A stretch of DNA of 60,892 bases, counting the filler, from Hausera hauseri (lineage: Eukaryota), in assembly GCA_046269625.1 (NCBI GenBank). It is 11 parts of 11 records of this genome, joined end to end, with 100 filler letters (N's around TTAATTAATTAA, not from the genome) between each part and the next. Parts side by side here need not be neighbours in the genome. Positions count along the whole stretch, not along the records: positions 15,320 to 21,304 come from JBJURY010158089.1; 10 more parts are not named here. One strand, 5' to 3'. Both the position numbers and the translations under genes were made by a program. Position 1 is the stretch's first letter. Each line of letters begins with the position of its first letter. The notes beneath the pieces were generated by a model, which was given only the letters and a program-made list of their open reading frames with translations, did no database searches and was not told where the DNA came from. Shown piece after piece: positions 1 through 60,892 of the stretch.

Positions 1-363
1 AATAGTGATATTATTTGTTATTTTCAATGTTTCTGACTCTGATTCTTATTAACTCTAGAAAAATCAGATTAAAACTCGAATCTAACTAATCCAGGAGATC
101 ACACAGGGAACCAACATATTGCGAAAAGAAAAAGCTACCACTATAGTTAGGAGGATTCCCAGACTCACACCACCCCGTCTAGAGACCCCAGGGTGCAGTC
201 TGTTGAAAGTAGTAGCTTTGCAAAGACTGACCAAGACTAATAATAAGAACGGCTAATACAGAGTGATATATTAAGATCCCGCTGACATAACATTATTTGG
301 TGACTGTGTGTCATGGTCTTCTGGTGACATGGCTTTGACGAGATCACGCTGACAAACCTGAAA

Positions 364-383
364 TGGTGCCGTGACCAGGATTC
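364..383 (+). promoter_or_regulatory. Primer-binding site, tRNA-His
   Basis: TGGTGCCGTGACCAGGATTC is the reverse complement of GAATCCTGGTCACGGCA-CCA, the 3' end of invertebrate tRNA-His(GTG) as I recall it. Confidence 0.85.
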
Positions 384-407
384 AAATTCCTGTGACATAA
401 CATTATT

Positions 408-422
408 TGGTGCCGTGACCAG
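408..422 (+). promoter_or_regulatory. Second tRNA-His primer-binding site
   Basis: TGGTGCCGTGACCAG is repeated, preceded by a second copy of TGACA-TAACATTATT. Confidence 0.75.
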
Positions 423-885
423 TTTTAATCCTATGGGGGAAGTTCGAATAGGACTGGCACACCGAAAAGGATTAAGCAAGGGACCTGGAAATTAGAAGCA
501 TTGATACTTCAAGAGAGAAAATTTAGTTATAATAGGGCTGACATACAGGCGTAGGGCATTGAATGTTTTGCAGATTGTTTTACGGATTAGTACACAGGGT
601 GTCACTATATTTTTGTTGCATTTTCACTGATGATAAAATTTATTTCAGGTATATTTGGTATTGGTTGCAGATGAATTACTAACATTGTAGACGCATTTTT
701 TCAGGGTAAGTGCTCGATTGGGCACAGAAGGAAAATTATTGTGTTCTACTAGAGGAAGTTTCACAATTAATAATAAAGATATTGTTTTTTGGTGAAAAGA
801 TTAACATCTAACAGACAGGTGGTATAAATATAATAAGGGAACACACAGCAGAAGAAGCAGGACACCCCACATTCTGCATAAAGTC

Positions 886-3036
886 ATGAACACGTACACC
901 AATCAGTACATGAATGAGAAAAGAAGGGAAGCCCCAAGGTATTTAGGTCAGGCAGCAAGGGGACAGCCAATGAATAGACAAGAGAGGGGTACCGGTAATC
1001 TGGGGGATCATTTTTATTTTGGTCCGCACACGAGTTGGGAGGCAAACGAAACGAAGTTTGTTAGAGTCTCAAGTTGGAGACAAAATGGATACCGTGATAG
1101 AAATTATAGCAATCGAGAGAAGGAAACTGCGAATAATGGTTTAAGTAACTGGAAAACGGTGCGAACCATGAAGGAAGGAATAAGAGGATGGAATAAGAAT
1201 AAAGCACCGGATCATGGTCCTCTGAATTACCAGAGAGATATAATCAAGACCCCAGGCATTAATGGGTCGAGATCCACTGCTGACTCAAGGAAGCGGAAGG
1301 CTGAGTCACCAGTGAGAGCAAAAGGTCCCAGTGGAACTGCGAGGAAGCAACTGATTTTAATCCATTTACAGAGATGCGAGCTTTGCGGTAAAGTTATGAG
1401 AGTAAGGAAACAGTTCGCTAGTGGATCGAACCAGCTCAGGGAGCTAGAACAAATATATTTCGTTGGCCATTGCCAAGCGAATACGAAAACCCCGGAAAGG
1501 AATCCGGCGGAGCGACAGAATGATAGGAAGGGTTCAAACAATAAAAAGACTCTAACGAGGGTCGTGGAGAACCAGACTTCTATTATTAGGAGATTACAGA
1601 ACCAGGTGCGTAATTTACGCGGGTTAATAAATCAGAAGAGATCAGCCAAGGAGCGGGGGTCTCACAAATGGAGAAAAAGGGGAACGAAAGAAGCTCAGAA
1701 AGAGAGTACAGCGCGAGTCACAGGCATTATATGTCAGAGTGGTGGACCCGGCAGACAAACAGGAACCACTGATAACAGTAATTCGCTAGAAGTAACGGAG
1801 ACACAAAGTAGTCAAGGATTGACTACCGAGGCGAGATGTGAGGAGAACGATAAATCGCGGGAAACATTCTACACGATTATGAACGTAGATCCATATCAGA
1901 ACGCAGCAGCCACACTAAGTAATAAAGAAAGACAGAAACGGTCTAAAAGAAAGAAAAATGTTAAGGAGGGCTCAGCAGCCTCAGTTGCTGAAAAACAGGT
2001 TAGTGGGGGAGATAAACAGGAGCGTTGTAACTTAGGGAAACTAATCACTAGTCCTTGCGACTCAAAGACAGATAACAGAGTAGTCGAGTTAATAAAACAG
2101 AATGAAGAATTAGTAAAGGAAGTTAATAGTTTAAAAGAGACAATAGAAAATAAGGAGAAGAAGAATACTATAGAAAGAGAAAAACTGAGGATAGATATCT
2201 CGAAGCAGACAGAAGCGCTTGAGATAAGGAATGAGAGGTTAAAGCAACAAATGGAGGAAATAGAGAAACTGAAGGGTGAAATCGATGAAGAAAAAGACAA
2301 AACCATTATAGACCTGAAGGAACGAAATAAAAGATTGGAAGAAACACAAAAGTCATTAGAAGTAACAATGTCGCAGAGGGAGTTAGTATACGAACAACAA
2401 GGAAGGCGAAATGCACGCTTAGAAGCAGTATGTAGGAATAGAAAAGAAGATGCTAAGAAGATAAACGAAATAAAAAGGGAGGAAGATGAAGGGAAACCAG
2501 CGGAACAGAAAGTTAAAGGAATGGTAGTAAAGGCGGAGAAATCAAAAGTCATAGAACGGAAGACAATTTCAAAAATAAGCCCGATAATTGAAGAAGGAAA
2601 GAAAATGGAGGAAAGAGGGGTAGAAAATAGATTAAGGTGCATAGTAGGAGATAAACGAGTGGAGAAGGTGAGCAATCAATGTGAGGAAAGTGAGGCAACC
2701 CTCACGTGCACTGCCAAGGATAATGAAAAGGCAGAAGAGGAATCGGAGGAAATGGAAACAGGTAGGAACGAAGCCTATAAGCGACCATATGTAGGTGGTA
2801 GTAGTGATGGTGAATTTAAGAATGCGCCGAAGCATTTAAGGCCGTCCGCCATAACGCGGAAACTGGAGGAGAAGGGGAGGAACTCCCTGACAGAAGGGAA
2901 GAACAGGGTAGAGGTAGGACTGAACAATGGAGAGAAAACGCGAACAAAGAAAGAATTAGGCGAAAATCGCTGTGTCAAACGGCGAGGGAGAACGGTGCGA
3001 TATAGGAAGGTAGGACAGAATCTAAGTAAATTTTGA
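886..3036 (+). CDS. 716-aa basic/coiled-coil protein of unknown function inside the LTR element
   Basis: Long uninterrupted ORF with an R/K-rich N-terminus, one CELC motif and a long E/K heptad-like region (about aa 395-530). No recognisable catalytic motif. Confidence 0.6.
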   Translation: MNTYTNQYMNEKRREAPRYLGQAARGQPMNRQERGTGNLGDHFYFGPHTSWEANETKFVRVSSWRQNGYRDRNYSNREKETANNGLSNWKTVRTMKEGIRGWNKNKAPDHGPLNYQRDIIKTPGINGSRSTADSRKRKAESPVRAKGPSGTARKQLILIHLQRCELCGKVMRVRKQFASGSNQLRELEQIYFVGHCQANTKTPERNPAERQNDRKGSNNKKTLTRVVENQTSIIRRLQNQVRNLRGLINQKRSAKERGSHKWRKRGTKEAQKESTARVTGIICQSGGPGRQTGTTDNSNSLEVTETQSSQGLTTEARCEENDKSRETFYTIMNVDPYQNAAATLSNKERQKRSKRKKNVKEGSAASVAEKQVSGGDKQERCNLGKLITSPCDSKTDNRVVELIKQNEELVKEVNSLKETIENKEKKNTIEREKLRIDISKQTEALEIRNERLKQQMEEIEKLKGEIDEEKDKTIIDLKERNKRLEETQKSLEVTMSQRELVYEQQGRRNARLEAVCRNRKEDAKKINEIKREEDEGKPAEQKVKGMVVKAEKSKVIERKTISKISPIIEEGKKMEERGVENRLRCIVGDKRVEKVSNQCEESEATLTCTAKDNEKAEEESEEMETGRNEAYKRPYVGGSSDGEFKNAPKHLRPSAITRKLEEKGRNSLTEGKNRVEVGLNNGEKTRTKKELGENRCVKRRGRTVRYRKVGQNLSKF

Positions 3037-5236
3037 CGAAGCTTATAGAATTTAAGGTAGGGGCGAGAATGAAGGCGGGATTAACCTCAAAAGGTATAGA
3101 ACTTTTGATTAAGTTAATGAGATCCCGGTGTAATAGTTTTAGAATCCCTGTTACTATAAGACATACAGAGGAAAAGGTAAGGTTTAAATCTAGTTAGGAC
3201 CAGATTTTGTTTAGGTCACAGACAGCCTAATACATACCTGAGTAGAGCAGGACTTTCATCTACAGTCAGCACTAATACACAGGCCTGATGCCTGTGCGAC
3301 ACAGTTACACGCACTAACTGTAGATCAGCGGGGAAACACCCAACAAACGAATATAGGTCACATACGTCCCGATTTTTGGGGTATTTGAGGGAGTTCTAAA
3401 AGTAGTGAAACTATCTCAGTAGAACTTTGATTGGAGTGAGACCTAACATATTGTAAGACGTATGTAAAATATTTCGTCTTTTTTTATGAAGTTTTATGTT
3501 TTATGTGTTGTAATGGTAAATAATTTTTCCCATGTGTTGGAAAGGGAAAGATTGTGGGATATACGTGGTGGAGACGTCTTATTAAGGTTATTTATTGTGG
3601 ATGGCGGAGAGAGGACGCCATGGAGCTTCTTTTTTTGGGGGAATTGGCCTGTTGGGGTCAGTCGAACCAGTCTAAAGAGACAGACTATAGGTTTAGTCTT
3701 TTGGGATACAAGGTGTATGTCGTAGACAATCTTGTTGGAAAATCGGAGAAGAGGAGAAAAAGGGAGATGGGCTACCGTGACTCGAGGGTAGTTATGGTAG
3801 CAACATATGTCATTCGCCCTGTTACGGAGGCAGGGGAATTTTGTCTGTTATGGAAGCAGACATAATGCGGAGAATTTTGTTTTGCAGCCAAGTCTGGGAT
3901 ATTATGGGAAGACTTGCGTGGAACATTATGTATTTCATTATGTTAAGGTGATGGGTAACGAACATCACTGAAAAAATATAACATACTATGAGATAATTTG
4001 GTTTGTTCTGGAAGGAATATGCATATTGTTTGATGTGTTATGAATTTGACATGTCCAAGGCCTTATGTAAATATATGTGTATAATTTTTTTATTTTCTTG
4101 ACATTTATTATAATCATATCACTCTATATTGTTTAATTTGTGATTGCCTTAATGTCGTATTTGATTACTTTCTGCAATGACCGATGTTTTTCATTATATG
4201 GGCATGAGTTTTCACATTCCAAATGCTGCATTTTATGTAAATCTTATTGGTTATGAGAATATATCACTTATTTCTTGATGATGTTTCAATGAAAATTTTG
4301 TTATATATTGTTACCAAGAAGAAAACTGACGTTGCAAGACGCAACCATGATACTGAGAATAAATGTAACTTTTGAGACACTTTGACACTTTTCAGAAACA
4401 CATTGTTTCAGGAACACAATATTTGTGCACAGCGAAAGTAGAGCACGCGAGCACGCGGCGGGAACTTACTTGTCCAGAAAAGTCCCGGGTTAGAGCGCTG
4501 GAGGAAAGTTCAGGTATTTGGAAGGGGGGTTTTCTCGATGACACTTAGGTGACAATTATGAGTCACCGACGACCAGACAAGACAAGAGAGGGGGACTTGT
4601 TGGGATTTACCTGGCGGGGAACTCTAAGCCAGGGGGCGTCAACTGAGTGTGAACATGTTGACATTCCGAAAGAGTCTTGATTTTGATTTCAGGTTCCTAG
4701 GTGGAAACTGTGTATGGGATTTGAGAATTCCCTGAGGAGAAATTTGTTGTTGATGTATTGATGGATGAATGTTGGAATTATTTTTCTTTTTCTTGGATAA
4801 TTTAAAATTTTTTAAACTGACCTTGTCTTCATGTAATGAATTTTATTATCATGACTCATGCATTCATGCTTGCATGTTGCTTATTATTTGGTAGTGTGGA
4901 CTTAGTTGATATCAAATGAATACTTTGATGAGTTTGTGCTGACCATTATGATGATTTTTGTTTTCGCACTTTCTTGATGGGAATGTCATTGATTTTGTTT
5001 TGATGTGGTAGTGTAACTTGATGATTCTCTTATGCCAGTTAATGTTTTTTCTTTTCTGTATGATGTCTGAACCTAGAATTATTATATATGGTCGATTGAC
5101 TGTCATTTTTGAAGACAGTGACATTTTAACATGGTTGTTGGTTACAGGGTCCTGTAGGACTTTGATTATAGATTGGGTAAACAGAATCATTGTGTAAAAT
5201 ACTTAGAGACTTTAAGATAACTTAAAGTCTTTTAAC

Positions 5237-5341
5237 AAAGGGAGGTAATGTCATAGGGATTAGGAACCAGCATAGGGACACCTTAGCACATGATGATGAT
5301 GGTTAAAAATAATTATAGACTGATAATGGTGCACATAAACT
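5237..5341 (+). repeat. Polypurine tract and start of 3' LTR (TGTCA at 5249)
   Basis: AAAGGGAGGTAA|TGTCATAGGG. The contig ends shortly afterwards, as expected for an assembly break in an LTR. Confidence 0.65.
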
Positions 5342-5441
5342 NNNNNNNNNNNNNNNNNNNNNNNNNNNNNNNNNNNNNNNNNNNNTTAATTAATTAANNN
5401 NNNNNNNNNNNNNNNNNNNNNNNNNNNNNNNNNNNNNNNNN
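5342..5441. other. Artificial contig linker N44-TTAATTAATTAA-N44 (first of 10)
   Basis: Identical 100-nt spacers with stops in all six frames at 5342-5441, 10527-10626, 15220-15319, 21305-21404, 28250-28349, 36221-36320, 40271-40370, 45559-45658, 50577-50676 and 55296-55395. Genes are cut and composition changes at the linkers. Confidence 0.98.
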
Positions 5442-5836
5442 AACTTTTTAAGACTACATGGTATGGGGATAGACCATATCTTCTCCACACACCAAATGCA
5501 CACTCCCAGAAGTGGCAGATTAAATTTCACCAACCAAAATAGCGCCTGGGTCCACCCAACCTAAAAACATTCTACGGAATTGTAAAAGCAGCCATGAACT
5601 GTGCTGACCACATAACTCAATTATGTGTCACTGGTCAAGGCAAATGAGGACACTAACCCCACATTCCCCTATACACCTGTAGGCGTGAGTGGATACCTTT
5701 ACTTTCGCTATGATATTTGCATCCAAATTTCCTTTACTTATCAAGATTAAACTATATACAAGGGAGACAATTAAATTATCAAATGTTTCAGTTTGATTAA
5801 CTGCACATATTTATTGAACCTGATTTCTTGTTTCAG

Positions 5837-6039
5837 TAATGGAGCTCCTTCTAAACGTTCAGTCCTGTTACATAATATTGATATTCTGTACCCCAAAAAA
5901 GGTGTGCCCTTGTACAACGATACCTGGGACACTAGAGTCAGGGCTGCCATCAGAGTCGGTGATTACAAACTTATAACCGGGGATCCAGGTAACGGAAGAT
6001 GGGTGCCTCCACCTGGTGACAAGCTCTATACTATACCAG
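5837..6039 (+). CDS. Internal exon of a host arylsulfatase B/I/J-family gene
   Basis: Acceptor TTTCTTGTTTCAG|T at 5836/7 and donor CAG|GTTGGT at 6039/40. The peptide [10 protein letters not shown]...[22 protein letters not shown] matches the C-terminal part of ARSB-type sulfatases. Confidence 0.85.
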
Positions 6040-6447
6040 GTTGGTACTACACTTGTTATGAATTGCATTTTTGCGTTAACACTTTCTGTCACCAACTAAT
6101 ATATCAGATGTCTTGTGATGCCGTGTTTGTGCTTAAGTATAGTGAAATATGTATATGATTATTCCTTCTTGTCCCTTTTTTTTAAATGTAATCGTAAGAA
6201 AGCTGGATTTATTAGCGGATACTGTCGCTGTGGTGTACTTCATCATTATTTGCGATGGTCTGAGTGGTGACACTGGATACACTGACCTCTGTTTATTTAT
6301 TAATGTTTCTGTCCTTTGTCCCATCTGAAATCATTAGCACATTGTTAATCTCGTATTTCTTCTCTGACCAAGTATGTATACAATCCAGTCTCCACGAATA
6401 CCGCAATCATTGTTTTGTTTTTGCTACTAATAGTAGTTCTTCCGAGA

Positions 6448-6672
6448 ATCATCATCATCATCAGGTGCCGTGCTGCGAAGCACAGGCTGTCATGGATCTC
6501 CACCTCTCGCGATTCCTAGTGTCTCCAATCATCTCTGCTGTTAACCTACTTCCGAGCCATTCTTTAAAACCATCCAGATACTTTGTTCTTTGCTTACCAC
6601 AGCTTCTACCTTCTGGTATTTTGCCTGTGGTGACCATGTTCTCCAGACCTTCTCTTCTTAAAATATGACCAA
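6448..6672 (-). mobile_element. 5'-truncated RTE-clade LINE 3' end with (GAT)n tail
   Basis: Colinear with 9745-9965 (CAGGTGCC.TGCTGCGAAGCACAGGCTGTC...AGACCTTCTCTTCTTAAAA). (ATC)n tail on the + strand. Confidence 0.8.
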
Positions 6673-7525
6673 TATGATAAATTGAAGACCATACTAGAGG
6701 GATACGTTGAAGTAGTTAGAGCAAATTGTTAACCAAGATACAAACGGAGGACAATATCAATAACTTGTGAGGAAAGTACATTTCGGAGTACAGAGCCAAG
6801 GCCCGCAGACTGCTGCTTATTAATTATAATGTTCCAGTGCGGAGAACCCACGTGATAAGACAGTATTATGTGCACACCCGCTGCGATAATTATACAAACA
6901 TATGCATAAATCAGCAAACATCTGCGAACCGTAAAAAAGTAATGTTGAACATATCTGGGCCCGAGGCAAATAAACCATAGATGCGCTACTGTTTGATCTT
7001 TATCATTTCTGTAAAGAGTGCAATCCGGGCTGATAGGGGTCTGTATGATTCTATGAGTGTGTCAGATGTGCAAATGAATTCATGTATATTTTCATTAAAT
7101 TTGAACTTATGAAATCATAGCTTAATATCGCGGCAGATGTCCTTCATTGTATAAATTTGCAGAAACGTAAACAGATGAAGAACCTAATTATTTACTCCGA
7201 TTAAATACAATTATTTTCATGGCAAATAGTAAACCCAACATAGTGCTCTCCTGATCAGGGCGTGGAAAATACAATTAACTTTGTGTGGTATGCAGGGATG
7301 CACAAGAACGAAACATTATGGAAAGCTCATGAATAAAATGTACCCCACTATCAAAGTGACTTTTTTTTAAAAAAAAAGACGGACTTACTCTATTGTTTGT
7401 TTGACTTTTGCTAATCCCTTCCCAAAAGAAACGTGGATTAGGAACTGGACGAGGGGTATCGCTTACTTTTTAAGTCTGATGATCCTTGAAATTCAACACA
7501 CTCGATTTGCAAATTCTCCGAGATC

Positions 7526-7800
7526 TCAACTACGCTCATGAAGAAAGGGGAAGAAACTTTCTTCTTGAAATGTAGTGTTCACATCTTTTTGAATTTCTGC
7601 TACATTTACTGGGTAAATTTGAAAGTTGTGCTGCAGCATTGGAAAGAGCACGAAGATATTGTTTAATAGTTGTGATTTCAAGAGTTTTAGTTTTGTTATG
7701 AATGCCTCCACGTGGTCGAAGGATGAAACGGTCTTCACACTGCGGACGTGAATTAGTTCATTCAAGTGTGTTGTAATATGTGCAAAGGAACAAAGAATTA
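7526..7800 (-). pseudogene. hAT (Charlie/SPIN/GTF2IRD2-like) transposase relic
   Basis: FAHITTHLNEL...VEAFITKLKLLKSQL...FVLFPML fits the HLNxLN...AFxxKLxL...FPxL segment of this family. Confidence 0.6.
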
Positions 7801-9732
7801 TACATCCATTTTGGGTCATTAAATTCGGGAAAGGGTGTGGTTATAAACTCACAAAACATGCAAGGTCTCTGTCTTCTTAACGTAAAAGGCAAGAACGCAG
7901 AAAGATGGGAAAAAAGTAGAATTTCTCGAAAAAAAAAATCGGGTTTACTTTCCATAACACCCGGAGACCCAATGCAATTTAGACTTATGAAGCTGCCACT
8001 TAATGGGGATGGAACATGAGTCATCTGGTAGGAATTGGCCACGGACACTTAATAGGAACAGGAGTCACCTGCTAGGAATCAGCCACTGACACTTCCTATG
8101 CTAGTGTGCAGCAGAAGCTCAAAAAGACTTGTCTTTTTTTTAATGGGTGAGAACCAGTCCAGTGGGCTGCGTTATAGTAGAGTTACCTTGTTTGTTTTGA
8201 ATGTTAGCAGTCACGTACACTAGACACATTTTCTGTGATTTCATTAGCAGAAATCAACATGTACTAGAACCAGCGTGATTTGAGCAACAGAAATTAACGT
8301 ACGTTAGACGGTGCCTGATTTAAGTATCCAGGCACTAGCGTAGACTGTATGTTCGACTTGAGAATGAAAAATCAGCATTTGCCTGATATTGCCTGTTGTG
8401 AGTATCAGGAAATATATACTAGATGTTGCTTGGTTTGAATAACAGAAATCAACATGTGAAAGATGTACAAGTGATAAGTAATTTCTCAGTTACTGAAGTC
8501 TGATGATAAAAGAATAACTGTCGACTTCCGTATTCTTTATTGATGACAACTTGTTTGTCAACGTCAGTATCCTCGGTGGTTATAACGTAAAAGGTGGGTG
8601 GGAGTATAAACCATTTGGTAAAATGCGTTGATGGATGAACGGCGAGACAGATGTTAACAAAAAGAAAACAGCTGTGGTTAAAACAAACAAAAACTATCTG
8701 AACTAAAACAATTTTATTTGCTTGAACTGCTTTCCTTATTGTAATTTTTCAATTTTATATACTTTCTTCATACATATCAGGTTCATATATTTATCTCAGA
8801 CTGGGGTAATTTTTAACAAAATTTCAATTTTATTTAAAAGCTTGAGCGTTAAAACAGCATGTCCCTCTTGCATAAAGGAAACGTACTGTTGCGGTTGTTT
8901 GCATTATGGATTGCTTTTAATATAACAGGTTCAACGGTAATTGACACTATATTAAGGCATAACTCAATAACTATATATTCATAACTAAATATAATCAGGA
9001 GCAAGGAGGGATGCTCTTTAACTGGGCGGCTGTGGGGTTAGAAACGATAGCTTGTCAATACTGTACTCCAAACTCCTTATTCATTCAAACACAGACAATG
9101 AGTAAGTAAAACTATAATTATAATAAAGCACTCTACAAACGTGTAAACATAAGTCATATACTAACTTATATTTCGCCCCAGCTTTGAAACACATCGCAGC
9201 AGCCATCAAGAAAACCAAAGGTCGGCAAACGAAGGGTTACAGCACCTTTCAATTTTTTTAGATGTTTGTTTAGGTCTAAACTTTTGAACCATACGAATGT
9301 AAATATGGTCGAAAGAGGAATAAGGTATGGGTGGGGAAAAAATTAAATTTAAGCAATATTTATTTAAGTTTTAACCAAATCAAAATAAATAAAATTGTAA
9401 TCGCATAAGAAAATCCTGCACTGTTGCAATAAAACTTTCAAGCCGCAGGAAAGTGAGAGTGATGATAATGCTGGCATGTGCACCACTTCGTAACATCTGA
9501 GTGAAGGTTACATAAGCGAAACATCAAATTGAACAAACGACTACAGTTGATGTAATAATCTCCATGACTGAAAAACTAGGCACCACGACGTAGCACTTAG
9601 ATTAGAATTGGAAGATTGAATTATGGAAAGACAGTAGCAGTACGATGTTGCAGAAGCCTCGTCATATCACCGACCCTGGTCGCGATCTACAGCGATCTCC
9701 GACATCATTTAACTCTAGAATTCAATATGAGA

Positions 9733-10526
9733 ATCCTCATCATTATCATTATCATCATCAGGTGCCATGCTGCGAAGCACAGGCTGTCTTAGATCTCTAT
9801 TTCTCGCGTTTCCTGGTGTCCCCAATCATCTCTGCTGTTGAACTACTTCCCAGCCATTCGTGCAAACAATCCAGACACTACATTCTTTGCGGTCCACTGC
9901 TTCTATTTCCTTGTATTTTGCCTGTGGTGACCAAGTTCTTAAGACCTTCTCTTCTTAAAAAATTGCCAGTCATAGATGTTTGTATCTTTCTTTTCCTACT
10001 GATAAGTGTTCTTTCTGCATCTGCTTCTTGTAAAACATCTTCATTTGTTCTCTTTGTTGTCCAAGAGATTTTCAACATTCTTCTGAGAAACCACATCTCT
10101 GTTGCTTTTAAAGAATTTTCCAATTTTTACTCAATGTCCAAGATTCGCAGCCATTCATTAGTATCTGTTGAATATGACACTGCAGACTTTCTTTTTCAAC
10201 TGTAATGACAGATCTGTCGTACATAATATGCTTTTCATTTTCTGGAATGCTGTTTTTGCCAGTGCAGTTCTACTTTTGATTTCCGTGTCACATCTGCCAT
10301 CTGATGTTACAAGAGTTCCAAGGTATTTGAATGTTTGCACTTGCTTTACTTTTGAAGATTTTATTATTACATTGCACACTGATGGCTCTTTTTTCTTAGA
10401 GACTGTCATCGTTACCGTTTTTCTTTTTTTCGTGTTTAAGCTGAGTCCATTCTTTTCACTTTCAGTTATTACAGTGTTCAGCATCTCTTGTAAATCCCTT
10501 TCGTTTGTTGTTATTAGCACAGTGTC
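9733..10526 (-). mobile_element. RTE-clade non-LTR retrotransposon, RT C-terminus and 3' tail (frameshifted)
   Basis: GLSLNTKK..FKYLGTLVTSDGRCDTEIKSR..AKTAF; EMWFLRRMLKISW..RTNEDVL; GKIQGNRSSG; (GAT)n-type tail. Confidence 0.92.
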
Positions 10527-10626
10527 NNNNNNNNNNNNNNNNNNNNNNNNNNNNNNNNNNNNNNNNNNNNTTAATTAATTAANNNNNNNNNNNNNNNNNN
10601 NNNNNNNNNNNNNNNNNNNNNNNNNN

Positions 10627-12740
10627 CATAAATATCCTCTGTATGGATCTGATAGATGAAACTATCAGTATCCATATACATCAGCTGCATGGACTTGAAC
10701 TTGAGGACCATGATGTCATAATGGAATCTGTACATTAGGGTCTTTGACAGATTTAATGCTGCCATACCCCACATATATGGGCTTGTTGAATACTAATGCT
10801 GTTTTCAGCATATGGATGCCTTAACAGCCATAAAGAAATGAGCCGGATCCAAAGCATGGCTCTTCATTGTAACATCCCTGAAACTCTCAAAGACATCAGT
10901 CAGCAGCAGAACGTCCTTCTTGAGACATATGCGCTGTATTCCCCTAATGTTCGGTATTGAAATGCCTGCCAGACGTGCTGAGCATGCTGGTAGTCAGCAT
11001 TACTGATATCGCAATCAGAGAGGATATTGTAAAAGTCCTTCTTGGCCGGCAATGAGGTCTCATCCAGTGTTTCCCAGGAAGTTATATAGTCATAGGGAAA
11101 CACGCTTTTCCTTTTGACTAGATCAAATGCAGTGGGAAAGAACCGCTTTGTCTACATGAGTTCTTCGGAAGGGAGGTTCTTAACCAAACTGTCAAATGAA
11201 GACGGCATGAAACGGAATCTGTCTACGAAGCGAAGCCTGATTTTCCCAACATGCTTGGTAAATGTGATGTATTTTTCCTCGCTATTACGGATCACATCAA
11301 TGTTCCCATTAATGTTGCCCAGTTTCCGAACAATGAAGTGGGAATCACAGCCACTGACATTATGGAACACTACAGGCACATATGTGGATGCTTTGCAACG
11401 TAGATTGCAGTTGTTACATGCCGCGCTCCGATATTTGCCTATAAAATGGCAATGATCCGTGACTTTATAATTATCCATAGTGAATAATTTTGAGAACAAG
11501 TAATATGCTGTTGCCTTGCACCATTCTTCTTCTTGCTGCTTCAGAATGCTCATGGTATACCTATGCTGCTGCATATCTCCAATTCTACGAGCCATATCTT
11601 CAAGTCGTTTCATGAAATGAGCTTCTGCCCCTGGACCCCTGAATAGATGTGGTTCACTGTCCAGTCCTTTGGCATACACGCAATATAATGAAACCTCATT
11701 ATATTGGTATGCCGTTGTGCTGCTATATTGGGGATTAGGACTGCAACCCTGAACTGGGCGCAGAATAGCCTGAAAGTGACAATAGATAACTACTGGGACC
11801 TTGATCTTCTCCTCGAACTCCTTGAATTGAATGTAATCCTCCTTGGAAAAATCTGGCCTGATACAATAATTGCTGTTGCAGTACATTTTGTGCTCTTTCG
11901 GCTTCAATACAGCTACGTCGCCGCTGAAATGTGACAAGCATCGTTTGCATACTTCTATTTCTCCATGATGTTTCGTAATTTGTGATCTGACTATCCGCTC
12001 AGTCTTTGATCCAAACATAATGTTTCTTTTCTCCATCATCTAGTAGGAGCAGATCTCTATAATCTTTCAATTCAGCATAGCATATCTGCAGGGGATAGAA
12101 TTTATCACCCTCATCTAATCCCAAGATATTGATGGACATGTTATTGACTTATCCAAAATTTTTAACTTCATCTATGGATGGAGGGAACTTGATACATTGG
12201 AAGTCATAGTTGTGCTACGCATCCTTATATAGCCAAACTCGTGAAGCATGATTTTGATCCGTTACGAGTTTTGATAGAATGGCATACATGAAGCAAATGT
12301 TGTCGTTATTATAGACATTGACACATGCTTTTTTATTAGCTATCCAATCAAGGAACTGAATATATGAACTGCCCCGCATGGTAGAGTACTTGTGAAAATA
12401 CCCAATCAGTCTCCTGATGGTTGCCAGAGGCCATCCGCTATTCTTATCCTGGCTTTCCCCGGCTTCACGGATCAGCTTCTCGTTCGCCTCTTGCATCCAT
12501 TCTACTATATTGATGTTTTTCTATATGGGTCTATTTTTGGTCTTGAAGGCCATATTAGATTCTTCGCCATCAACATTGATGTATGTGGCCTCCAGTTTCA
12601 TATTGGCCTTAAGGACTTTGAGCTCAGCCATGTTGTCGTGACGAATCCCCTCTGTCTCTTCCTTTGTGTATAAAAGGAAGTCTTGGAGGGTTGTTTGACC
12701 AGTTGCATCAATTACATATCTGCGGTATTTTCTCTTAAAT
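10627..12740 (-). pseudogene. Polinton/Maverick protein-primed DNA polymerase B (EndoVII-containing type), fragmented
   Basis: SGW..GSSYI..KKACVNVYNND.ICFMYAIL; CKRCLSHF; DHCHFIGKYR.A.CNNCNL; VVFHN.SG.DSHFI; FVDRFRFMPSS; FPYDY; KPIY..LSKTLMYRFHY; YMDTDS. Many stops and frameshifts. Confidence 0.92.
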
Positions 12741-12949
12741 GCTGCCGCATCAACTGGCCGCTGTCTTTGGCTTTTTGATTGGGCCGCTGTGTCTGATGTG
12801 GCTGTGCCTGATGCAGCTGCGCATGATGCGGCTGCGCGTTTCAATTCTGTAATATGTTTTGCATCTGCTGCACCAGATCTAGCAGCATAATGCGAAGCAG
12901 AATACTGCGAAGCAGAATACTGCAAAGCAGATGCATCAAGATTATGTTG

Positions 12950-13512
12950 CTCATTAAAGATGGCCTTCTTTGAATTTAATGTGAAGTGACTCAAAGGATG
13001 TTTGTGATAATAATAGGACTGTATGTAATCTGCGCCGCATACAGTCTCACATCCTGGGTATATATAATAGAGGATCCTATTGAATTTGTATCCATAATAG
13101 ATCCTCATAATATTATGACAGTTCTGAGGGTTGTGTATTGCACATGTGCAAAACACGTATGAACTGCATCTTTGATTTTGCTTAGACATGGAAATCATTA
13201 TTGGCAGAGTGGTATTGAATATTTGTTTCTTAGACTTGGTGAAGGGAATCAGGTGTTGTTTATGGGCATTGTAAAAGTCTTCATATTTGGTCTAGCACAC
13301 TACCTCACATGTAGGGCATATATAATATTCAGCCCTGTTGTATAGATGGTTGAAGTATTTCTGCATAACGTTGTGTCAGTTTCCAGGTTTGTGGATTTGA
13401 GCCAAGCATTGCATGTATAGATTGCACATGTAAAAAAAATTATTTGGGGAGCAGAAATAAAAATCTCACCATTCGTGGAAGTGATTTTGCAAATAACAAA
13501 ATATATAGCCAT
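12950..13512 (-). pseudogene. Tandem Cys/His (atypical zinc-finger) module upstream of PolB
   Basis: Manual translation gives HNVMQKYFNH..YYICPTCEVVC*TKYEDFYNAHKQHLIPFTKSKK and a second repeat CHNIMRIYY..YIYPGCETVC..YYYHKHPLSHFT. Both are homologous to ORF 56088-56582. Confidence 0.65.
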
Positions 13513-15319
13513 ACCAACGCATACTGCCTCATTTATGGATTTTTTTTATTTTCGAACATTCTATAACACATTGTTTTAATGCATCAAATAAATTAAAGGC
13601 ACTTGGGCGCCAAATAGGTTTTCGTACATGAGCAATCGAATGGAGTGATCAGATTATTCCAATAATGCATGCTTGACCGAATATTATAGAATTTTTCAAT
13701 GTTTTATTCATTTCGAGACTGTTTCAAACACTTTGCCCACCCTATTTTTGGTCTACAAAGGTTTTTGGACATGGGCAATCCGACGGTACTATTGGAATAT
13801 TCAAATTCGATCGAAAAATCGGCTTTCATATTTAAGCTTCTTTTCGAATTTCTGACGTTATATTCAGATTCTACATATATAGATTTCTATCCCTCTATGC
13901 TTTTAGATTTTTCGATTTTTGCTTCTATTCGAATAGAAAATCAAATATTCGAAAAGTTCGATTTGTATTCGAGTTTTCGGATATCTGACATCATAATCGG
14001 ATACAGCACATGTTAATTTCTATGTGTACGCTTTTACATTTTTCGATTTCAACTTGTTTGTGTGCTAAAATCAACTTTATAGGTTTTATCGGAAAACCGT
14101 TATTATTGATTAAAGCACACTTGCACATGTGCGACACATCTGAAAAGTGCTGTATAGATGCATTAAGACATGCGGAATCGACTGGCGCTCTCAGATTTCT
14201 CAAAAACTTGACGAGTGCCAAGATAGTAGATACTATTCGGTGAAAACCGATATTTATTTGAGTTGATAACCGAATTTCGGAAATCTCAGATGGAAGACCC
14301 GGGTTACAATGTGGCACTTCCTATCTGTCCCAGCTAAATGTTGTAGAGAATTTTGAATCCTTAGGACCTAAAAGCTATGGGAATTCCGCACTAGCTGCAT
14401 TTTTAATGGATATTATTCGAAATCCATTCCATCGATTTAAATTCTAATTGCATATTCACATAGTGCACCGTATTTCCAATCAAATGCACCTAGTCACATG
14501 TGCTAATCATCAATATTTGAAGTATCGAAAAACTGATATTTTTGATTTTTTCACACTTGTGCATGTGCAATTCACCAGCACTGTGCACCAATCTATGCGC
14601 TTAATGTGCACTATCGATTAGCACTTTGTCCAGATGGAATCAATTAATACTGCACTATGCAGCAATCGATTTGTGAAATGTACAAAAATGTGTTTAGCAA
14701 CGGTTCCTAACGGCACCGTTGCCTATCACATTACCGATCGATAGTGCACCTTGTGCACTATCGATTAGCACATATGCAAATTGCTTTCCGATTTACACAC
14801 CCCGGGGGTGGTGAAGACTTCCCATTTTCTCCCTACTGGCCGAACTAAGTAATATTATATTTTTTGATGTTTTGTTTAAATATTAAATAAATTATGGGTT
14901 TCTTTGAATAATCTTTTAATTCCACAGTAATCTGTGTCCGATTTATCATTTTTACATATTGTTGAGACATCACAGTATACTGAAAGAAAAGGCTTTGGTT
15001 TTGCAATTCGTTAATATTTCGCGAGGGAGAAAGGAAATTAGATATTAGCTAAATTCGTGTGACGTGCGATTCTGATAATAAAGCGGTTACTGAATCGTCT
15101 ACATATCTTAATATATTTTGGCTCCAAATTATTTCAGAATAGATAATGAAAATTTTGTAACAAACCAAGAGTCGCATAGTGAAAGTTTCCATTTCTCTGA
15201 AGATACGAATCAAACTAGTNNNNNNNNNNNNNNNNNNNNNNNNNNNNNNNNNNNNNNNNNNNNTTAATTAATTAANNNNNNNNNNNNNNNNNNNNNNNNN
15301 NNNNNNNNNNNNNNNNNNN

Positions 15320-16083
15320 ATTCCGTGACATTGGGGATGGTAAGCTGTGGTAGTTAATGGTTCGATTTCAAAAATCTTGGTAATTTTGTCGAACAGTTCA
15401 CTCGTGAAGCTTCTTCCTCGATCTGTCAATATTTGTTCGGGTGGTCCGTATCTGCAAATGATTTTCCGGACTACCGCTTCTGCCAAGGTATCGGCCTATT
15501 GGTCTAATAGCGCTATAAGCTCGACGAAATGAGTCAATCGATCTGCACACGTCAGAATGTATTTGTTATTCTTGTGGGTCGTAGGCAACGGTCCTACAAT
15601 ATCCATAGACATTGCTTGCATTGGTCTATCGTGTACGTCGATAGGCTTAAGCTCGGCGACGTAATTTTTTACTTTACTTTGCTTGGTTGCACTCACTTCG
15701 CAAGCATTCACCCAATTTCTCACGTCGATGTAGATGCTTGGCCAATAGTACTTATTTAAAATCCTTTCTAATGTCTTTTTCCATGACATGTGTCCCGCTA
15801 AGTATAAATCGTGTTCGGCCATGATAACTTCCGTTCGTAATCCTTTCGGTATGACGACTAATTTCCGTCCTTTTCGTTCGTAATATAACACATTTTCGCG
15901 GTTCAAATCTCCAGCGACACAGTATTTGTGACCATATCGTCGTAAGTGTTTCCGTAACTGATGACCTTTGGGTGTTACGTTGGTCTCAACGAACTCGATA
16001 ACCTGTTGTATAACCTTGTCTTTCTTCTGTTCATCAGCAATCTTCAATGCCTTATTTAGTATGAGAGAGGCGTATTTGAGCAT
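15320..16083 (-). pseudogene. Gypsy-type DDE integrase (Zn finger and catalytic core), truncated by the contig end
   Basis: HDLYLAGH..YYWP..CEVS (HHCC-like); MDIVGPLP; ICRYGPPEQILTDRG; TTAYHPQCHG. One internal stop. Confidence 0.92.
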
Positions 16084-16199
16084 ATATTAGGATTTCTGTT
16101 CTAGGCGGTATGGTTTCATCCACTGGAATCCACATTTCACCAAATTTTGTGTCTTTCGTGGTTTTAACGCCTTTTATCGGGACAAGTTCTATTAACTTG

Positions 16200-16530
16200 C
16201 CTGCATTGAAATCGATTGCTATATTGGGTAATTGCCTCAATAGGTCACACCCTAACACTACATTATCCTTTAATTGCTCCATTACTGAAAATTCGTGATG
16301 AAAAATCTGTCCCATTATGTGAATTTCTGGTTTCCAACGAAATTTACTTTTCGACGATTGTGCGAAGACTCCAATGCTTCTTTGATCTGTCGTAGGAGGT
16401 GGACATAATTGTTTCCGTAAGAATTGTGGTATCGAATCATATTTTATCAGTGATATTTCAGATCCTGTATCTATTAGTGCATAAACCTCCTAATCTTCCA
16501 ATTGAATCTTTGCGAAGGGCCTGCCTTCGA
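16200..16530 (-). pseudogene. Retropepsin-type aspartic protease
   Basis: GRPFAKIQLED*EVYALIDTGSEISLIK (DTG at 16471-16463) and a downstream VVLGCDLL motif. Confidence 0.88.
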
Positions 16531-17199
16531 TTACTGTACCATAATAGCTTGGTGCTATCTTGGGTTGTCGTATGGTAAACACATTGTAACCATTGATGGT
16601 AACTTCAGTGGTTCCAACTGGCTGCTCGACTAACTGTCTTAACTCTCCAATTGGGTATAGTGCATTATTCGTTTCATTCGCGTTTTCTACTCTCTGGTTT
16701 CTAACTGGCGGCTGAACATCTGAGGTGCGGAGATTTCGTGCTTCATGGCTTCGAGTAAATATCGATTGCGTTTCGTTTGGTTTAGGTATTTTGGGCGAGT
16801 AAATTATACCGTGGTCGTCGACTGCTGATCTATGGTGTGGAGTCGAGGTTTTCTCTGTTTCGTGGATCTTACGCAATATCCCATAGCGTTTTGTTCCTTC
16901 GTAAGGATTTTGTAAACTAAACGGCTTCCGATAGATGTTTGTCTGGCATGAACTCATAGATTGTTTCTCGCAATCTTCATATATAGGCGCCGTTGGCGGC
17001 AATATTGGTAATGGTAGTTTCATAACGGAGTAATTTTTGTTCCTGTTTGGCCTAAAGAGGACGTCTCCTCCCTTAGGCTCCTCATCATCCGAATTATTTC
17101 TTCGTGTCTTAGCTTTTATAAATTTTTGCCTGTAGTCGAATATACCTCTGTTCTGTTTTCGATTATGGTAGTCAACATGTCGCTCTACATTTGTTTTCC

Positions 17200-19050
17200 A
17201 TTTACTCTCTTCATAAGCCTTTAACAATTTGCCGAAGGGAGTAATAATAGCCCTTAAAATTTTGCACGAAAATCCTGTTAAGGTAAATATCTCATATCCG
17301 TTTATGATTGCCTGAATTATAGCTTTTACCAGTTGAATTAAAAAATATATCGCTAGAAATTCTGACGCGGCTTGTCCGAATATTAGGAATCTTCCCAAAA
17401 TTTATGTATAATATTTCTGTAGTTATCTTCTTATAATAGCCAATACCAAGTAATGACTCCCATTTTGCTTGGTAACGCGAGTCCTCTAATATTGTGTGCA
17501 TTGCTCGATTCAGTTTCTGCGTACGCTGACAAGGAAAGGCGAGAAACTGTCGGAATGCCTCTACTTCTTTTTGTCGGTAAATGCCTTTCGCAGCTCTGTC
17601 CTGAAATTTACCATCAGCTATTCCCTTTATTACGTTCGTTCATGTCAACTTGGCAGGTGGCGCGATAATACCACAGTTCAGTAAACTTACCCAGTCGGGC
17701 TCGCTACGTCTGAACATCGGTTTTCCTAAGCTAGTTTTACAGTCTCTCAAGATTGTCGGTTGAGTGGCATTTGCCAACAACACTCTGGTAATTGGCGTTC
17801 CTAATCTCGGTACGTCCTGAAATATCACTGGGAGTTCTTGTATACATCTCTTTTCTTCCACATTAACCGGTATGTCCTTTTTCTTGCACTCATACGTCAA
17901 TAGGACTTCTCCGGTTACTCGTCCAAAAACACATTCTTTCATCGGAATTATTTGTGATGCCAACTTGGGATTTGCGTATATTAGAGGTAGTTTAGTTCTC
18001 ATGATTTCCAAGTCCAATTTACAGTCGTTCGTTATCATCCTGTGACATAACTCTGTTATTCCGGCTTGTCCTTTATAGTAGAAATAGTCGTCTCTCTTTT
18101 TTAGATAATCCTCAATTCGAATGTCTTGAGTCTCCAGTTTAAACGTTCTAGTGTTTATTTCGGTCTCAGCTACAAAGAATGCCTCATAATTTGTGGCATA
18201 CATTATGACATCTGATCTTGTGAGTACATCTTTCTTCACAAACTTTAGTCCATGAGTGTCAGAAATTAGTATAGTAAGTGTTGACTGTTCTGCTACCTCT
18301 TTTCATGTTTTAGAATTAGTTTCTGTACTACTTATGTATCGTTTCCCTGTCATTTCACTGAACTTAAGTTCTTTAATTTTGATAAAATTACAATCGGTCT
18401 TTATTGGAGGTTCCAAAATTACTACAGAACTTCGAAACGGACATGTGCCATCATGAATGTGGCACTTGTGGTTTTCTGTGTAAAGCTTTGTAACGCTATG
18501 GAATATCACCTTTTGTACGCGAATTTCGGTTTCATAAAAGTCTACTACTACGTCATTCGATTCTAGTCCTTTCCCGGTGTCGTATTCAGCACCTTGAAAA
18601 TGCCCGGTGTGCATGTCTAACCTTCCTGCCGCTACTTTATACACTCTGATTATTTTCCCTTGTTGCATTTCTAATTCCATGCCGTCCCATTTTGTTATTC
18701 CCGTTTCTCTAGCTTGCTTACAGTGTTGTCGTTCTAAATTCATCGGAATTGGTGGGGTTGTCGGCTTTATTACTGACTAGCGCCCATGTATTTGTCCACA
18801 ATGGAAAATGCTGCGAAATCGTTTCAACATACATTCTACTCCATCTAATGCAATTAGTTCACGTTGTTGGTATAACACGTAACTTTTTTCTTTTGTTTCT
18901 AATTTGTGTGGTCTCGCGTTTTTACACATTTCCAAGTCCATTAGTGAGTATTTTTGGCCAAGTCTAAATTTGTCACAATTATATACTGTGACTGCACCCA
19001 TTTGTTTTATCAACATCATCATGGTCAAAAAGTTTATTAGCCAATTCGAT
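17200..19050 (-). pseudogene. Chuvirus/Monjiviricetes-like class III fusion glycoprotein (env-like), fragmented
   Basis: Hydrophobic signal-like stretch then VTVYNC..YSLMD..C; C.LKR...FHCG; GEVLLTYEC..C.QELPV..PITRVL..C..PMF; C-terminal TM region FLIFGQAASEFLAIYFLIQLVKAII..ING..GFS. Confidence 0.8.
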
Positions 19051-21304
19051 TCGCTTCCTCTACGATTTCCAGTTACATTTTGTAGCAATTCTCCGAATCT
19101 ATTGCTATAGAAGGAGAATCCACTTTGATGTTCTTCCTCTTTTTCGAATAACTTAGACTAATTCTCTTCTCGGGGTAGCTTTTTGGCAGCCTTTCTTGCC
19201 AAACTAGTAGCCTTGATGAACTCATTTTCCCGATTCGGATTGGTTTTGATGGCCAGGTATAGCAACACTTTTCTCAGTTCCTCTATAGTATTCTCTACCA
19301 TAATTTTCTCGATTATCGTTTCATCACTTAAAGTGCTCTTAGTTGATTTACAGCGGAGGTTCTTCATGGCCTTTGCGGCGTTCGCTATGGCCTTCTCCTT
19401 CTCGTCTAATATATCACTGCTGAGGCTAGAGTAGTTTACTATTCTTATCAAATTTTTTATCAGTTCGTTCAATTCCTCATTATCTGCGCTAAAGGTCGGT
19501 ATGGACATCTGTCACAATTCTCTAATCAAGTCTCCATTATAATCGATTTCCTCTTGTATCTTCCGTGGCCTACCGACAGGACGCTTCTTTTTCGTTACAA
19601 CAGGTATGTTGCTATCAATCGGTACTAAGTTTTTATCATATTGCTCATTATCTTCATCCGTTTATAAATACTCAAAATACACTGCTGCATCTCGGACTCC
19701 TATTATTCGTCCTACCTGTTGTTCTGCTTTGGCCTTTCTTATAGCCTCTTCCTTTGTTTCGTCGATAGCGGTGGTTACCACCAACCGGTTCACTTCATCT
19801 GGGATAATTCCAACTTTTATTAATAGTTCCGTCTCGTCTAGTATTCCTCCTCGGAAATGAAGCCTGTAGTTTAACTCATTAGCGTATCCGTTGTGCTCTA
19901 TCCGCAGTAATACATCCCTTACAAGGGAGCGCGTAATGAACTCTTGTTCCTTCTCGTCCGTCCAATCTAATGCTATTTTTACTGGAATCGTCTCTTCTGC
20001 CTTTGCCTTTAGAATTTTGGCATATTCTTTGAGTAAAACCTTAGGTATTGTACTGAAGATCGTACCTTTACTAGCTAATTTAGTTAGAGTGGGGACTAAC
20101 TGTCTTAATTGAATTTCAGTGAGATTTATTTCAGTCAGCTGAGTTAAGTCCTTCTCGGTTTGTGCTCGGTCCAGAAGCATTTCTACGTTAAACCTTTGTT
20201 CAGGAGAATACATGTCCATTTTGCCTAAGTGTATTGGGGTTTTCGGATTTTTCGCAATCATTGCATATAAATAGGCTTCCCAATTTGGTTCATTTTCATT
20301 ATCTGGCAGTTGATAGTTCTTCAACGGGGTATCGGCTGGCCTGCCCACCACTGTGGGCCACGTAATTGCTCGGAGTTCTTGTAGTTTCTGCTGCATCTGG
20401 ACCATTTTTGTCGTTCGGAAATATCGCCCATTAGCGGACGTTTGGTGGAGCAGTGTTAACAACGAACATAATCCTTCGGGTGAAATTAGACTCTTTTCTT
20501 GGTATTTCGTTTGTTCGGACGTGACATCTCTTTGCCATCTTTGAATGAATTGTGACTTGTCAGCTTTTTCGGCTTCTGTAAGGACGTATTTGTTTTTATA
20601 GACTTCGAGTTCTCTAGTTAGTTCGTCCAACCTTATCGCTCTCTGTTTTATCTTAATGCAAGTTTCTTCGACTTGCTGTATCTGCTGCAACAATTTCCTT
20701 AGTTTCTCATCACTAATTTCTACCATTTCTTCCATCAATAGCGCTAATTCGTACATCTCTTTAATGCTCTTTGAATCCGGATCCATCGCATCTAATAATT
20801 TTTTTACGAACTTGATCTCTTCGAAGTTAAGGTGGCGGTCGTTCTTCATTTTAATTAGTTCGGTATGAAGTCTTTGATCCGTTCCATCTCTCCATTCTTG
20901 AGGACGATGTAAGAACTTAACTGCTTCTTTAACGACTCACCGGTATTCGGGACAAAAGTCCAAAGTTTTAAGATCTCGGATCGAGATTTCTTCGATAGGT
21001 TTGACTGTCAACCAGAGTATTCCATTCAGGCGGACATCTGTTAATCGTGGGTAGAAATCGCAAGTCGCATTTCGCTTTCGCGTGAAGTTTGTTTCCTCAA
21101 TCATTTTATATATATCATTTAGCACCATCATCTCTTCTTTCTTTCCCATAAAGTTTAATTGACGTAGTGCCTCGAATTGGGTTCGGATGTCAACCTCTGC
21201 TTTCATCGTATCTAGGTTTCGGGCGTCTTCTTCCAGCTGCTTCTTAACTGTAGGTTCACTTTCTGGGAATTCCTTTTTCCGGCTGGCCACTAATTCATTC
21301 AGCC
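19051..21304 (-). pseudogene. About 750-aa unknown helical region with an AT-hook, in frame with the glycoprotein
   Basis: ORFs 21290-20937, 20849-19662, 19508-19158 and 19088-18777 share one frame (gaps of 87, 153 and 69 nt) and are separated only by point stops. KRPVGRPRK lies at 19586-19560. Confidence 0.7.
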
Positions 21305-21404
21305 NNNNNNNNNNNNNNNNNNNNNNNNNNNNNNNNNNNNNNNNNNNNTTAATTAATTAANNNNNNNNNNNNNNNNNNNNNNNNNNNNNNNNNNNNNNNN
21401 NNNN

Positions 21405-22116
21405 AGTGTTGTCAGAAAAAATTGGAAATCTTTGAAAAACTTGGTGATGCATTTCTGAAACACATAATCACAGAAGATGAGACACCTCTGAACCGTTATA
21501 TATCTGAAACTCAAAGTGAATATGTTGAATGGAAGATTCCAGGAGCCAAAATCACTGAAAATGAGAACTGGCACTCCCACAAGAAATGCCTGATGCTCAC
21601 AATCTTTCTTAACGTGGATTTCGCTGCAGCAGATGTCAAAATCAACTCTGATTATTATGTGCAACTTATAAAGGAAGCCAGAAGAAAGCGGCAAAAAAGA
21701 GGAAAGAATGAATTACGGCTACTGCATGACAATGCCCTTATTTTTACATCCACCTGACAACAGCAACAATTGATTACGTGGATTATCAGTGGTGACTCAC
21801 CCACCATACAGTCCTGACCTCACCCCTAGTGATTTTCACGTCTTCCGACAACTGAAGAAGGATTTACGAGGAAAATTCTTCGATTGTGCTAGTGACATGC
21901 ACCAGTATGTCACAGATTTGCTGATTTCATTCCCAAAAACCTTCTATGTAAAGGGCTTTTTGGACTTGATGTCACAATGGCGAAAATGCGTGGAAGTAGT
22001 TGGAACTTACATTGAGAAATAAACCTAGACAGGTTGCTTGTTTGTTGTTGAAAGTTTGAATAAAATTGGTTGTTAATTTCTTGTCGAGTCTAAATACTTA
22101 ATGGGCGCACCACGTA
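21405..22116 (+). mobile_element. Mariner (DD34D) transposon relic with 3' TIR and TA target site
   Basis: IITEDET, LLHDNA and HPPYSPDLTPSDFHVF motifs. TIR-like TAAATACTTAATGGGCGCACCACG ends at 22114 and is followed by TA. Confidence 0.9.
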
Positions 22117-22281
22117 ATTTGTACAAGGAAGTAAAAAATCCCACATCCAAGCAGATGAAGTAAATATATCCTTGAGTTTACAAAAATTTATTAGAATTAT
22201 TGATAATGAAAAGTATTATAGTTAATTTTTACAACTAATAAACGATTTCAACTAGTTATCAGTCACGTCGATAATATTTCA

Positions 22282-22299
22282 TGTGTGTGTGTGTGTGTG
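22282..22299. repeat. (TG)n microsatellite
   Basis: About 9 TG units. Confidence 0.9.
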
Positions 22300-23741
22300 T
22301 TTTGGCTTTATAAATGATCGACGGATGACGAAGTGATTACATCAAGAAAACGTTTAAGTCAAATTTTAATGGTCAAGAGATTTGTCAAATCTCAATTTCT
22401 TTCTACATATTAGGAAAAATTGAGTGTTAACACTTCAAAGTTCTGCTTGCAAAATCTTTTGCATATTATTCATCATCATAAACTTTTTTACATGTATAAC
22501 TAATTTTCATAAAATACCTGACTACCAGATTCATTAAAATGTATAAAATTCGGTTTGTTTAAGTTTCATATTTTCAAAGTTATACGATATAAAATTGTGC
22601 AAACAAAACCAGTAGAGTAATCAGCGAAAACAAAACCAGTAGAGTAATCAATCTGAAATGTAAATCAAATTATAAAATAAACAAAAAGAAAATTACTTTG
22701 AATTTCTTATCGTGATTTGTAATGACGAGAAATGATCTTTTATTTTCTTTCAATTTGTGATAATGGATTTTTATTTTGTTTCAATTTGTAATAATGGGTT
22801 TTTATTTACTATGTGCATTTTCTCCAATAATCCTAGACTATAAATACTGATGTGATTTGTACCATTTTCAATGTCTTATAATTTCAACAATTGTTACGCC
22901 ATGAACGCTACTTATGATTGTAAGTGATTTTATATTTATTGTTGATTATTTTTCGTTTCATATTTTGATTGGAATAATATTATTTTAATTAAATATTTTA
23001 TTTGGTTTTCATTTCTTTATTGTATTGATTAAAATTAGTAAAAGTATTGTATAGTAATAAGTATAAGTAATATAAATTCAGGGTCCCGTTATTTTTGGTA
23101 TACCTTCCGTTAAAAAGGTCGGTTGTCAAAATCCTATAATTAAGGGTGAGCTACGTCAGTGTACCTCCTGACGAACCTCGCACATTAAGGTCAAATAATC
23201 ATAAATAACTAGACTTCGGCGGACCCACAGGCCGCTGATTACCTCAATAAAATAAGTCGAGCTTGAGACAAGGAGAGGACTCAAGCTTTTAGATAAAGAG
23301 TATAAGTTTAAGGTCGAAAGACCAAGAAATCTTAACCTCTAAATTTATCAAAGGTGTAATATAAGTACTGATGAAAGTTGGATAGACTGATTGAAGTTTC
23401 TGTGTTAGGTTCGGGATTATAAAGAGTCCCATCATTGTAAAATCATGAAATACAAAATGCGTAGACAATATCATGTTTATTTCAAATATTTAAAATTCAA
23501 TTATTGATAATTGTTTCTTGAAACTCTAACGCATCTATTATTTATAAAATGAAATCAACATTGAAAGCTCCAAATATGATCTGTGCAAACTATACAACAC
23601 AAAATAAAAATATATACATTTTATATAGATTTCGACATGGACAGTATTGAAATGAAATGATAAATCTGTTTTGTGAAATAGATAGGCAATCTGATGAAAG
23701 CACGTATTTTTAGGCGGTATTAGTTAGTACACAATAAACAT

Positions 23742-24002
23742 TTAATTCTGAAGCAAGTCTTCCATGAATTCGTCAATAAAACCAGCAGCTATCGTTGGTA
23801 CGCCATAAATATCCGCCCGATTCGGTGTATCCGGAAGACTTCGATCATTTAAATAGAAAATTGCGTCGTCTAACTTTTTACAGTTTCGATCGGGTATCTC
23901 GTTGAGAATATTGCATGAATTGTGTTGAGGAATGCTGGTTTCGAGATACTCTAAATAATCCATTGGATCAAAATCCTGTAAATCGTATTCCACAGTGTCC
24001 AT
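23742..24002 (-). CDS. Orphan 86-aa acidic ORF downstream of the Gypsy element
   Basis: ATG-initiated and protein-like in composition within AT-rich flanks. No motif recognised. Confidence 0.3.
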   Translation of the reverse strand: MDTVEYDLQDFDPMDYLEYLETSIPQHNSCNILNEIPDRNCKKLDDAIFYLNDRSLPDTPNRADIYGVPTIAAGFIDEFMEDLLQN

Positions 24003-24332
24003 ATCTTTGTCATATCCGTTCGAAGTAAAATCCGTTTGACATTCCTGATTCGTTTGTAGGGAGTAGTAGTGCAGTCACACGATTGGCATTGTTTATGTTA
24101 AACTGTTGTCCTAGACAAGGTAATTATTTTAGTAGGAAGATGTATGAAAATAGGTTCCGTGGATCAATTATTCCTTATTTTAAATACCGACTTGGACAGA
24201 TTAGACATAGCCAAATCCGAGCACGATGAAATGAATGTGGCAAAAGCGCATCAATTCGTAGGAAATTACAAAACAAATAACAACAAATGAGAAAACAAAA
24301 CAGAGTATTTAAAAGTCCTTTTTGGGCACAAC

Positions 24333-27300
24333 ATAACCCCCGGTGGCAAAGCAACGACTAAAGAAGTAAGAAAAGGGAAGATGTGTAGAAACGGTGTATT
24401 TTGTCTAAGTGGGCTTTGTATGAATAAGACGTTGTACCTCTGCAGTGTTAATCTCCTTACTGTTGGTACTAAATGTTACTGATTTGAGAATTTTCAATGT
24501 CTTTGAGTCTAATTGCGGAGAAGACTGAGGTAAAATAATGTCGGATTTCGGCGTTGAAGGTGTTGTGTCGTTCAGTGACGAAAAAGAAACTGGAGGAGTA
24601 GATGTAGGAGAAAAGGAAAAAAAGGTTGGAAGGTTAGTAGAAGAGGAGTTTGGAGTAGGGTCAGATAAAGAAGTAGGTAAAGGGGTCGGAATGGAAAGGG
24701 ATGTATGGGTGTAGGAAGTGAAAAGGTACAAGGCGAAGGAGTCGAAAAAGGGGTCGGAGATTCAATTTTGGGGATGTCGTCTACAAAAAATGCAGGTTTG
24801 ACGTTGTTGATATGCACCGCTAGTTCCTTACCGTCTTTAGAAATAATGGTATTGTAAGAGTGCAATTGGACCAGATTGTAAGGCCCCAAATACCGTGGCT
24901 GAAAACCGCATGGTGTCTGGTTTCTCAGCCAGACAAATTTTGCAAAATATAAATCGTCGGGTAGGTACGTTTTATTGTTATGTATTATTCTGCAGAATGA
25001 ATCTTTACTGACTGAGACAAAATGATTCTGTGCAGTTAGGATAGCTTCGTCTGTAGGTGTATCTTCCAAGGCAGTTAACTCAAATAATGAACGTACAGGC
25101 GCTCCAAATAGGGCTTCCGTAGGTGAACGACCAGTAGAAGTAGAAGAGGTGTTACGCCAACCCAGAAGAACCAACGGAAGAAGAGTAGTCCAACTGCTAT
25201 TGGATTCTGCGAGGATTCTCAGTGACGTTTTTAGTGTTCTGTGGAATCTCTCTAAAAGGCCATTCGATTGGGGGTGATACGGTGATGTGTATATATGACT
25301 GATTCTTAATCGGTTAACGAGAGATTTAAACAAATTGGACTCAAATTGAGTACCTTGGTCCGTAATAATGAATCTAGGGGATCCAAATCTGCTGATCCAA
25401 GTGCGTATGAAAAAGTAGGTTATTGTGTCCGTGTTAGTGCTCCGTAGTGGGACAGTTTTTGGCCAACGTGAGGAACAATCCATCATGGTCAAAATGAACT
25501 GATGACCGCTGTCAGGAGAAAGAGGGCCAACGAGATCAACATAAACAGACTCGAAACGTGATGTGCACATGAAATGATATTGTGGTGGCTTCAATTTTTT
25601 GGTGATTTTAAATTTCTGGCAAGCCACACACTCCTTAACCCACTCTTGCACATCAGAACACATAGTCGGCCATAATACTTGCCAGTGGAGTAAGCGAAAA
25701 GTTGCCTTAGCATCAGGATGGTGCATTGAATGTACACTGTTAAACGCTTGCCGTTGTAAAGGTGGTGCGAGAATTATAGCGGAATGACCTGGTTTGGAAA
25801 TGTCTAAAGCCACGCCGTCAACAAATGTACAAGACTTAAAGGAATTAAGCATGTCCTGAGGTGACTGGTTCTATTGGAGTTGTAGTTGAGAGAATATTGG
25901 TGAAAAATTAAGCGAACCAATCGTCCTATATAGGAAATCGGCCATCAAATTATTAACCCCGTTAATATGTTTAATGTCAAAGTTAAATGTCGACAGATAT
26001 GATATCTGTCTTTCTTGGCGTAAGGAAGGATGTTTCATAGCCATGATGTTTAGCAAGAGCTTGTGATCGGTCTGTATAGTAAAACGGTGAGCTACAAGTA
26101 GGTGGGAGAAATGCTTTAAAGCGCGAACTATGGTCAATAATTCTCGATAGAACGTTGAATATAGAGTTTCAGGGGATGTTAGCTTACGAGAAAAAAATTC
26201 TAGTGGTTGATTTTCTCCTTTGTTTATTTGGTGAAGCACAGCACCTACCGCAGTGGTTGAAGCATCTGTAGTAAGGATGAGTTCCGCATCGGGCTTGGGG
26301 AAAGCGAGAATGTCGACGGTCTTAATTCCTTCGCGTAGCTTATCAAACTTATCAACCAGGTTAGGTTTCCACTGGATTGACTGATGTTTTTTGCCGCCGC
26401 TTAAGTAAGCAAATGGTGCAGTAAGTTCAGAGCAGTACGGCACATACTTGTGAACGAAGTGCAAAGTTCCCAAAAAACTCCTCATTTCTGTTGTTGTTCG
26501 AGGTAATTGTATACTTCTGAGAGCTTCAACACGTTTTATGGCTGAGAAGAATGTCCATTTGCTGAAATGATGTGTCCGAGAAAGTTAGTACGCTTTTGGA
26601 AAAAGCGACATTTCGTAAAATTAATTTGTAAATTGTGGTGGTTAAGTCGTTGAAAAATGGAACGAAAGTGTTCCTCATGCTGTTTGACTGAAGACGAAGC
26701 AATTAAGATATCGTCGATATATGGATGCGCGAAAGTTAAATCCGAGAAGATGGAGTCGATGTGACGCTGGAAAGTCTGCGCAGCGTTGCGTAAACCAAAA
26801 GGCATATAATGTATTCGTACAGGCCGAAAGGTATCGTAACGGCAGTTTTCTCGATGTCCTCGGGTGCGACAGGAATTTGATGATATGCCTTGGCTAAGTC
26901 TATGGTTCAATATACTATAGTGGAATTGAGCCGGTGCAGGATATCCTTAATTAATGGTAAAGGGTATGCATCCATAACAGTTAGAATGTTTAGCTGACGG
27001 TAATCACCGCATGGTCGGAAAGATCCACCTTTTTGGACAACGTGTAAAGGCGAAGACCACGGCGATTTAGAACTACATACAATGCCGGGACGTTCAAGAT
27101 ATAGAAATTCCGCTCCGACAGCTTGCCTACGACGAGGTGACAATGGACGTACCTTTTGACGAATAGGTTTTTGGTGTTGCGTTACGATGTGATGAAAAGT
27201 GCTGTTTGTAGGTGTGAAGGTTTGGTCCTTCTGGATTAAGGAGGGACATGAAGTGTGTATATATTGCCGTAGACTTGCAGGCAATTGCGAGAGATTGGGT

Positions 27301-28249
27301 GATTGTGATGGTGTTGAGTCAATATGTGTAGTGACGAGTGATGTTTGCGAGTTATTGTAATAAAGGGGAATTTGGTGTACGACAGTAGTATTAAAATGGT
27401 GTTTGAAGAGGTAAATTTGTCTAGTGAATGTATTGAACCAACACAATCGTAGTTGTCAAAATCAAAACTCAATTGAATATCGATATTATCGTTAAAAAAT
27501 TTACGAAATGAAAAATGCTTGTTGAAGAGGTTTGGATTGCTTAGAGGATTTTTCAGTATAGGCTTCCGCGGGAAGATCGTTTGCGCCTTAGCTGAGATAC
27601 TATTTATTAGTTCGGTAAGATATCCAGTAGTGTTACGTTTCAGAGATTGTTGTTTGCAATCAACTAAAAGATTATAGTGCGATAAGAAATCCGAACCTAG
27701 GATTGCTGTCCGGACATTAGCAATGGTAAACGTCCAATGAAACGTGGGCTGAAATTTGGTAAGGTGAATGACAATTTAGATGTACCCGAAATGTCTAGCG
27801 GTTCTCTTGAAGCCATAAATGACGATTTAGCTTTGAATGGTGAATTTTGTACAGGGAAAGTGAGTGATAACAAAGAAACCGCAGAGCCTGTGTCAATAAG
27901 GAAATCTATGGATTGAGTTGTTGGTGTGGTTATCGAAGCTTTTAGTGTAAAGACTGTAAAAAGAAGTGTATCGGAAGGTATTATTAGAGAAGTTGCCTTT
28001 GCCAGACTCTGCCGTGAGTACTGGTGGCGAAATTAGTTTTTTTGGATTGGTGAGATTGACCGACTATTACTAGGGGAAATAGAACGTCTGTCGGTAGCAT
28101 GATTAGCGTTGTTCTTATAGTTGTAGCCTGAAAGATATTTCTGAGAGTGGAATCCAAATTTCGCATTTAGACGCAAACGATCTTGTCTGAATGTAAATTT
28201 GGAGTGTAATATCTACACCCTAAACAGCATTTATTAGCTTTATTATGAA
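24333..28249 (-). mobile_element. Ty3/Gypsy LTR retrotransposon, decayed pol (PR-RT-RH-IN)
   Basis: FLIDTGSAVS (about 27900); SPWSSPLHVV..CGDYRQLN; [21 protein letters not shown]; TTDAS; DLVGPL..TDQGTQFES..YHPQSNG.LERFHRTLK. A G-run CCGGGGGTTA|TGT at about 24341-24333 is the likely PPT/LTR start. Confidence 0.95.
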
Positions 28250-30045
28250 NNNNNNNNNNNNNNNNNNNNNNNNNNNNNNNNNNNNNNNNNNNNTTAATTA
28301 ATTAANNNNNNNNNNNNNNNNNNNNNNNNNNNNNNNNNNNNNNNNNNNNAGTGCGGAGAAGCAAAGTGGGGTAGAGCGGAACCTGGCACTTTTATATAGA
28401 CCATTATTTTTGGCATCATGTGCCTCGAGGGAAGATATTACTGCCAACTGTTATTATTCCCCTGTGATAATCAAAATAATAATCATAAGTTTTAATAAGA
28501 ACTGTAAAATATTCAATATATTGTTGAGTAAAATATTTCCTAATATCACCTCTTCTGGCTGTAATGTTATTAAGAAGGATGGAGTGAGGCAGTCACAAAA
28601 ATAAATGCAAAGACGACCAAAGCGAGGCTGACAGTGTATAAAACAGTGAGACCGAGAGACGGCAGCTTTTAAAGTAGACACGGTGACAGTAATTCTGGTG
28701 TGCGCACGGGTTTCAAGGTGAAACTCTCTCCGCCGCTTTGCCAAAGTGAACTAAAACACCATCCCGGGAATAACATACCCACAACTAACACACATTAATG
28801 GCTTTTAATCCCCTCCTCCCTTTTTTCCCTCCATTTAACACAATTAAGATGTTTGCAAAGCTAACATGGCCCGCTAGTCACTATAAGAAGGACAGATGAA
28901 AGACATTCAGGGATTTTCATATGCAAAGTAAACACAGTTATCCAGCCTTTCTAACAAGCTGCTGTGTAATACCAAGAAACAAACCTTATAATTCACTGAC
29001 ACAACAACAATACATGAGCATGTAAACATCGGCGACTTAAGTGGTGCTTAATCCTCAACACATTGCGGTCGGACTACAAAGGGCTGCAGGACTCCCTGCC
29101 GTGAAGGACTTTACAGAAACCTATGATTTTCGGACAGCAAAGTTGGGCCGGGAGGGGAGGTGGGGCTGTTTTATTGTCGTCAGACTAACAAAGCCTTTGG
29201 CGCATGCGGCTGATTTTCAAACTCTCTTTGTTGGCTCTCCAGCCACAGATAATTATATAAATTCATTCCCCTTGGCAGTCGCTTTTATCAGGCTCATTTT
29301 GAAAGCCTGGATTCCTCTTGGACAAATTGGGACACTGAAAAGGCATATAGGAGTGATAGTTTTTACATTTTGTATCAGTACAAACTGATCATTTTGCACA
29401 ACAGCCTTAATTTTAATTTGTTTAAGATGTCTTTGCTTCTGTGAAAATAAGAAAAAATTTATTTATTAATTTTTAGGATTTATTACATGTACTATTCATA
29501 TGTGAGATGGAGATGCCTTTGGTTGGGCTTGAGATGAATATCTCTCATGGAGATGTACAACTTGAAAATCTGGTTCGACGAAACTCTAGCTCCACAACAT
29601 GACCAGCTAGGTCCCACGATTCTGCAAAAAGCCTTTGGCCTAGAATCACATTGTTGTTCTTCCTTGTCATTGTAGCATCATGAGGTGGCCTGCCAGTTTA
29701 TTGGGCCAACCCACAATTAATACTTTCTTTCAGCATCTTCATATCAAATTGAACTCCACTCACATATGTCAAATACTTATAATAAATACAATTAAATAAA
29801 AAATGGTACATAAAAAAAAAAATATAAAAAAAATATAAAGAAATAATTTCCTATTTTTTTGTATACTGAGAGGGCATCAAAATTAAAGTTAGTTATACTA
29901 AATTTAATTTTTAACTGGAGAAAATATTACTTTTTCTATACTGGGCCCACACCAGTTGAATTCTTATTAATTGCAGAATTCAAATCTTTCTTTTCAATTA
30001 TTCCTTAGCCTAAATCTAAATATTTGAAAAAATAGATAAAAAATA

Positions 30046-30076
<31 letters not shown>

Positions 30077-30105
30077 GATACAATTGCTTTACAATATATA
30101 TATTT

Positions 30106-33100
30106 TTAAATCTGCCCTTGGGTAATCAGTTGTTTGTGCAACTCTCTGCATTGAATTGCAGCTTTTCTTGTAGACTTTCCTCTTGGATTATCTTGACTGA
30201 CTGCAACCTCTTCATTCTTATTTTCTAATTGCAACCCTTTATGCAATAGTATAATATCAGATGGATGTCTGATTATGATCTCTCCATTTGCTTTCTTAAT
30301 GGTAACAGAAACCGCTTCCTGCAAATCATTTCTCATAACATCTGTCACGACACCCATATTATAGTTTAAGGGCTTACAAAACTTTTCTTTAATAGCAATT
30401 ATATCATTCACATCTAAATCTACATATGGTTTTGTTTTATACCTATCTTTTCTATTTACTGACATATATTGCAAATTCTCCACAAATTCATGGCGATAGA
30501 GTTCATTTAAATTATTTTTTACATTTCTATAATTTTTAAACAAGTTATATAGCTTTTCCTGATCTTTTTCTAAAGTCCAATCAGGGTCATTCAAATGATC
30601 TCTATCCTCATGCATGTGTGGTGATATATCTAGACTATTAACCTCATACCCTTTTAATAATACCTCTGGTGTTATAGCAAAGGGAACACTTGGATCTACC
30701 TCTGGGTCTCTTAATAAAGCTCTAAAGGCTAAAGGTCTTTTGTTTACTAAGGAAGAAGCTTCCTTAACAAGTAATAAGAATTCATCATATTCTAAAACAT
30801 TACTTCCCAGAGAGACATTTATAATATTTTTAACCTGCTTAACTAATGATTCAACAATACCACCTAGAAAGCTTGCTCTTCCAGGGTAAGGGTGAAATTT
30901 CAAAGATTCAATATTTTTTAATTTAAACCAATTTTTTACTTCTATTTCATTCATGAAGTTTTGAACAATGTTCATAGAACTAACTATAGAACTTCCCATA
31001 TCACTTAAAACACGTGATGGAATTCCAAACTCAAAAACATGCATTTGAAATGCCATGAGAAAGGATTTGTTATTTAAACTCTTACACAAAACAAGATTTA
31101 CTGCTCTTGTAAACATACATGTTAATATTAATAAATAAACTTTCTCATTTTCATTATTAATTTTAATATTAAAAGGCCCTACATGATCAATAAAAATTTC
31201 TTGAAAGGGTTTCATTTTAGGATTTACTCTGTATTCCTTATAGCTATTCTGATTTGTTTTTATGGCCCTACTATACATTAATTTACACTTCATGCAATGT
31301 TGTATATTCTTTTTTATGACTGAATATAAATTAGGAATATAAAATTCTCTTCTTACACTTGCAAGCATCTTATATATACCTGCATGTTTTAATTTCATAT
31401 GGTGCTCTTTCACTATGATCTGAGTTAAGCAATGGTTTTTTCCTAATAGAATTGGATTTCTTTGATTGAAATCAGCATTTAGTTTGGCCATTTTACTCTT
31501 TACTCTAATAATCCCATCCCCATCTAAAATTAAATTTAGTTGTGTTATTAAATGTGTTTCTTTATTTTTTCTTGGGTTTACTAGATAATTATAAGTATCA
31601 GGGAAATCTTCTATTTGGGCTTGCCTAATAATAGTATTACAACTCTCTCTATATGAACATTCAGAATTTACATCAAAATTTTCAAACAAACTTACATTTT
31701 TACTTTTAATTTTGATTTTTAAATTATGAATAAACTTTCTTACAAAGTGTGAAGTTTTACATATTTTTTCTAATGTTGAAAACCTATCCAATTTGAATAG
31801 TGCAACATTTGGGGAAATTGTTTGTATATTTAGGGTATAAATATTATAATTATGACCATTTTCTGAATGTAATGGATTGGGAATTTTAACTTGAATAATA
31901 TCACTTAAATTTTTTAGATCTGGACCCTCTAAATAATTACTTTTTTTCAAAACATTATAAGAAACACATCTAGTAACACAATCACTTGGATTTACTAATC
32001 CATTTATATGATGAAAAGTTACTTCATGCTTCTCACACATGCTAACTATAGAATTTAAATTATTATTTATAAGGGATCCTTTCCTTTCAATTTTATCAAA
32101 CCTTTCACATTTGTTTATTATCCAATTTAAACTGATAGTGGAATCAGTGTATAAATGCAGACTTTCTATTTTCACAGGGCAGAATGCCTTAGTTAAAACT
32201 TCATACATTTCCAGCATGCATTCCACTCCATATCTCACCCCTGTTAATTCTAAAATTGGAATTGTTCTACCGCTATATTTATCTGAGACAACTCTATTTT
32301 TAGCACATAAAAAATGTAATTTATCTGTCTGAGTATCTAATAGATATAATACATTACCATAAAATGATTTACTGGCATCAGTAAAGCATAGTATCTTATA
32401 AATACTTCCATAATGTCCTATATATCTTCTAATTTTTGGAAAAGTGCTTTTATTATATTGCTTACAAATCTTAGAGTATTCTCTTAATATTTTTGGACTT
32501 AATTTACTGTCCCATGTTATTTTTTTATCCTTCTGCAAGCTGTGTAAGAACAGTTTAGCTCTGTTTCTACCAGGCAGGCCTATATTCAAAGGATCAAAGA
32601 TAGAGTTGACTTCTGATAAAATTTTACGGAGAGTATTTGCTTCTGGATTTAATTTATTAATTTTATTATATAACATATCATTTCTATAATCCCATACCAT
32701 TCCTAAAAGTTTGGTTTCCCCAGTTAGGTCATTATTAGTCCCATTAGGGTATACCTCACTATTCATGAATTGTTGGAATTGGGGGGAGTTACTATAAAAC
32801 TGTTGAAGGTTAAATCTATATGAACTAAATATTGCAGTAGCTTTATGAAAGGCTAAAAGAATGTCACTCTCAAACCCTGACGAATAACCTATATTATCCA
32901 TGTATGACAGGTTATACATACACTTTCGGAGATGATTCTCAAAGTCATCACAAATATCAACATGCAACATTAAAATTATATAGATAGACATCATGAGAAT
33001 AAATGGACTACATCGTAATCCAAATGGCAGGCGCATTAATTTATACGCTACAACATCAAAATTATTTTCTTCTATATTTTTATACCATAAAAAATACAGT

Positions 33101-33768
33101 TTTTCAGAGTCTTCCTCCGGTATTCTTATTTGATGGTAAGCTTTCTCTATATCATAGACCAACAGAAATTTATTTAATCTTAATAGAGTCAATGCTATAT
33201 CTAATTTTTGATTTAGATTGGGTCCTGGGATACTAATATTATTGTGGCTTAAGTATTTTTTCTCAGATTTGTCACACAAATTTGACAAATAAACTATTCT
33301 GCATTTAGTCGTCTCGACATTATCTCTAAATACTGCATTATGTGCTATAAATGATACATTTTTATTATACTTTAAGGTATTTATATTTTCTACGGGTTGA
33401 ATAATACCACTTCTAATTTGTTCCCTCAACACTTGGTCGTATAACTCCAGTTTGTCCCTTTCTTTGCTAAATTTTCTTTTTATAGATTTTAGTACATTAT
33501 AAGCTAAATAATAATTATTTGGCAATAAATGTATTAATTTTGGGTTGAAGAGACATGGCATTATTAACCTACCATTTTCTCCTACTTGAGTATTCTGCAG
33601 TATATGTACAATAAGCTCTTTGTCTATCTCAGAAAAGGGGTCTGGAGTCCTAAACTCATCTATGTTTAAAACCTCATGCATTATTTTCTTTAGTTTATAG
33701 TTAGGATCATTTAATTCATCTAAATTTGGATGTAATTCACTGGGGTCAACAATATTTGAGGAAAACAA
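30106..33768 (-). CDS. pol: BEL/Pao Pol (RT-RNase H-integrase), open for 1220 aa
   Basis: GPNL..DIEKAYHQI; RLPFGLRCSPF; YMDN; FDPL; FTDASK..LCAKNR..TIPILEL; HAG..CMKC; DHVGP; SDMG; GGIVESLVKQVK..NKRPL. Confidence 0.95.
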   Translation of the reverse strand: MFSSNIVDPSELHPNLDELNDPNYKLKKIMHEVLNIDEFRTPDPFSEIDKELIVHILQNTQVGENGRLIMPCLFNPKLIHLLPNNYYLAYNVLKSIKRKFSKERDKLELYDQVLREQIRSGIIQPVENINTLKYNKNVSFIAHNAVFRDNVETTKCRIVYLSNLCDKSEKKYLSHNNISIPGPNLNQKLDIALTLLRLNKFLLVYDIEKAYHQIRIPEEDSEKLYFLWYKNIEENNFDVVAYKLMRLPFGLRCSPFILMMSIYIILMLHVDICDDFENHLRKCMYNLSYMDNIGYSSGFESDILLAFHKATAIFSSYRFNLQQFYSNSPQFQQFMNSEVYPNGTNNDLTGETKLLGMVWDYRNDMLYNKINKLNPEANTLRKILSEVNSIFDPLNIGLPGRNRAKLFLHSLQKDKKITWDSKLSPKILREYSKICKQYNKSTFPKIRRYIGHYGSIYKILCFTDASKSFYGNVLYLLDTQTDKLHFLCAKNRVVSDKYSGRTIPILELTGVRYGVECMLEMYEVLTKAFCPVKIESLHLYTDSTISLNWIINKCERFDKIERKGSLINNNLNSIVSMCEKHEVTFHHINGLVNPSDCVTRCVSYNVLKKSNYLEGPDLKNLSDIIQVKIPNPLHSENGHNYNIYTLNIQTISPNVALFKLDRFSTLEKICKTSHFVRKFIHNLKIKIKSKNVSLFENFDVNSECSYRESCNTIIRQAQIEDFPDTYNYLVNPRKNKETHLITQLNLILDGDGIIRVKSKMAKLNADFNQRNPILLGKNHCLTQIIVKEHHMKLKHAGIYKMLASVRREFYIPNLYSVIKKNIQHCMKCKLMYSRAIKTNQNSYKEYRVNPKMKPFQEIFIDHVGPFNIKINNENEKVYLLILTCMFTRAVNLVLCKSLNNKSFLMAFQMHVFEFGIPSRVLSDMGSSIVSSMNIVQNFMNEIEVKNWFKLKNIESLKFHPYPGRASFLGGIVESLVKQVKNIINVSLGSNVLEYDEFLLLVKEASSLVNKRPLAFRALLRDPEVDPSVPFAITPEVLLKGYEVNSLDISPHMHEDRDHLNDPDWTLEKDQEKLYNLFKNYRNVKNNLNELYRHEFVENLQYMSVNRKDRYKTKPYVDLDVNDIIAIKEKFCKPLNYNMGVVTDVMRNDLQEAVSVTIKKANGEIIIRHPSDIILLHKGLQLENKNEEVAVSQDNPRGKSTRKAAIQCRELHKQLITQGQI

Positions 33769-33789
33769 ACTATGGTGGTGAAGTAGTTG

Positions 33790-35904
33790 TCAGTCTTTCT
33801 TTTGTCTTTCGCTAATGTCTCTTTTAATGGCTTTTAGTTGATCTACAAACATGTTTAATCCATTTATATGGGGAATATTTTTTTCTAAATCTCCTATTTT
33901 ACCTAATAGCATTATTCCTACATATGAAGAGAAAATAAGAGATCTTTTACTGCTTCCACCAAATGTGCAACCTTGAAATGGTATAATATCTGCACTTCTT
34001 GCTCCTAAAATTATATCAACCTCCCTATTCATTTGGTTTAGCAGATGTTTATCTGCCAACTCTATTCCACATTTCTCAAATTCATTGACTATTTCTGGGG
34101 AAGGGGTATTGATTTTGGTATTTATTTTGGGAACCACTGCAGCTAGGATTTGTACATTCTTATTTTTTAATTTTATGTGAATTTCTATGATGTTTGTTTT
34201 ATAATATGCAGTTTCATTAAATCCTTGTACCTTTAGCTTTATGTTATCATGCACAATCTTGTATTTTAATTTATTGGCTACCGCTAGACTTATAAAACTA
34301 ACCTCTGCACCTGTGTCAAGTAATACTCTTAAATCCTGTGTATGGTTTTTTATATTCTCCCCCACCGCGGTAAAGGTTGGGAGCATGATATCACTGGTGT
34401 TAGCAGTACACATAGTATGTAATTGAATATAGTTGGAAAACTGTTGCTCAGCTGGCTCTGTTATCGGAACAACACTAAGTCCAACTGTTTGTGCTGACAC
34501 CTGTGCCTGCTCTTGCGGGACATTTTCTGCATTTTCTTGCATTCTATGTTGCCCATATGGTTTTGTACATAGTAAATAAGAATGATTTTCTCCACATTTT
34601 CGGCAGTCTTCCTTAAATTTATATCTACAGTCATCAATCTTATGAGATAGTAGCCCACATTTTAAACACCCTTTTAATTCTTTAATTTTCTTTATTTTAG
34701 CTTCCGGGGTATTAAATTTTGTACATTTTGCCAAACTGTGTGTCATGCTATCTGAACTATCTATAGCTTTACACAAAATACACCCTTTACCTTTATACTC
34801 ACCCTTATTGATAGACCTATTTTGATTATTCCTATTTTTCTTATTATTATCATTATTATTGTTATTTTTATCATTCCTAGATTTATTTTTATTCTTAACA
34901 CTAATATTGGTGGCTAAAGCTACTGTATTTGCTCTTTTCTTGCCTATGGATATAGTGTCTAACCTATCATGCACCTTAAAACTGTGGTTTAAGATTTCCT
35001 CGCAGGTTGGGTATGTTTCATTTGTCATTTGACAGTACATCCCTTTATATTCATCGGGAAGGCTTGACCACATGAAATATTGTAAAAAAGTAGCACTATC
35101 AATTTTATTTATATCTAGTTGGTCCTGAAGAGTTCTAACTTCACTGACCCAGGTATAGAATTCTTTAAAAGTTAAGTTTTTTATTTTTTCTATGATAGAA
35201 AATTTCTGTCGGGTAGGAGAGGAAAAGGCATCAACAAGAATTTTTTTTGCAGAATCATAATTCATGTTTGCTGTGGCAGTTGATTCAATTAGCATTTTTG
35301 CTTTCCCATTTACATGTTTTTGCAGCAAAATGAATTTTGTAATTGATGGAAGCCTTTTTGGTTCTATTATTGATTCAAAACTCGCCATAAATAAATCAAA
35401 GTCCTCAGCTCTACCGCTGAAGGTGGGCAATTGTATTTCTGGCAAACTTAAATTTGCCTGCTCGCCCATACCATTTCTTTGCAAATTATTACCTAGAGCA
35501 GGAGTGCATTCTATATTAGACTGATAAGTTTCCTCAATTTTACATATTAAATTTGCTATATAGCGAGAAACTTGGAAATTTTTATCACTTAACATGCTTG
35601 CACCCTCAGGGGTGTATTCTTTACAATTTGAGTATACATCCTCAATTTCCTGATCTAAATCCTGTAATTCCCTCCGTTTTATTTTTAAATCTTCAATAAG
35701 GCTATTTCGCTCCCTATCCGATATAGACTCTATGTCCTGATATACACTCCTAACTATTTTCATTGCCTCTATTCTTTTTCCACTCCTTTTCCTAACAAGT
35801 AACACAACTTTATTGAACTGTTTTGATCCCTCTGTATCAGTCTCAATAAGAGCCTTAACTAGCTCAATTTCAACCGCAGGATCAAACTCCATATTTTGAT
35901 TCAT
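33790..35904 (-). CDS. gag: BEL/Pao Gag-protease
   Basis: LPEIQLPTFSG..F..FESII (DUF1759-like); three Cys/His knuckles (CILC..H..C, CLKC..H..C, CRKC..H..C); LLDTGAEVSFI; DIILG. Confidence 0.93.
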   Translation of the reverse strand: MNQNMEFDPAVEIELVKALIETDTEGSKQFNKVVLLVRKRSGKRIEAMKIVRSVYQDIESISDRERNSLIEDLKIKRRELQDLDQEIEDVYSNCKEYTPEGASMLSDKNFQVSRYIANLICKIEETYQSNIECTPALGNNLQRNGMGEQANLSLPEIQLPTFSGRAEDFDLFMASFESIIEPKRLPSITKFILLQKHVNGKAKMLIESTATANMNYDSAKKILVDAFSSPTRQKFSIIEKIKNLTFKEFYTWVSEVRTLQDQLDINKIDSATFLQYFMWSSLPDEYKGMYCQMTNETYPTCEEILNHSFKVHDRLDTISIGKKRANTVALATNISVKNKNKSRNDKNNNNNDNNKKNRNNQNRSINKGEYKGKGCILCKAIDSSDSMTHSLAKCTKFNTPEAKIKKIKELKGCLKCGLLSHKIDDCRYKFKEDCRKCGENHSYLLCTKPYGQHRMQENAENVPQEQAQVSAQTVGLSVVPITEPAEQQFSNYIQLHTMCTANTSDIMLPTFTAVGENIKNHTQDLRVLLDTGAEVSFISLAVANKLKYKIVHDNIKLKVQGFNETAYYKTNIIEIHIKLKNKNVQILAAVVPKINTKINTPSPEIVNEFEKCGIELADKHLLNQMNREVDIILGARSADIIPFQGCTFGGSSKRSLIFSSYVGIMLLGKIGDLEKNIPHINGLNMFVDQLKAIKRDISERQKKD

Positions 35905-36155
35905 TACTCGAGTGTATGAAAGAAAACTTTATACATATATCTATATACCTTGCTATCTATCTAACTTTTATTATATTTGAATATAACATATACCTAGATA
36001 AGTTATTATTTCAAAAAAAAAAAAATTTTTCACCAAAAAAAAAAAAATTTTCACATAGAAAAAATTTCTTTAAAACAGGATATGTGTATTTCATATATAT
36101 ATTTTTATATTGGAAGATTCAGAACATCAATAGAAAAGACTTAATAGGGGCAGAT

Positions 36156-36174
36156 AATCCTGTCCGCAGCGCCA
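36156..36174 (-). promoter_or_regulatory. Primer-binding site (tRNA-Ser) of the BEL/Pao element
   Basis: Minus strand TGGCGCTGCGGACAGGATT. The + strand AATCCTGTCCGCAGCG-CCA resembles an invertebrate tRNA-Ser 3' end. It lies about 250 nt upstream of gag. Confidence 0.8.
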
Positions 36175-36354
36175 TACACAAAAACCCGAAAATTTCTATA
36201 TAAAAACCCGAAATATTATANNNNNNNNNNNNNNNNNNNNNNNNNNNNNNNNNNNNNNNNNNNNTTAATTAATTAANNNNNNNNNNNNNNNNNNNNNNNN
36301 NNNNNNNNNNNNNNNNNNNNGATTAAAAATTATGATGAATATAATAAGCAGGCA

Positions 36355-37092
36355 ATGCAAGTTAAAAATCAAAACATTTTAACAGACGAAGAGATACAGC
36401 ATTTTCAGAAACCTGTAACAAATGAATTAGACTTAATTAAGAAATCGATGGAATCAAAGATTCCTGTGCAAAGCACAATTGATAGACAAACTGAGATAAT
36501 AGATCAACCAAATGATGGAACTGAAGATAAATATCCACCAGCAATTGAATTTCCAGCAAATTATGAACCGTATTTTTTACCAGATGAAAGAATATCTGTA
36601 AACGTTTCTAGAACCAATAAATTAAAACCATATTTTTCAAAACAAAAGTATCAAAGAATTAGAATAAATAATAAAGATTTTGCGTTGGGAAAAGATTTGA
36701 CAGACAATTTAGTATATATGTGCAATGAAAATTTTGATAGAATGCTTTTTACTGATGATTTTGATAAATTGGTAAGAGGATATAGTTCAGATAATAAAGA
36801 TGAAATTGAAAGATATATTAATTTTATTAAAACTATAAGCGGTGATAATATTAACAATCTTAGTTATATTAAAAATTTAAATCAAATAATTAAACAAGGA
36901 TATCATGTTAAAGAAGGTAAGTCTATTAGTGGACCCATACAAAATTTTATTAATTTGTATAAATTTATTGCTGCAAAAAAGGCTGGACATAATAATGTTG
37001 ATAAAGATATTAAGAAAATTATAAACAAATTAAAAAGTTTGAAGGTTATTAGTAATGAAAAATATAATAAAATAATTAAGAAATATCTGTAA
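36355..37092 (+). CDS. Polinton/adintovirus-associated hypothetical protein (probably 5'-truncated)
   Basis: The C-terminal AAKKAGHNNV..IKKIINKL..LKVI resembles the AG[NH]..I..L tail common in Polinton accessory proteins. It lies next to the penton. Confidence 0.6.
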   Translation: MQVKNQNILTDEEIQHFQKPVTNELDLIKKSMESKIPVQSTIDRQTEIIDQPNDGTEDKYPPAIEFPANYEPYFLPDERISVNVSRTNKLKPYFSKQKYQRIRINNKDFALGKDLTDNLVYMCNENFDRMLFTDDFDKLVRGYSSDNKDEIERYINFIKTISGDNINNLSYIKNLNQIIKQGYHVKEGKSISGPIQNFINLYKFIAAKKAGHNNVDKDIKKIINKLKSLKVISNEKYNKIIKKYL

Positions 37093-37097
37093 CAAAA

Positions 37098-37823
37098 ATG
37101 GAGGAGGAATTGAAAAAATTAGTTAATATTTCATCAACCAAATATTCAACAATGCTTTATTGTGAATCTAATAAATCTGATTTTTACACTGATTTTACTA
37201 TACCTATTGAACTTGATAATAATTTAAATTATGAACTAGGTCTTCTATGGTTTTCAACATATAATACGATTTTTAATATAACCAATGAAAATAATAAATT
37301 TGAATTGTTTCGGGAGGGAACAAAGTTAGAAATCTCAACAGTAAGTCCTGGTGCATATGATATTACCCCTCTAAGTGAAAAATTAAAAGATTTTATGGAA
37401 ATAACAGATGATAAACCAACTTCAAAATGTTCAATGAATATTAAAAAAGGATATTCTTTAAAATTTGATGATAAATCATTTTTTCATACAATGTTGGGAT
37501 ATTCGATACGAGAATACAAAGAAGGAAAACATTTATCTGACTCAATCATTCAAATTACAAGTATAAACAGTATTAATATTTCTGTTGATTGTATTAATGG
37601 AGCATATAAAAATGGAAAATCTTCAAATATTGTTTATTCATTTCCATCCTTCACTGTTCCTTCTGGTTTTAAAATGTTTGAAAGACAAGTATTTCCAATT
37701 TATTACCCAGTAAACAGAAAACATATAAGTAGATTGAATATAAAGATTTTAGATGATCAAGAAAAGATTGTAGATTTCAATGGTGAAAAAATTATTGTGT
37801 GTTTGCATTTGAAGCAGGTCTAA
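37098..37823 (+). CDS. Polinton minor capsid protein (penton, single jelly-roll)
   Basis: SDF...PIELD..YELGL..FSTYNTIFNI..NNKF..PGAY; IYYPV....I..LNIKILD....VDFNGE.I...LHLK. Confidence 0.88.
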   Translation: MEEELKKLVNISSTKYSTMLYCESNKSDFYTDFTIPIELDNNLNYELGLLWFSTYNTIFNITNENNKFELFREGTKLEISTVSPGAYDITPLSEKLKDFMEITDDKPTSKCSMNIKKGYSLKFDDKSFFHTMLGYSIREYKEGKHLSDSIIQITSINSINISVDCINGAYKNGKSSNIVYSFPSFTVPSGFKMFERQVFPIYYPVNRKHISRLNIKILDDQEKIVDFNGEKIIVCLHLKQV

Positions 37824-37848
37824 CCTACAGAATTTATTAAATATAAAA

Positions 37849-38283
37849 ATGGATGATGATTTTTCAATCCTAGATTTTCTAAAAACATTTGGAATAGGTA
37901 AAACAACAAATTTTGATTTGTATGAAATTGCTGAAAAACTTAATTTACCTATAAAAATTTTAATGAATGATGAATTGTTTAAAATCACAAACACTAAAAA
38001 ACACAATATTATTATTAATTATGAAAATTCGAATGAAAATGGAAATCATTGGTGTTGTTTTAGAAATAGAAATTTTTATTTTGATTCGTATGGTATTAAA
38101 CCGATGAAGGAAGTAGAACAGTTCCTAGTTGATAATTATGTGTATAATGATAGGCAAGTTCAACCATTTGGAACTAAAATTTGTGGTGTTTTATGTGTAT
38201 TTGTTTTGTATAGAATGGAAAATGGATGTCGTTTTCAAGACATAATTGAAGAGTTGGGTGATTCTCTTGAACCATTATTATGA
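37849..38283 (+). CDS. Adenain-like virion maturation cysteine protease
   Basis: Catalytic H-D-Q-C pattern: GNHW, YFDSYG, QVQ....ICGVLC. Confidence 0.92.
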   Translation: MDDDFSILDFLKTFGIGKTTNFDLYEIAEKLNLPIKILMNDELFKITNTKKHNIIINYENSNENGNHWCCFRNRNFYFDSYGIKPMKEVEQFLVDNYVYNDRQVQPFGTKICGVLCVFVLYRMENGCRFQDIIEELGDSLEPLL

Positions 38284-38329
38284 ATTGTTTCATCTAGAGC
38301 AAAGCTCGGACAATTTATTGTCATAAAAA

Positions 38330-39241
38330 ATGGATTATGTTCCAATTTCACACAGAGGAGAACCTATTCAATTTGGAATTAATAGAAAAGATGTAATAGA
38401 CATTACAGAAAAAAGATTTGTTAATGAATCTGGTGATTCAATTACTAATTTAGTTATTAAAGAAAATTGTAAAATAAATCAAGATTTAATTATTAAAGGT
38501 AAAGGCCTCATTTCAAATGATTTTTATGCCAACAATAACTTGTATATAAATAAAGATTTATTTATAAACGGAAATATAAATAGTGAAAGTTTAGAGAGGA
38601 AGAATAAATCTCAAGATGAAGAAATAATAAAAATTATAAATGCTGCAAATGAAATAGGGAATCAGATTAAAAAACTTAAAAATGTTATATTTGCTGCTGA
38701 AGCGAGAGAAAAAGATTTAACGAAAATTCAAAAGGAAATTACAAAAATTAGTGAAGATTATGAAACACTAATCAATCGATTTAACTTAAATATGGGAAAA
38801 GTTAGAGAAAGAATTTTAGATTGTGAAACACAAATAAAAACCTTACAAAATACACAAAAAAGAGTAAATGAAACCAATGTTTTCCTAAGTTCAATTTCTA
38901 ATGATGTCGATGATATTAAAAAATTATTATATGGAGACAAAAATAAACCACTATATTTTAAAAAATATGATTCAAGAAAATGTTTGATGACAAATTTGTG
39001 TGAGAAGTTTGAACTTATTGATTATAAATTAAAAGACTTGGGAACAGAAATAGATAAAAATAATGTCAACATTCAAAAATTGTTTGATACCTATAATTTA
39101 ATAAAAACTAACATTCCAGAAATAAGACAGGTTAGAGAATCAATTTTATTAATTTTTACATTTACTGGAAAGAAATATGGTGTTTTTGCATTTCAGTCTT
39201 TAATGTCTAATCCGAACAACATCAAAATTATAAAAAATTAA
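38330..39241 (+). CDS. Coiled-coil protein with N-terminal beta-repeat, possible fibre or structural protein
   Basis: 6-residue periodic NLVIKE/DLIIKG/NLYINK/DLFING, then long heptads. It lies in the capsid gene cluster. Confidence 0.6.
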   Translation: MDYVPISHRGEPIQFGINRKDVIDITEKRFVNESGDSITNLVIKENCKINQDLIIKGKGLISNDFYANNNLYINKDLFINGNINSESLERKNKSQDEEIIKIINAANEIGNQIKKLKNVIFAAEAREKDLTKIQKEITKISEDYETLINRFNLNMGKVRERILDCETQIKTLQNTQKRVNETNVFLSSISNDVDDIKKLLYGDKNKPLYFKKYDSRKCLMTNLCEKFELIDYKLKDLGTEIDKNNVNIQKLFDTYNLIKTNIPEIRQVRESILLIFTFTGKKYGVFAFQSLMSNPNNIKIIKN

Positions 39242-39659
39242 ACAAATAATTTTATAAAAAATGGATGATGAAAATGAGCGAAGCTCGGCCGTAGGCCACT
39301 CTATTTATCCTAAATTAGATGATGAATTTATGAATTTAGAGACGAAGTCTCGGCATCTTTTAGATGCCTTTGCAGAATCTAGTTATAAAAAGCATTAGAT
39401 AAAATAAATGGGGTCAAATTATGAAGAAATATAAAAGAATATAACGTGACATGACAACTGTTAAGCAGCATTATTGTACAGTATGAAAATAAACTAGGTG
39501 CAGTAAGAACAAATGAAGCAATGACTGGCCGATATGCAATAGCATTGAATTAGCCAACACTGTTTTTTTTATGTTTTTCCAGACTACGAAATGCGAATGT
39601 AAGACCAAACCACACTTATGTGTATGAAAAACTGGAAACTACTTGGTGAGTACTACATC

Positions 39660-40145
39660 TTCTCTTAGTTGCGTTTGCTTCTGCGCCCTAATCTTACAAC
39701 TGCTCTTGCTACTACTATTACTACTACTGCTGTTGCTTTTGCTACAACAACAACAACTACTACTACTACTACCAACCACAACCACCACTACTATTACTAC
39801 CACTGCTGCTACTGTAAATACTCTTACCACCGCACTTATTGTTACTACGAGTAGTACTTTTACTAATGCTACAATTACTATTACTTCTACTACCATCACT
39901 GCTGGTGTCGCTGTTGCTGATGATGAAGATGATACGACTGCTGTTGCTGCTTTTACTAAGGCTGCTACTAAAACTACTACTGCTACTTGTAGTGCTAGAA
40001 GTGATGATGCGACTGCTGATTTTAATGTTGCTGCTACAGCCGCTACCACTACTATAGGGTCCCGTGCTACTATTGCTACTATTAGCACTACTACTACACC
40101 AGGTACTATTTATTATTATATTACTATTGATTGTACCATTAATTA
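39660..40145. repeat. Degenerate (ACT/GCT/CAA)n low-complexity tract
   Basis: Trinucleotide-derived sequence; the overlapping ORFs are homopolymeric (poly-T/L/S/V). Confidence 0.85.
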
Positions 40146-43100
40146 TACCACGTGTGGGGCGATGGAGGTGTTGTGTGGTCGGCAACCCATAGTCGGCCCT
40201 GATTTACAGTGCCAGGGCTGACGAATCATAGTCAGCCTAGATCCTCAGCCCACGTCCAAGCCGTGTCTCCNNNNNNNNNNNNNNNNNNNNNNNNNNNNNN
40301 NNNNNNNNNNNNNNTTAATTAATTAANNNNNNNNNNNNNNNNNNNNNNNNNNNNNNNNNNNNNNNNNNNNATTAACAAATTCAAGAAACATGAAACAGAT
40401 TCTGTGGATTATTTTCATTTGAACGACTTATTCGAATAAATCTGATTTATAAATATTCATCATGTCGTCTGTAGGATAACCGTGATGACAAAATAGCATC
40501 TTTGTACCATTTTCTTTTTTACACAATTCACAAATATAAATCGTGATATTAATGGGGAAATAAGTCAAAAAATATGCAATATGTAATAATTTCCTATGAC
40601 ACGTTCAGGAAAAATATATATACATATATATTAGTTTTTGTAAACGAAAGAGAAAATAATCAGAAAATGGGTAAGATTTATGTTATATCGCAATGTAAGG
40701 ACAGCAATAGAGCAGCAAAAATAAATAATAAGCAAATTTGTTATTTATTTTTAATTTGTTCAAATATTAAATAAAAAATTCGTCACCTGGCAATGTATAT
40801 ACAGTCGATTCCTGTGAAACTTCCGATAATATAATAAAAAAGTAGAAATTGTCAATTTAAAAAATCGACTGTCACTCAATTTTGTTGACACAGGGGTTGA
40901 TTCTTGATATCCAACCTTTAATATGTGCCGACATATAAAAGTTATTTCGTGAGTTCAGTTACACAATTCCATCGAGTCATTCATTATTTTATTCTTCCCG
41001 CTAATATCTCATGAGTGCATCATCTCATAAATGTAGGGTGCCTCGTTTCATTCTTCAACGATTAGTTCCTTAAGCGATTAATTCCTTAGTTCTTTAGACG
41101 ACTAAATCTACAACAAGATGATAATCATAACTTTGTTAATTTCCTATTGAGTCCATTAATAATTTTCAAATACTTCCTCGTAACCAGTGTGTTTCGTAAT
41201 CTATATACTTAAGTATGGATTCTAATTCCCATCATGGTAAATTTTCAATATCCTATTATTACTCAATTTTAATAAAATCATTACCAGTACTTATCACATT
41301 TTACTCGTTTAAATAATTAACGTCACTAAAACTATAAAATTGAATTATTTACTAATAAAATTCAGTATTTAGTAGGTTGAATGTAGGATGTCGTTCGATT
41401 ATGTTACGTTATTCCTTTGTTTTAATGTTTGTATTAAACACTAGCAGTCTACTTTTATACTCTGTAGATATCCTAAAATAACAAGTGTCAGTTGAAGGAC
41501 ATCCATCCTTCCCTGTATAATATTGTTATCCTCTTTAAGATACTCGCGTGGTTTATCCTTAACACTTTCCATATATCGGTAAATAATTTTAGTTCCGTCG
41601 CGATCATTCGTCTCATACTTATCTGTATGACAGCAGGAATACCTGTACAAAGTTAATCGAACTATATTTAAACATTTCTATTGTAATTATAATAACCATA
41701 AATTTCTGAATCAACTTAGGGGTAATGGACTATAGTAATGGACGTCTAGAAAATCAGAACAATACTGCACTAACAATATCAACCATAGCCCCGTTAATCA
41801 TTATATGGTAATAGGGTTTCATCTTTATATCTAACAATATAAGTTTTTTCTATCAACTCCCAGGCAAATCAATACTCCATGATATCATACATCACATACC
41901 GAAATTTCCTTTAACCGGGTAGTCACCCAATGTCCTATTCGCAATCATCTTTCCTCCTTTGAACAACATAAATTAAATCTTCAACCCCAAGTTTATAAAT
42001 ATCCTTCGATATCTGAATTTTACTTCTCCCCACCCTGTCTTTAAATTTGCTTCTCGTACATTTAATATCATATTATTCAACCTTCTCTGCTCCAGCTATA
42101 CATATGGTTGTTTCGTCATTTCGAACATCATCAAAGTCATTTCCTGATGCCACCATCACCTTTTATTAGTCGCTATAAGCCAGTAAATCATGCTTATGCA
42201 ATTGATAGTTCTCCAAAAATTTTGTTTTCAAATTTTTATTATAAGAAACAAATGATAATAGAAAACTCAACTAGATTAAACAACTAAGAGTATTAGTCAA
42301 TTGACAACACAATTATAAAATTTTTTACCATTCATATATTCCATTTTAATTCTGTCATCGCCAGTGAGTAATTGTACCATGTTATTTTGGAGGTTATTGT
42401 TAGACATTTCTCCGGATATTGCAGCATTCCCAGATTCTGATATTTCAAGTACTGGAGCGATCTCGACGTTTGGCATGCCATGATTCATTGATGTATTTGA
42501 ATTCATTCTATTAATCGGATTATTAAGGAATATACTGATTCTATTCTTTTCATAATATTACTAAGTAGTATATATATATACTTACCAGGAAGTGCGTCTG
42601 GTAAGATCTCAAAAGAAATTTCGATTACTAAGCACTGAGTAAATGTTTTTCAAGAGTTTTTGTGTTGTTGCTGCCTAATTCTGCTCTGTTTATATAGTCC
42701 CGTTTGTAATACGATCTGGAATATTCTAAATTGATTTTCATAATTTATCTGTATGTTGTCAAACGGGTTCTCATGGGTTACTAAGTGAATTTTGTAATTG
42801 TTTTCTGTTTCGCCTATTGTCAAGCGAATTTTCATAATTTGTTTTTTGGTTCTCTATATTCATTTTTGGTAATCCGATTTGTATCCATGCATTTATTTGA
42901 TTTGTTTCTAAGTTCGTTTTGTGAGTAATTCGATTTTGTAAATTCAAATATTCATAATTCAATTTTTGTAATTTCAATCGTTCGACTATCTATATTGGCT
43001 TAACTGGTGACGACGTTCGTTTTAATATTTGTTTTAAAATTTTCAATTCCTCGGTATCAATTATCAATGACCTAGCCATTCTTTTGGTTAACAATGTACT

Positions 43101-43146
43101 CATAATGACAGGAAATAATGAAGGCATGCCCATCAGAGGGTTCACA

Positions 43147-43293
43147 ATTAATGACAGAAAGAGAACTAAATAAAGATGTATTTACAATCAAAAGAAATGT
43201 ATATAATCAATTATTGTTCAATGTTAATAAGGAAATGTATATAATCAATTATTGTTCAATGTTAATAATGTAATATCATTGTAAATTCGCATC
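43147..43293 (+). repeat. 147-bp direct repeat, copy 1 (contains an internal 38-bp tandem duplication)
   Basis: Nearly identical to 45412-45558. AAATGTATATAATCAATTATTGTTCAATGTTAATAA occurs twice. Confidence 0.92.
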
Positions 43294-43321
43294 AACGGAT
43301 TTCAGTGATCATCAGTTCACG

Positions 43322-43720
43322 TCATGGATTCAATTGATAATCTACCTCAACATTTCTCTCCCTTATGAAAAGGATTCGGTCCTCCGGATCACACTGGGTA
43401 CTGACATCGATAAAACTGAGGTTTCTGGGTCTGATTGTCAACGTCGCATCATTTATTGGGTTCGTCCAATGGCATAATCGCTGGGTACGGTTGTCGTAGT
43501 TATATGAAAAGTGATAGTAGATTGATGATTGACAACAATATGGGCATGAAATGCCATTTTGAAAGGTCATTTGAAGAGCGTCTTTCGGGTTGATTAATTT
43601 GAGGGACTGAGAACGAAGTTTATTGAAACAAGTTGCACACAGTTTGTGGTTACATTGAAATTGGACAACAGTTATTCTTTCGGTGAGACATATAGTACAT
43701 TCATAGGTGGGAAGTTGATC
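43322..43720 (-). pseudogene. RING-HC finger coding segment
   Basis: In-frame extension of ORF 43570-43322: YECTICLTERITVVQFQCNHKLCATCFNKL...GISCPYC. Confidence 0.8.
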
Positions 43721-44212
43721 GTACTAGAGAGATTGTAATGTTGCCCATAAGTCAGGAGGGGCTAGGTCGGAAATAAGGTCGATTGGACATTTATTGAAGA
43801 TAGGAAACCAATCTTCCTGAAATGATATTGGTAATGGTGGACTGTAAGAAATGGTTGGTGTAGGTATTATTGAGGGTGCAGGTACTGGCAATTCAGGTAA
43901 TGATCTAATAATTTGCTCGGGATGATAACGTGAGTGTGGTATTGAAGACGGCTGTCGAAGAAGTGACAGGACATTTATATGGGGTAAAGGTACTTGAAAA
44001 GTAATTGGTGGTGGTCTAGGTATCGTAGAAGGGTCGAATCAATGAATTGGAAATTCAATTCTGACTGATGATTGTTGTTCCAGTCGAAAATATCTTGTGG
44101 GGAGTATTTGAGGAATTGGCGTATTAGTGATAGTAAGAAGAGCTCTTTTAGGATGGTGGAAATATGAGTAGATAAATTTGGGACAGAAATAACATATACT
44201 ACAGATTAGATA

Positions 44213-45070
44213 TCAATGGTGAGATTCCATTTGGTAGCAATGGAAACAATATTCAGCATTACAACAACTAAACTGGTAAGCTGTTTTATTGGGCTTATTA
44301 CATAAACAGCATGTGTGTAATTGGAAGTATGGGATAGAGAAAGGTGTTGACACATCCCATGTATAGTAATAAGTAACGTGGTCAGATAGTTCAATAACTT
44401 CAAAGGTTTGGGCATCTAGTAATGATTGATCAGCGTCGGATGGATATTCATTATGTCGGATACAATATTCGATTTCGTATGTACAAATAGGGCAATGAGG
44501 TATAGGATGGGCTTGTGATCGTATTCGCCCTATACAAAATAGACAAACCATATGTAGACATGGTGTTAATCTGTACACTTCGCTGAGAATTACTCTGCAG
44601 AACATGCATTCTGGAAGATCTAAAAATAAGTAGAATTAACTAAGATTTAAGTCAATGATATTATGATTTATGTTGTCAGCGTCTTCAGTATACAATGAAT
44701 TAGACAAAAGGTTATACAATTGTCTAAGTAGATGGGCTTGTACCAGTGGTGAAGTATATGTAGGAATAACGGTGGTATTTAGCAATTGTTCACTTAAGCG
44801 GGGTATAAGTGCTGGGTGTGTGAAGAATTTTGCAGCAATAGGGTGATAGTTAAGATTGAAAAAACCATTGGTGTAGGTAGCAGGTAATTTCAATAAGTAT
44901 AAAAATAGATCTAGTTGTGTTGTTATGATGAATTTATGCTTCAGCATATCTTGTATCAGAGGTAAAATGTCTTCATTATCAACTTTATTTAGGTTAAGTT
45001 CATCCGTTATGCCTGTAAAGGGTGTTCTCCAATCTAAGACTTTATGTCGGGGATACATTTGTTGCTGCAA
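44213..45070 (-). pseudogene. RING-finger protein segment (one complete RING-HC plus a second RING-like start)
   Basis: ECMFCRVILSEVYRLTPCLHMVCLFC...CPIC, then CCLC..FSCCNAEYCFHC. In frame with the 144-aa ORF 45070-44636 across one stop. Confidence 0.75.
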
Positions 45071-45411
45071 TAAAATTTCGCCTTTAGAGTCTAATATAGC
45101 GATATCAATAATGGTTTGGTTGATGATTGTTAAATTAGGTTGGGTAGTAACGTAATTATAGGCTACAAAGGTGAATAGGGGTTCTAAATCTGACAGAGAT
45201 AATCCTTCTGGTGTGGAGGAGTATTCGTTTACTGGTTCTAGTAGCTTAGGTATATGAATTTATTGATCGTAGTCCTCATTACGGGTGTATATGAGTTTTG
45301 GTTAGTTTATTTCCACAGCATATATACAATATTTGAAGAAGTAACAGTAAAAGATAACAATTCGATAGGGGGAATTGTAATAATCACACTAAAATTGTTG
45401 AGTGGTTTATG

Positions 45412-45558
45412 ATTAATGACAGGAAGAGAACTAAATAAAGATGTATTTACAATCAAAAGAAATGTATATAATCAATTATTGTTCAATGTTAATAATGAAA
45501 TGTATATAATCAATTATTGTTCAATGTTAATAATGTAATATCATTGTAAATTCGCATC
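45412..45558 (+). repeat. 147-bp direct repeat, copy 2, possibly inside an LTR starting at 45376
   Basis: Matches 43147-43293. Preceded by AGGGGGAAT|TGTAAT (PPT-like tract plus TG). Confidence 0.85.
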
Positions 45559-46019
45559 NNNNNNNNNNNNNNNNNNNNNNNNNNNNNNNNNNNNNNNNNN
45601 NNTTAATTAATTAANNNNNNNNNNNNNNNNNNNNNNNNNNNNNNNNNNNNNNNNNNNNCCATCAAATCGTCTACTACAAACTGTGGGAATGATCGTAGCA
45701 TGTTTCGCTTATGTCTCGTAGGTGCCTTGAGCAAAACAATAAAGTACGGCTGACAACTTTTGAATCGCATTTATGAATGTGTTGATGCTGATGAGAAGTA
45801 CTTGTTTACAACCGTTGCCACTGACGGTAATTTGCGTCTAGTTGTTGTTGTTCGAAGCACAGAATTAATTAATCGCTTGACTGTAGCGGTACGTTTTGAT
45901 ACACGTTTCTTTCAGGGCACCCGCTGGGTAAGTTTACGTTTAACAATTGTTTTTCAGAAATTCTTCATTTTAGCACTATCATGTGGTCGATTTTTGAATT
46001 TGTTTATAGACACATACGC

Positions 46020-46624
46020 CTTTCTAATTAAAAATGTCTGCTCGTACACGCATGTCATCGGGACACGGTTGTGTAAAGTCAGTGAACAAGTATCACTGTG
46101 CCTCTGTCGTAGCATCATGATATGCATCTACCAAGTAGGCTCGGTTGTAAAAAATACTTGTCGTGCAACATAATCAATGATAGTATGATCACGGGGATTT
46201 TTGAACAACACCATATAATGTACGTTTCGATTTCTTGTTCGATGCTGTCCACCCTGATGGAATATGTTTTGCGTAATGAAAATAACCGTCACACCACGGT
46301 GCCGTACAATCTTCGTGAACAGGTTGTTGAATTCGCAGCTTCCTGAAATAAATCGTCGATAACAATAACGTCACCATTGCGTAATCTCTCTGACCAGTTC
46401 TCATCAAACCCATCAATTACCGTTATCGATTTTAGTTTACAAAATGCCCCATGTGTCAAACGGGACTCACCATCATCACCAACACCCTGATGCCAGTAAA
46501 TGCCATTGTACTGCGGTGAACGGAATATGTCACAATACTTCTGCAGCATTTTGAAAACAAAGTGCGTTTTGCTACTTCCACTGGGGCCCACAATCTGGAA
46601 AATTGCACCATTCTGCAGCTTCAT
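46020..46624 (-). pseudogene. Polinton A32/FtsK-like DNA packaging ATPase (frameshifted)
   Basis: Walker A GPSGSSKT and Walker B VIVIDD; continues in another frame as LFTK..RH..VTVIFITQNIF..YMVLFKNPRD..VARQ. Confidence 0.9.
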
Positions 46625-46717
46625 CTAAATAATACTAATACAACCTTTTCTCACATGATTTGTTTATAATTATGTTACACACATATAAATAGCTATAGTA
46701 TAAATGCTGTTGCCATA

Positions 46718-47500
46718 ATGTTAGCTAATATCAACTATCACGGACATGTTACGGAGTGTGGCTTTAACACAGTACCTTTTAATCAATGGAAGCCGATGCA
46801 GTATGTCCTCAAGTGTCCACAGGATTTTACATGCATTATATTAAAATCGGGAAAGTGTCGTATTATGGGTTGTCTCAAACCAATCACAGCTGAGAGTAAC
46901 AATAAACTACTGACATTCGGAATTGCCATTGACCAAATTCAATCAATAACGGTAACGACCCAGTTAGACTGTCCAGCAATCAATCTGTACAAATTAGCGA
47001 TGGCCACTGAAAGTATGTATGAATACAAACTGTTTCCTGCACTGAGACTGACATTGTTTCGCTCACTTTGTGTCAATGTATTCAGCAGTGGAAAAATCGT
47101 TGTACTCGGTATACGGACAGTGGACTATGAACCGATTATTAATCAAATTAAAAAGCACATAAATGTTTTAGTGAATCAAAATAATGTACTCTGCACAACA
47201 ACAACAAACTGTAAATACCATTCCAATGGTCATTCACACATTACTGCCATGGAAGACGACGACAAAACGATTCTACTCAATGGCGGTGGTTGTGAGAATG
47301 ATGAAAGTTCAGATTGGTTGTGGTTTTTTGGCTACAAAAAGGACAATTCTAATGTCAAACTGCTGGAAACGAAAACAGAACCTGTACAACAATTAGAAAA
47401 AATTAGTCGATTGTCTGGAAACGAAAAAGAAACTTGCCCAGAAATGATCAGCAGAAAACTTGACGTTAGAAAGGCAAAATGCAATGATCGGAATACATAA
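46718..47500 (+). CDS. TATA-binding protein (TBP)-like protein; the C-terminal ~100 aa may be a fused separate ORF
   Basis: Two TBP repeats: TCIILKSGKCRIMG and INLYKLA..MYEYKLFPAL..VNVFSSGKIVVLG (compare TBP IFSSGKMVCTG and YEPELFPGL..IFVSGKVVLTG). Confidence 0.82.
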   Translation: MLANINYHGHVTECGFNTVPFNQWKPMQYVLKCPQDFTCIILKSGKCRIMGCLKPITAESNNKLLTFGIAIDQIQSITVTTQLDCPAINLYKLAMATESMYEYKLFPALRLTLFRSLCVNVFSSGKIVVLGIRTVDYEPIINQIKKHINVLVNQNNVLCTTTTNCKYHSNGHSHITAMEDDDKTILLNGGGCENDESSDWLWFFGYKKDNSNVKLLETKTEPVQQLEKISRLSGNEKETCPEMISRKLDVRKAKCNDRNT

Positions 47501-47897
47501 ACAAAAATCAAAACCGTCGCGCCAAACAGAGACATTTTTATCAAAACAAATTTTTCGCAAGTATGAAATGTATTTTCTGAAAATGCCGGTACTGATTTCA
47601 TTGAATGATCAAGAGTGTCTATGCACACCCAAGTACAGCGATCGTGAAAAACGGCTTTCGGGTGAAAATTTGGATAAACTTTCTGATGCTCTGCATCAAT
47701 TAAACATGGATTTAAAGTTGAACAAAACGACCGTGCAACAGCAGTCTGTCGTTTTACCAGCAGTAAAAACTAAATTGTTCGATTTTATTGGTCGCGAAAT
47801 TTCTAATGTACCCGATGATGTTTTAAAATGTCTACTAAATATTGAATTGCAAGATAGAAGGAAAAGGCCGGTATCAAAAGCCCTATTTGGCGTGTAG
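47460..47897 (+). CDS. Hypothetical Polinton protein
   Basis: Open frame co-oriented between the TBP-like and dUTPase genes. No motif recognised. Confidence 0.4.
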   Translation: MTLERQNAMIGIHKQKSKPSRQTETFLSKQIFRKYEMYFLKMPVLISLNDQECLCTPKYSDREKRLSGENLDKLSDALHQLNMDLKLNKTTVQQQSVVLPAVKTKLFDFIGREISNVPDDVLKCLLNIELQDRRKRPVSKALFGV

Positions 47898-48023
47898 CTG
47901 AGGCACATTTTAATTATCGATGAATAATGTTGTTTTGTTTTACCGTTCTTCTTCTTTCATTAACTCAATTAACGACTATAAATATATGTGTAATTTTAAA
48001 AAATAAGCATAGGAATAATAATA

Positions 48024-48475
48024 ATGAATGATGTGAAGATTATGTTAACAGACGTAAGTGCCTTTGTACCGAGATGCGTTACAGCAAACAGTGCAAGCTA
48101 CGATGTGTTTTCCAATGTCAATACGACAATTCCGGACAGCACAATCAAAAGCATAACAACTGAGATTCGATTGGCAATTCCACCAGGTTACTATGGCCAA
48201 CTTTTATCGAAAAGCGGACTGGCAAAGCTCGGACTGACGGTTGTGGGCGGTGTCATTGATTTAGACTTTTGTGGTGAAATTAAGGTGTTGCTGGAAAACC
48301 AATGCTTTCTCGAAAGGCAGTGCAATCGCATAAATCGCTTTTCTTCGCTGTGAAGAGGCGGAATTCAATGTAATGCCACTGGAACAATGAGATTGTTTTG
48401 TGTCAATGAATCGATACGAAATGAATGAAGAGAATTTGGCTTTGGGAATATGGACAAAACTACCTATGTTTAATG
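48024..48475 (+). pseudogene. dut: dUTPase (frameshifted near the C-terminus)
   Basis: SASYDV (motif 1), GQLLSKSGLA (motif 2), GGVIDLDFCGEIKV (motif 3); motif 5-like EFGFG in a shifted frame at about 48440. Confidence 0.9.
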
Positions 48476-48550
48476 ATTGTGACAATAATAATAATAGTTT
48501 GTTGTTTTGTTTGTGTTATAAACAAAAAATAAATTTTTACATGTTATTTA

Positions 48551-49030
48551 ATGGTGACAAGATTTATAGAAATTGAAGCTTTTCAAGATGATAATGCCCG
48601 GTACATAATAAAGGAATTATGCGTTATGGGCGTCGTTAACATTTTCAGACCGCTTGTGTACGTATTCAAGCCCGGTGTTATGTGGAATGACCTGACGGAG
48701 AAAGCGAAATTTACAAACGGATTTCTTTTCGACATCGCCACTGACTTCATTAGTATGAAGACGATCAATTTTCTGTGTGTTGTGTATTATGGGAGAGACT
48801 TGTGATCATCTTGTCATTGGAAATACAGTATTTTATATTAAAGATCAAATTGACGGACTAAAGTTTACAGAACTCCATTCACACTATCCCGATTTGCGAA
48901 TGACGACGCCATTCAACATCGAACAGTTCGCTGGCAATGGTACCTGACAATATTAGATGTCCGTATCGTGATTATGAACTGCATTGTGCTTACCAAAAAT
49001 TTCTACGGCTTTGTATTGACTATATTTCAT
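48551..49030 (+). pseudogene. DEDD-exonuclease-like Polinton accessory protein (decayed)
   Basis: FIEIEAF....YIIKELC....VFKP...WNDL......TNGFL pattern. Confidence 0.55.
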
Positions 49031-49333
49031 GCAAATAAATAAATGTATTTCTCCGCTTCTTTTCTCCTTCCGTAAATAAGGTCCGCCGTATTGATCAGTT
49101 GAATAGTTCAAAACTATAAATACAGATAGGTTATAATAATAATAATGGACTATAATGTAAATTGTACGCATTTATTACGAATAAAATTCAGTAACATGGA
49201 GGTAATTTGTATTCTTGCGATGAAACAATACTCACAAAGTAAATATCTATTGCTTACGTTGAAAACAAATTGGTATGAACAAATTTGATATAAATAGAGA
49301 TGCAATTTAAGTTCACATTTGTCTTTTTAAACA

Positions 49334-49765
49334 ATGTTTTTGGAAAACAATTCAGCAGATGACAGTTTCTCAAAAAAGATACAATACAGCCAATATTTGC
49401 TGGGAAATTCCCGATTGTATAATGGATACAACTTACATTATCTGCCCAAAGCTATTCAATTGCCATTGACGCAAACTGTCAAAACAAAACTGGTAAAATA
49501 GGACTATTGTGAAAAAGATCAGCGACAATGATTTGGATACAATGGAAGACACAGTTAGAAAAGTAGACAGTGATTTAGTGTTAACTAACGATATCCGAGA
49601 CACATCGTCGATTTTTCTCAAACGAAATGTGGCAGAAAATGTCAGTTCACATGGCGGAGAAACAGCATCAGCAAAAGCAGTTTTGCCACCGGAAGGAGCT
49701 CAAGGCCATCTAACATTTAAGTTGAAAGGATACAAGGATCTGCACGGTGATAAATCGCCAATGTT
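49334..49765 (+). pseudogene. Conserved Polinton protein, possibly an OB-fold ssDNA-binding protein; paralog of 60292-60627
   Basis: DTMED..RKVDSDLVL.N.IRDTSSIFLK..LPPEGA.G..T.KLKG.K is shared with the contig 11 ORF. The SSB call is inference. Confidence 0.55.
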
Positions 49766-50576
49766 CGTACGCCCAACTCTTATTTCGCCCCACCCACTTA
49801 CGCTTATCATCACTGCATGATAAAATGACTTTTGTATTTGTCACCGTATACAGCTGGTACTCAATCGATCGGATGATCGATGGAGACACAACATCCTTTG
49901 ATTGTCCTCCTTCTTCTTCATAGACACGGCGATAATCACCGTGGTTTATTTCCATCTGGGCCAACTGAACTCCTTTGTCGCGCATTTTCGGTCCACCGTC
50001 AGCTAAAACCTAAAACAGTTTTGCCGTAAAAATACCCACTCCCGATGCTGAACCTGACCTTCACTTTCATCCTTGAAGCATCCAATTTTGTTTGTGATGG
50101 CGCTGCTGTACAGTGGATGATTCTGTGGGTAATTGGACGTGTCCAGTAATCCATCTGCCATCATTTGCTGCAGTAATTGATCTCGATTGATGTTTTCCAC
50201 TTCCGAGAAAAAATATCTTTGTCACTGGAAATTATATTGATCCTGCATCCGCCGCCGCCGAAAATTTGCGTGTAACGTGCCAAGTCACGATACTGCAGCT
50301 TATACATCCGCAACTTGCTCAGATCCAATACCACTTGTCCGATGTAACTTGGCCAGTCCAAAACGACTTCTTCTCTGTTTAACTGCATTGCAACCAATCC
50401 ATCGGCAATGTGAATTGACCGCCGAAACTGCGCCTTGCTGCTATACGTAACCAGCCACTTTTCGCTATTGCATAGGCATACATTGAGCCGCTTTTTCAGA
50501 TTCTCCACTGTTTTTCCGTACAGAGAATTGTTTTTCAGCTTGTAGTAGTCCTTTTCGAACTTTGTACAAGCTGCGG
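49755..50576 (-). pseudogene. Polinton PolB C-terminal part
   Basis: KLKNNSLYGKT; PSYIGQVVLDLSKLRMY; IGCFKDE; LSCSDDKR. Colinear with 59170-59970. Confidence 0.9.
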
Positions 50577-50676
50577 NNNNNNNNNNNNNNNNNNNNNNNN
50601 NNNNNNNNNNNNNNNNNNNNTTAATTAATTAANNNNNNNNNNNNNNNNNNNNNNNNNNNNNNNNNNNNNNNNNNNN

Positions 50677-50677
50677 G

Positions 50678-50751
<74 letters not shown>
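50677..50751. repeat. (GTT)n microsatellite
   Basis: About 25 perfect units at the contig start. Confidence 0.95.
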
Positions 50752-51569
50752 GGCCGTATTCAACGCATTGCATTAAGTCAAATCGAATGTTATATATCAT
50801 CCGACTCAATCGGGCTATTGTAGGCTGGGATTTTGTTGGATTTGATTTCTGTATAATTTTCACCGCTGCGTGTGTGTGTGATACTATTTAATGCATTTTC
50901 CCTATGTAAATTATGCTACATTTATATTATTAACGTCTTTATACACATACATACATGCTGAGCACGACACATCATGTGCCAGTCTTAGGATTTCAGCCTT
51001 CTTGTATATGTGGTTCTCCCCTTATACCTCCGTCCTGTACTGTCCAATCACACTAATTTGGATGTCGTTCGATTCTTCTCAGTGAGACGAATCGAACGGT
51101 ACTTATATCGACTACAGTTACTGAGCTATAGGGCATTTCCCGACCCCCTAAATCCGTTGTTGTTGCTTCTTCTTCCGCTTATAAGTACAAACCCAACCCG
51201 ATACAGTCCACCATCATTCCATTCAACGCAGCACAATGTGGCGTGTCAAACAATACTCGAACGGACTCAATCGGTCTGTTGTCGGCTGAGCTACAGTACA
51301 TTATTGGAAATTTGCCGGAAAATCCTCATCTGTTCCAGAACCGGCATATCCTTTGTCGGGCCGCCAGAAGAGTTGTCCGACCATCCAAAAGATCTATCCC
51401 TACAATCCTTATACCATTCGAACCACCGTAATGTGCCTAGGTCAACAGTAAAGAGAAAATTGCATTATTTTTCTTCAGTAACACGCAATTCCCCAAAAAC
51501 CACTTTTCTTTCATATCACTTTTTCTTGGTGTCCTTACACCATTTCTGCAATTTTTCCATCGGGACACC

Positions 51570-51795
51570 GCTCTTGAGCAACTTTTGCGTAATTTCCTGC
51601 CCGGAAATTGCGTCACTTCGGGTGAAAATTGCGCAAAATTGCGCAATTTTCTGCGGGTGACGCAATTTCCACCGGAAGTGACGCAATTTCCGCCGGAAGT
51701 GACGCAATTTCACACCGGAAGTTGCGCAATTTCAGATCGAAAGTTACTCAATCGCGGGGTGGGCGGTGGCCCAGAACCGGCAATTTTATACTACT
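51570..51795. repeat. Probable Polinton terminal inverted repeat with ~21-bp CCGGAAGTGACGCAATTTC tandem units, ending ACTACT
   Basis: Four tandem units at 51657-51733, an inverted copy at about 51601-51620, and ACTACT at 51790-51795 (Polinton ends are often 5'-AGTAGT). Confidence 0.6.
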
Positions 51796-51927
51796 TTCTA
51801 TATAATTTCTTCTAGTATTCTAAGTATCTGCATCTGTCTCAAGGAACTTTGTGTATATATCCAGACATTGAAATACTGTTTTAGTCCGACTGGTTGAGAA
51901 AGCCCCCAAATAGACATGTAGTCCTGA

Positions 51928-53110
51928 CTAAAGCCCCGATGATCCTGTGACATTGCGTGTCATGCTCTGACGAAAGAATCCTTCAATTATTGCTCTCTTT
52001 TCAGCTGCCGTAATTCTCTCAGAAAATAATTCCAATCCAACCAGTTCATCGGAAAGATACCAGAGATGATTCTGCATAGCGGACTTTGCAACTCTGCTAA
52101 TCTCTGGATCAATAGCTGCAAACTTGTCAAAATCCAACAAAAGCAGCAGATCATTTACTGGGGCATCAGCTATATTAGATGCTTGGGTCCACACCTCTCT
52201 GTTCTCAAAAGAGAAATATTTTCATAGAATATAGCGGCTTTGCCATTCAGCGTGCTCGATACACAGCTGCTGGACATCTACAATGTACGGTGCCTTGTGG
52301 AAAATCAGGAACAATAAGTGTTAGTTTTTCTTATTATGTTACCATGTAATCATCTCTGCATTTATGCTTGTTGCACTCTGCTTTAAGAAACTGTGTTGTA
52401 GTTTGGCAGAACTCAGTTTCAGTAGGTGTAACAGTCAGACCTTTGAAGTCGTCCTTCACGATATCTTTCCATGCTGTTTTGAATCGTTTAAACATCTGAA
52501 TTTCTGGCGAGTTTAATGGTCCAAATAGAACGTGAAGATCTTTGACAAAATTATTTCCATAACATGATGACAATAAACTAGCAAATAGCTTTCGCTCCAG
52601 TTTAGATTCTAATAGAACATACGCTCCATTTGTGTAGCCCGTGTTCATTGCGATCGTCTCAAAACTAATGCATTTAATCTTATCAGACGCATTCCACTGT
52701 TGTATTAAATTGTACACAGCTCTAGCAGTATTCTCAACAGTTCCAGCTGTCAATTTTGGAACTTTCACCAGCTTCTCGTTGCCATCGCCAGATACTAACA
52801 CTGGAAGCCTGTCATTCTCACCAGTCCCTACTATTTGTGGCACTAACTTATTGTCTCAGTGTACGATCAGAGGACACGCTTGATTAAAAACTTTAATGAC
52901 TAATTTGCTAATTGCTTGTCTAGTGATATGTAGTTCTAGACTGTAGATTTCCGTACTGTAGCTTTAGATATTGCGAGAGCCTCTGAATCATGACCAAGTG
53001 CAACTGGAGCAATCAGTCTAACAGCATAACGATCGGAGATCTTATTTTGATCTAGTGAACTCACAACGTTATCAGTGAATATATGTTTCGATTCATTTAT
53101 GCGGCATTTA
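51928..53110 (-). pseudogene. hATm-type transposase relic, copy 1
   Basis: DRLPVLVSG..EKL..VPKL; FET.A.NTG..GA.VLLE; HLWYLSDELVGL.LF. Confidence 0.75.
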
Positions 53111-53146
53111 TCTTGCGATAATCTGGAAAATTTTGTTGGTGTATAT

Positions 53147-55295
53147 TAGGGTGGTCCTTATTAGTGCGGAATTTTTTTTGAAATGTCTACCTCCTACCAT
53201 TGCAAAATGTTCCTTTTAGTAACCATATGATTTATTCAAAATATTTCCCCAATCACACAATGTTGTGAGGTCGCCCATTGATGCCCAAGTCGTAAGAATT
53301 TTTAAATTATTCCTTACGGCAACTTTTAACTCAAATATTAACTTTTATTTCAAATTATAATAAGTTTTATTTCAACTACAAATATATGTGAAAGGATCAG
53401 TCATTACAATACTTTTAAGTTTGCACTGGCAGTTTAGTTTATTAAGGAATACACTTAACAGGACATGTCTCTGTCTGGCGTATTTTTCAGTGTCAGTTTG
53501 TTCCAGTTCCGTCAATATTGACTTGCGACAGTCTGTTGTAGTCAGCTCTGTCTACCCATGTATCAGGGTCTACGCACAGGAAATCGAAACCAATGTGCAA
53601 CTTGCTAAGAAGATTGCCACTGCTTGAACTAATAAAATCTTTCAAGCTGTGCTATGTTGCCTCACTGGCTTTTATAGTCATTCGTTTTGAACCAACTGAT
53701 GTACGCTTAGGCTGATTTGACTGCAGTGCACTAATCATTTTTCATTTCGTCTCGGATGACACATCCGGATCAAAGAAAGCAAGACCCACTAAATCTTCTG
53801 ACAGATACCACAGGCGGTGCTCAAATTTCTTGCAAGTTGCCTTTGAAACCTCTTCATCATACTTTCTAAAACTGTGGATGGTCTGAAGCAAGCCAGGGTC
53901 ACTGAATGGAGCACTAGCAGCTAGGGATGCAGTGAACCAAGCCTTCAGATAAACTGCAACATCAAAGATGCACATCCTGCGTAGGTCTTTCTCTTCAAAT
54001 GCTGTGATTTTGAATTGTGTCTGAAATATCCAGACTTTCAAGGAGTATATTACTTTTAATAGCTATATTGCGTGGTGCATTGCGCCTGGTGCCATGAAAT
54101 GAATCCCACAAGGTTGTGAGGCTCCCAGAAAGATAACCAGGACTTTAGGGAAATCACGGTAGTCGTCTCGAATCGACTCATAGATCAACTGATGTTGAGA
54201 AAAGACTATTATTTCCTGCTTCATTGTGTTACAAATTCCACTCAAATTTGCACCAGTATAATACTGGGTTTGATCAATTAAGGACCACTGTTTTAGAAAT
54301 TTTTTGAACAGCAATACCTCTGGAGCAGAGGAGAGCCCTAAGCTTTCTGTGAATGCAACACCTACCACCAGCTCCATTATATGGTGGCGACATGCCAGAT
54401 GCAGGAGATCTCCCAATCATTGTCTCAATTTCAATACATGCACCCGTTCTGACGCCAGACTTTTTCCTGTTCCACTAGAAATCTTGCTTACCTTCAGCAG
54501 CTGACTTACACCAAAGCCAGTAATTATAATTGGAAGGAGGTAAACATGTTCTTTCCCACATAGATCTGCCAACAGTTTTCCATCTCACTTCACCACAAAC
54601 TGTATGTCACATGCTGTGCCTTGTTTCAAAACAGCTGCATTTTCCATTCTATATCTTTCTAGCTGACGCTTGATGGAACTACGGTTGATGTTAAAATCAT
54701 TTATATCATGTCAAAGGCTCTTGGTCATTTCACAGATTACAAAAGTGGACTTCCTGTCACTTAACTTGGTACGATCTAATGCAGCTGCTAGTCTCGGTGT
54801 TATGACTTGCTTTGTTGCTCTCATCTTTTTATGCGGAGGAGTACATTTAGAAGATCCATACTCAAATGTGTCACTAGAATCAGAATCAGACTCAGGTTCA
54901 TCGTTGCTGCTGACTTCTTCCGCCAATGGGTAACTCGCTGAATTGGTAGATGCTTTAACCTTTGTCTTCAATAGCTGGCTCTATGTCTTTACCCACTCTA
55001 GCCTAGCCCTTTCCAGCTCTTTCTGCTCTGCTCCGCGTTCCTCTTTTCTTGCCAGTACTGTGTCAATGGCTACAATATATCCTCGTCGACCAGGCTCACG
55101 TTGTGCTGCTAGAAATTTAACGTCTTCTGGAATTTTAATTAGTTCTACTGCATTATTATGAGCAATATATAAGAGGTTATTCATTTTATTACAAAATTTG
55201 GCTTCATTACATTTATACCTCTGACTTGCGTGTCTTCTTCAAACTTGACCATTCATTTTACAGCTGTTCCTTCAGGATGATTGCATGGCCTTTGC
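53147..55295 (-). mobile_element. hATm-type DNA transposon, copy 2, with terminus TAGGGTGGTCC at 53147
   Basis: AQREPGRRG; LAAALDRTKLSDR; LACRHHIMEL; PGAMHHA; LWYLSEDLVGLAFFD. The TAGGGTG-type terminus interrupts copy 1. Confidence 0.78.
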
Positions 55296-56087
55296 NNNNN
55301 NNNNNNNNNNNNNNNNNNNNNNNNNNNNNNNNNNNNNNNTTAATTAATTAANNNNNNNNNNNNNNNNNNNNNNNNNNNNNNNNNNNNNNNNNNNNCTCCT
55401 TATCATGCCGAAGTATCTCTTAGGGAGAATAATATCGTGCATCATGTAAAGGTGGATCAAGATTGTAAAGGTGACTCTGGATACCGTCGAACGAGTGGTA
55501 TAAACGAATGAGTTCTTTTAAATGACACATTTCGTAATGTCATACCGTAAAGAAGCGCATGTATTTATATTGAAATATAACGCATAAATTATATTGCTTC
55601 ACGAAAACAAACATAGCAAAATTTCTAATTACATACGGTCAATCAATTTTTTCATTACAATACAAAGCGAAGTAGTAAATATAAGTCCAATGAGGAGATT
55701 AAGGCGTCATCGTTGTTGTTGTTGTTTTCATTTCATTTCATCCTCGATACGTTTTACGAAGAGAGATCTAAATATCAATTCAATATACTTTCGCCTGCTT
55801 ATTATTCTCGTTTCTGTGAGCTCACATAAAAACTGTACATTAAACACATATGCGGTCAAAATATCATCGGTCAATATCTGAATTTCAATTTCCATATACT
55901 CTTCCATTTAATTTATACAAATGAAGTGCTGAGAATGGTAAATGTTTATAGCTGAGAAAGTTAAGCCCTCAGACCACCACCACCATAACAACAACAACAA
56001 CCACAACCACCACAGAAGGAGCGGTATAAGGTGCGGCGATATAATAGAATTTTAATTTAAATTATAAGCGCGTTTATATACATTTGT

Positions 56088-56582
56088 ATGACATTTAATA
56101 TTTACTTTAATTTGTTTCTCATTCAGAAATGCAATCAATATCCCATGCATTGCGTCTCCCGCATACTTGAGGAGACAGGACAGTGCCATCAACAGATGGC
56201 AAAATATTACAACGTTGGAATGGACACATATCTGTGTCTGACTTGTAATAATATTTCAGACCAATGTCCGTACCCAGATTTTTATAATATGCACAAGCAT
56301 CATCTCGGACCGTTTACACGGTCGAAGAAGATGATGGTAGTTCATTGCTCCATGTACCCACGGTACTGTACAAGTAAAATGCACGACGTTGATGGTTGCC
56401 AAAGTGCAACGGAGCAATACTATAGCACCACAACGGTGCACGGTAAACGGGCCTATATTTGTCCCGGTTGTTCAATAGTTGATGATAAAATCAACTATGA
56501 ACAATTTTACAATGAGCACCAGGACCACGTGAATCAGTTTCAGCGGCATCAGCAGCATCCCTGCAACAACGACAGCCAGTAG
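56088..56582 (+). CDS. Tandem atypical zinc-finger module, probably the N-terminus of the PolB polyprotein
   Basis: Two repeats: YLCLTC..YPDFYNMHKHH and YICPGC..YEQFYNEHQDH. A Q-rich linker and PolB fragments follow. Confidence 0.65.
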   Translation: MTFNIYFNLFLIQKCNQYPMHCVSRILEETGQCHQQMAKYYNVGMDTYLCLTCNNISDQCPYPDFYNMHKHHLGPFTRSKKMMVVHCSMYPRYCTSKMHDVDGCQSATEQYYSTTTVHGKRAYICPGCSIVDDKINYEQFYNEHQDHVNQFQRHQQHPCNNDSQ

Positions 56583-56779
56583 AAAACGTAAGTCATCAAC
56601 AAGTCTGGACAAATACATCAGAACCAGTACCGAGTTGCAAGAAGAATAAAAGCAACAGCAGGATCAGCAGGAGGAACAGCAACAGCAGCAGCAGCAAGAG
56701 GAATAGATACAACAGGAACTCGACATTACAGTCAACTACGACATGAACAGGTCGTACTTGGATATAAAAGCGAACATGT

Positions 56780-59700
56780 CGGTGACAACAACAACACAAT
56801 TGAGACATGTTCCGCAGAATGTGCGTAACCGGTTGGGATTAGAAATGGACAAATTCCAACACCACCACCATTGCACAGTGCAGTATTATGCACTTGCAGA
56901 ATTCGAAAACATTGAAAGCGACAGGAAACAATGGTACCCGTCACATTGAATTGTACCATACACCAAGGATTTTATAGCTGAGATTGGCGAAAAGGTCGAG
57001 GAGAAAATCACCAACTATACGAAAAAGGGTAGTGGATGGCGAATTATACGAATTGTCACCCTCGGATTTATCATAACAAAGTCGAGTGAAATGATTTACT
57101 TGTATGGGAGAACATTTATGCCGATACCTACAATTCTGAAGCAGTTTCTGGCGGTAGTGCATGTAAAAAATACTGACGACAAATACTGTTTCATTTACAG
57201 TATCCTGGCCATGTTAATCATCCAAATCAGTATCGACAGTATTTTTCTGAATTGGACTTTGATGAATGTTGGATGCCGATAAAATTTAAAACCATTCCGA
57301 CTTTTGAACGGCGTAATCGGCAATGTCAATTAATGTGTTCCGGTACAACACAGTCGTAGAAATACCGGAAGACGAAGAGATTTACAAGAACCCTCATGTG
57401 GACGTAAAATATCGAAGTCGGAATCCGAATGGACGCACAATAAATTTGATACTGTTAGAGAAAATGGATGGAGAAAAATTTCATTACGCGGTCGTGCAAA
57501 TTTGGACAGATTTTTGTACATGGAACATGATCAGTTTATCAAAAAACAAATACTATGCAAATGTGTCCTGTATGTCTGCAAGGCTTCAAATCACAAACAA
57601 CATGGCAGAAACATGTAACGTTGTGATACAAAATGCAACAGGAACAAAAATGTATGTCATGCAAGTAAAAAAGGAGCTGAGGTTCAGTGACTGGTTGAAA
57701 ACTGACAATCCGGCATACTTTGTATATGCTGATATTGAGGCAATCCTACCACCGCACAACATATTCCAATTGCCGTCGGCATGCTGCTTGTCCTAAGAAA
57801 AGCTACAGGTCAACCACAATATTATGTTTTTCATGGCTGGAACTGCGTACGCGATTTCCTGCCTCAGTTGGAAACAATGGTAAAAACGGAAGTCGCACCA
57901 TGGTACAGTAGAAATAGCAATAAACCCTTGATGTGGACAGATGAAGATGAACGTCTGACGTTTGCAGCAACCGACGAATGTTACCTGTGCTACAAAATAT
58001 TAACTTTCAATGCACAGGAACGGCTCGAACCGGATCACGATAATTTTACCGGTCGACATTTGGGAGAAATATGCAATTCGTACAATTTGGCAAGGCGCGT
58101 GAGGCCATTCCTGCTGGTGATTTTTCGTAACTTCCGGGGTTATGATTTTTACCATATTTTAAAATGGGCCATAAACGGATTTCCACACGGGAAACTATCC
58201 ATAATTCCAACAACGATGGAGAAGTACCAGTCCCTATCGGCACGCATAAACTGGTTCCAGGTACGGTTTCTTGACTTATTGCAGTTCCTTAACAAGTCTC
58301 TAGGAAAGCTCGTAAGTGCCTTGCCGGATGTGCCATAACATTGACTCAGTTCCATGTACATATTGCATGTAGCAAAGGCATATTCCCATATGACCTTGCT
58401 GTGTCGTACGAGAGGCTTTAGACAACAGATAATTGATGCCATAATGGACTGGAATCACAGAGGGCGAATACCACAGAGCGCAGGAAGGGTGGACAGAGCT
58501 CAGCGTGTACTTGTTAGTCTGTGTTTCAGACATTTCGTGCTAAGGCGTTGGTGGAAGATAGGCTGGAGCCGCTAAACTTTTACTCATACCAGGGATGAGT
58601 TTGGCATCGGCACTAATGTCGCTGGACAGGGAAATTGAGCTGTTGAAAGACTCGGAAATATACCAACTATTTGATGTTTGTATTCGTGGCGGCATGACAT
58701 TTGTCAGCAAGCATCAGGTAACCAGTGATGACGATGATACAACCTTAATGTTGTACATCGATATTAATAACCTGTATGGCTGGGCGCTTTCGCAACACTT
58801 GCAATAATATTGATTTGAATGGAGAATGGACAAACAAAAACTGGATACATTGCTGCACAGTCTGCCAGCAGCAGCAAACACGACAGAAAGCAGCTCAGTC
58901 GGCTACCTAATGGAAGTCGATCTTTTGGTACCAGATGAGTTGCATGACGCTCTGGACAAATTACCCGTCGCACCAATCAGCCAAAGTCCGCCCGACTCAA
59001 AAGTAAAGAAACTGCTCATGACGCATGAACCAAATTGGAATTACATGGTTCATTGGCGTCTACTTTAGTTTTACATGCAGCTCGGTGTACGCATCACATA
59101 GCTGCATCGCGCAATCCACTTTAATCAAACGCCGATATTCAAGGCATACATTGACGGAAATTCGCAGACACAAGCCGCAGTTTGTATAAAGTTCGAAAGG
59201 GACTACTACCAGTTGAAAAATAATTCTGTATACGGAAAAACAGTAGAGAACCTCAATAAGCGACTCAAATAACGAAAGCGACTGATTACGTACACCAGCG
59301 CAGCTCAGTTCAGGCGGTGAATGACCATTACCGATGGATTGGTTGCGGTGCTGTTAAACCGGGAAGAAGTCGTTCTGGACCGGCCAAGTTACATCGGATA
59401 AGTGGTATTTGACTGAGCAAGTTGCGAATGTATGAGCTTCATTATCATGACTTGGCACGTTACCGGCAAATGTTCGGCGGCTGTGAGATCAGTATCGTTG
59501 CCGGTGACATAGATAGCATTTTCCTTGAGCTGAAAAACGTCAATAGCGACCAACTGCTCCGGCAAATAATGTCAGATGGACTACTGGACACGTCCAAGTA
59601 CCAACCAGATCATCCGTTGTACAGCAGTGCAATTAACAACAAAATCGGCTGTTTCAAGGATGAAAGTGAAGGTCTGGTTCATTATCGGGAATGGCTATTC

Positions 59701-59990
59701 CTACGTCCAAAGTGCTACAGTCTTCTTACGGACTGTAGACCGAAAATGCGGGCATAAGGAGTCCAGCTGAGATAGACGGAAATCCACCACGCTGATTATC
59801 GCCGTATCTATGAAGAAGAAGAAGGATAATCAAAGGCTGTTGTATCTCAAACGATTATCCGATCGATTGAGCACCAGCTGTATACGGTGACAAATAAAAA
59901 AGTAGCTTTATCATGCAATGATGATAAGCTTAAGTGGATGGGTCGAAATAAGAGGTGAGCGTATGGACATTTGAGGTTGAAACAAAACAG
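56780..59990 (+). pseudogene. Polinton/Maverick protein-primed PolB, full length but heavily frameshifted
   Basis: SGWR; VKNTDDKYCFIYSIL; YADIEAIL (ExoI); DHDNFTGRHLGEICNSYNL (EndoVII-like); RNFRGYD (ExoII); KGIFPY; IRGG..LYIDINNLYG (motif A); LKNNSVYGKT (B); GDIDS (C); FKDE..LRPKCYS. Confidence 0.93.
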
Positions 59991-60291
59991 GTTCGGTGGT
60001 GTCAGATCAGATAAGATGAGATACAAACAATTTAATATTGTGACAATTATTGACAATTATCTTTTGTACATTGTTTTATTTTAATATTGATAATGTACTT
60101 TGTTCATTATCTTTTGCGTTTTGTTTTCGGTTAGTTACTTAACCTATTATTATTAAGATAAGGTAAAAGTAAAACAATAACCTTGAACAAGAAAACAAAA
60201 TATGTAACATAAATACATTTATTTATTGATGGAAGAAAAAGTAAAATTACAAAACAGAAAAATTAAGTCAGTTAAATCATAGTAAACTTCC

Positions 60292-60627
60292 TCATTTCCA
60301 TATTTGAGATTTGACACCGCTCCTTTCCTTGAATCCTTTGAGCTTCAGTGTCATGTAGCCTTTTGCTCCTTCCGGTGGTAAAACTGCTGCTGCTGTTGCT
60401 GCTGTATCTCCGCCATATGAACTGACAATTTTTGCCACATTTCCTTTGAGAAAAATCGACGATGTATCTCGGATATGGTTACTCAACACCAAATCACTGT
60501 CAACTTTTCTAATTATGTCTTCCATTGTATCTATTATACAATCGGGATTTCTGAGCAAATATTTGTTGTACCACAGCTTTTTTAAGAGACTGTCATCACC
60601 TGCTGAATTGTTTTCAACCAAAGACAT
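60292..60627 (-). pseudogene. Paralog of 49334-49765 with an internal deletion
   Basis: High peptide identity to the contig 9 ORF; convergent with PolB in both contigs. Confidence 0.6.
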
Positions 60628-60892
60628 TGTTTAAAAAAGACAAACGTAAACTAAAATTGCATCTCTATTTATATCAAAGGTTTGTTTTCATTAAGTAAAA
60701 TAGATATTTAGTTTGTGAGTATTGTCTCATATCACAATGATACAAATTACTTCCATGTTACTGAAGTCATTCATAATAAATGTGTACAATTTCCATTATA
60801 GCACATTTACATTCTGAACATTGGTGGGTTACTTTTGTGGTGGTAGGACACATTTGACAAACAACGAGATGGCCGCACATTAAGAATACCGT

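Follow-up and report, generated by a model that had tools for sequence, protein, structure and literature searches.

LTR elements are drawn with one primer-binding site (PBS), and the mechanism by which they change their primer tRNA is stated to be unknown (PMC10886601). HIV-1 revertants forced to use other primers carry multiple PBSs for different tRNAs: in these multiple- and dual-PBS variants, tandem primer sites lie behind U5 and arise in reverse transcription on primer change (PMC1084362). A paper on HIV-1 with dual Gly/His PBSs (PMID 9400600) stands among the references of PMC11181671. HIV-1 MAL and subtype A have a natural, inherited duplication of the primer site, a 23-nt insertion just downstream of the PBS (PMC3185550, PMC11181671). 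A PBS that is double or bipartite gives Ty3 and Drosophila gypsy more than one tRNA-binding site per genome; of these, gypsy cDNA synthesis needs only the 5' one (PMC1635307). In cqgypsy_1, a Culex element of the Osvaldo lineage, a 26-nt LTR end is duplicated around tRNA-derived sequence at the PBS (PMC3286476). Each of these resembles, in the respect just named, the leader described here, in which LTR end and primer site are repeated in four short modules.

The window, that is the whole stretch of Hausera hauseri DNA that was analysed (1-60892; 60,892 nt), consists of 11 separate pieces of 4-8 kb. They are joined by linkers of 100 nt each (44 N, a 12-letter stop linker and 44 N), and adjoining pieces are not genome neighbours. 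The array lies within piece 1 (1-5341), which begins within one LTR and finishes within the other. We read this piece as a non-autonomous, pol-less LTR element, on the basis of its termini, primer site, purine run and multi-copy cover in sequencing run X1, of which 250 contigs align to it at several identity levels, as divergent copies. All its features lie on the plus strand. The 3' part of the 5' LTR (1-287, truncated by the piece start) ends ...CCCGCTGACA; the start of the 3' LTR (5249-5341, truncated by the piece end) follows 3 nt behind a candidate polypurine tract, a short run of 9 purines at 5237-5245. An open frame of 743 codons (805-3036) occupies the usual gag position, with a basic N-part and a coiled-coil-like C-part, and is matched by an 856-nt X1 contig with 0 differences. 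The long stretch behind it (3037-5236) has no detectable pol or env remains: read in six frames, with X at stops, it gives no Pfam family at E<=0.1, and there is no Rfam match. The frame has no relative in Pfam, in the 5.8-billion set or in the 1.84-billion representatives (the atlas best is 0.80), nor among 43 candidate viral contigs, so the lineage is not nameable from the protein. It stands as an orphan gene aboard a young non-autonomous element. A second purine run at 4584-4595, with TGTTGGG soon after, looks like a polypurine tract before an LTR start (4570-4610), and an X1 loose end ahead of 4507 bears a similar purine module.

The termini are of the TG...CA type with short inverted repeats: TGTCA starts at 5249, TGACA ends at 287, and the inverted match extends to 10 of 16 letters. 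The boundary at 287, which the sequence-only reading had assumed, agrees with this match and with two X3 contigs (records 21 and 22) whose fit begins exactly at 5249, with other letters ahead. It agrees as well with the summed contig depth, a weak measure, which drops from ~200 to ~60 across 290-310. Over 308-352 the depth falls from 65 to 31, an internal level, compared with an LTR level of ~200; in X1 it is raised at both piece ends, and the start of the 3' LTR is the highest bin. The two partial LTRs do not overlap, which makes an LTR-to-LTR alignment impossible and leaves the boundary with indirect support. The step at 290-310 and the internal level behind it hint that the LTRs end at 287, and hence that priming occurs at 298; they weakly suggest that an inner site rarely determines where the LTR ends.

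Other pieces of the window hold further retroelement remains and unrelated features. At 15320-21304 (minus strand), a region with a Monjiviricetes-type fusion glycoprotein (three Pfam matches, split by stops) lies upstream of protease and integrase zinc-binding domains, an env-before-pol order; GAG-ENV-POL elements are mentioned in PMC13524379. Piece 5 contains a broken Ty3/gypsy-type pol (24572-27775, minus) and piece 6 a BEL/Pao element with Peptidase A17 and DUF1759 (30106-35928, minus), neither with a junction stack nearby. An open frame at 11152-12039 (minus) matches organellar or viral DNA polymerase B and endonuclease VII weakly, below curated cut-offs, and another in piece 9 (46670-47500, plus) has a TBP domain. 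The end of piece 9 (49144-50576) is ~80% alike, in inverted orientation, to the end of piece 11 (59175-60807). Piece 8 has 155-nt direct repeats (43139-43293 and 45404-45558), 97% alike and 2.3 kb apart, possibly a small LTR-type element.

Behind the LTR end of piece 1, the letters and coordinates reported earlier for an array at 270-422 are all as claimed. The motif TG[AT]CA followed after 0-11 nt by TGG occurs 5 times in this stretch, against a maximum of 4 and a mean of 0.32 in 10,000 dinucleotide shuffles; its TGACA-only version occurs 4 times, a count reached by 1 of the 10,000 shuffles. Both strands of the window, with 63 motifs in total, contain no other cluster of at least 3 within 150 nt. 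The array is real, beyond chance.

A 10-nt spacer (288-297) leads from the LTR end to the first primer site. Module 1 (298-329) combines this LTR-proximal site, which is Arg-UCG-like or a bulged His site, with a diverged LTR-end-like tail that ends in TGACA. Module 2 (330-354), with no spacer ahead, has a decayed TGG site without a tRNA match; its tail equals the present LTR end in 13 of 14 letters over the stretch first claimed and in 13 of 16 over a longer one. A diverged 9-nt spacer (355-363) precedes module 3 (364-397), a 20-nt tRNA-His site with an LTR-end-like tail that again ends in TGACA; one X1 contig has a 9-nt spacer ending TTATT at the same place. A 10-nt spacer (398-407), identical to 288-297, then leads to module 4 (408-436), a 15-nt tRNA-His site whose tail lacks TGACA. 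Likeness to the LTR end at 287 is 13/16 for the tail ending at 354, 11/16 at 397, 9/16 at 329 and 6/16 at 313. In shuffles with the ends held fixed, modules 3 and 4, which share 15 straight letters, are alike at p=0.0002, modules 1 and 3 at only p=0.049, and module 2 resembles the others at p=0.3-0.5. Module 1 is recognized by its tRNA pairing and by a homologous site in loose ends of X4 and X1.

The joints between modules follow a pattern. Two of the three internal TGACA ends (354 and 397) keep a spacer of 9-10 nt ahead of TGG, one of them identical to the spacer at the true end; at 329|330, CA is joined directly to TGG. The well-kept internal tails (340-354, 382-397 and two contig tails) all start after GAT, the last letters of the 18-nt His site. 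The true LTR end reads AAGAT-CCCGCTGACA, and its GAT lies 11-13 nt ahead of the LTR end.

The sequence-only reading had divided the array into five units, with TGTCA at 309-313 as an LTR terminus. An X4 loose end contains a site equal to 299-313 in 13 of 15 letters (by eye), with TCTCA replacing TGTCA and then CAGGAT, a primer-site tail, and a shorter X1 loose end shows the same 299-313-like site running on to CAGGAT. This continuation makes 309-313 a part of the first primer site instead of an LTR end, and it is unlikely that 314 is a separate primer site. Four modules appear to fit better than five, a parse that is weak from the window alone; the X4 contig is at trace depth (2.3) and may not be an independent source. 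At the RNA level, 262-440 folds no better than its shuffles (z 0.67), and among five shorter stretches only 355-425 reached z -2.0. Rfam gives sub-threshold matches only on the window, which contains no tRNA gene.

We compared the sites with tRNA ends from supplement 1 (second sheet) of PMC13524379 and from Fig. S2 of PMC10886601, which may not be those of the host; five of the ~190 12-mers of the former and one 21-mer were scored, and the remaining 12-mers were looked through by eye. Site 364-383 pairs 20/20 with the Aplysia tRNA-His 3' end and site 408-422 pairs with it over 15 nt; the His site of the array is the mollusc form of that figure (PMC10886601 Fig. S2). The two His sites called earlier are upheld, and with them, given the shuffles, the core of the proposal: an LTR-element leader with repeated LTR-end and primer-site junctions. 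Three further TGG units had been left without a tRNA. One of them, site 298, has no more than 5 consecutive nt paired with tRNA-His, compared with 11 nt for two Arg-UCG ends (PMC13524379). Against the better Arg-UCG end it forms 9 Watson-Crick and 2 G.U pairs and ranks first of the 86 TGG sites in the piece; against the second it ranks second of 86. Against the better of these Arg 12-mers, the His sites score only 1.1 kcal/mol below it. The His sites of bivalve Helenus elements contain bulges of one letter (PMC10886601 Fig. S2), so that site 298 may be either a tRNA-Arg(UCG) site or a bulged His site. Sites 314 and 330 indeed fit none of the five tRNA ends scored; by eye, the best among the other 12-mers of PMC13524379 is 7 contiguous letters for 314 (Tyr) and, for 330, a stretch of 7 nt, two G.U pairs included, with an unassigned 12-mer. 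Sites 364 and 408 are the same site, and the His and Arg types differ by about three changes. What had been described as an array of alternative primer sites would offer at most two primer types, not five, with no sign that inner sites are used. One tRNA-Leu end tabulated in PMC13524379 has, just ahead of its CCA, the same nine letters as the end of the LTR (279-287); this likeness is probably due to chance, and contig variants differ there.

Contigs of the sequencing runs show how the leader varies. The best run holds 0.72 of the words of piece 1, and there are no RNA runs among the sequencing-run matches listed. Runs X2-X4 hold less than 0.1 of the words, and their true pieces have a depth of 2-3, below that of chance-match contigs of the same runs; on account of this low depth we do not count them as separate species. 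Nineteen X1 contigs lie on 236-500, 8 of them among the matches listed, as are 9 of the 13 loose ends over three runs. X1 records 4 and 5 match 264-309 with 2 and 0 differences. X1 record 6 (107 nt) follows 283-339 with 4 differences and continues with another TGACA-ending tail, another 9-nt spacer and TGGTG: where the window has a tail close to the present LTR end (340-354), this copy has an older-looking one. A second X1 contig bears an internal-type tail and a different spacer ahead of the last His site, the tail of a third agrees in 11 of 12 letters with the start of the LTR in inverted orientation, and further listed contigs have a 298-type site in place of the last His site of the window (408). 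No listed contig covers 362-397, and module 3 as written is known from piece 1 alone. Among copies, differences gather in tails, spacers and the last site, and the body can be free of them: turnover is faster in the leader than in the rest of the element. The copy-to-copy variation that had been predicted is present for these parts; in module number, no gain or loss, and no joint, was seen among the listed contigs.

Similar stacks exist in unrelated sequence. In metagenome contigs, a search for pairs of His motifs spaced by 12-42 nt found 10 loci, none with a tRNA gene. Judged by eye, eight of them (L001-L008) are GC-rich minisatellites or repeats in coding sequence that lack an 18-nt site, and these were rejected. 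The other two have 3 modules 34 nt apart (L009; 1185-1290, plus strand) and 6 modules 30-31 nt apart (L010; about 180-370, minus strand). In both, every module begins with an 18-nt His-type site and, after a few letters, repeats the 10-12 letters found ahead of the first site. This first site has stayed intact and later sites have changed, a decay away from the LTR that the piece 1 array does not share. From the junction alone, both would be LTR elements, and the site of L009, with its single T spacer, is that of fish elements (PMC10886601). The end ahead of the first site of L009 is a short hairpin. Two patterns searched in viral contigs gave 0 matches. LTR-end and primer-site stacks are recurrent, with the same anatomy in unrelated sequence.

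We propose that the four-fold stack of LTR end, spacer and PBS likely results from repeated slips of a borrowed reverse transcriptase, and that the first site (298) is the one that likely primes (probability about 0.55). A copy of the PBS is made by plus-strand copying of the tRNA over 18 nt, with A58 as a partial stop (PMC1785368). Plus-strand strong-stop DNA would end in an 18-nt copy of the primer tRNA, here ending in GAT. At strand transfer, or in a switch between two packaged RNAs, this end would land on the GAT of the LTR, one module too far upstream. The last ~10 LTR letters, the spacer and the old site would then be copied again, so that a new site arises next to the LTR and displaces the old one downstream. 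Such slips could also swap a tail or a site between modules and between sister copies. The first site would set the LTR end, and the inner modules would be tolerated relics or spare tRNA-binding sites, with no function needed.

Several observations lead to this reading. The spacer behind CA is itself copied (288-297 equals 398-407), that is, the junction of RNA or unprocessed cDNA, which points to a polymerase as the copier. Reverse transcriptases switch templates in vitro on a likeness of 2 nt (PMC3035444); from this, the borders at the 18-nt site, the recurrence of GAT and the multi-PBS HIV-1, we infer repeated mis-landed strand transfers. The slip model requires that the 10-nt spacer be trimmed at integration. 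Against it, the best His site is the third and not the first, the reverse of L009 and L010, which calls for a primer change or for a bulged first site. In L009 the LTR has no match to the letters between site and tail, so the likeness at GAT does not hold for all stacks. No intermediate, and no gain or loss of a module, has appeared among the listed contigs; modules 1 and 2 are barely like the others within the window (p=0.05 to 0.5); and short likeness is also used by DNA-level slippage.

The alternative that survives best, which we still hold to be unlikely, is a leader that works with several primers or records a primer switch. His would be the former primer and the Arg-like 298 the present one, the inner sites would still prime, with the inner TGACA ends giving integrable ends, and the array would be kept for a wider choice of primers or helpers. 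It draws on the 11-nt pairing of 298 with two Arg-UCG 12-mers, the best of 86 for one (PMC13524379); the His sites come within 1.1 kcal/mol against the same 12-mer, and 298 is second of 86 for the other. That 298 recurs in X1 contigs (0 and 2 differences over 264-309) shows that it is no private decay, and a 298-type site stands at the place of the window's last His site in other copies; bulged His sites are common in the bivalve elements of PMC10886601, so 298 may itself be His. An LTR-end-like TGACA lies at the right distance for all inner sites but one, while sites 314 and 330 fit nothing tested. Contigs give no hint of lengthened LTRs, and 1-287 contains no TGG. In favour of this alternative, HIV-1 stably keeping two PBSs is cited in PMC11181671, and it would speak to the primer change for which PMC10886601 states no known mechanism.

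Ordinary tandem duplication of the junction at the DNA level, by replication slippage or unequal exchange in one genomic copy, with later decay and passive spread, is rather improbable. It would account for the 15 straight letters of modules 3 and 4, for the near-equality of 278-302 and 388-412 and for the lack of any observed change in module number among listed contigs; leaders of non-autonomous elements often contain tandem repeats (PMC3286476). It leaves unexplained why the same junction is repeated in three unrelated elements with borders at the end of the 18-nt site, and why one tail has been swapped for the present LTR end.

An integrase that repeatedly puts LTR-end and primer fragments into the leader, in the manner of CRISPR spacer acquisition, was the mechanism first suggested, and we now regard it as very improbable. 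Integrase cleaves behind CA and links the processed end straight to the target, where a short duplication is made; a spacer that is kept marks the copy of an uncut junction. The joint at 329|330, with CA straight onto TGG, is compatible with such an event, and the tRNA dimer of cqgypsy_1, flanked by its 26-nt LTR-end duplication, is read as integrase-made by the authors of PMC3286476. In piece 1, a target-site duplication of 4-6 nt is found in 0 of 10 module definitions, spacers behind CA are retained at 354 and 397, and the element has no integrase remains in Pfam by six-frame reading. The units lack both hallmarks of a CRISPR array, an integrase signature per unit and a constant repeat with unique spacers: likeness of the tails to the LTR end ranges from 9 to 13 of 16 letters, and two sites are identical over 15 nt. 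Far from being unrelated captures, the sites are copies of one or two tRNA ends.

That the assembly strung variant leaders of several copies into one contig is hardly credible: the piece does start and end inside LTRs, like short-read contigs, and the best run has only 0.72 of its words, but the 107-nt X1 contig runs from 283 through 298, 314, 330, tail, spacer and TGGTG, which shows that at least the first part of the stack is no artefact, and another X1 contig has an internal-type tail ahead of the last His site.

If the modules are relics of reverse-transcriptase slips, errors of strand transfer and changes of primer can be counted from them at little cost. A broader proposal, which we consider doubtful, is a recurrent, undescribed growth of polar stacks of attachment end and primer site at the time of reverse transcription, caught here in a switch from His to Arg with inner modules still priming and integrating; it would supply the missing mechanism of primer tRNA change in LTR elements, with a history readable in the leader. 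If the modules are only tolerated duplications, they are a structural curiosity. Such stacks can also mislead the calling of LTR ends and PBSs, and they may offer extra targets for 3' tRNA fragments.

In literature other than subscription journals and Repbase entries, no description of stacked LTR-end and PBS modules in retrotransposons was found. Tandem-array TRIMs and Cassandra arrays repeat LTR-PBS junctions as whole LTRs and internal regions with a polypurine tract. The modules of piece 1, in contrast, are 25-44 nt long, have neither a polypurine tract nor an LTR start, and repeat only ~10-16 LTR letters. The second site of Ty3 and gypsy, located at the 3' end, binds a different region of the same tRNA (PMC1635307). 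Unlike the array, cqgypsy_1 is a single element in which two complete tRNA copies stand head to head, with no stack of short modules (PMC3286476). The oyster element Gypsy-39_CGi and the bivalve Helenus elements have the same His site, with TTATT ahead (in Gypsy-39_CGi-I), spacers of up to ~10 nt and, in the non-autonomous partners, bulged His sites (PMC10886601 Fig. S2). In piece 1, TTATT forms the last five letters of 288-297, and TTATT with a His site behind it stands at 403-422; site 298, the first, is imperfect as a His site. The bivalve elements have one site each in that figure, and Helenus elements are TRIMs with a tRNA-like LTR and no open frame: the likeness to piece 1 concerns the junction. 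The MAL insertion is one partial PBS copy for the same tRNA, and a repeated LTR end with spacer is not reported for it in the text available from PMC3185550 and PMC11181671. The nearest precedent would be the multi-PBS revertants of HIV-1; those are laboratory revertants of engineered viruses, mostly transient (PMC1084362), whereas piece 1 carries a natural four-module array in a retrotransposon family.

Follow-up and report, generated by a model that had tools for sequence, protein, structure and literature searches.

A decayed Burro-like Ty3/gypsy element with an envelope upstream of its protease in Hausera hauseri

Described elements with an envelope ahead of the protease

Several reverse-transcribing elements place an envelope glycoprotein (Env) ahead of the protease (PR). 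The nematode endogenous retroviruses NERV reportedly have a "continuous gag-env-pro-pol ORF" and are not known to carry an accessory cassette of the type described below. An Env before protease and Pol is likewise given for NERV in a recent survey (Sacco et al. 2022, via PMC13524379), which also describes GAG-ENV-POL Ty3/gypsy elements with HSV/gB-type ENV, termed "ancient errantiviruses," from Nematoda, Bryozoa, and Platyhelminthes (Chary and Hayashi, eLife 2026, PMC13524379). For Burro/GYPSM1, giant Gypsy-like LTR elements of planarians, the order Gag-Ubl-BCL2-Env-PR-RT-IN in one open reading frame (ORF) was published in 2019, with the in-frame series given as Gag-...-Ubi2/SUMO-BCL2-Env-PR-dUTPase-like-RT (Arkhipova and Yushenova 2019, PMC6431247). 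Our literature search for a retrotransposon polyprotein with ubiquitin-like (Ubl), Bcl-2, and Env parts found only this paper, and a word search of the main text of PMC13524379 returned no mention of "Bcl," "ubiquitin," or "in-frame."

We analyzed a window of 60,892 nucleotides, filler included, joined from 11 records of Hausera hauseri (GCA_046269625.1), in which positions 15320..21304 are one whole contig with N-linkers on both sides. Compared by domain order with the Burro description in PMC6431247, with no named Burro sequence among our matches, the contig family shares an Env placed in frame after Gag and ahead of protease, a mononegavirus-type-like glycoprotein, a Ubi/SUMO-like and then a BCL2-like domain before Env (the latter seen in relatives but not significant in the contig copy), an upstream coiled coil (Smc-like in Burro), a post-PR spacer, many copies, and decayed fragments. 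In contrast to Burro, no MATH, BIR, or ankyrin domain was seen on the contig, and its RT-RNase H (RH) is deleted. With the GAG-ENV-POL errantiviruses it shares a Gypsy-type Pol and a gB-type, chuvirus-like Env ahead of Pol, whereas the contig copy is not intact and so lies outside that set as defined in PMC13524379. Anakin (Dezordi et al. 2020) carries a glycoprotein of the same Pfam family but has a BEL/Pao Pol, while the contig integrase (IN) is Gypsy-type and its Env lies upstream of PR; the Anakin-type features Peptidase_A17, DUF5641, and a downstream Env were not found on the contig. Troyka was set aside, being described as a group without Env (PMC12440569).

The initial annotation had proposed a new system. 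Since the odd layout, ubiquitin-like insert included, was already published for Burro/GYPSM1, and GAG-ENV-POL elements were reported from three phyla in 2026, the contig family is likely a distant, new addition to Burro-like elements instead. Because POL comparison does not unite the GAG-ENV-POL elements in one monophyletic group (PMC13524379), grouping with Burro denotes likeness, not a clade.

Layout and decay of the contig copy

The features of the contig are as follows:
15320..21304, minus strand: decayed Burro-like Ty3/gypsy element, internal fragment; both ends cut, no LTR, no Gag, integrase incomplete
20177..21302, minus strand: helical region with a coiled-coil stretch at about 20765-20570 (heptad pattern); no Gag capsid match
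19991..20174, minus strand: small helical domain preceding Ubl, conserved in the clade (profile and model)
19764..19988, minus strand: ubiquitin/SUMO-like (beta-grasp) domain (profile, PDB alignment match, model)
19560..19586, minus strand: basic motif (GRPRK), which we take to be AT-hook-like from its sequence
19137..19514, minus strand: helical zone at the position of the relatives' Bcl-2-like domain (colinear in alignment A8)
18993..19046, minus strand: internal signal-peptide-like segment, where the frame reaches its highest hydrophobicity (KD 2.25 over 11 aa)
17403..18992, minus strand: Monjiviricetes/chuvirus-like (gB-type) glycoprotein ectodomain (PF24664), with 3 in-frame stops and 16 Cys
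17400..17408, minus strand: frameshift at the ectodomain/anchor boundary (frame analysis), specific to the contig copy relative to most copies
17303..17359, minus strand: glycoprotein membrane anchor (KD 2.18 over 19 aa; within PF24664 positions 542-611)
16526..17302, minus strand: cytosolic tail/linker, in the same frame as the protease (sequence and frame analysis)
16229..16525, minus strand: retropepsin, DTG at 16474, one stop at 16492 (PF00077, RVP, E 4.6e-6; clade protease profile iE 1.8e-14)
16071..16228, minus strand: start of the post-protease spacer (dUTPase-like position in Burro), aligning to L001, L002, and P0007 up to 16061-16067; cut by the deletion
16054..16081, no strand assigned: deletion junction (depth, alignment, distance), at which approximately 1.6 kb with the remainder of the spacer, RT, and RNase H has been lost
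15320..16066, minus strand: N-terminal half of a Gypsy-type integrase, with an H2C2 zinc domain (15852-15694), a core (15630-15334), and one stop (15498); truncated at the contig end

Coding potential passes through three minus-strand frames: frame 1 at 21302-17403 (7 stops in 1300 codons, compared to 41-133 in the five other frames), frame 2 at 17401-16070 (1 in 444, compared to 22-34), and frame 3 at 16068-15320 (1 in 249, compared to 10-20). With 9 stops and two frame breaks in this stretch, nothing has been kept functional in the contig copy, which is unable to move by itself. Sister-copy contigs aligned to it numbered 13,594 in run X1, which may include the contig copy itself, and 1,257 in run X2, covering 30/30 bins in both; this abundance in two runs makes the family a many-copy one. 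The frameshift near 17404 was absent from 1284.6 of the 1383 depth in X1 and from 49.8 of 49.8 in X2.

The glycoprotein with its anchor, as initially annotated, was recovered by Pfam family PF24664 (Monjiviricetes_fusion) with E 3.4e-27 (profile 6-506) and E 2.6e-10 (profile 542-611), and hydrophobicity likewise located the proposed internal signal, which aligns with hydrophobic segments of relatives. This family match supports a probable class III fold, the fold stated for the gB-type, chuvirus-like glycoprotein type in PMC13524379. For the glycoprotein, a 1199-aa query retrieved 219 relatives at E ≤ 0.001, and even the nearest Env in 1.8 billion representatives shares just 30% identity; a PDB sequence search gave no real match, and a word-index protein search gave none. 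In the Env tree, the contig sequence falls, on a long branch (1.5), inside a clade with support 99* that comprises 22 of 113 rows and holds all 16 Env-PR polyproteins included.

Downstream, anchor, tail, and protease share one frame apart from the stop at 16492, so the reported in-frame run of tail into protease held, with a tail of approximately 260 aa rather than 230. The broader claim of an Env upstream of and in frame with the protease stood for the order and for the anchor-tail-PR frame, but not for the ectodomain, which the frameshift leaves off frame in this copy. No degenerate second protease was detected in the tail.

The region before the signal, approximately 750 aa and previously called unknown, is present but not wholly unknown. 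A helical+Ubl profile built from relatives only matched the contig with iE 9.6e-9 and, in a second search, 9.2e-13; alignment A6 of the Ubl region matched ISG15 and ubiquilin in the PDB; and the Ubl model (pLDDT approximately 70-79) gave a Foldseek TM of 0.77 to ISG15/SUMO and, by VIA, a Z of 12.2 with an rmsd of 1.1 Å over 71 residues, the match lists of fold searches with upstream models being dominated by Ubl. The small helical domain was matched at 20168-19998 (iE 0.002) by a profile from 4 relatives and modeled as three helices (pLDDT 51-75); a TFIIS-N-like identity, suggested by a motif, received no support from Pfam. A single-sequence model of the whole 752-aa region reached pLDDT 36, and a word-index protein search with the region gave no match. 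Farther upstream, 20177..21302 has a single homologue, P0030 (33% over 20738-20274); a Gag-CA profile from 6 relatives did not match the contig (best iE 2.6), and at least 380 aa 5' of the Ubl module contain no CCHC knuckle, a stretch longer than that of most relatives. The upstream region is thus not Gag and carries a helical and ubiquitin-like module, and the results show that this cassette is an old, conserved component of the clade. AT-hook-like motifs also occur in P0007, P0010, P0011, P0020, and L003. The Bcl-2-like score of zone 19137..19514 was equaled by 4/997 shuffles uncorrected and by 78/997 when corrected for composition (model pLDDT 33-56); even in relatives this domain is weak (Pfam E 1e-3 to 0.2, cut-off not reached; Bcl-xL E 0.01), and an ESM Atlas search with that part of P0020 gave no usable match.

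Relatives, the deletion, and competing readings

Among 20 scanned matches, Env and then protease lie in one protein in 11, of which 5 continue to RT-RNase H; P0115 is the sole case with IN ahead of Env. A single ORF with Env-PR-RT-RH-IN occurs in 9 relatives, several with Gag upstream, among them 3 of the 5 loci examined. L002 is a 3703-aa ORF of Gag(CCHC x2)-[helical+Ubl]x2-Bcl-2-like-Env-PRx2-RT-RH-IN, and the Env-PR-RT-RH-IN series also lies within a single ORF in P0162 and in P0159 (4844 aa, with ankyrin repeats). The earlier description of "no recognisable Gag" does not extend to these relatives, in which a Ty3-type capsid and CCHC knuckles precede the accessory region; Gag is probably missing from the contig because the contig ends before it. 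All RT-bearing relatives score as Gypsy-type, and BEL/Pao domains are absent from contig and relatives. No LTR pair was found in loci L001, L002, and L005; scans of metagenome, genome, and viral collections with single proteins found no loci, and a scan of viral contigs with alignment A3 found nothing.

A Gypsy-type integrase after the protease, as first proposed, was borne out by matches to PF17921 (Integrase_H2C2, E 3e-17) and PF00665 (rve, E 1.5e-14), but it lies in a different frame, behind the junction at approximately 16067-16071. It shares 36-43% identity with the integrases of Env-Pol relatives, compared to at most 22% for the BEL integrase of the window; in the integrase tree, no starred set includes it. 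In Gmr1-like elements, the order is PR-IN-RT-RH. Such an order for this family, with RT past the contig end, would account for an integrase that follows PR on a contig ending inside it, yet we regard it as very remote: PR and IN do not share a frame, homology to relatives stops at the junction, contigs of other copies reaching 16067-16071 from either side depart there into unlike sequence, and the PR-to-IN distance is 658 nt in the contig versus 2205-2394 nt in 7/7 relatives measured, which have RT-RH in that interval. A Pfam search found no RT or RNase H domain on the contig. The direct PR-IN contact in the contig is a deletion. That this deletion marks a non-autonomous, Env-retaining subfamily spread by full-length partners, rather than a one-off lesion, is highly unlikely; depth in X1 falls to 244 at 16054..16081, compared to 1488 and 4228 on the flanks, and is low yet above zero, but X1 may contain this very copy, none of the 16 pieces among those listed bridges the junction, and the coding stretch is broken throughout by its stops and frame breaks.

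The Env-protease order is no accident, given the 9 relatives in which Env-PR-RT-RH-IN forms a single ORF. Chance nesting of a chuvirus-derived glycoprotein within a Gypsy element, or chimerism of the assembly, is scarcely credible, even though the copy is broken and Jingchuvirales glycoprotein EVEs often adjoin fragmentary Gypsy and BEL copies (PMC10084718): the Env-PR junction also occurs outside this copy, its tail-protease border being spanned by other contigs from both runs (X2 record 7 and X1 record 2), the closest relatives of its Env all lie in Env-PR polyproteins sharing the upstream Ubl module, and the conserved single-ORF relatives refute the reading. Sister contigs and single-ORF relatives together uphold an Env upstream of protease in one polyprotein of a Gypsy-type element. 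That the Gag-Env-Pol order arose independently, with the Burro likeness as convergence, would fit the lack of monophyly noted above and the long Env branch; it is nevertheless improbable, because relatives and Burro share the order Ubl, then Bcl-2-like, then Env. A Maverick/Polinton fusogen-integrase reading was rejected, as the protease is a retropepsin and the relatives have RT.

Proposed polyprotein and its implications

Altogether, the contig very probably represents a dead copy with an internal deletion, one of many in an Env-bearing Ty3/gypsy-type family that is likely of the Burro/GAG-ENV-POL type and in which an intact copy would encode one polyprotein; for this family, we infer Gag and RT from relatives at approximately 30% (Env) to 40% (IN) identity. 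An intact polyprotein would read Gag, helical+Ubl, AT-hook, often Bcl-2-like, signal, gB-type Env, anchor, protease(s), RT, RNase H, and integrase. Gag and the accessory domains would be made in the cytosol, and the internal signal would thread Env into the ER, where signal peptidase would free Env. The anchor would halt transfer, so that protease-RT-IN would remain cytosolic, tethered to the Env tail until cleaved by the protease, and capsids would bud through membranes bearing Env. The Ubl and Bcl-2-like domains probably target host ubiquitin and apoptosis pathways, an action proposed for the Burro Ubl/BCL2 domains in PMC6431247.

The layout is already known, and therefore the broken copy itself adds little; the contig does extend the range of gag-env-pol elements sampled so far. 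It raises the questions of how capsid, envelope, and enzymes all come from a single polyprotein that spans the membrane, and of what effect the Ubl and Bcl-2-like domains have on the host. More tentatively, and with considerable doubt, the family might represent a deep, previously unsampled Burro-like branch, possibly in a new host group, making a two-glycoprotein particle from one polyprotein, with tandem proteases solving dimerization on a membrane-tethered Pol. If the two-glycoprotein reading were true, the post-integrase membrane protein could be the receptor-binding partner of the pre-protease class III fusogen.

The relatives further pose the question of why they carry as many as seven proteases and, following the integrase, a second membrane protein, and the literature searched, as far as its text was accessible, yielded no account of multi-protease arrays or a post-integrase membrane protein in such elements. 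The tandem protease arrays comprise 2-7 DTG-bearing copies per polyprotein, and the second signal-and-anchor membrane protein follows the integrase in 8/8 relatives extending that far.

Reading frames of the contig and its relatives

The window consists of 11 unrelated contigs with N44-12 nt-N44 linkers between them, and no feature crosses a linker; positions 15320-21304 are one entire contig. On its minus strand, three successive frames contain 7/1300, 1/444, and 1/249 stop codons, compared to 10-133 stops in the remaining frames of the same stretches. When the translation, with X placed at stop codons, was searched against Pfam, Monjiviricetes_fusion matched the ectodomain (E 3.4e-27) and, in the next frame, the anchor part (E 2.6e-10). 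The ectodomain lies between an upstream signal-like segment and a downstream anchor. Retroviral aspartyl protease and the zinc and core domains of integrase were also found, while no RT, RNase H, or Gag was found by Pfam on this contig.

A full HMMER search with a 1199-aa query covering the upstream region and ectodomain gave 219 matches at E≤0.001, 150 of which were listed. Among 20 long or top matches scanned, 11 carried Env then protease in a single protein, with RT-RNase H following in 5 and integrase in 4; one match had integrase ahead of Env. An alignment of six closely related Envs retrieved five metagenome loci, L001, L002, L003, and L005 among them; three have Env-PR-RT-RH-IN in one open reading frame (ORF), and in L002 a 3703-aa frame spans Gag to past the integrase. 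Two more such ORFs came from the cluster members P0159, a 4844-aa protein that has ankyrin repeats, and P0162, bringing the relatives with this single-ORF order to nine. One relative, P0008 (HBK71150.1), is a 2627-aa Gag-Env-Pol polyprotein deposited as a hypothetical protein of a Flavobacteriaceae MAG; its source is likely a mis-binned animal contig.

A FastTree phylogeny covered 113 ectodomains, after the window's Env had been added and 43 of the 156 matched sequences dropped for length. In it, the window's Env fell within a 99-supported clade of 22 rows containing all 16 Env-PR polyproteins included, at a nearest identity of 30%. An integrase tree of 11 rows gave no resolved placement for the contig's integrase. 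Chary & Hayashi 2026 (PMC13524379) describe Ty3/gypsy elements of GAG-ENV-POL order whose Env is of gB type; these occur in nematodes, bryozoans, and flatworms and are stated to be non-monophyletic. The paper also reports 114 arthropod elements with chuvirus-like Env beside Gypsy Pol. The contig is a further, divergent case of the already described gag-env-pol layout and resembles Burro, planarian Ty3/gypsy-type elements; published supplements and Repbase entries may already contain its element or the side features of its relatives.

Decay of the copy and the protease-integrase junction

In the contig copy, the reading frame is interrupted by 9 stops and shifts near 17404, and a junction lies near 16070. 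Other copies were drawn from two public sequencing runs: X1 may be the source of the contig, and X2 belongs to another study under a different organism label. From X1, 13,594 contigs aligned to the stretch, and from X2, 1,257, covering 30/30 bins in each, with likeness mostly <95%. Among the 40 differences listed, four of the nine stop codons each differed in >95% of depth; the other five fall outside these 40 (1,429 further rows). In X1, 1284.6 of 1383 depth lacked the 17404 break, as did all depth in X2.

The initial annotation had placed Env in frame with protease, and this junction is neither chance nor chimera: contigs from both runs span the tail-protease border, and relatives carry both in a single ORF. 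At 16054-16081, depth dropped to 244, with flanks of 1488 and 4228, and among the matches listed, five contigs diverged here into unlike sequence, four coming from integrase and one from protease. None of the 16 pieces listed bridged it (720 more pieces). The protease-to-integrase distance is 658 nt in the contig copy versus 2205-2394 nt in 7/7 relatives, and the contig's homology to those relatives ends at the junction. Because of the depth drop, the diverging contigs, the distances, and the end of homology, the protease-integrase contact reflects the loss of about 1.6 kb and not gene order. The contig is a decayed, truncated copy, without RT, of a divergent Burro-like gag-env-pol element.

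Domains upstream of Env and a proposed mode of action

Region X, the ~750 aa upstream of the signal-like segment, had been called unknown, with no recognisable Gag next to the protease. Judged by profile comparison, region X is not Gag, because a capsid profile built from six relatives had no match anywhere on the contig while the relatives' capsid and CCHC knuckles stand upstream of the X-equivalent region; what had seemed lacking is carried by the relatives. Part of X can be assigned. A helical and ubiquitin-like profile, built without the window from segments of four relatives whose borders were set by eye, matched 20171-19770 (iE 9.6e-9), exceeding 280/280 shuffles scored (300 made), and also matched three loci absent from its building set; an eight-segment version reached iE 9.2e-13 on the contig. 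The module alignment resembles ISG15 and ubiquilins. A beta-grasp was predicted (AlphaFold model, 9 rows; pLDDT ~70-79) that matched ISG15/SUMO by Foldseek and ubiquitin-like folds with Z 12.2 and rmsd 1.1 Å over 71 residues. An AT-hook-like motif follows the module, which is duplicated in tandem in L002 and P0162. In the first ~380 aa, the only assignments are a coiled coil and one homologue among the matches listed.

Directly ahead of the signal segment, seven relatives share a conserved domain with weak Bcl-2 matches: Pfam hits in three (E 1e-3 to 0.2, all under cut-off) and a Bcl-xL match (E 0.01); a profile search with this domain gave no significant match. The contig's zone is colinear with it in the alignment without reaching significance; its score was reached by 53 or 378 of 995 shuffles in one test and by 4 or 78 of 997 in a second, and its predicted fold was poor.

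From the observed domain order and single-ORF relatives, with membrane steps based on standard topology, Gag and the accessory domains would remain in the cytosol, while the internal signal would thread Env into the ER, to be released by signal peptidase. The anchor would act as a stop-transfer, leaving Pol tethered to the Env tail until protease cuts it free; the RNA would be reverse-transcribed and then integrated, as in Ty3/gypsy, and particles could carry an envelope. The contig copy itself is dead.

Additional features in relatives and in other contigs

Ten of the 16 Env-PR polyproteins (P0159, P0010, P0007, P0006, L001, and others) contain 2-7 retropepsin domains with a DTG-type motif, compared to one on the contig; two lie downstream of integrase in P0159 and one in P0007. 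A signal-like segment and anchor follow integrase in 8/9 integrase-bearing relatives, the ninth ending too early. This segment matched no Pfam family and is homologous among L001, L002, and P0162. In a thin literature test, the protease arrays, post-integrase membrane protein, and exonuclease ORF were not found in print.

Features downstream of integrase in relatives
L001:9044-10279, L002:10000-11205, L005, P0007, P0008, P0015, P0159, P0162; in frame; signal-like segment, 250-400 aa ectodomain, anchor
L001:10617-12104, L002:12085-13470 (both long loci); further downstream, an ORF of its own encoding an RNase_T (DEDDh) exonuclease domain

The other contigs carry the features listed below; their mariner, BEL/Pao, Gypsy, and Polinton-like content points to a probable invertebrate host. 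The 36277-39241 ORFs are possibly Polinton/virophage-like structural genes, and the 44636-45259 ORF had no Pfam match and no tblastn match to the L001/L002 exonucleases.

Features on other contigs of the window
30106-35928, minus; nearly intact BEL/Pao gag-pol, two frames' worth of coding length interrupted by one stop (Pfam)
24572-28032, minus; second Gypsy RT-RH-IN, decayed, ~27% identity to the studied contig's integrase
21405-22022, plus; mariner-like transposase remnant (by eye)
11152-12039, minus, and 57739-58338, plus; weak DNA_pol_B_2 and Endonuclease_7 matches, Polinton-like (Pfam)
46670-47500; TBP-family match (Pfam E 2.6e-11)
36277-39241, plus; four tandem AT-rich ORFs, 23-25% GC, without Pfam match
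44636-45259, minus; ORF resembling a DEDDh exonuclease remnant (by eye)
49536-50461 versus 59275-60531; inverted homology of ~80-88% between two contigs, copies of one repeat family

Follow-up and report, generated by a model that had tools for sequence, protein, structure and literature searches.

What does a Polinton do with a TBP of its own? The question is raised by positions 45659-50576 of the window, a 60,892-nucleotide stretch of DNA from Hausera hauseri. The window consists of 11 contigs joined by spacers, so the contigs that adjoin this one in the window are not its genomic flanks. The sequence of interest is one complete contig (4.9 kb) and represents an internal fragment of a decayed, very-many-copy Polinton. 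It contains both a protein-primed PolB and an A32 ATPase, each of them broken, and CpG depletion is absent from it (observed/expected 1.07). A preliminary description placed a co-oriented block of TBP-like, unknown, dUTPase, DEDD-like and SSB-like genes between the ATPase and PolB, and proposed that the TBP could redirect host Pol II to element promoters or act as a decoy. We confirmed this block on the + strand (TBP-like, SSB paralogue 1, dUTPase, DEDD-like, SSB paralogue 2); the A32-type ATPase and the C-terminus of PolB are both on the - strand (Table 1). An ORF is indeed present where the unknown gene was placed, but that label does not stand, as the gene is a second member of the SSB family.

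Table 1. Features of the contig, with positions counted along the window.
Position	Strand	Feature	Evidence
45663..45770	-	Conserved small gene, presumably gasdermin-X-like; start, cut by contig end; follows ATPase in relatives	tblastn 9/75 loci; HMM iE 2.8e-7
46001..46008	-	YATAAACR box, 26 and 40 nt upstream of ATGs downstream of ATPase	
46000..46624	-	A32-type packaging ATPase, broken, three frames	sibling-ATPase HMM iE 1e-33, 6e-32, 4e-18; siblings match Pox_A32
46661..46668	-	YATAAACR box, 44 nt upstream of ATPase ATG; divergent gap, no co-oriented gene end there	
46684..46706	+	Two canonical TATAAAT boxes, 34 and 19 nt upstream of TBP ATG	
46718..47175	+	Compact two-lobed TBP-like domain, ~153 aa	Pfam, AF2, Foldseek, VIA
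47176..47500	+	Run-on of TBP frame beyond the family's end; likely former 5' part of next gene	family lengths
47448..47897	+	SSB paralogue 1, predicted OB fold of T7 gp2.5 type, C-terminus decayed	
48024..48353	+	dUTPase, broken, match stops at profile position 82 of 129	PF00692 E=2.4e-14
48517..48524	+	YATAAACR box, 34 nt upstream of DEDD-like ATG	
48551..49035	+	DnaQ/DEDD-fold-like gene with Cys/His tail, broken, more than one frame	tblastn 13/75 loci; alignment; Atlas structure leads
49403..49820	+	SSB paralogue 2, broken	hhalign E=3e-5 to SSB family
49710..50576	-	Protein-primed PolB, C-terminal part, three frames, broken, cut by contig end	HMM iE 7e-49, 2e-23, 2e-14; 58-61% to L011, L027

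The TBP-like ORF (46718-47500, +) matched Pfam PF00352 with E=3.6e-11. An AF2 model of the domain was two-lobed (pLDDT 91, pTM 0.83), all 44 of the 44 Foldseek PDB matches at E<=0.001 were TBPs, and VIA gave a Z of 12.7 with an rmsd of 3.0 over 153 residues (residues 1-160). These data bear out the two-lobed TBP saddle. In this contig the TBP domain has no stop and no frameshift, but a reading of this openness as retention is not supported. The neighbouring genes carry at least six frame changes in about 2.4 kb, and at that rate a Poisson estimate gives 460 nt a chance of about 3 in 10 of staying unbroken, so the open ORF is no sign of selection here. At 260 aa the ORF extends beyond the end of the family (median of relatives 149-153 aa). 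The copy also deviates at four positions that are nearly invariant in the family, and one of the two acids of its TFIIB-contact pair is altered. It is probably no longer functional.

The relatives define a compact, element-borne TBP family of about 150 aa with no extra domain. The family search returned 36 matches, and the family occupies 75 metagenome loci, 31 of which carry a core Polinton gene; among the loci of at least 5 kb this was true of 12 of 15. The Polinton setting and the occurrence of the TBP in sibling elements are upheld. By contrast, a fixed TBP-ATPase-PolB order is not conserved, since the TBP is found at three or more gene positions in relatives. An SSB-like gene adjoins the TBP in 22/75 loci and a dUTPase was matched in 0/75. 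The siblings share PolB, an rve-chromo integrase, an A32 ATPase, an adenain protease and capsid genes with Polintons/Mavericks of the Beta-adintovirus type. The integrase and protease were confirmed with Pfam in close siblings, and the capsid genes were assigned by position plus a weak Capsid_N match (E=0.007). Beta adintoviruses are marked by a divergent PolB outside pfam03175 with an N-terminal OTU; PolB of three relatives (L011, L027, and L091) gave no PF03175 match. The eight core Maverick genes, as given in the accessible text of PMC8097293, do not include TBP or SSB. In IMG/VR, alignments of the near-clade TBP, of the ATPase and of the capsid each failed to detect a relative, a scan with the second-clade TBP found only two giant-virus-like TBPs, and a search of a phage collection gave no match.

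We surveyed residues in 116 family members using yeast numbering assigned by alignment. The equivalents of F116, F190 and F207 were each retained in 115/116 members and that of F99 is lost. Thus, the expected intercalating Phe residues are present at three of the four positions. The equivalents of the TFIIB-contact acids E186 and E188 were found in 109/116 and 114/116 members. Lobe 1 helices H1 and H2 are deleted in the near clade, and in the second clade the basic helix H2 of the N-lobe is shortened and changed. This helix is the eukaryotic surface for TFIIA, TAF1, Mot1, NC2 and Brf1, and the compact TBPs do not have it in that form. PMC7221094 describes the C-lobe acids of TBP as the contact site for TFIIB and the H2 patch as the docking site for regulators. 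The equivalents of V122, T124, N159, I194, V203 and L205 are substituted family-wide, with the V203 equivalence set by register at a position where the aligner placed a gap. TBPm3, an altered-specificity mutant (PMC1636458), is defined by changes at three of these, I194, V203 and L205. With one Phe and two helices gone, the protein might bind DNA less well.

In relatives, a YATAAACR (TATAAAC-type) box occurs about 35 nt upstream of ATPase, capsid and other genes. ATAAAC was present in 63/96 upstream windows where 4.6 were expected, in a set picked after the motif had been noticed. The box was upstream of ATPase (17/18), gasdermin-X-like (12/15), PLA2 (7/8), DEDD-like (8/12), MCP (6/9) and minor capsid (6/12) genes. 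For TBP genes it was upstream of 0/55, and a canonical TATA was there in 22/55. A number of late-type genes have no box within 70 nt; it was present for 0/5 protease, 1/6 cupiennin-like and 4/11 integrase genes. Over half of the start-linked sites (57/103) lay at 30-45 nt, and the box shows a strand bias. In the contig itself, the dUTPase gene has a canonical TATAAATA at 47977. A candidate promoter, CATAAACA at 47496, was rejected because it is within the SSB coding region.

Box and TBP type were also compared between elements. One element retrieved by its ATPase rather than its TBP (L091) has a compact TBP and 10 coding-strand boxes versus 1.9 expected. A Polinton with a near-canonical TBP (L092) has no box excess and carries TATAAAAG 33-43 nt upstream of three genes. 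The box controls were few and partial, namely L092 and four Polinton fragments in which no TBP was detected; a whole-record TBP search covering one of five control Polintons gave no match, so the fragments are only putatively TBP-less. Of the elements compared, L078 has seven box matches on one strand, none of them upstream of its four core genes. The box and the compact TBP are possibly two traits inherited by the same lineages.

We think it probable that the compact Polinton TBP is an altered-specificity late-promoter factor for YATAAACR that recruits host Pol II, with binding to the box predicted from residue and promoter patterns. Early expression of the TBP gene would depend on host TBP acting at a canonical TATA box. 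The viral TBP would then bind YATAAACR via its remodelled DNA face and its kept C-lobe acids would dock host TFIIB. Because the N-lobe basic helix is absent, it may escape control by TFIIA, TAF1, Mot1 and NC2. Virion genes would be switched on by the viral TBP at YATAAACR. The idea that host Pol II is redirected to element promoters is supported and now has a concrete candidate box. A broader proposal is that widespread Polinton lineages have their own early-to-late switch, run by one 150-aa TBP that co-evolved with its box, works through host TFIIB and Pol II and does not respond to the regulators of host TBP; we are evenly divided on this. If true, it would be the smallest known viral basal-transcription system and a natural orthogonal TBP-promoter pair. 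The pair would bear on the timing of Polinton virion genes and on whether Polintons have a helper-independent lytic cycle. A cognate TBP and box would open both questions to experiments that need no more than a small protein and an 8-bp reporter, the box could mark late promoters across many integrated elements, and the compact TBP could serve studies of TATA recognition as a natural altered-specificity TBP.

It is rather unlikely that a host factor, such as a TATAAAC-tolerant host TBP or a forkhead protein, reads the box and that the viral TBP is a decoy or competitor soaking up TFIIB or blocking host promoters. TATAAAC is one base off canonical TATA, ATAAACA fits the forkhead consensus, and the TFIIB-contact acids are retained, all as this explanation would have it. 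However, ATAAACG and CATAAAC variants of the box are common, the tight box-ATG spacing fits an element in the TATA position, and in L092 the box type shifts with the TBP type. The decoy idea in particular is weakened because the protein has lost the very surface to which host regulators bind, a basic patch needed to attract Mot1, NC2, TAF1 and TFIIA.

We consider it improbable that the viral TBP is not a transcription factor but a replication or packaging helper, binding DNA at termini or an origin, and that the box does something else, for example mark 3' ends. The frequent SSB-like neighbour of the TBP is consistent with such a helper, as are the 18/99 box sites that overlap a TAA stop codon. 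KSHV ORF24 binds the origin as well (PMC6541308), and a Phe-deficient Giardia TBP is reported to bind ssDNA (PMC12209930). By contrast, the box occurs at only 1/20 convergent gene ends and 51 of the 99 sites near a stop codon are entirely in front of it, which disfavours a 3'-end signal; the box located between the divergent ATPase and TBP genes of this contig and the conserved TFIIB acids also argue against the helper.

That the gene is a captured host TBP retrocopy, a passenger or decaying family-wide, fits the decay that this copy shares with its neighbours and is very improbable, being refuted at the family level by conservation: the family is under purifying selection (median dN/dS 0.245 over 86 non-independent pairs), is spread over two element clades and several places in the gene order, is about 20-25% identical to cellular TBP and, in a quick tree without archaeal or TRF2 rows, forms its own long-branched group apart from canonical TBPs. 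Two of the 28 rows labelled canonical fell among the element TBPs in this tree, and the giant-virus-like TBPs sampled (L076 and L077) grouped with canonical TBPs.

As a comparison, beta- and gammaherpesviruses encode a vTBP (KSHV ORF24, EBV BcRF1, HCMV UL87) that, like the predicted Polinton system, combines a virus-encoded TBP fold with a modified TATA (the TATT late box) before structural genes and host Pol II (PMC6541308, in part). As described there, vTBP is large, binds Pol II itself and acts in a six-protein viral complex, whereas the Polinton TBP is about 150 aa with host-type TFIIB acids, no partner complex was seen and its pairing with the box is correlative. It would therefore resemble the herpesvirus late system by function only and not be a member of it. 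With cellular TBP/TRF and archaeal TBP (PF00352) it shares the two-lobed saddle over its whole length, three Phe, the first Asn and the TFIIB acids; it differs in that the first Phe is lost, the near clade lacks the lobe-1 helices, the family as a whole carries other residues at the TBPm3 positions and the second Asn, and identity is low. Nucleocytovirus and mirusvirus TBPs are likewise without the N-lobe regulatory signature (PMC7221094, in part; BFVD matches), but their TFIIB site has diverged and a viral TFIIB is present, whereas the Polinton TBP keeps the acids. MELD viruses with an adintovirus-like PolB have a 'TBP' label in the Fig. 5 legend of Starrett et al. (2021; PMC8502044), which does not settle whether it is the same family; the accessible text around the label has no TBP analysis and no promoter. 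This legend label, in a Polinton-related element, was the only published mention found in the sources covered; subscription papers, Repbase notes, published figures and the supplements of bioRxiv papers may also bear on novelty. TBP or TATA was not found in the accessible main text of PMC11071308, PMC11131425, PMC8097293, 10.1101/2023.08.22.554363, 10.64898/2026.06.19.733378 or 10.64898/2026.10.13.758929.

The remaining genes of the block gave additional information. The DEDD-like gene has a D-x-E start motif and reached Atlas TM values of 0.65-0.71 to exonuclease clusters, below the service's naming bar. Its family had no Pfam match and no PDB sequence match, and showed no likeness to an exonuclease-like ORF at 44636-45259. 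The SSB family model matched Enc34 SSB, DUF2815 and gp2.5 with Z of 8.4, 8.3 and 8.0 (rmsd 2.6-2.9, 101-105 residues), and by this model the family has an OB fold of the T7 gp2.5/Enc34 type. A frame-keeping GT-AG intron of 43-46 nt is present in 9/10 sibling SSB loci, which points to nuclear Pol II transcription.

The TBP of these Polintons and the YATAAACR box upstream of their genes are real, conserved and apparently little described in print. In the parts of the Polinton literature reached by searches and term look-ups, neither a TBP of these elements nor the box is analysed. The label 'TBP' appears in the legend to Fig. 5 in both PMC8502044 and the preprint of that paper, one supplement to it contains neither TBP nor TATA, and PMC10675990 mentions TBPs only in mirusvirus-like elements.

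The Polinton piece with a TBP-like gene is exactly one contig of the window, whose 11 contigs are joined by N-TTAATTAATTAA-N spacers. Its + strand encodes TBP-like, SSB-like, dUTPase, DEDD-like and second SSB-like genes; the ATPase and the PolB C-terminus are encoded on the – strand. The co-oriented block reported between ATPase and PolB in the preliminary description is all present. The SSB-like call made there also holds; the ORF labelled unknown is a second member of the same family, which adjoins TBP and has a T7 gp2.5-type SSB fold (model pLDDT 92; Z 8.0–8.4). Nine of 10 sibling loci have a 43–46 nt AT-rich GT-AG intron that joins an upstream ORF to the SSB in frame, and this frame-keeping intron points to nuclear Pol II transcription. 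It is of spliceosomal type and was noted at L001–L005, L011, L016, L032 and L059. The DEDD-like call is a lead. The family has a conserved Glu and a Cys-His-Cys tail, and Atlas gave Maelstrom (piRNA pathway) as a lead at 0.86, under its bar. A role in counter-silencing is possible for this candidate gene.

Coordinates of features (window positions unless a locus is named)
Feature	Position	Strand	Remark
Polinton contig with TBP-like gene	45659–50576		
YATAAACR box, same contig	44 nt before ATPase		in divergent gap
YATAAACR box, same contig	34 nt before DEDD-like gene		
YATAAACR box, same contig	upstream of gene following ATPase		
Canonical boxes, same contig	upstream of TBP and of dUTPase		
DEDD-like gene	48551–49035		
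DEDD-like gene, sibling locus	L033:5870–6352		
Sibling element	55396–60892	PolB +, SSB-like –	PolB broken; same SSB-like gene; ~80% nucleotide identity to 49144–50576
YATAAACR, sibling element	55499, 55950, 56078, 58170		
Second Polinton-like fragment	36321–40270		23–25% GC; three YATAAACR sites on +; minor-capsid-like and protease-like ORFs judged by eye, without Pfam match
Two RING-finger ORFs and exonuclease-like ORF	43322–45259	–	consecutive; possibly retroelement cargo
Gypsy-like and BEL/Pao-like ORFs	15320–36220		
Open pol frame, 1227 aa	30106–33789	–	among the preceding ORFs
TBP gene of L092	L092:11568–12122	–	Polinton within bacterial MAG assembly

The TBP-like identity and two-repeat saddle were borne out. 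A Pfam match (E=3.6e-11) covers the second lobe, and an AlphaFold2 model from 34 sequences has pLDDT 91.4 and pTM 0.83. Foldseek against the PDB gave 44 matches at E≤0.001, every one of them a TBP. With VIA, residues 1–160 align with archaeal and yeast TBP (Z 12–12.7, rmsd 2.6–3.0), and the best non-TBP match has Z 6.6. The protein has both lobes.

It had been claimed that the TBP ORF stays open while most neighbours are frameshifted. The domain is indeed unbroken, and the ATPase and PolB lie in three frames each, the DEDD-like gene and second SSB in at least two each, and the dUTPase match ends at profile position 82 of 129. A signal of retention does not follow, because the ORF is overlong (260 aa vs family medians of 149 in 36 proteins and 153 in 74 ORFs), differs from its relatives at four positions that are otherwise near-invariant, including one intercalating and one TFIIB-contact site, and by our own arithmetic had a 3-in-10 chance of 460 unbroken nt given one break per ~390 nt. 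Judged by its sequence, this copy is a fossil decaying as its neighbours do, and its relatives supply the evidence. Two public runs gave 31,814 and 1,572 contigs matching the stretch at ≥85% likeness, their depth giving no copy number. These numerous matches, mostly <99% alike with transitions dominant, fit a very-many-copy, diverged repeat family.

Of 43 candidate proteins, 36 are relatives at E≤0.001, a profile search gave 57 representatives at E≤1e-30, and a relative is encoded in 75 of the 180 metagenome stretches considered; a one-off host retrocopy absent from siblings is not what we see. A core Polinton gene occurs in 31/75 loci (12/15 of those ≥5 kb) and a core or linked gene in 54/75, with rve-chromo integrase, Pox_A32 ATPase, adenovirus-type protease and PolB confirmed by Pfam. 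The TBP gene's position differs among these loci, and no fixed TBP-ATPase-PolB order is kept. SSB-like genes are found in 22/75, DEDD-like in 18/75 and dUTPase in 0/75. There are two clades, one compact and including the window protein, the other of 165–171 aa in PLA2-bearing elements. In a quick tree of 77 rows, none of them archaeal or TRF2, the window protein falls within a clade of 25 rows (SH-aLRT 96), and a long branch of its own (support 99) unites 26 TBPs of canonical and giant-virus-like type.

We aligned 116 members to a plant-type TBP, with yeast numbering by offset. Equivalents of N69, F116, F190 and F207 are retained and F99 is gone, so the expected intercalating Phe set is kept in three of its residues. 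The acidic pair E186/E188 persists in 109/116 and 114/116, lobe 1 of the near-clade proteins has neither helix H1 nor H2, and V122, T124, N159, I194, V203 and L205 are swapped for family-wide residues. The available text of PMC7221094 assigns TFIIB contact to the acidic pair and binding of TFIIA, TAF1, Brf, Mot1 and NC2 to the H2 basic patch; that of PMC1636458 lists I194F, V203T and L205V as specificity-altering. Because the acids are kept, H1/H2 lost and specificity positions replaced, the family looks like a TBP whose output is of host type, whose regulatory input is gone and whose DNA face is altered. By contrast, the TFIIB site has diverged in the viral TBPs covered in the accessible part of PMC7221094.

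YATAAACR was found upstream of sibling-element genes. Within 70 nt of the ATG, with near-duplicates removed, it precedes ATPase (17/18), gasdermin-X-like (12/15), PLA2 (7/8), LRR (5/5), DEDD-like (8/12), MCP (6/9), minor capsid (6/12), integrase (4/11), SSB (3/20) and cupiennin-like (1/6) genes, 'gasdermin-X-like' and 'cupiennin-like' being provisional labels. No box lay within this distance of protease (0/5) or TBP (0/55); canonical TATAWAWR is upstream of TBP in 22/55. The top 6-mer, ATAAAC, occurs in 63/96 upstream windows vs 4.6 in shuffles, in a set picked post hoc with the motif already seen. Start-linked sites fall 30–45 nt upstream of the ATG in 57 of 103 cases, only 1/20 convergent gene ends has a box, and TAA overlap is seen in 18/99 stop-near sites. 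Eight long TBP loci carry 6–14 coding-strand boxes vs 0.8–2.3 expected, and 0–2 on the other strand.

The controls are few and agree with a TBP-box pairing. An ATPase scan of prokaryote-labelled assemblies gave four loci (L091–L094; L093 and L094 partial), all Polinton contigs inside bacterial MAG assemblies, probably by binning contamination. In L091 a compact TBP occurs together with 10 boxes. The TBP of L092 is near-canonical, with all four Phe retained (Pfam 1e-36); YATAAACR counts there are 2 and 3 vs 2.8 expected, and canonical TATAAAAG lies 33–43 nt upstream of three genes. The L092 TBP may stem from an independent capture or represent the family at an early stage. Four of 13 IMG/VR integrase loci are pieces of Polintons that carry PLA2 and ATPase, and the parts of these records searched hold no TBP and no box before a core gene; in one of the four, L078, a single strand bears 7 box matches, of which three fall within a tandem repeat.

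We think it probable that the viral TBP is an altered-specificity late-promoter factor. Its gene would be transcribed early via host TBP, and the product would then occupy YATAAACR and bring host TFIIB-Pol II to virion genes. It seems unlikely that the box is read by a host factor, with the viral TBP serving as a decoy, and a replication or packaging helper is more doubtful still. A passenger is very improbable; median TBP dN/dS is 0.245 (86 non-independent pairs), with 0.13 for ATPase (7 pairs) and 0.29 for SSB (16 pairs). The late-promoter reading has a working likeness in the herpesvirus vTBP-TATT system, as described in the available part of PMC6541308, of which the Polinton system is not a member; it would be a variant of viral-TBP-plus-late-box systems.

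Retroelement-like ORFs are present in other contigs of the window, which suggests a eukaryote assembly as the source, probably that of an animal. Cargo varies in TBP-bearing elements (L027, L030, L003, L065, L074), with ubiquitin-conjugating enzyme, LRR protein, dual-specificity phosphatase, KilA-N and RING.
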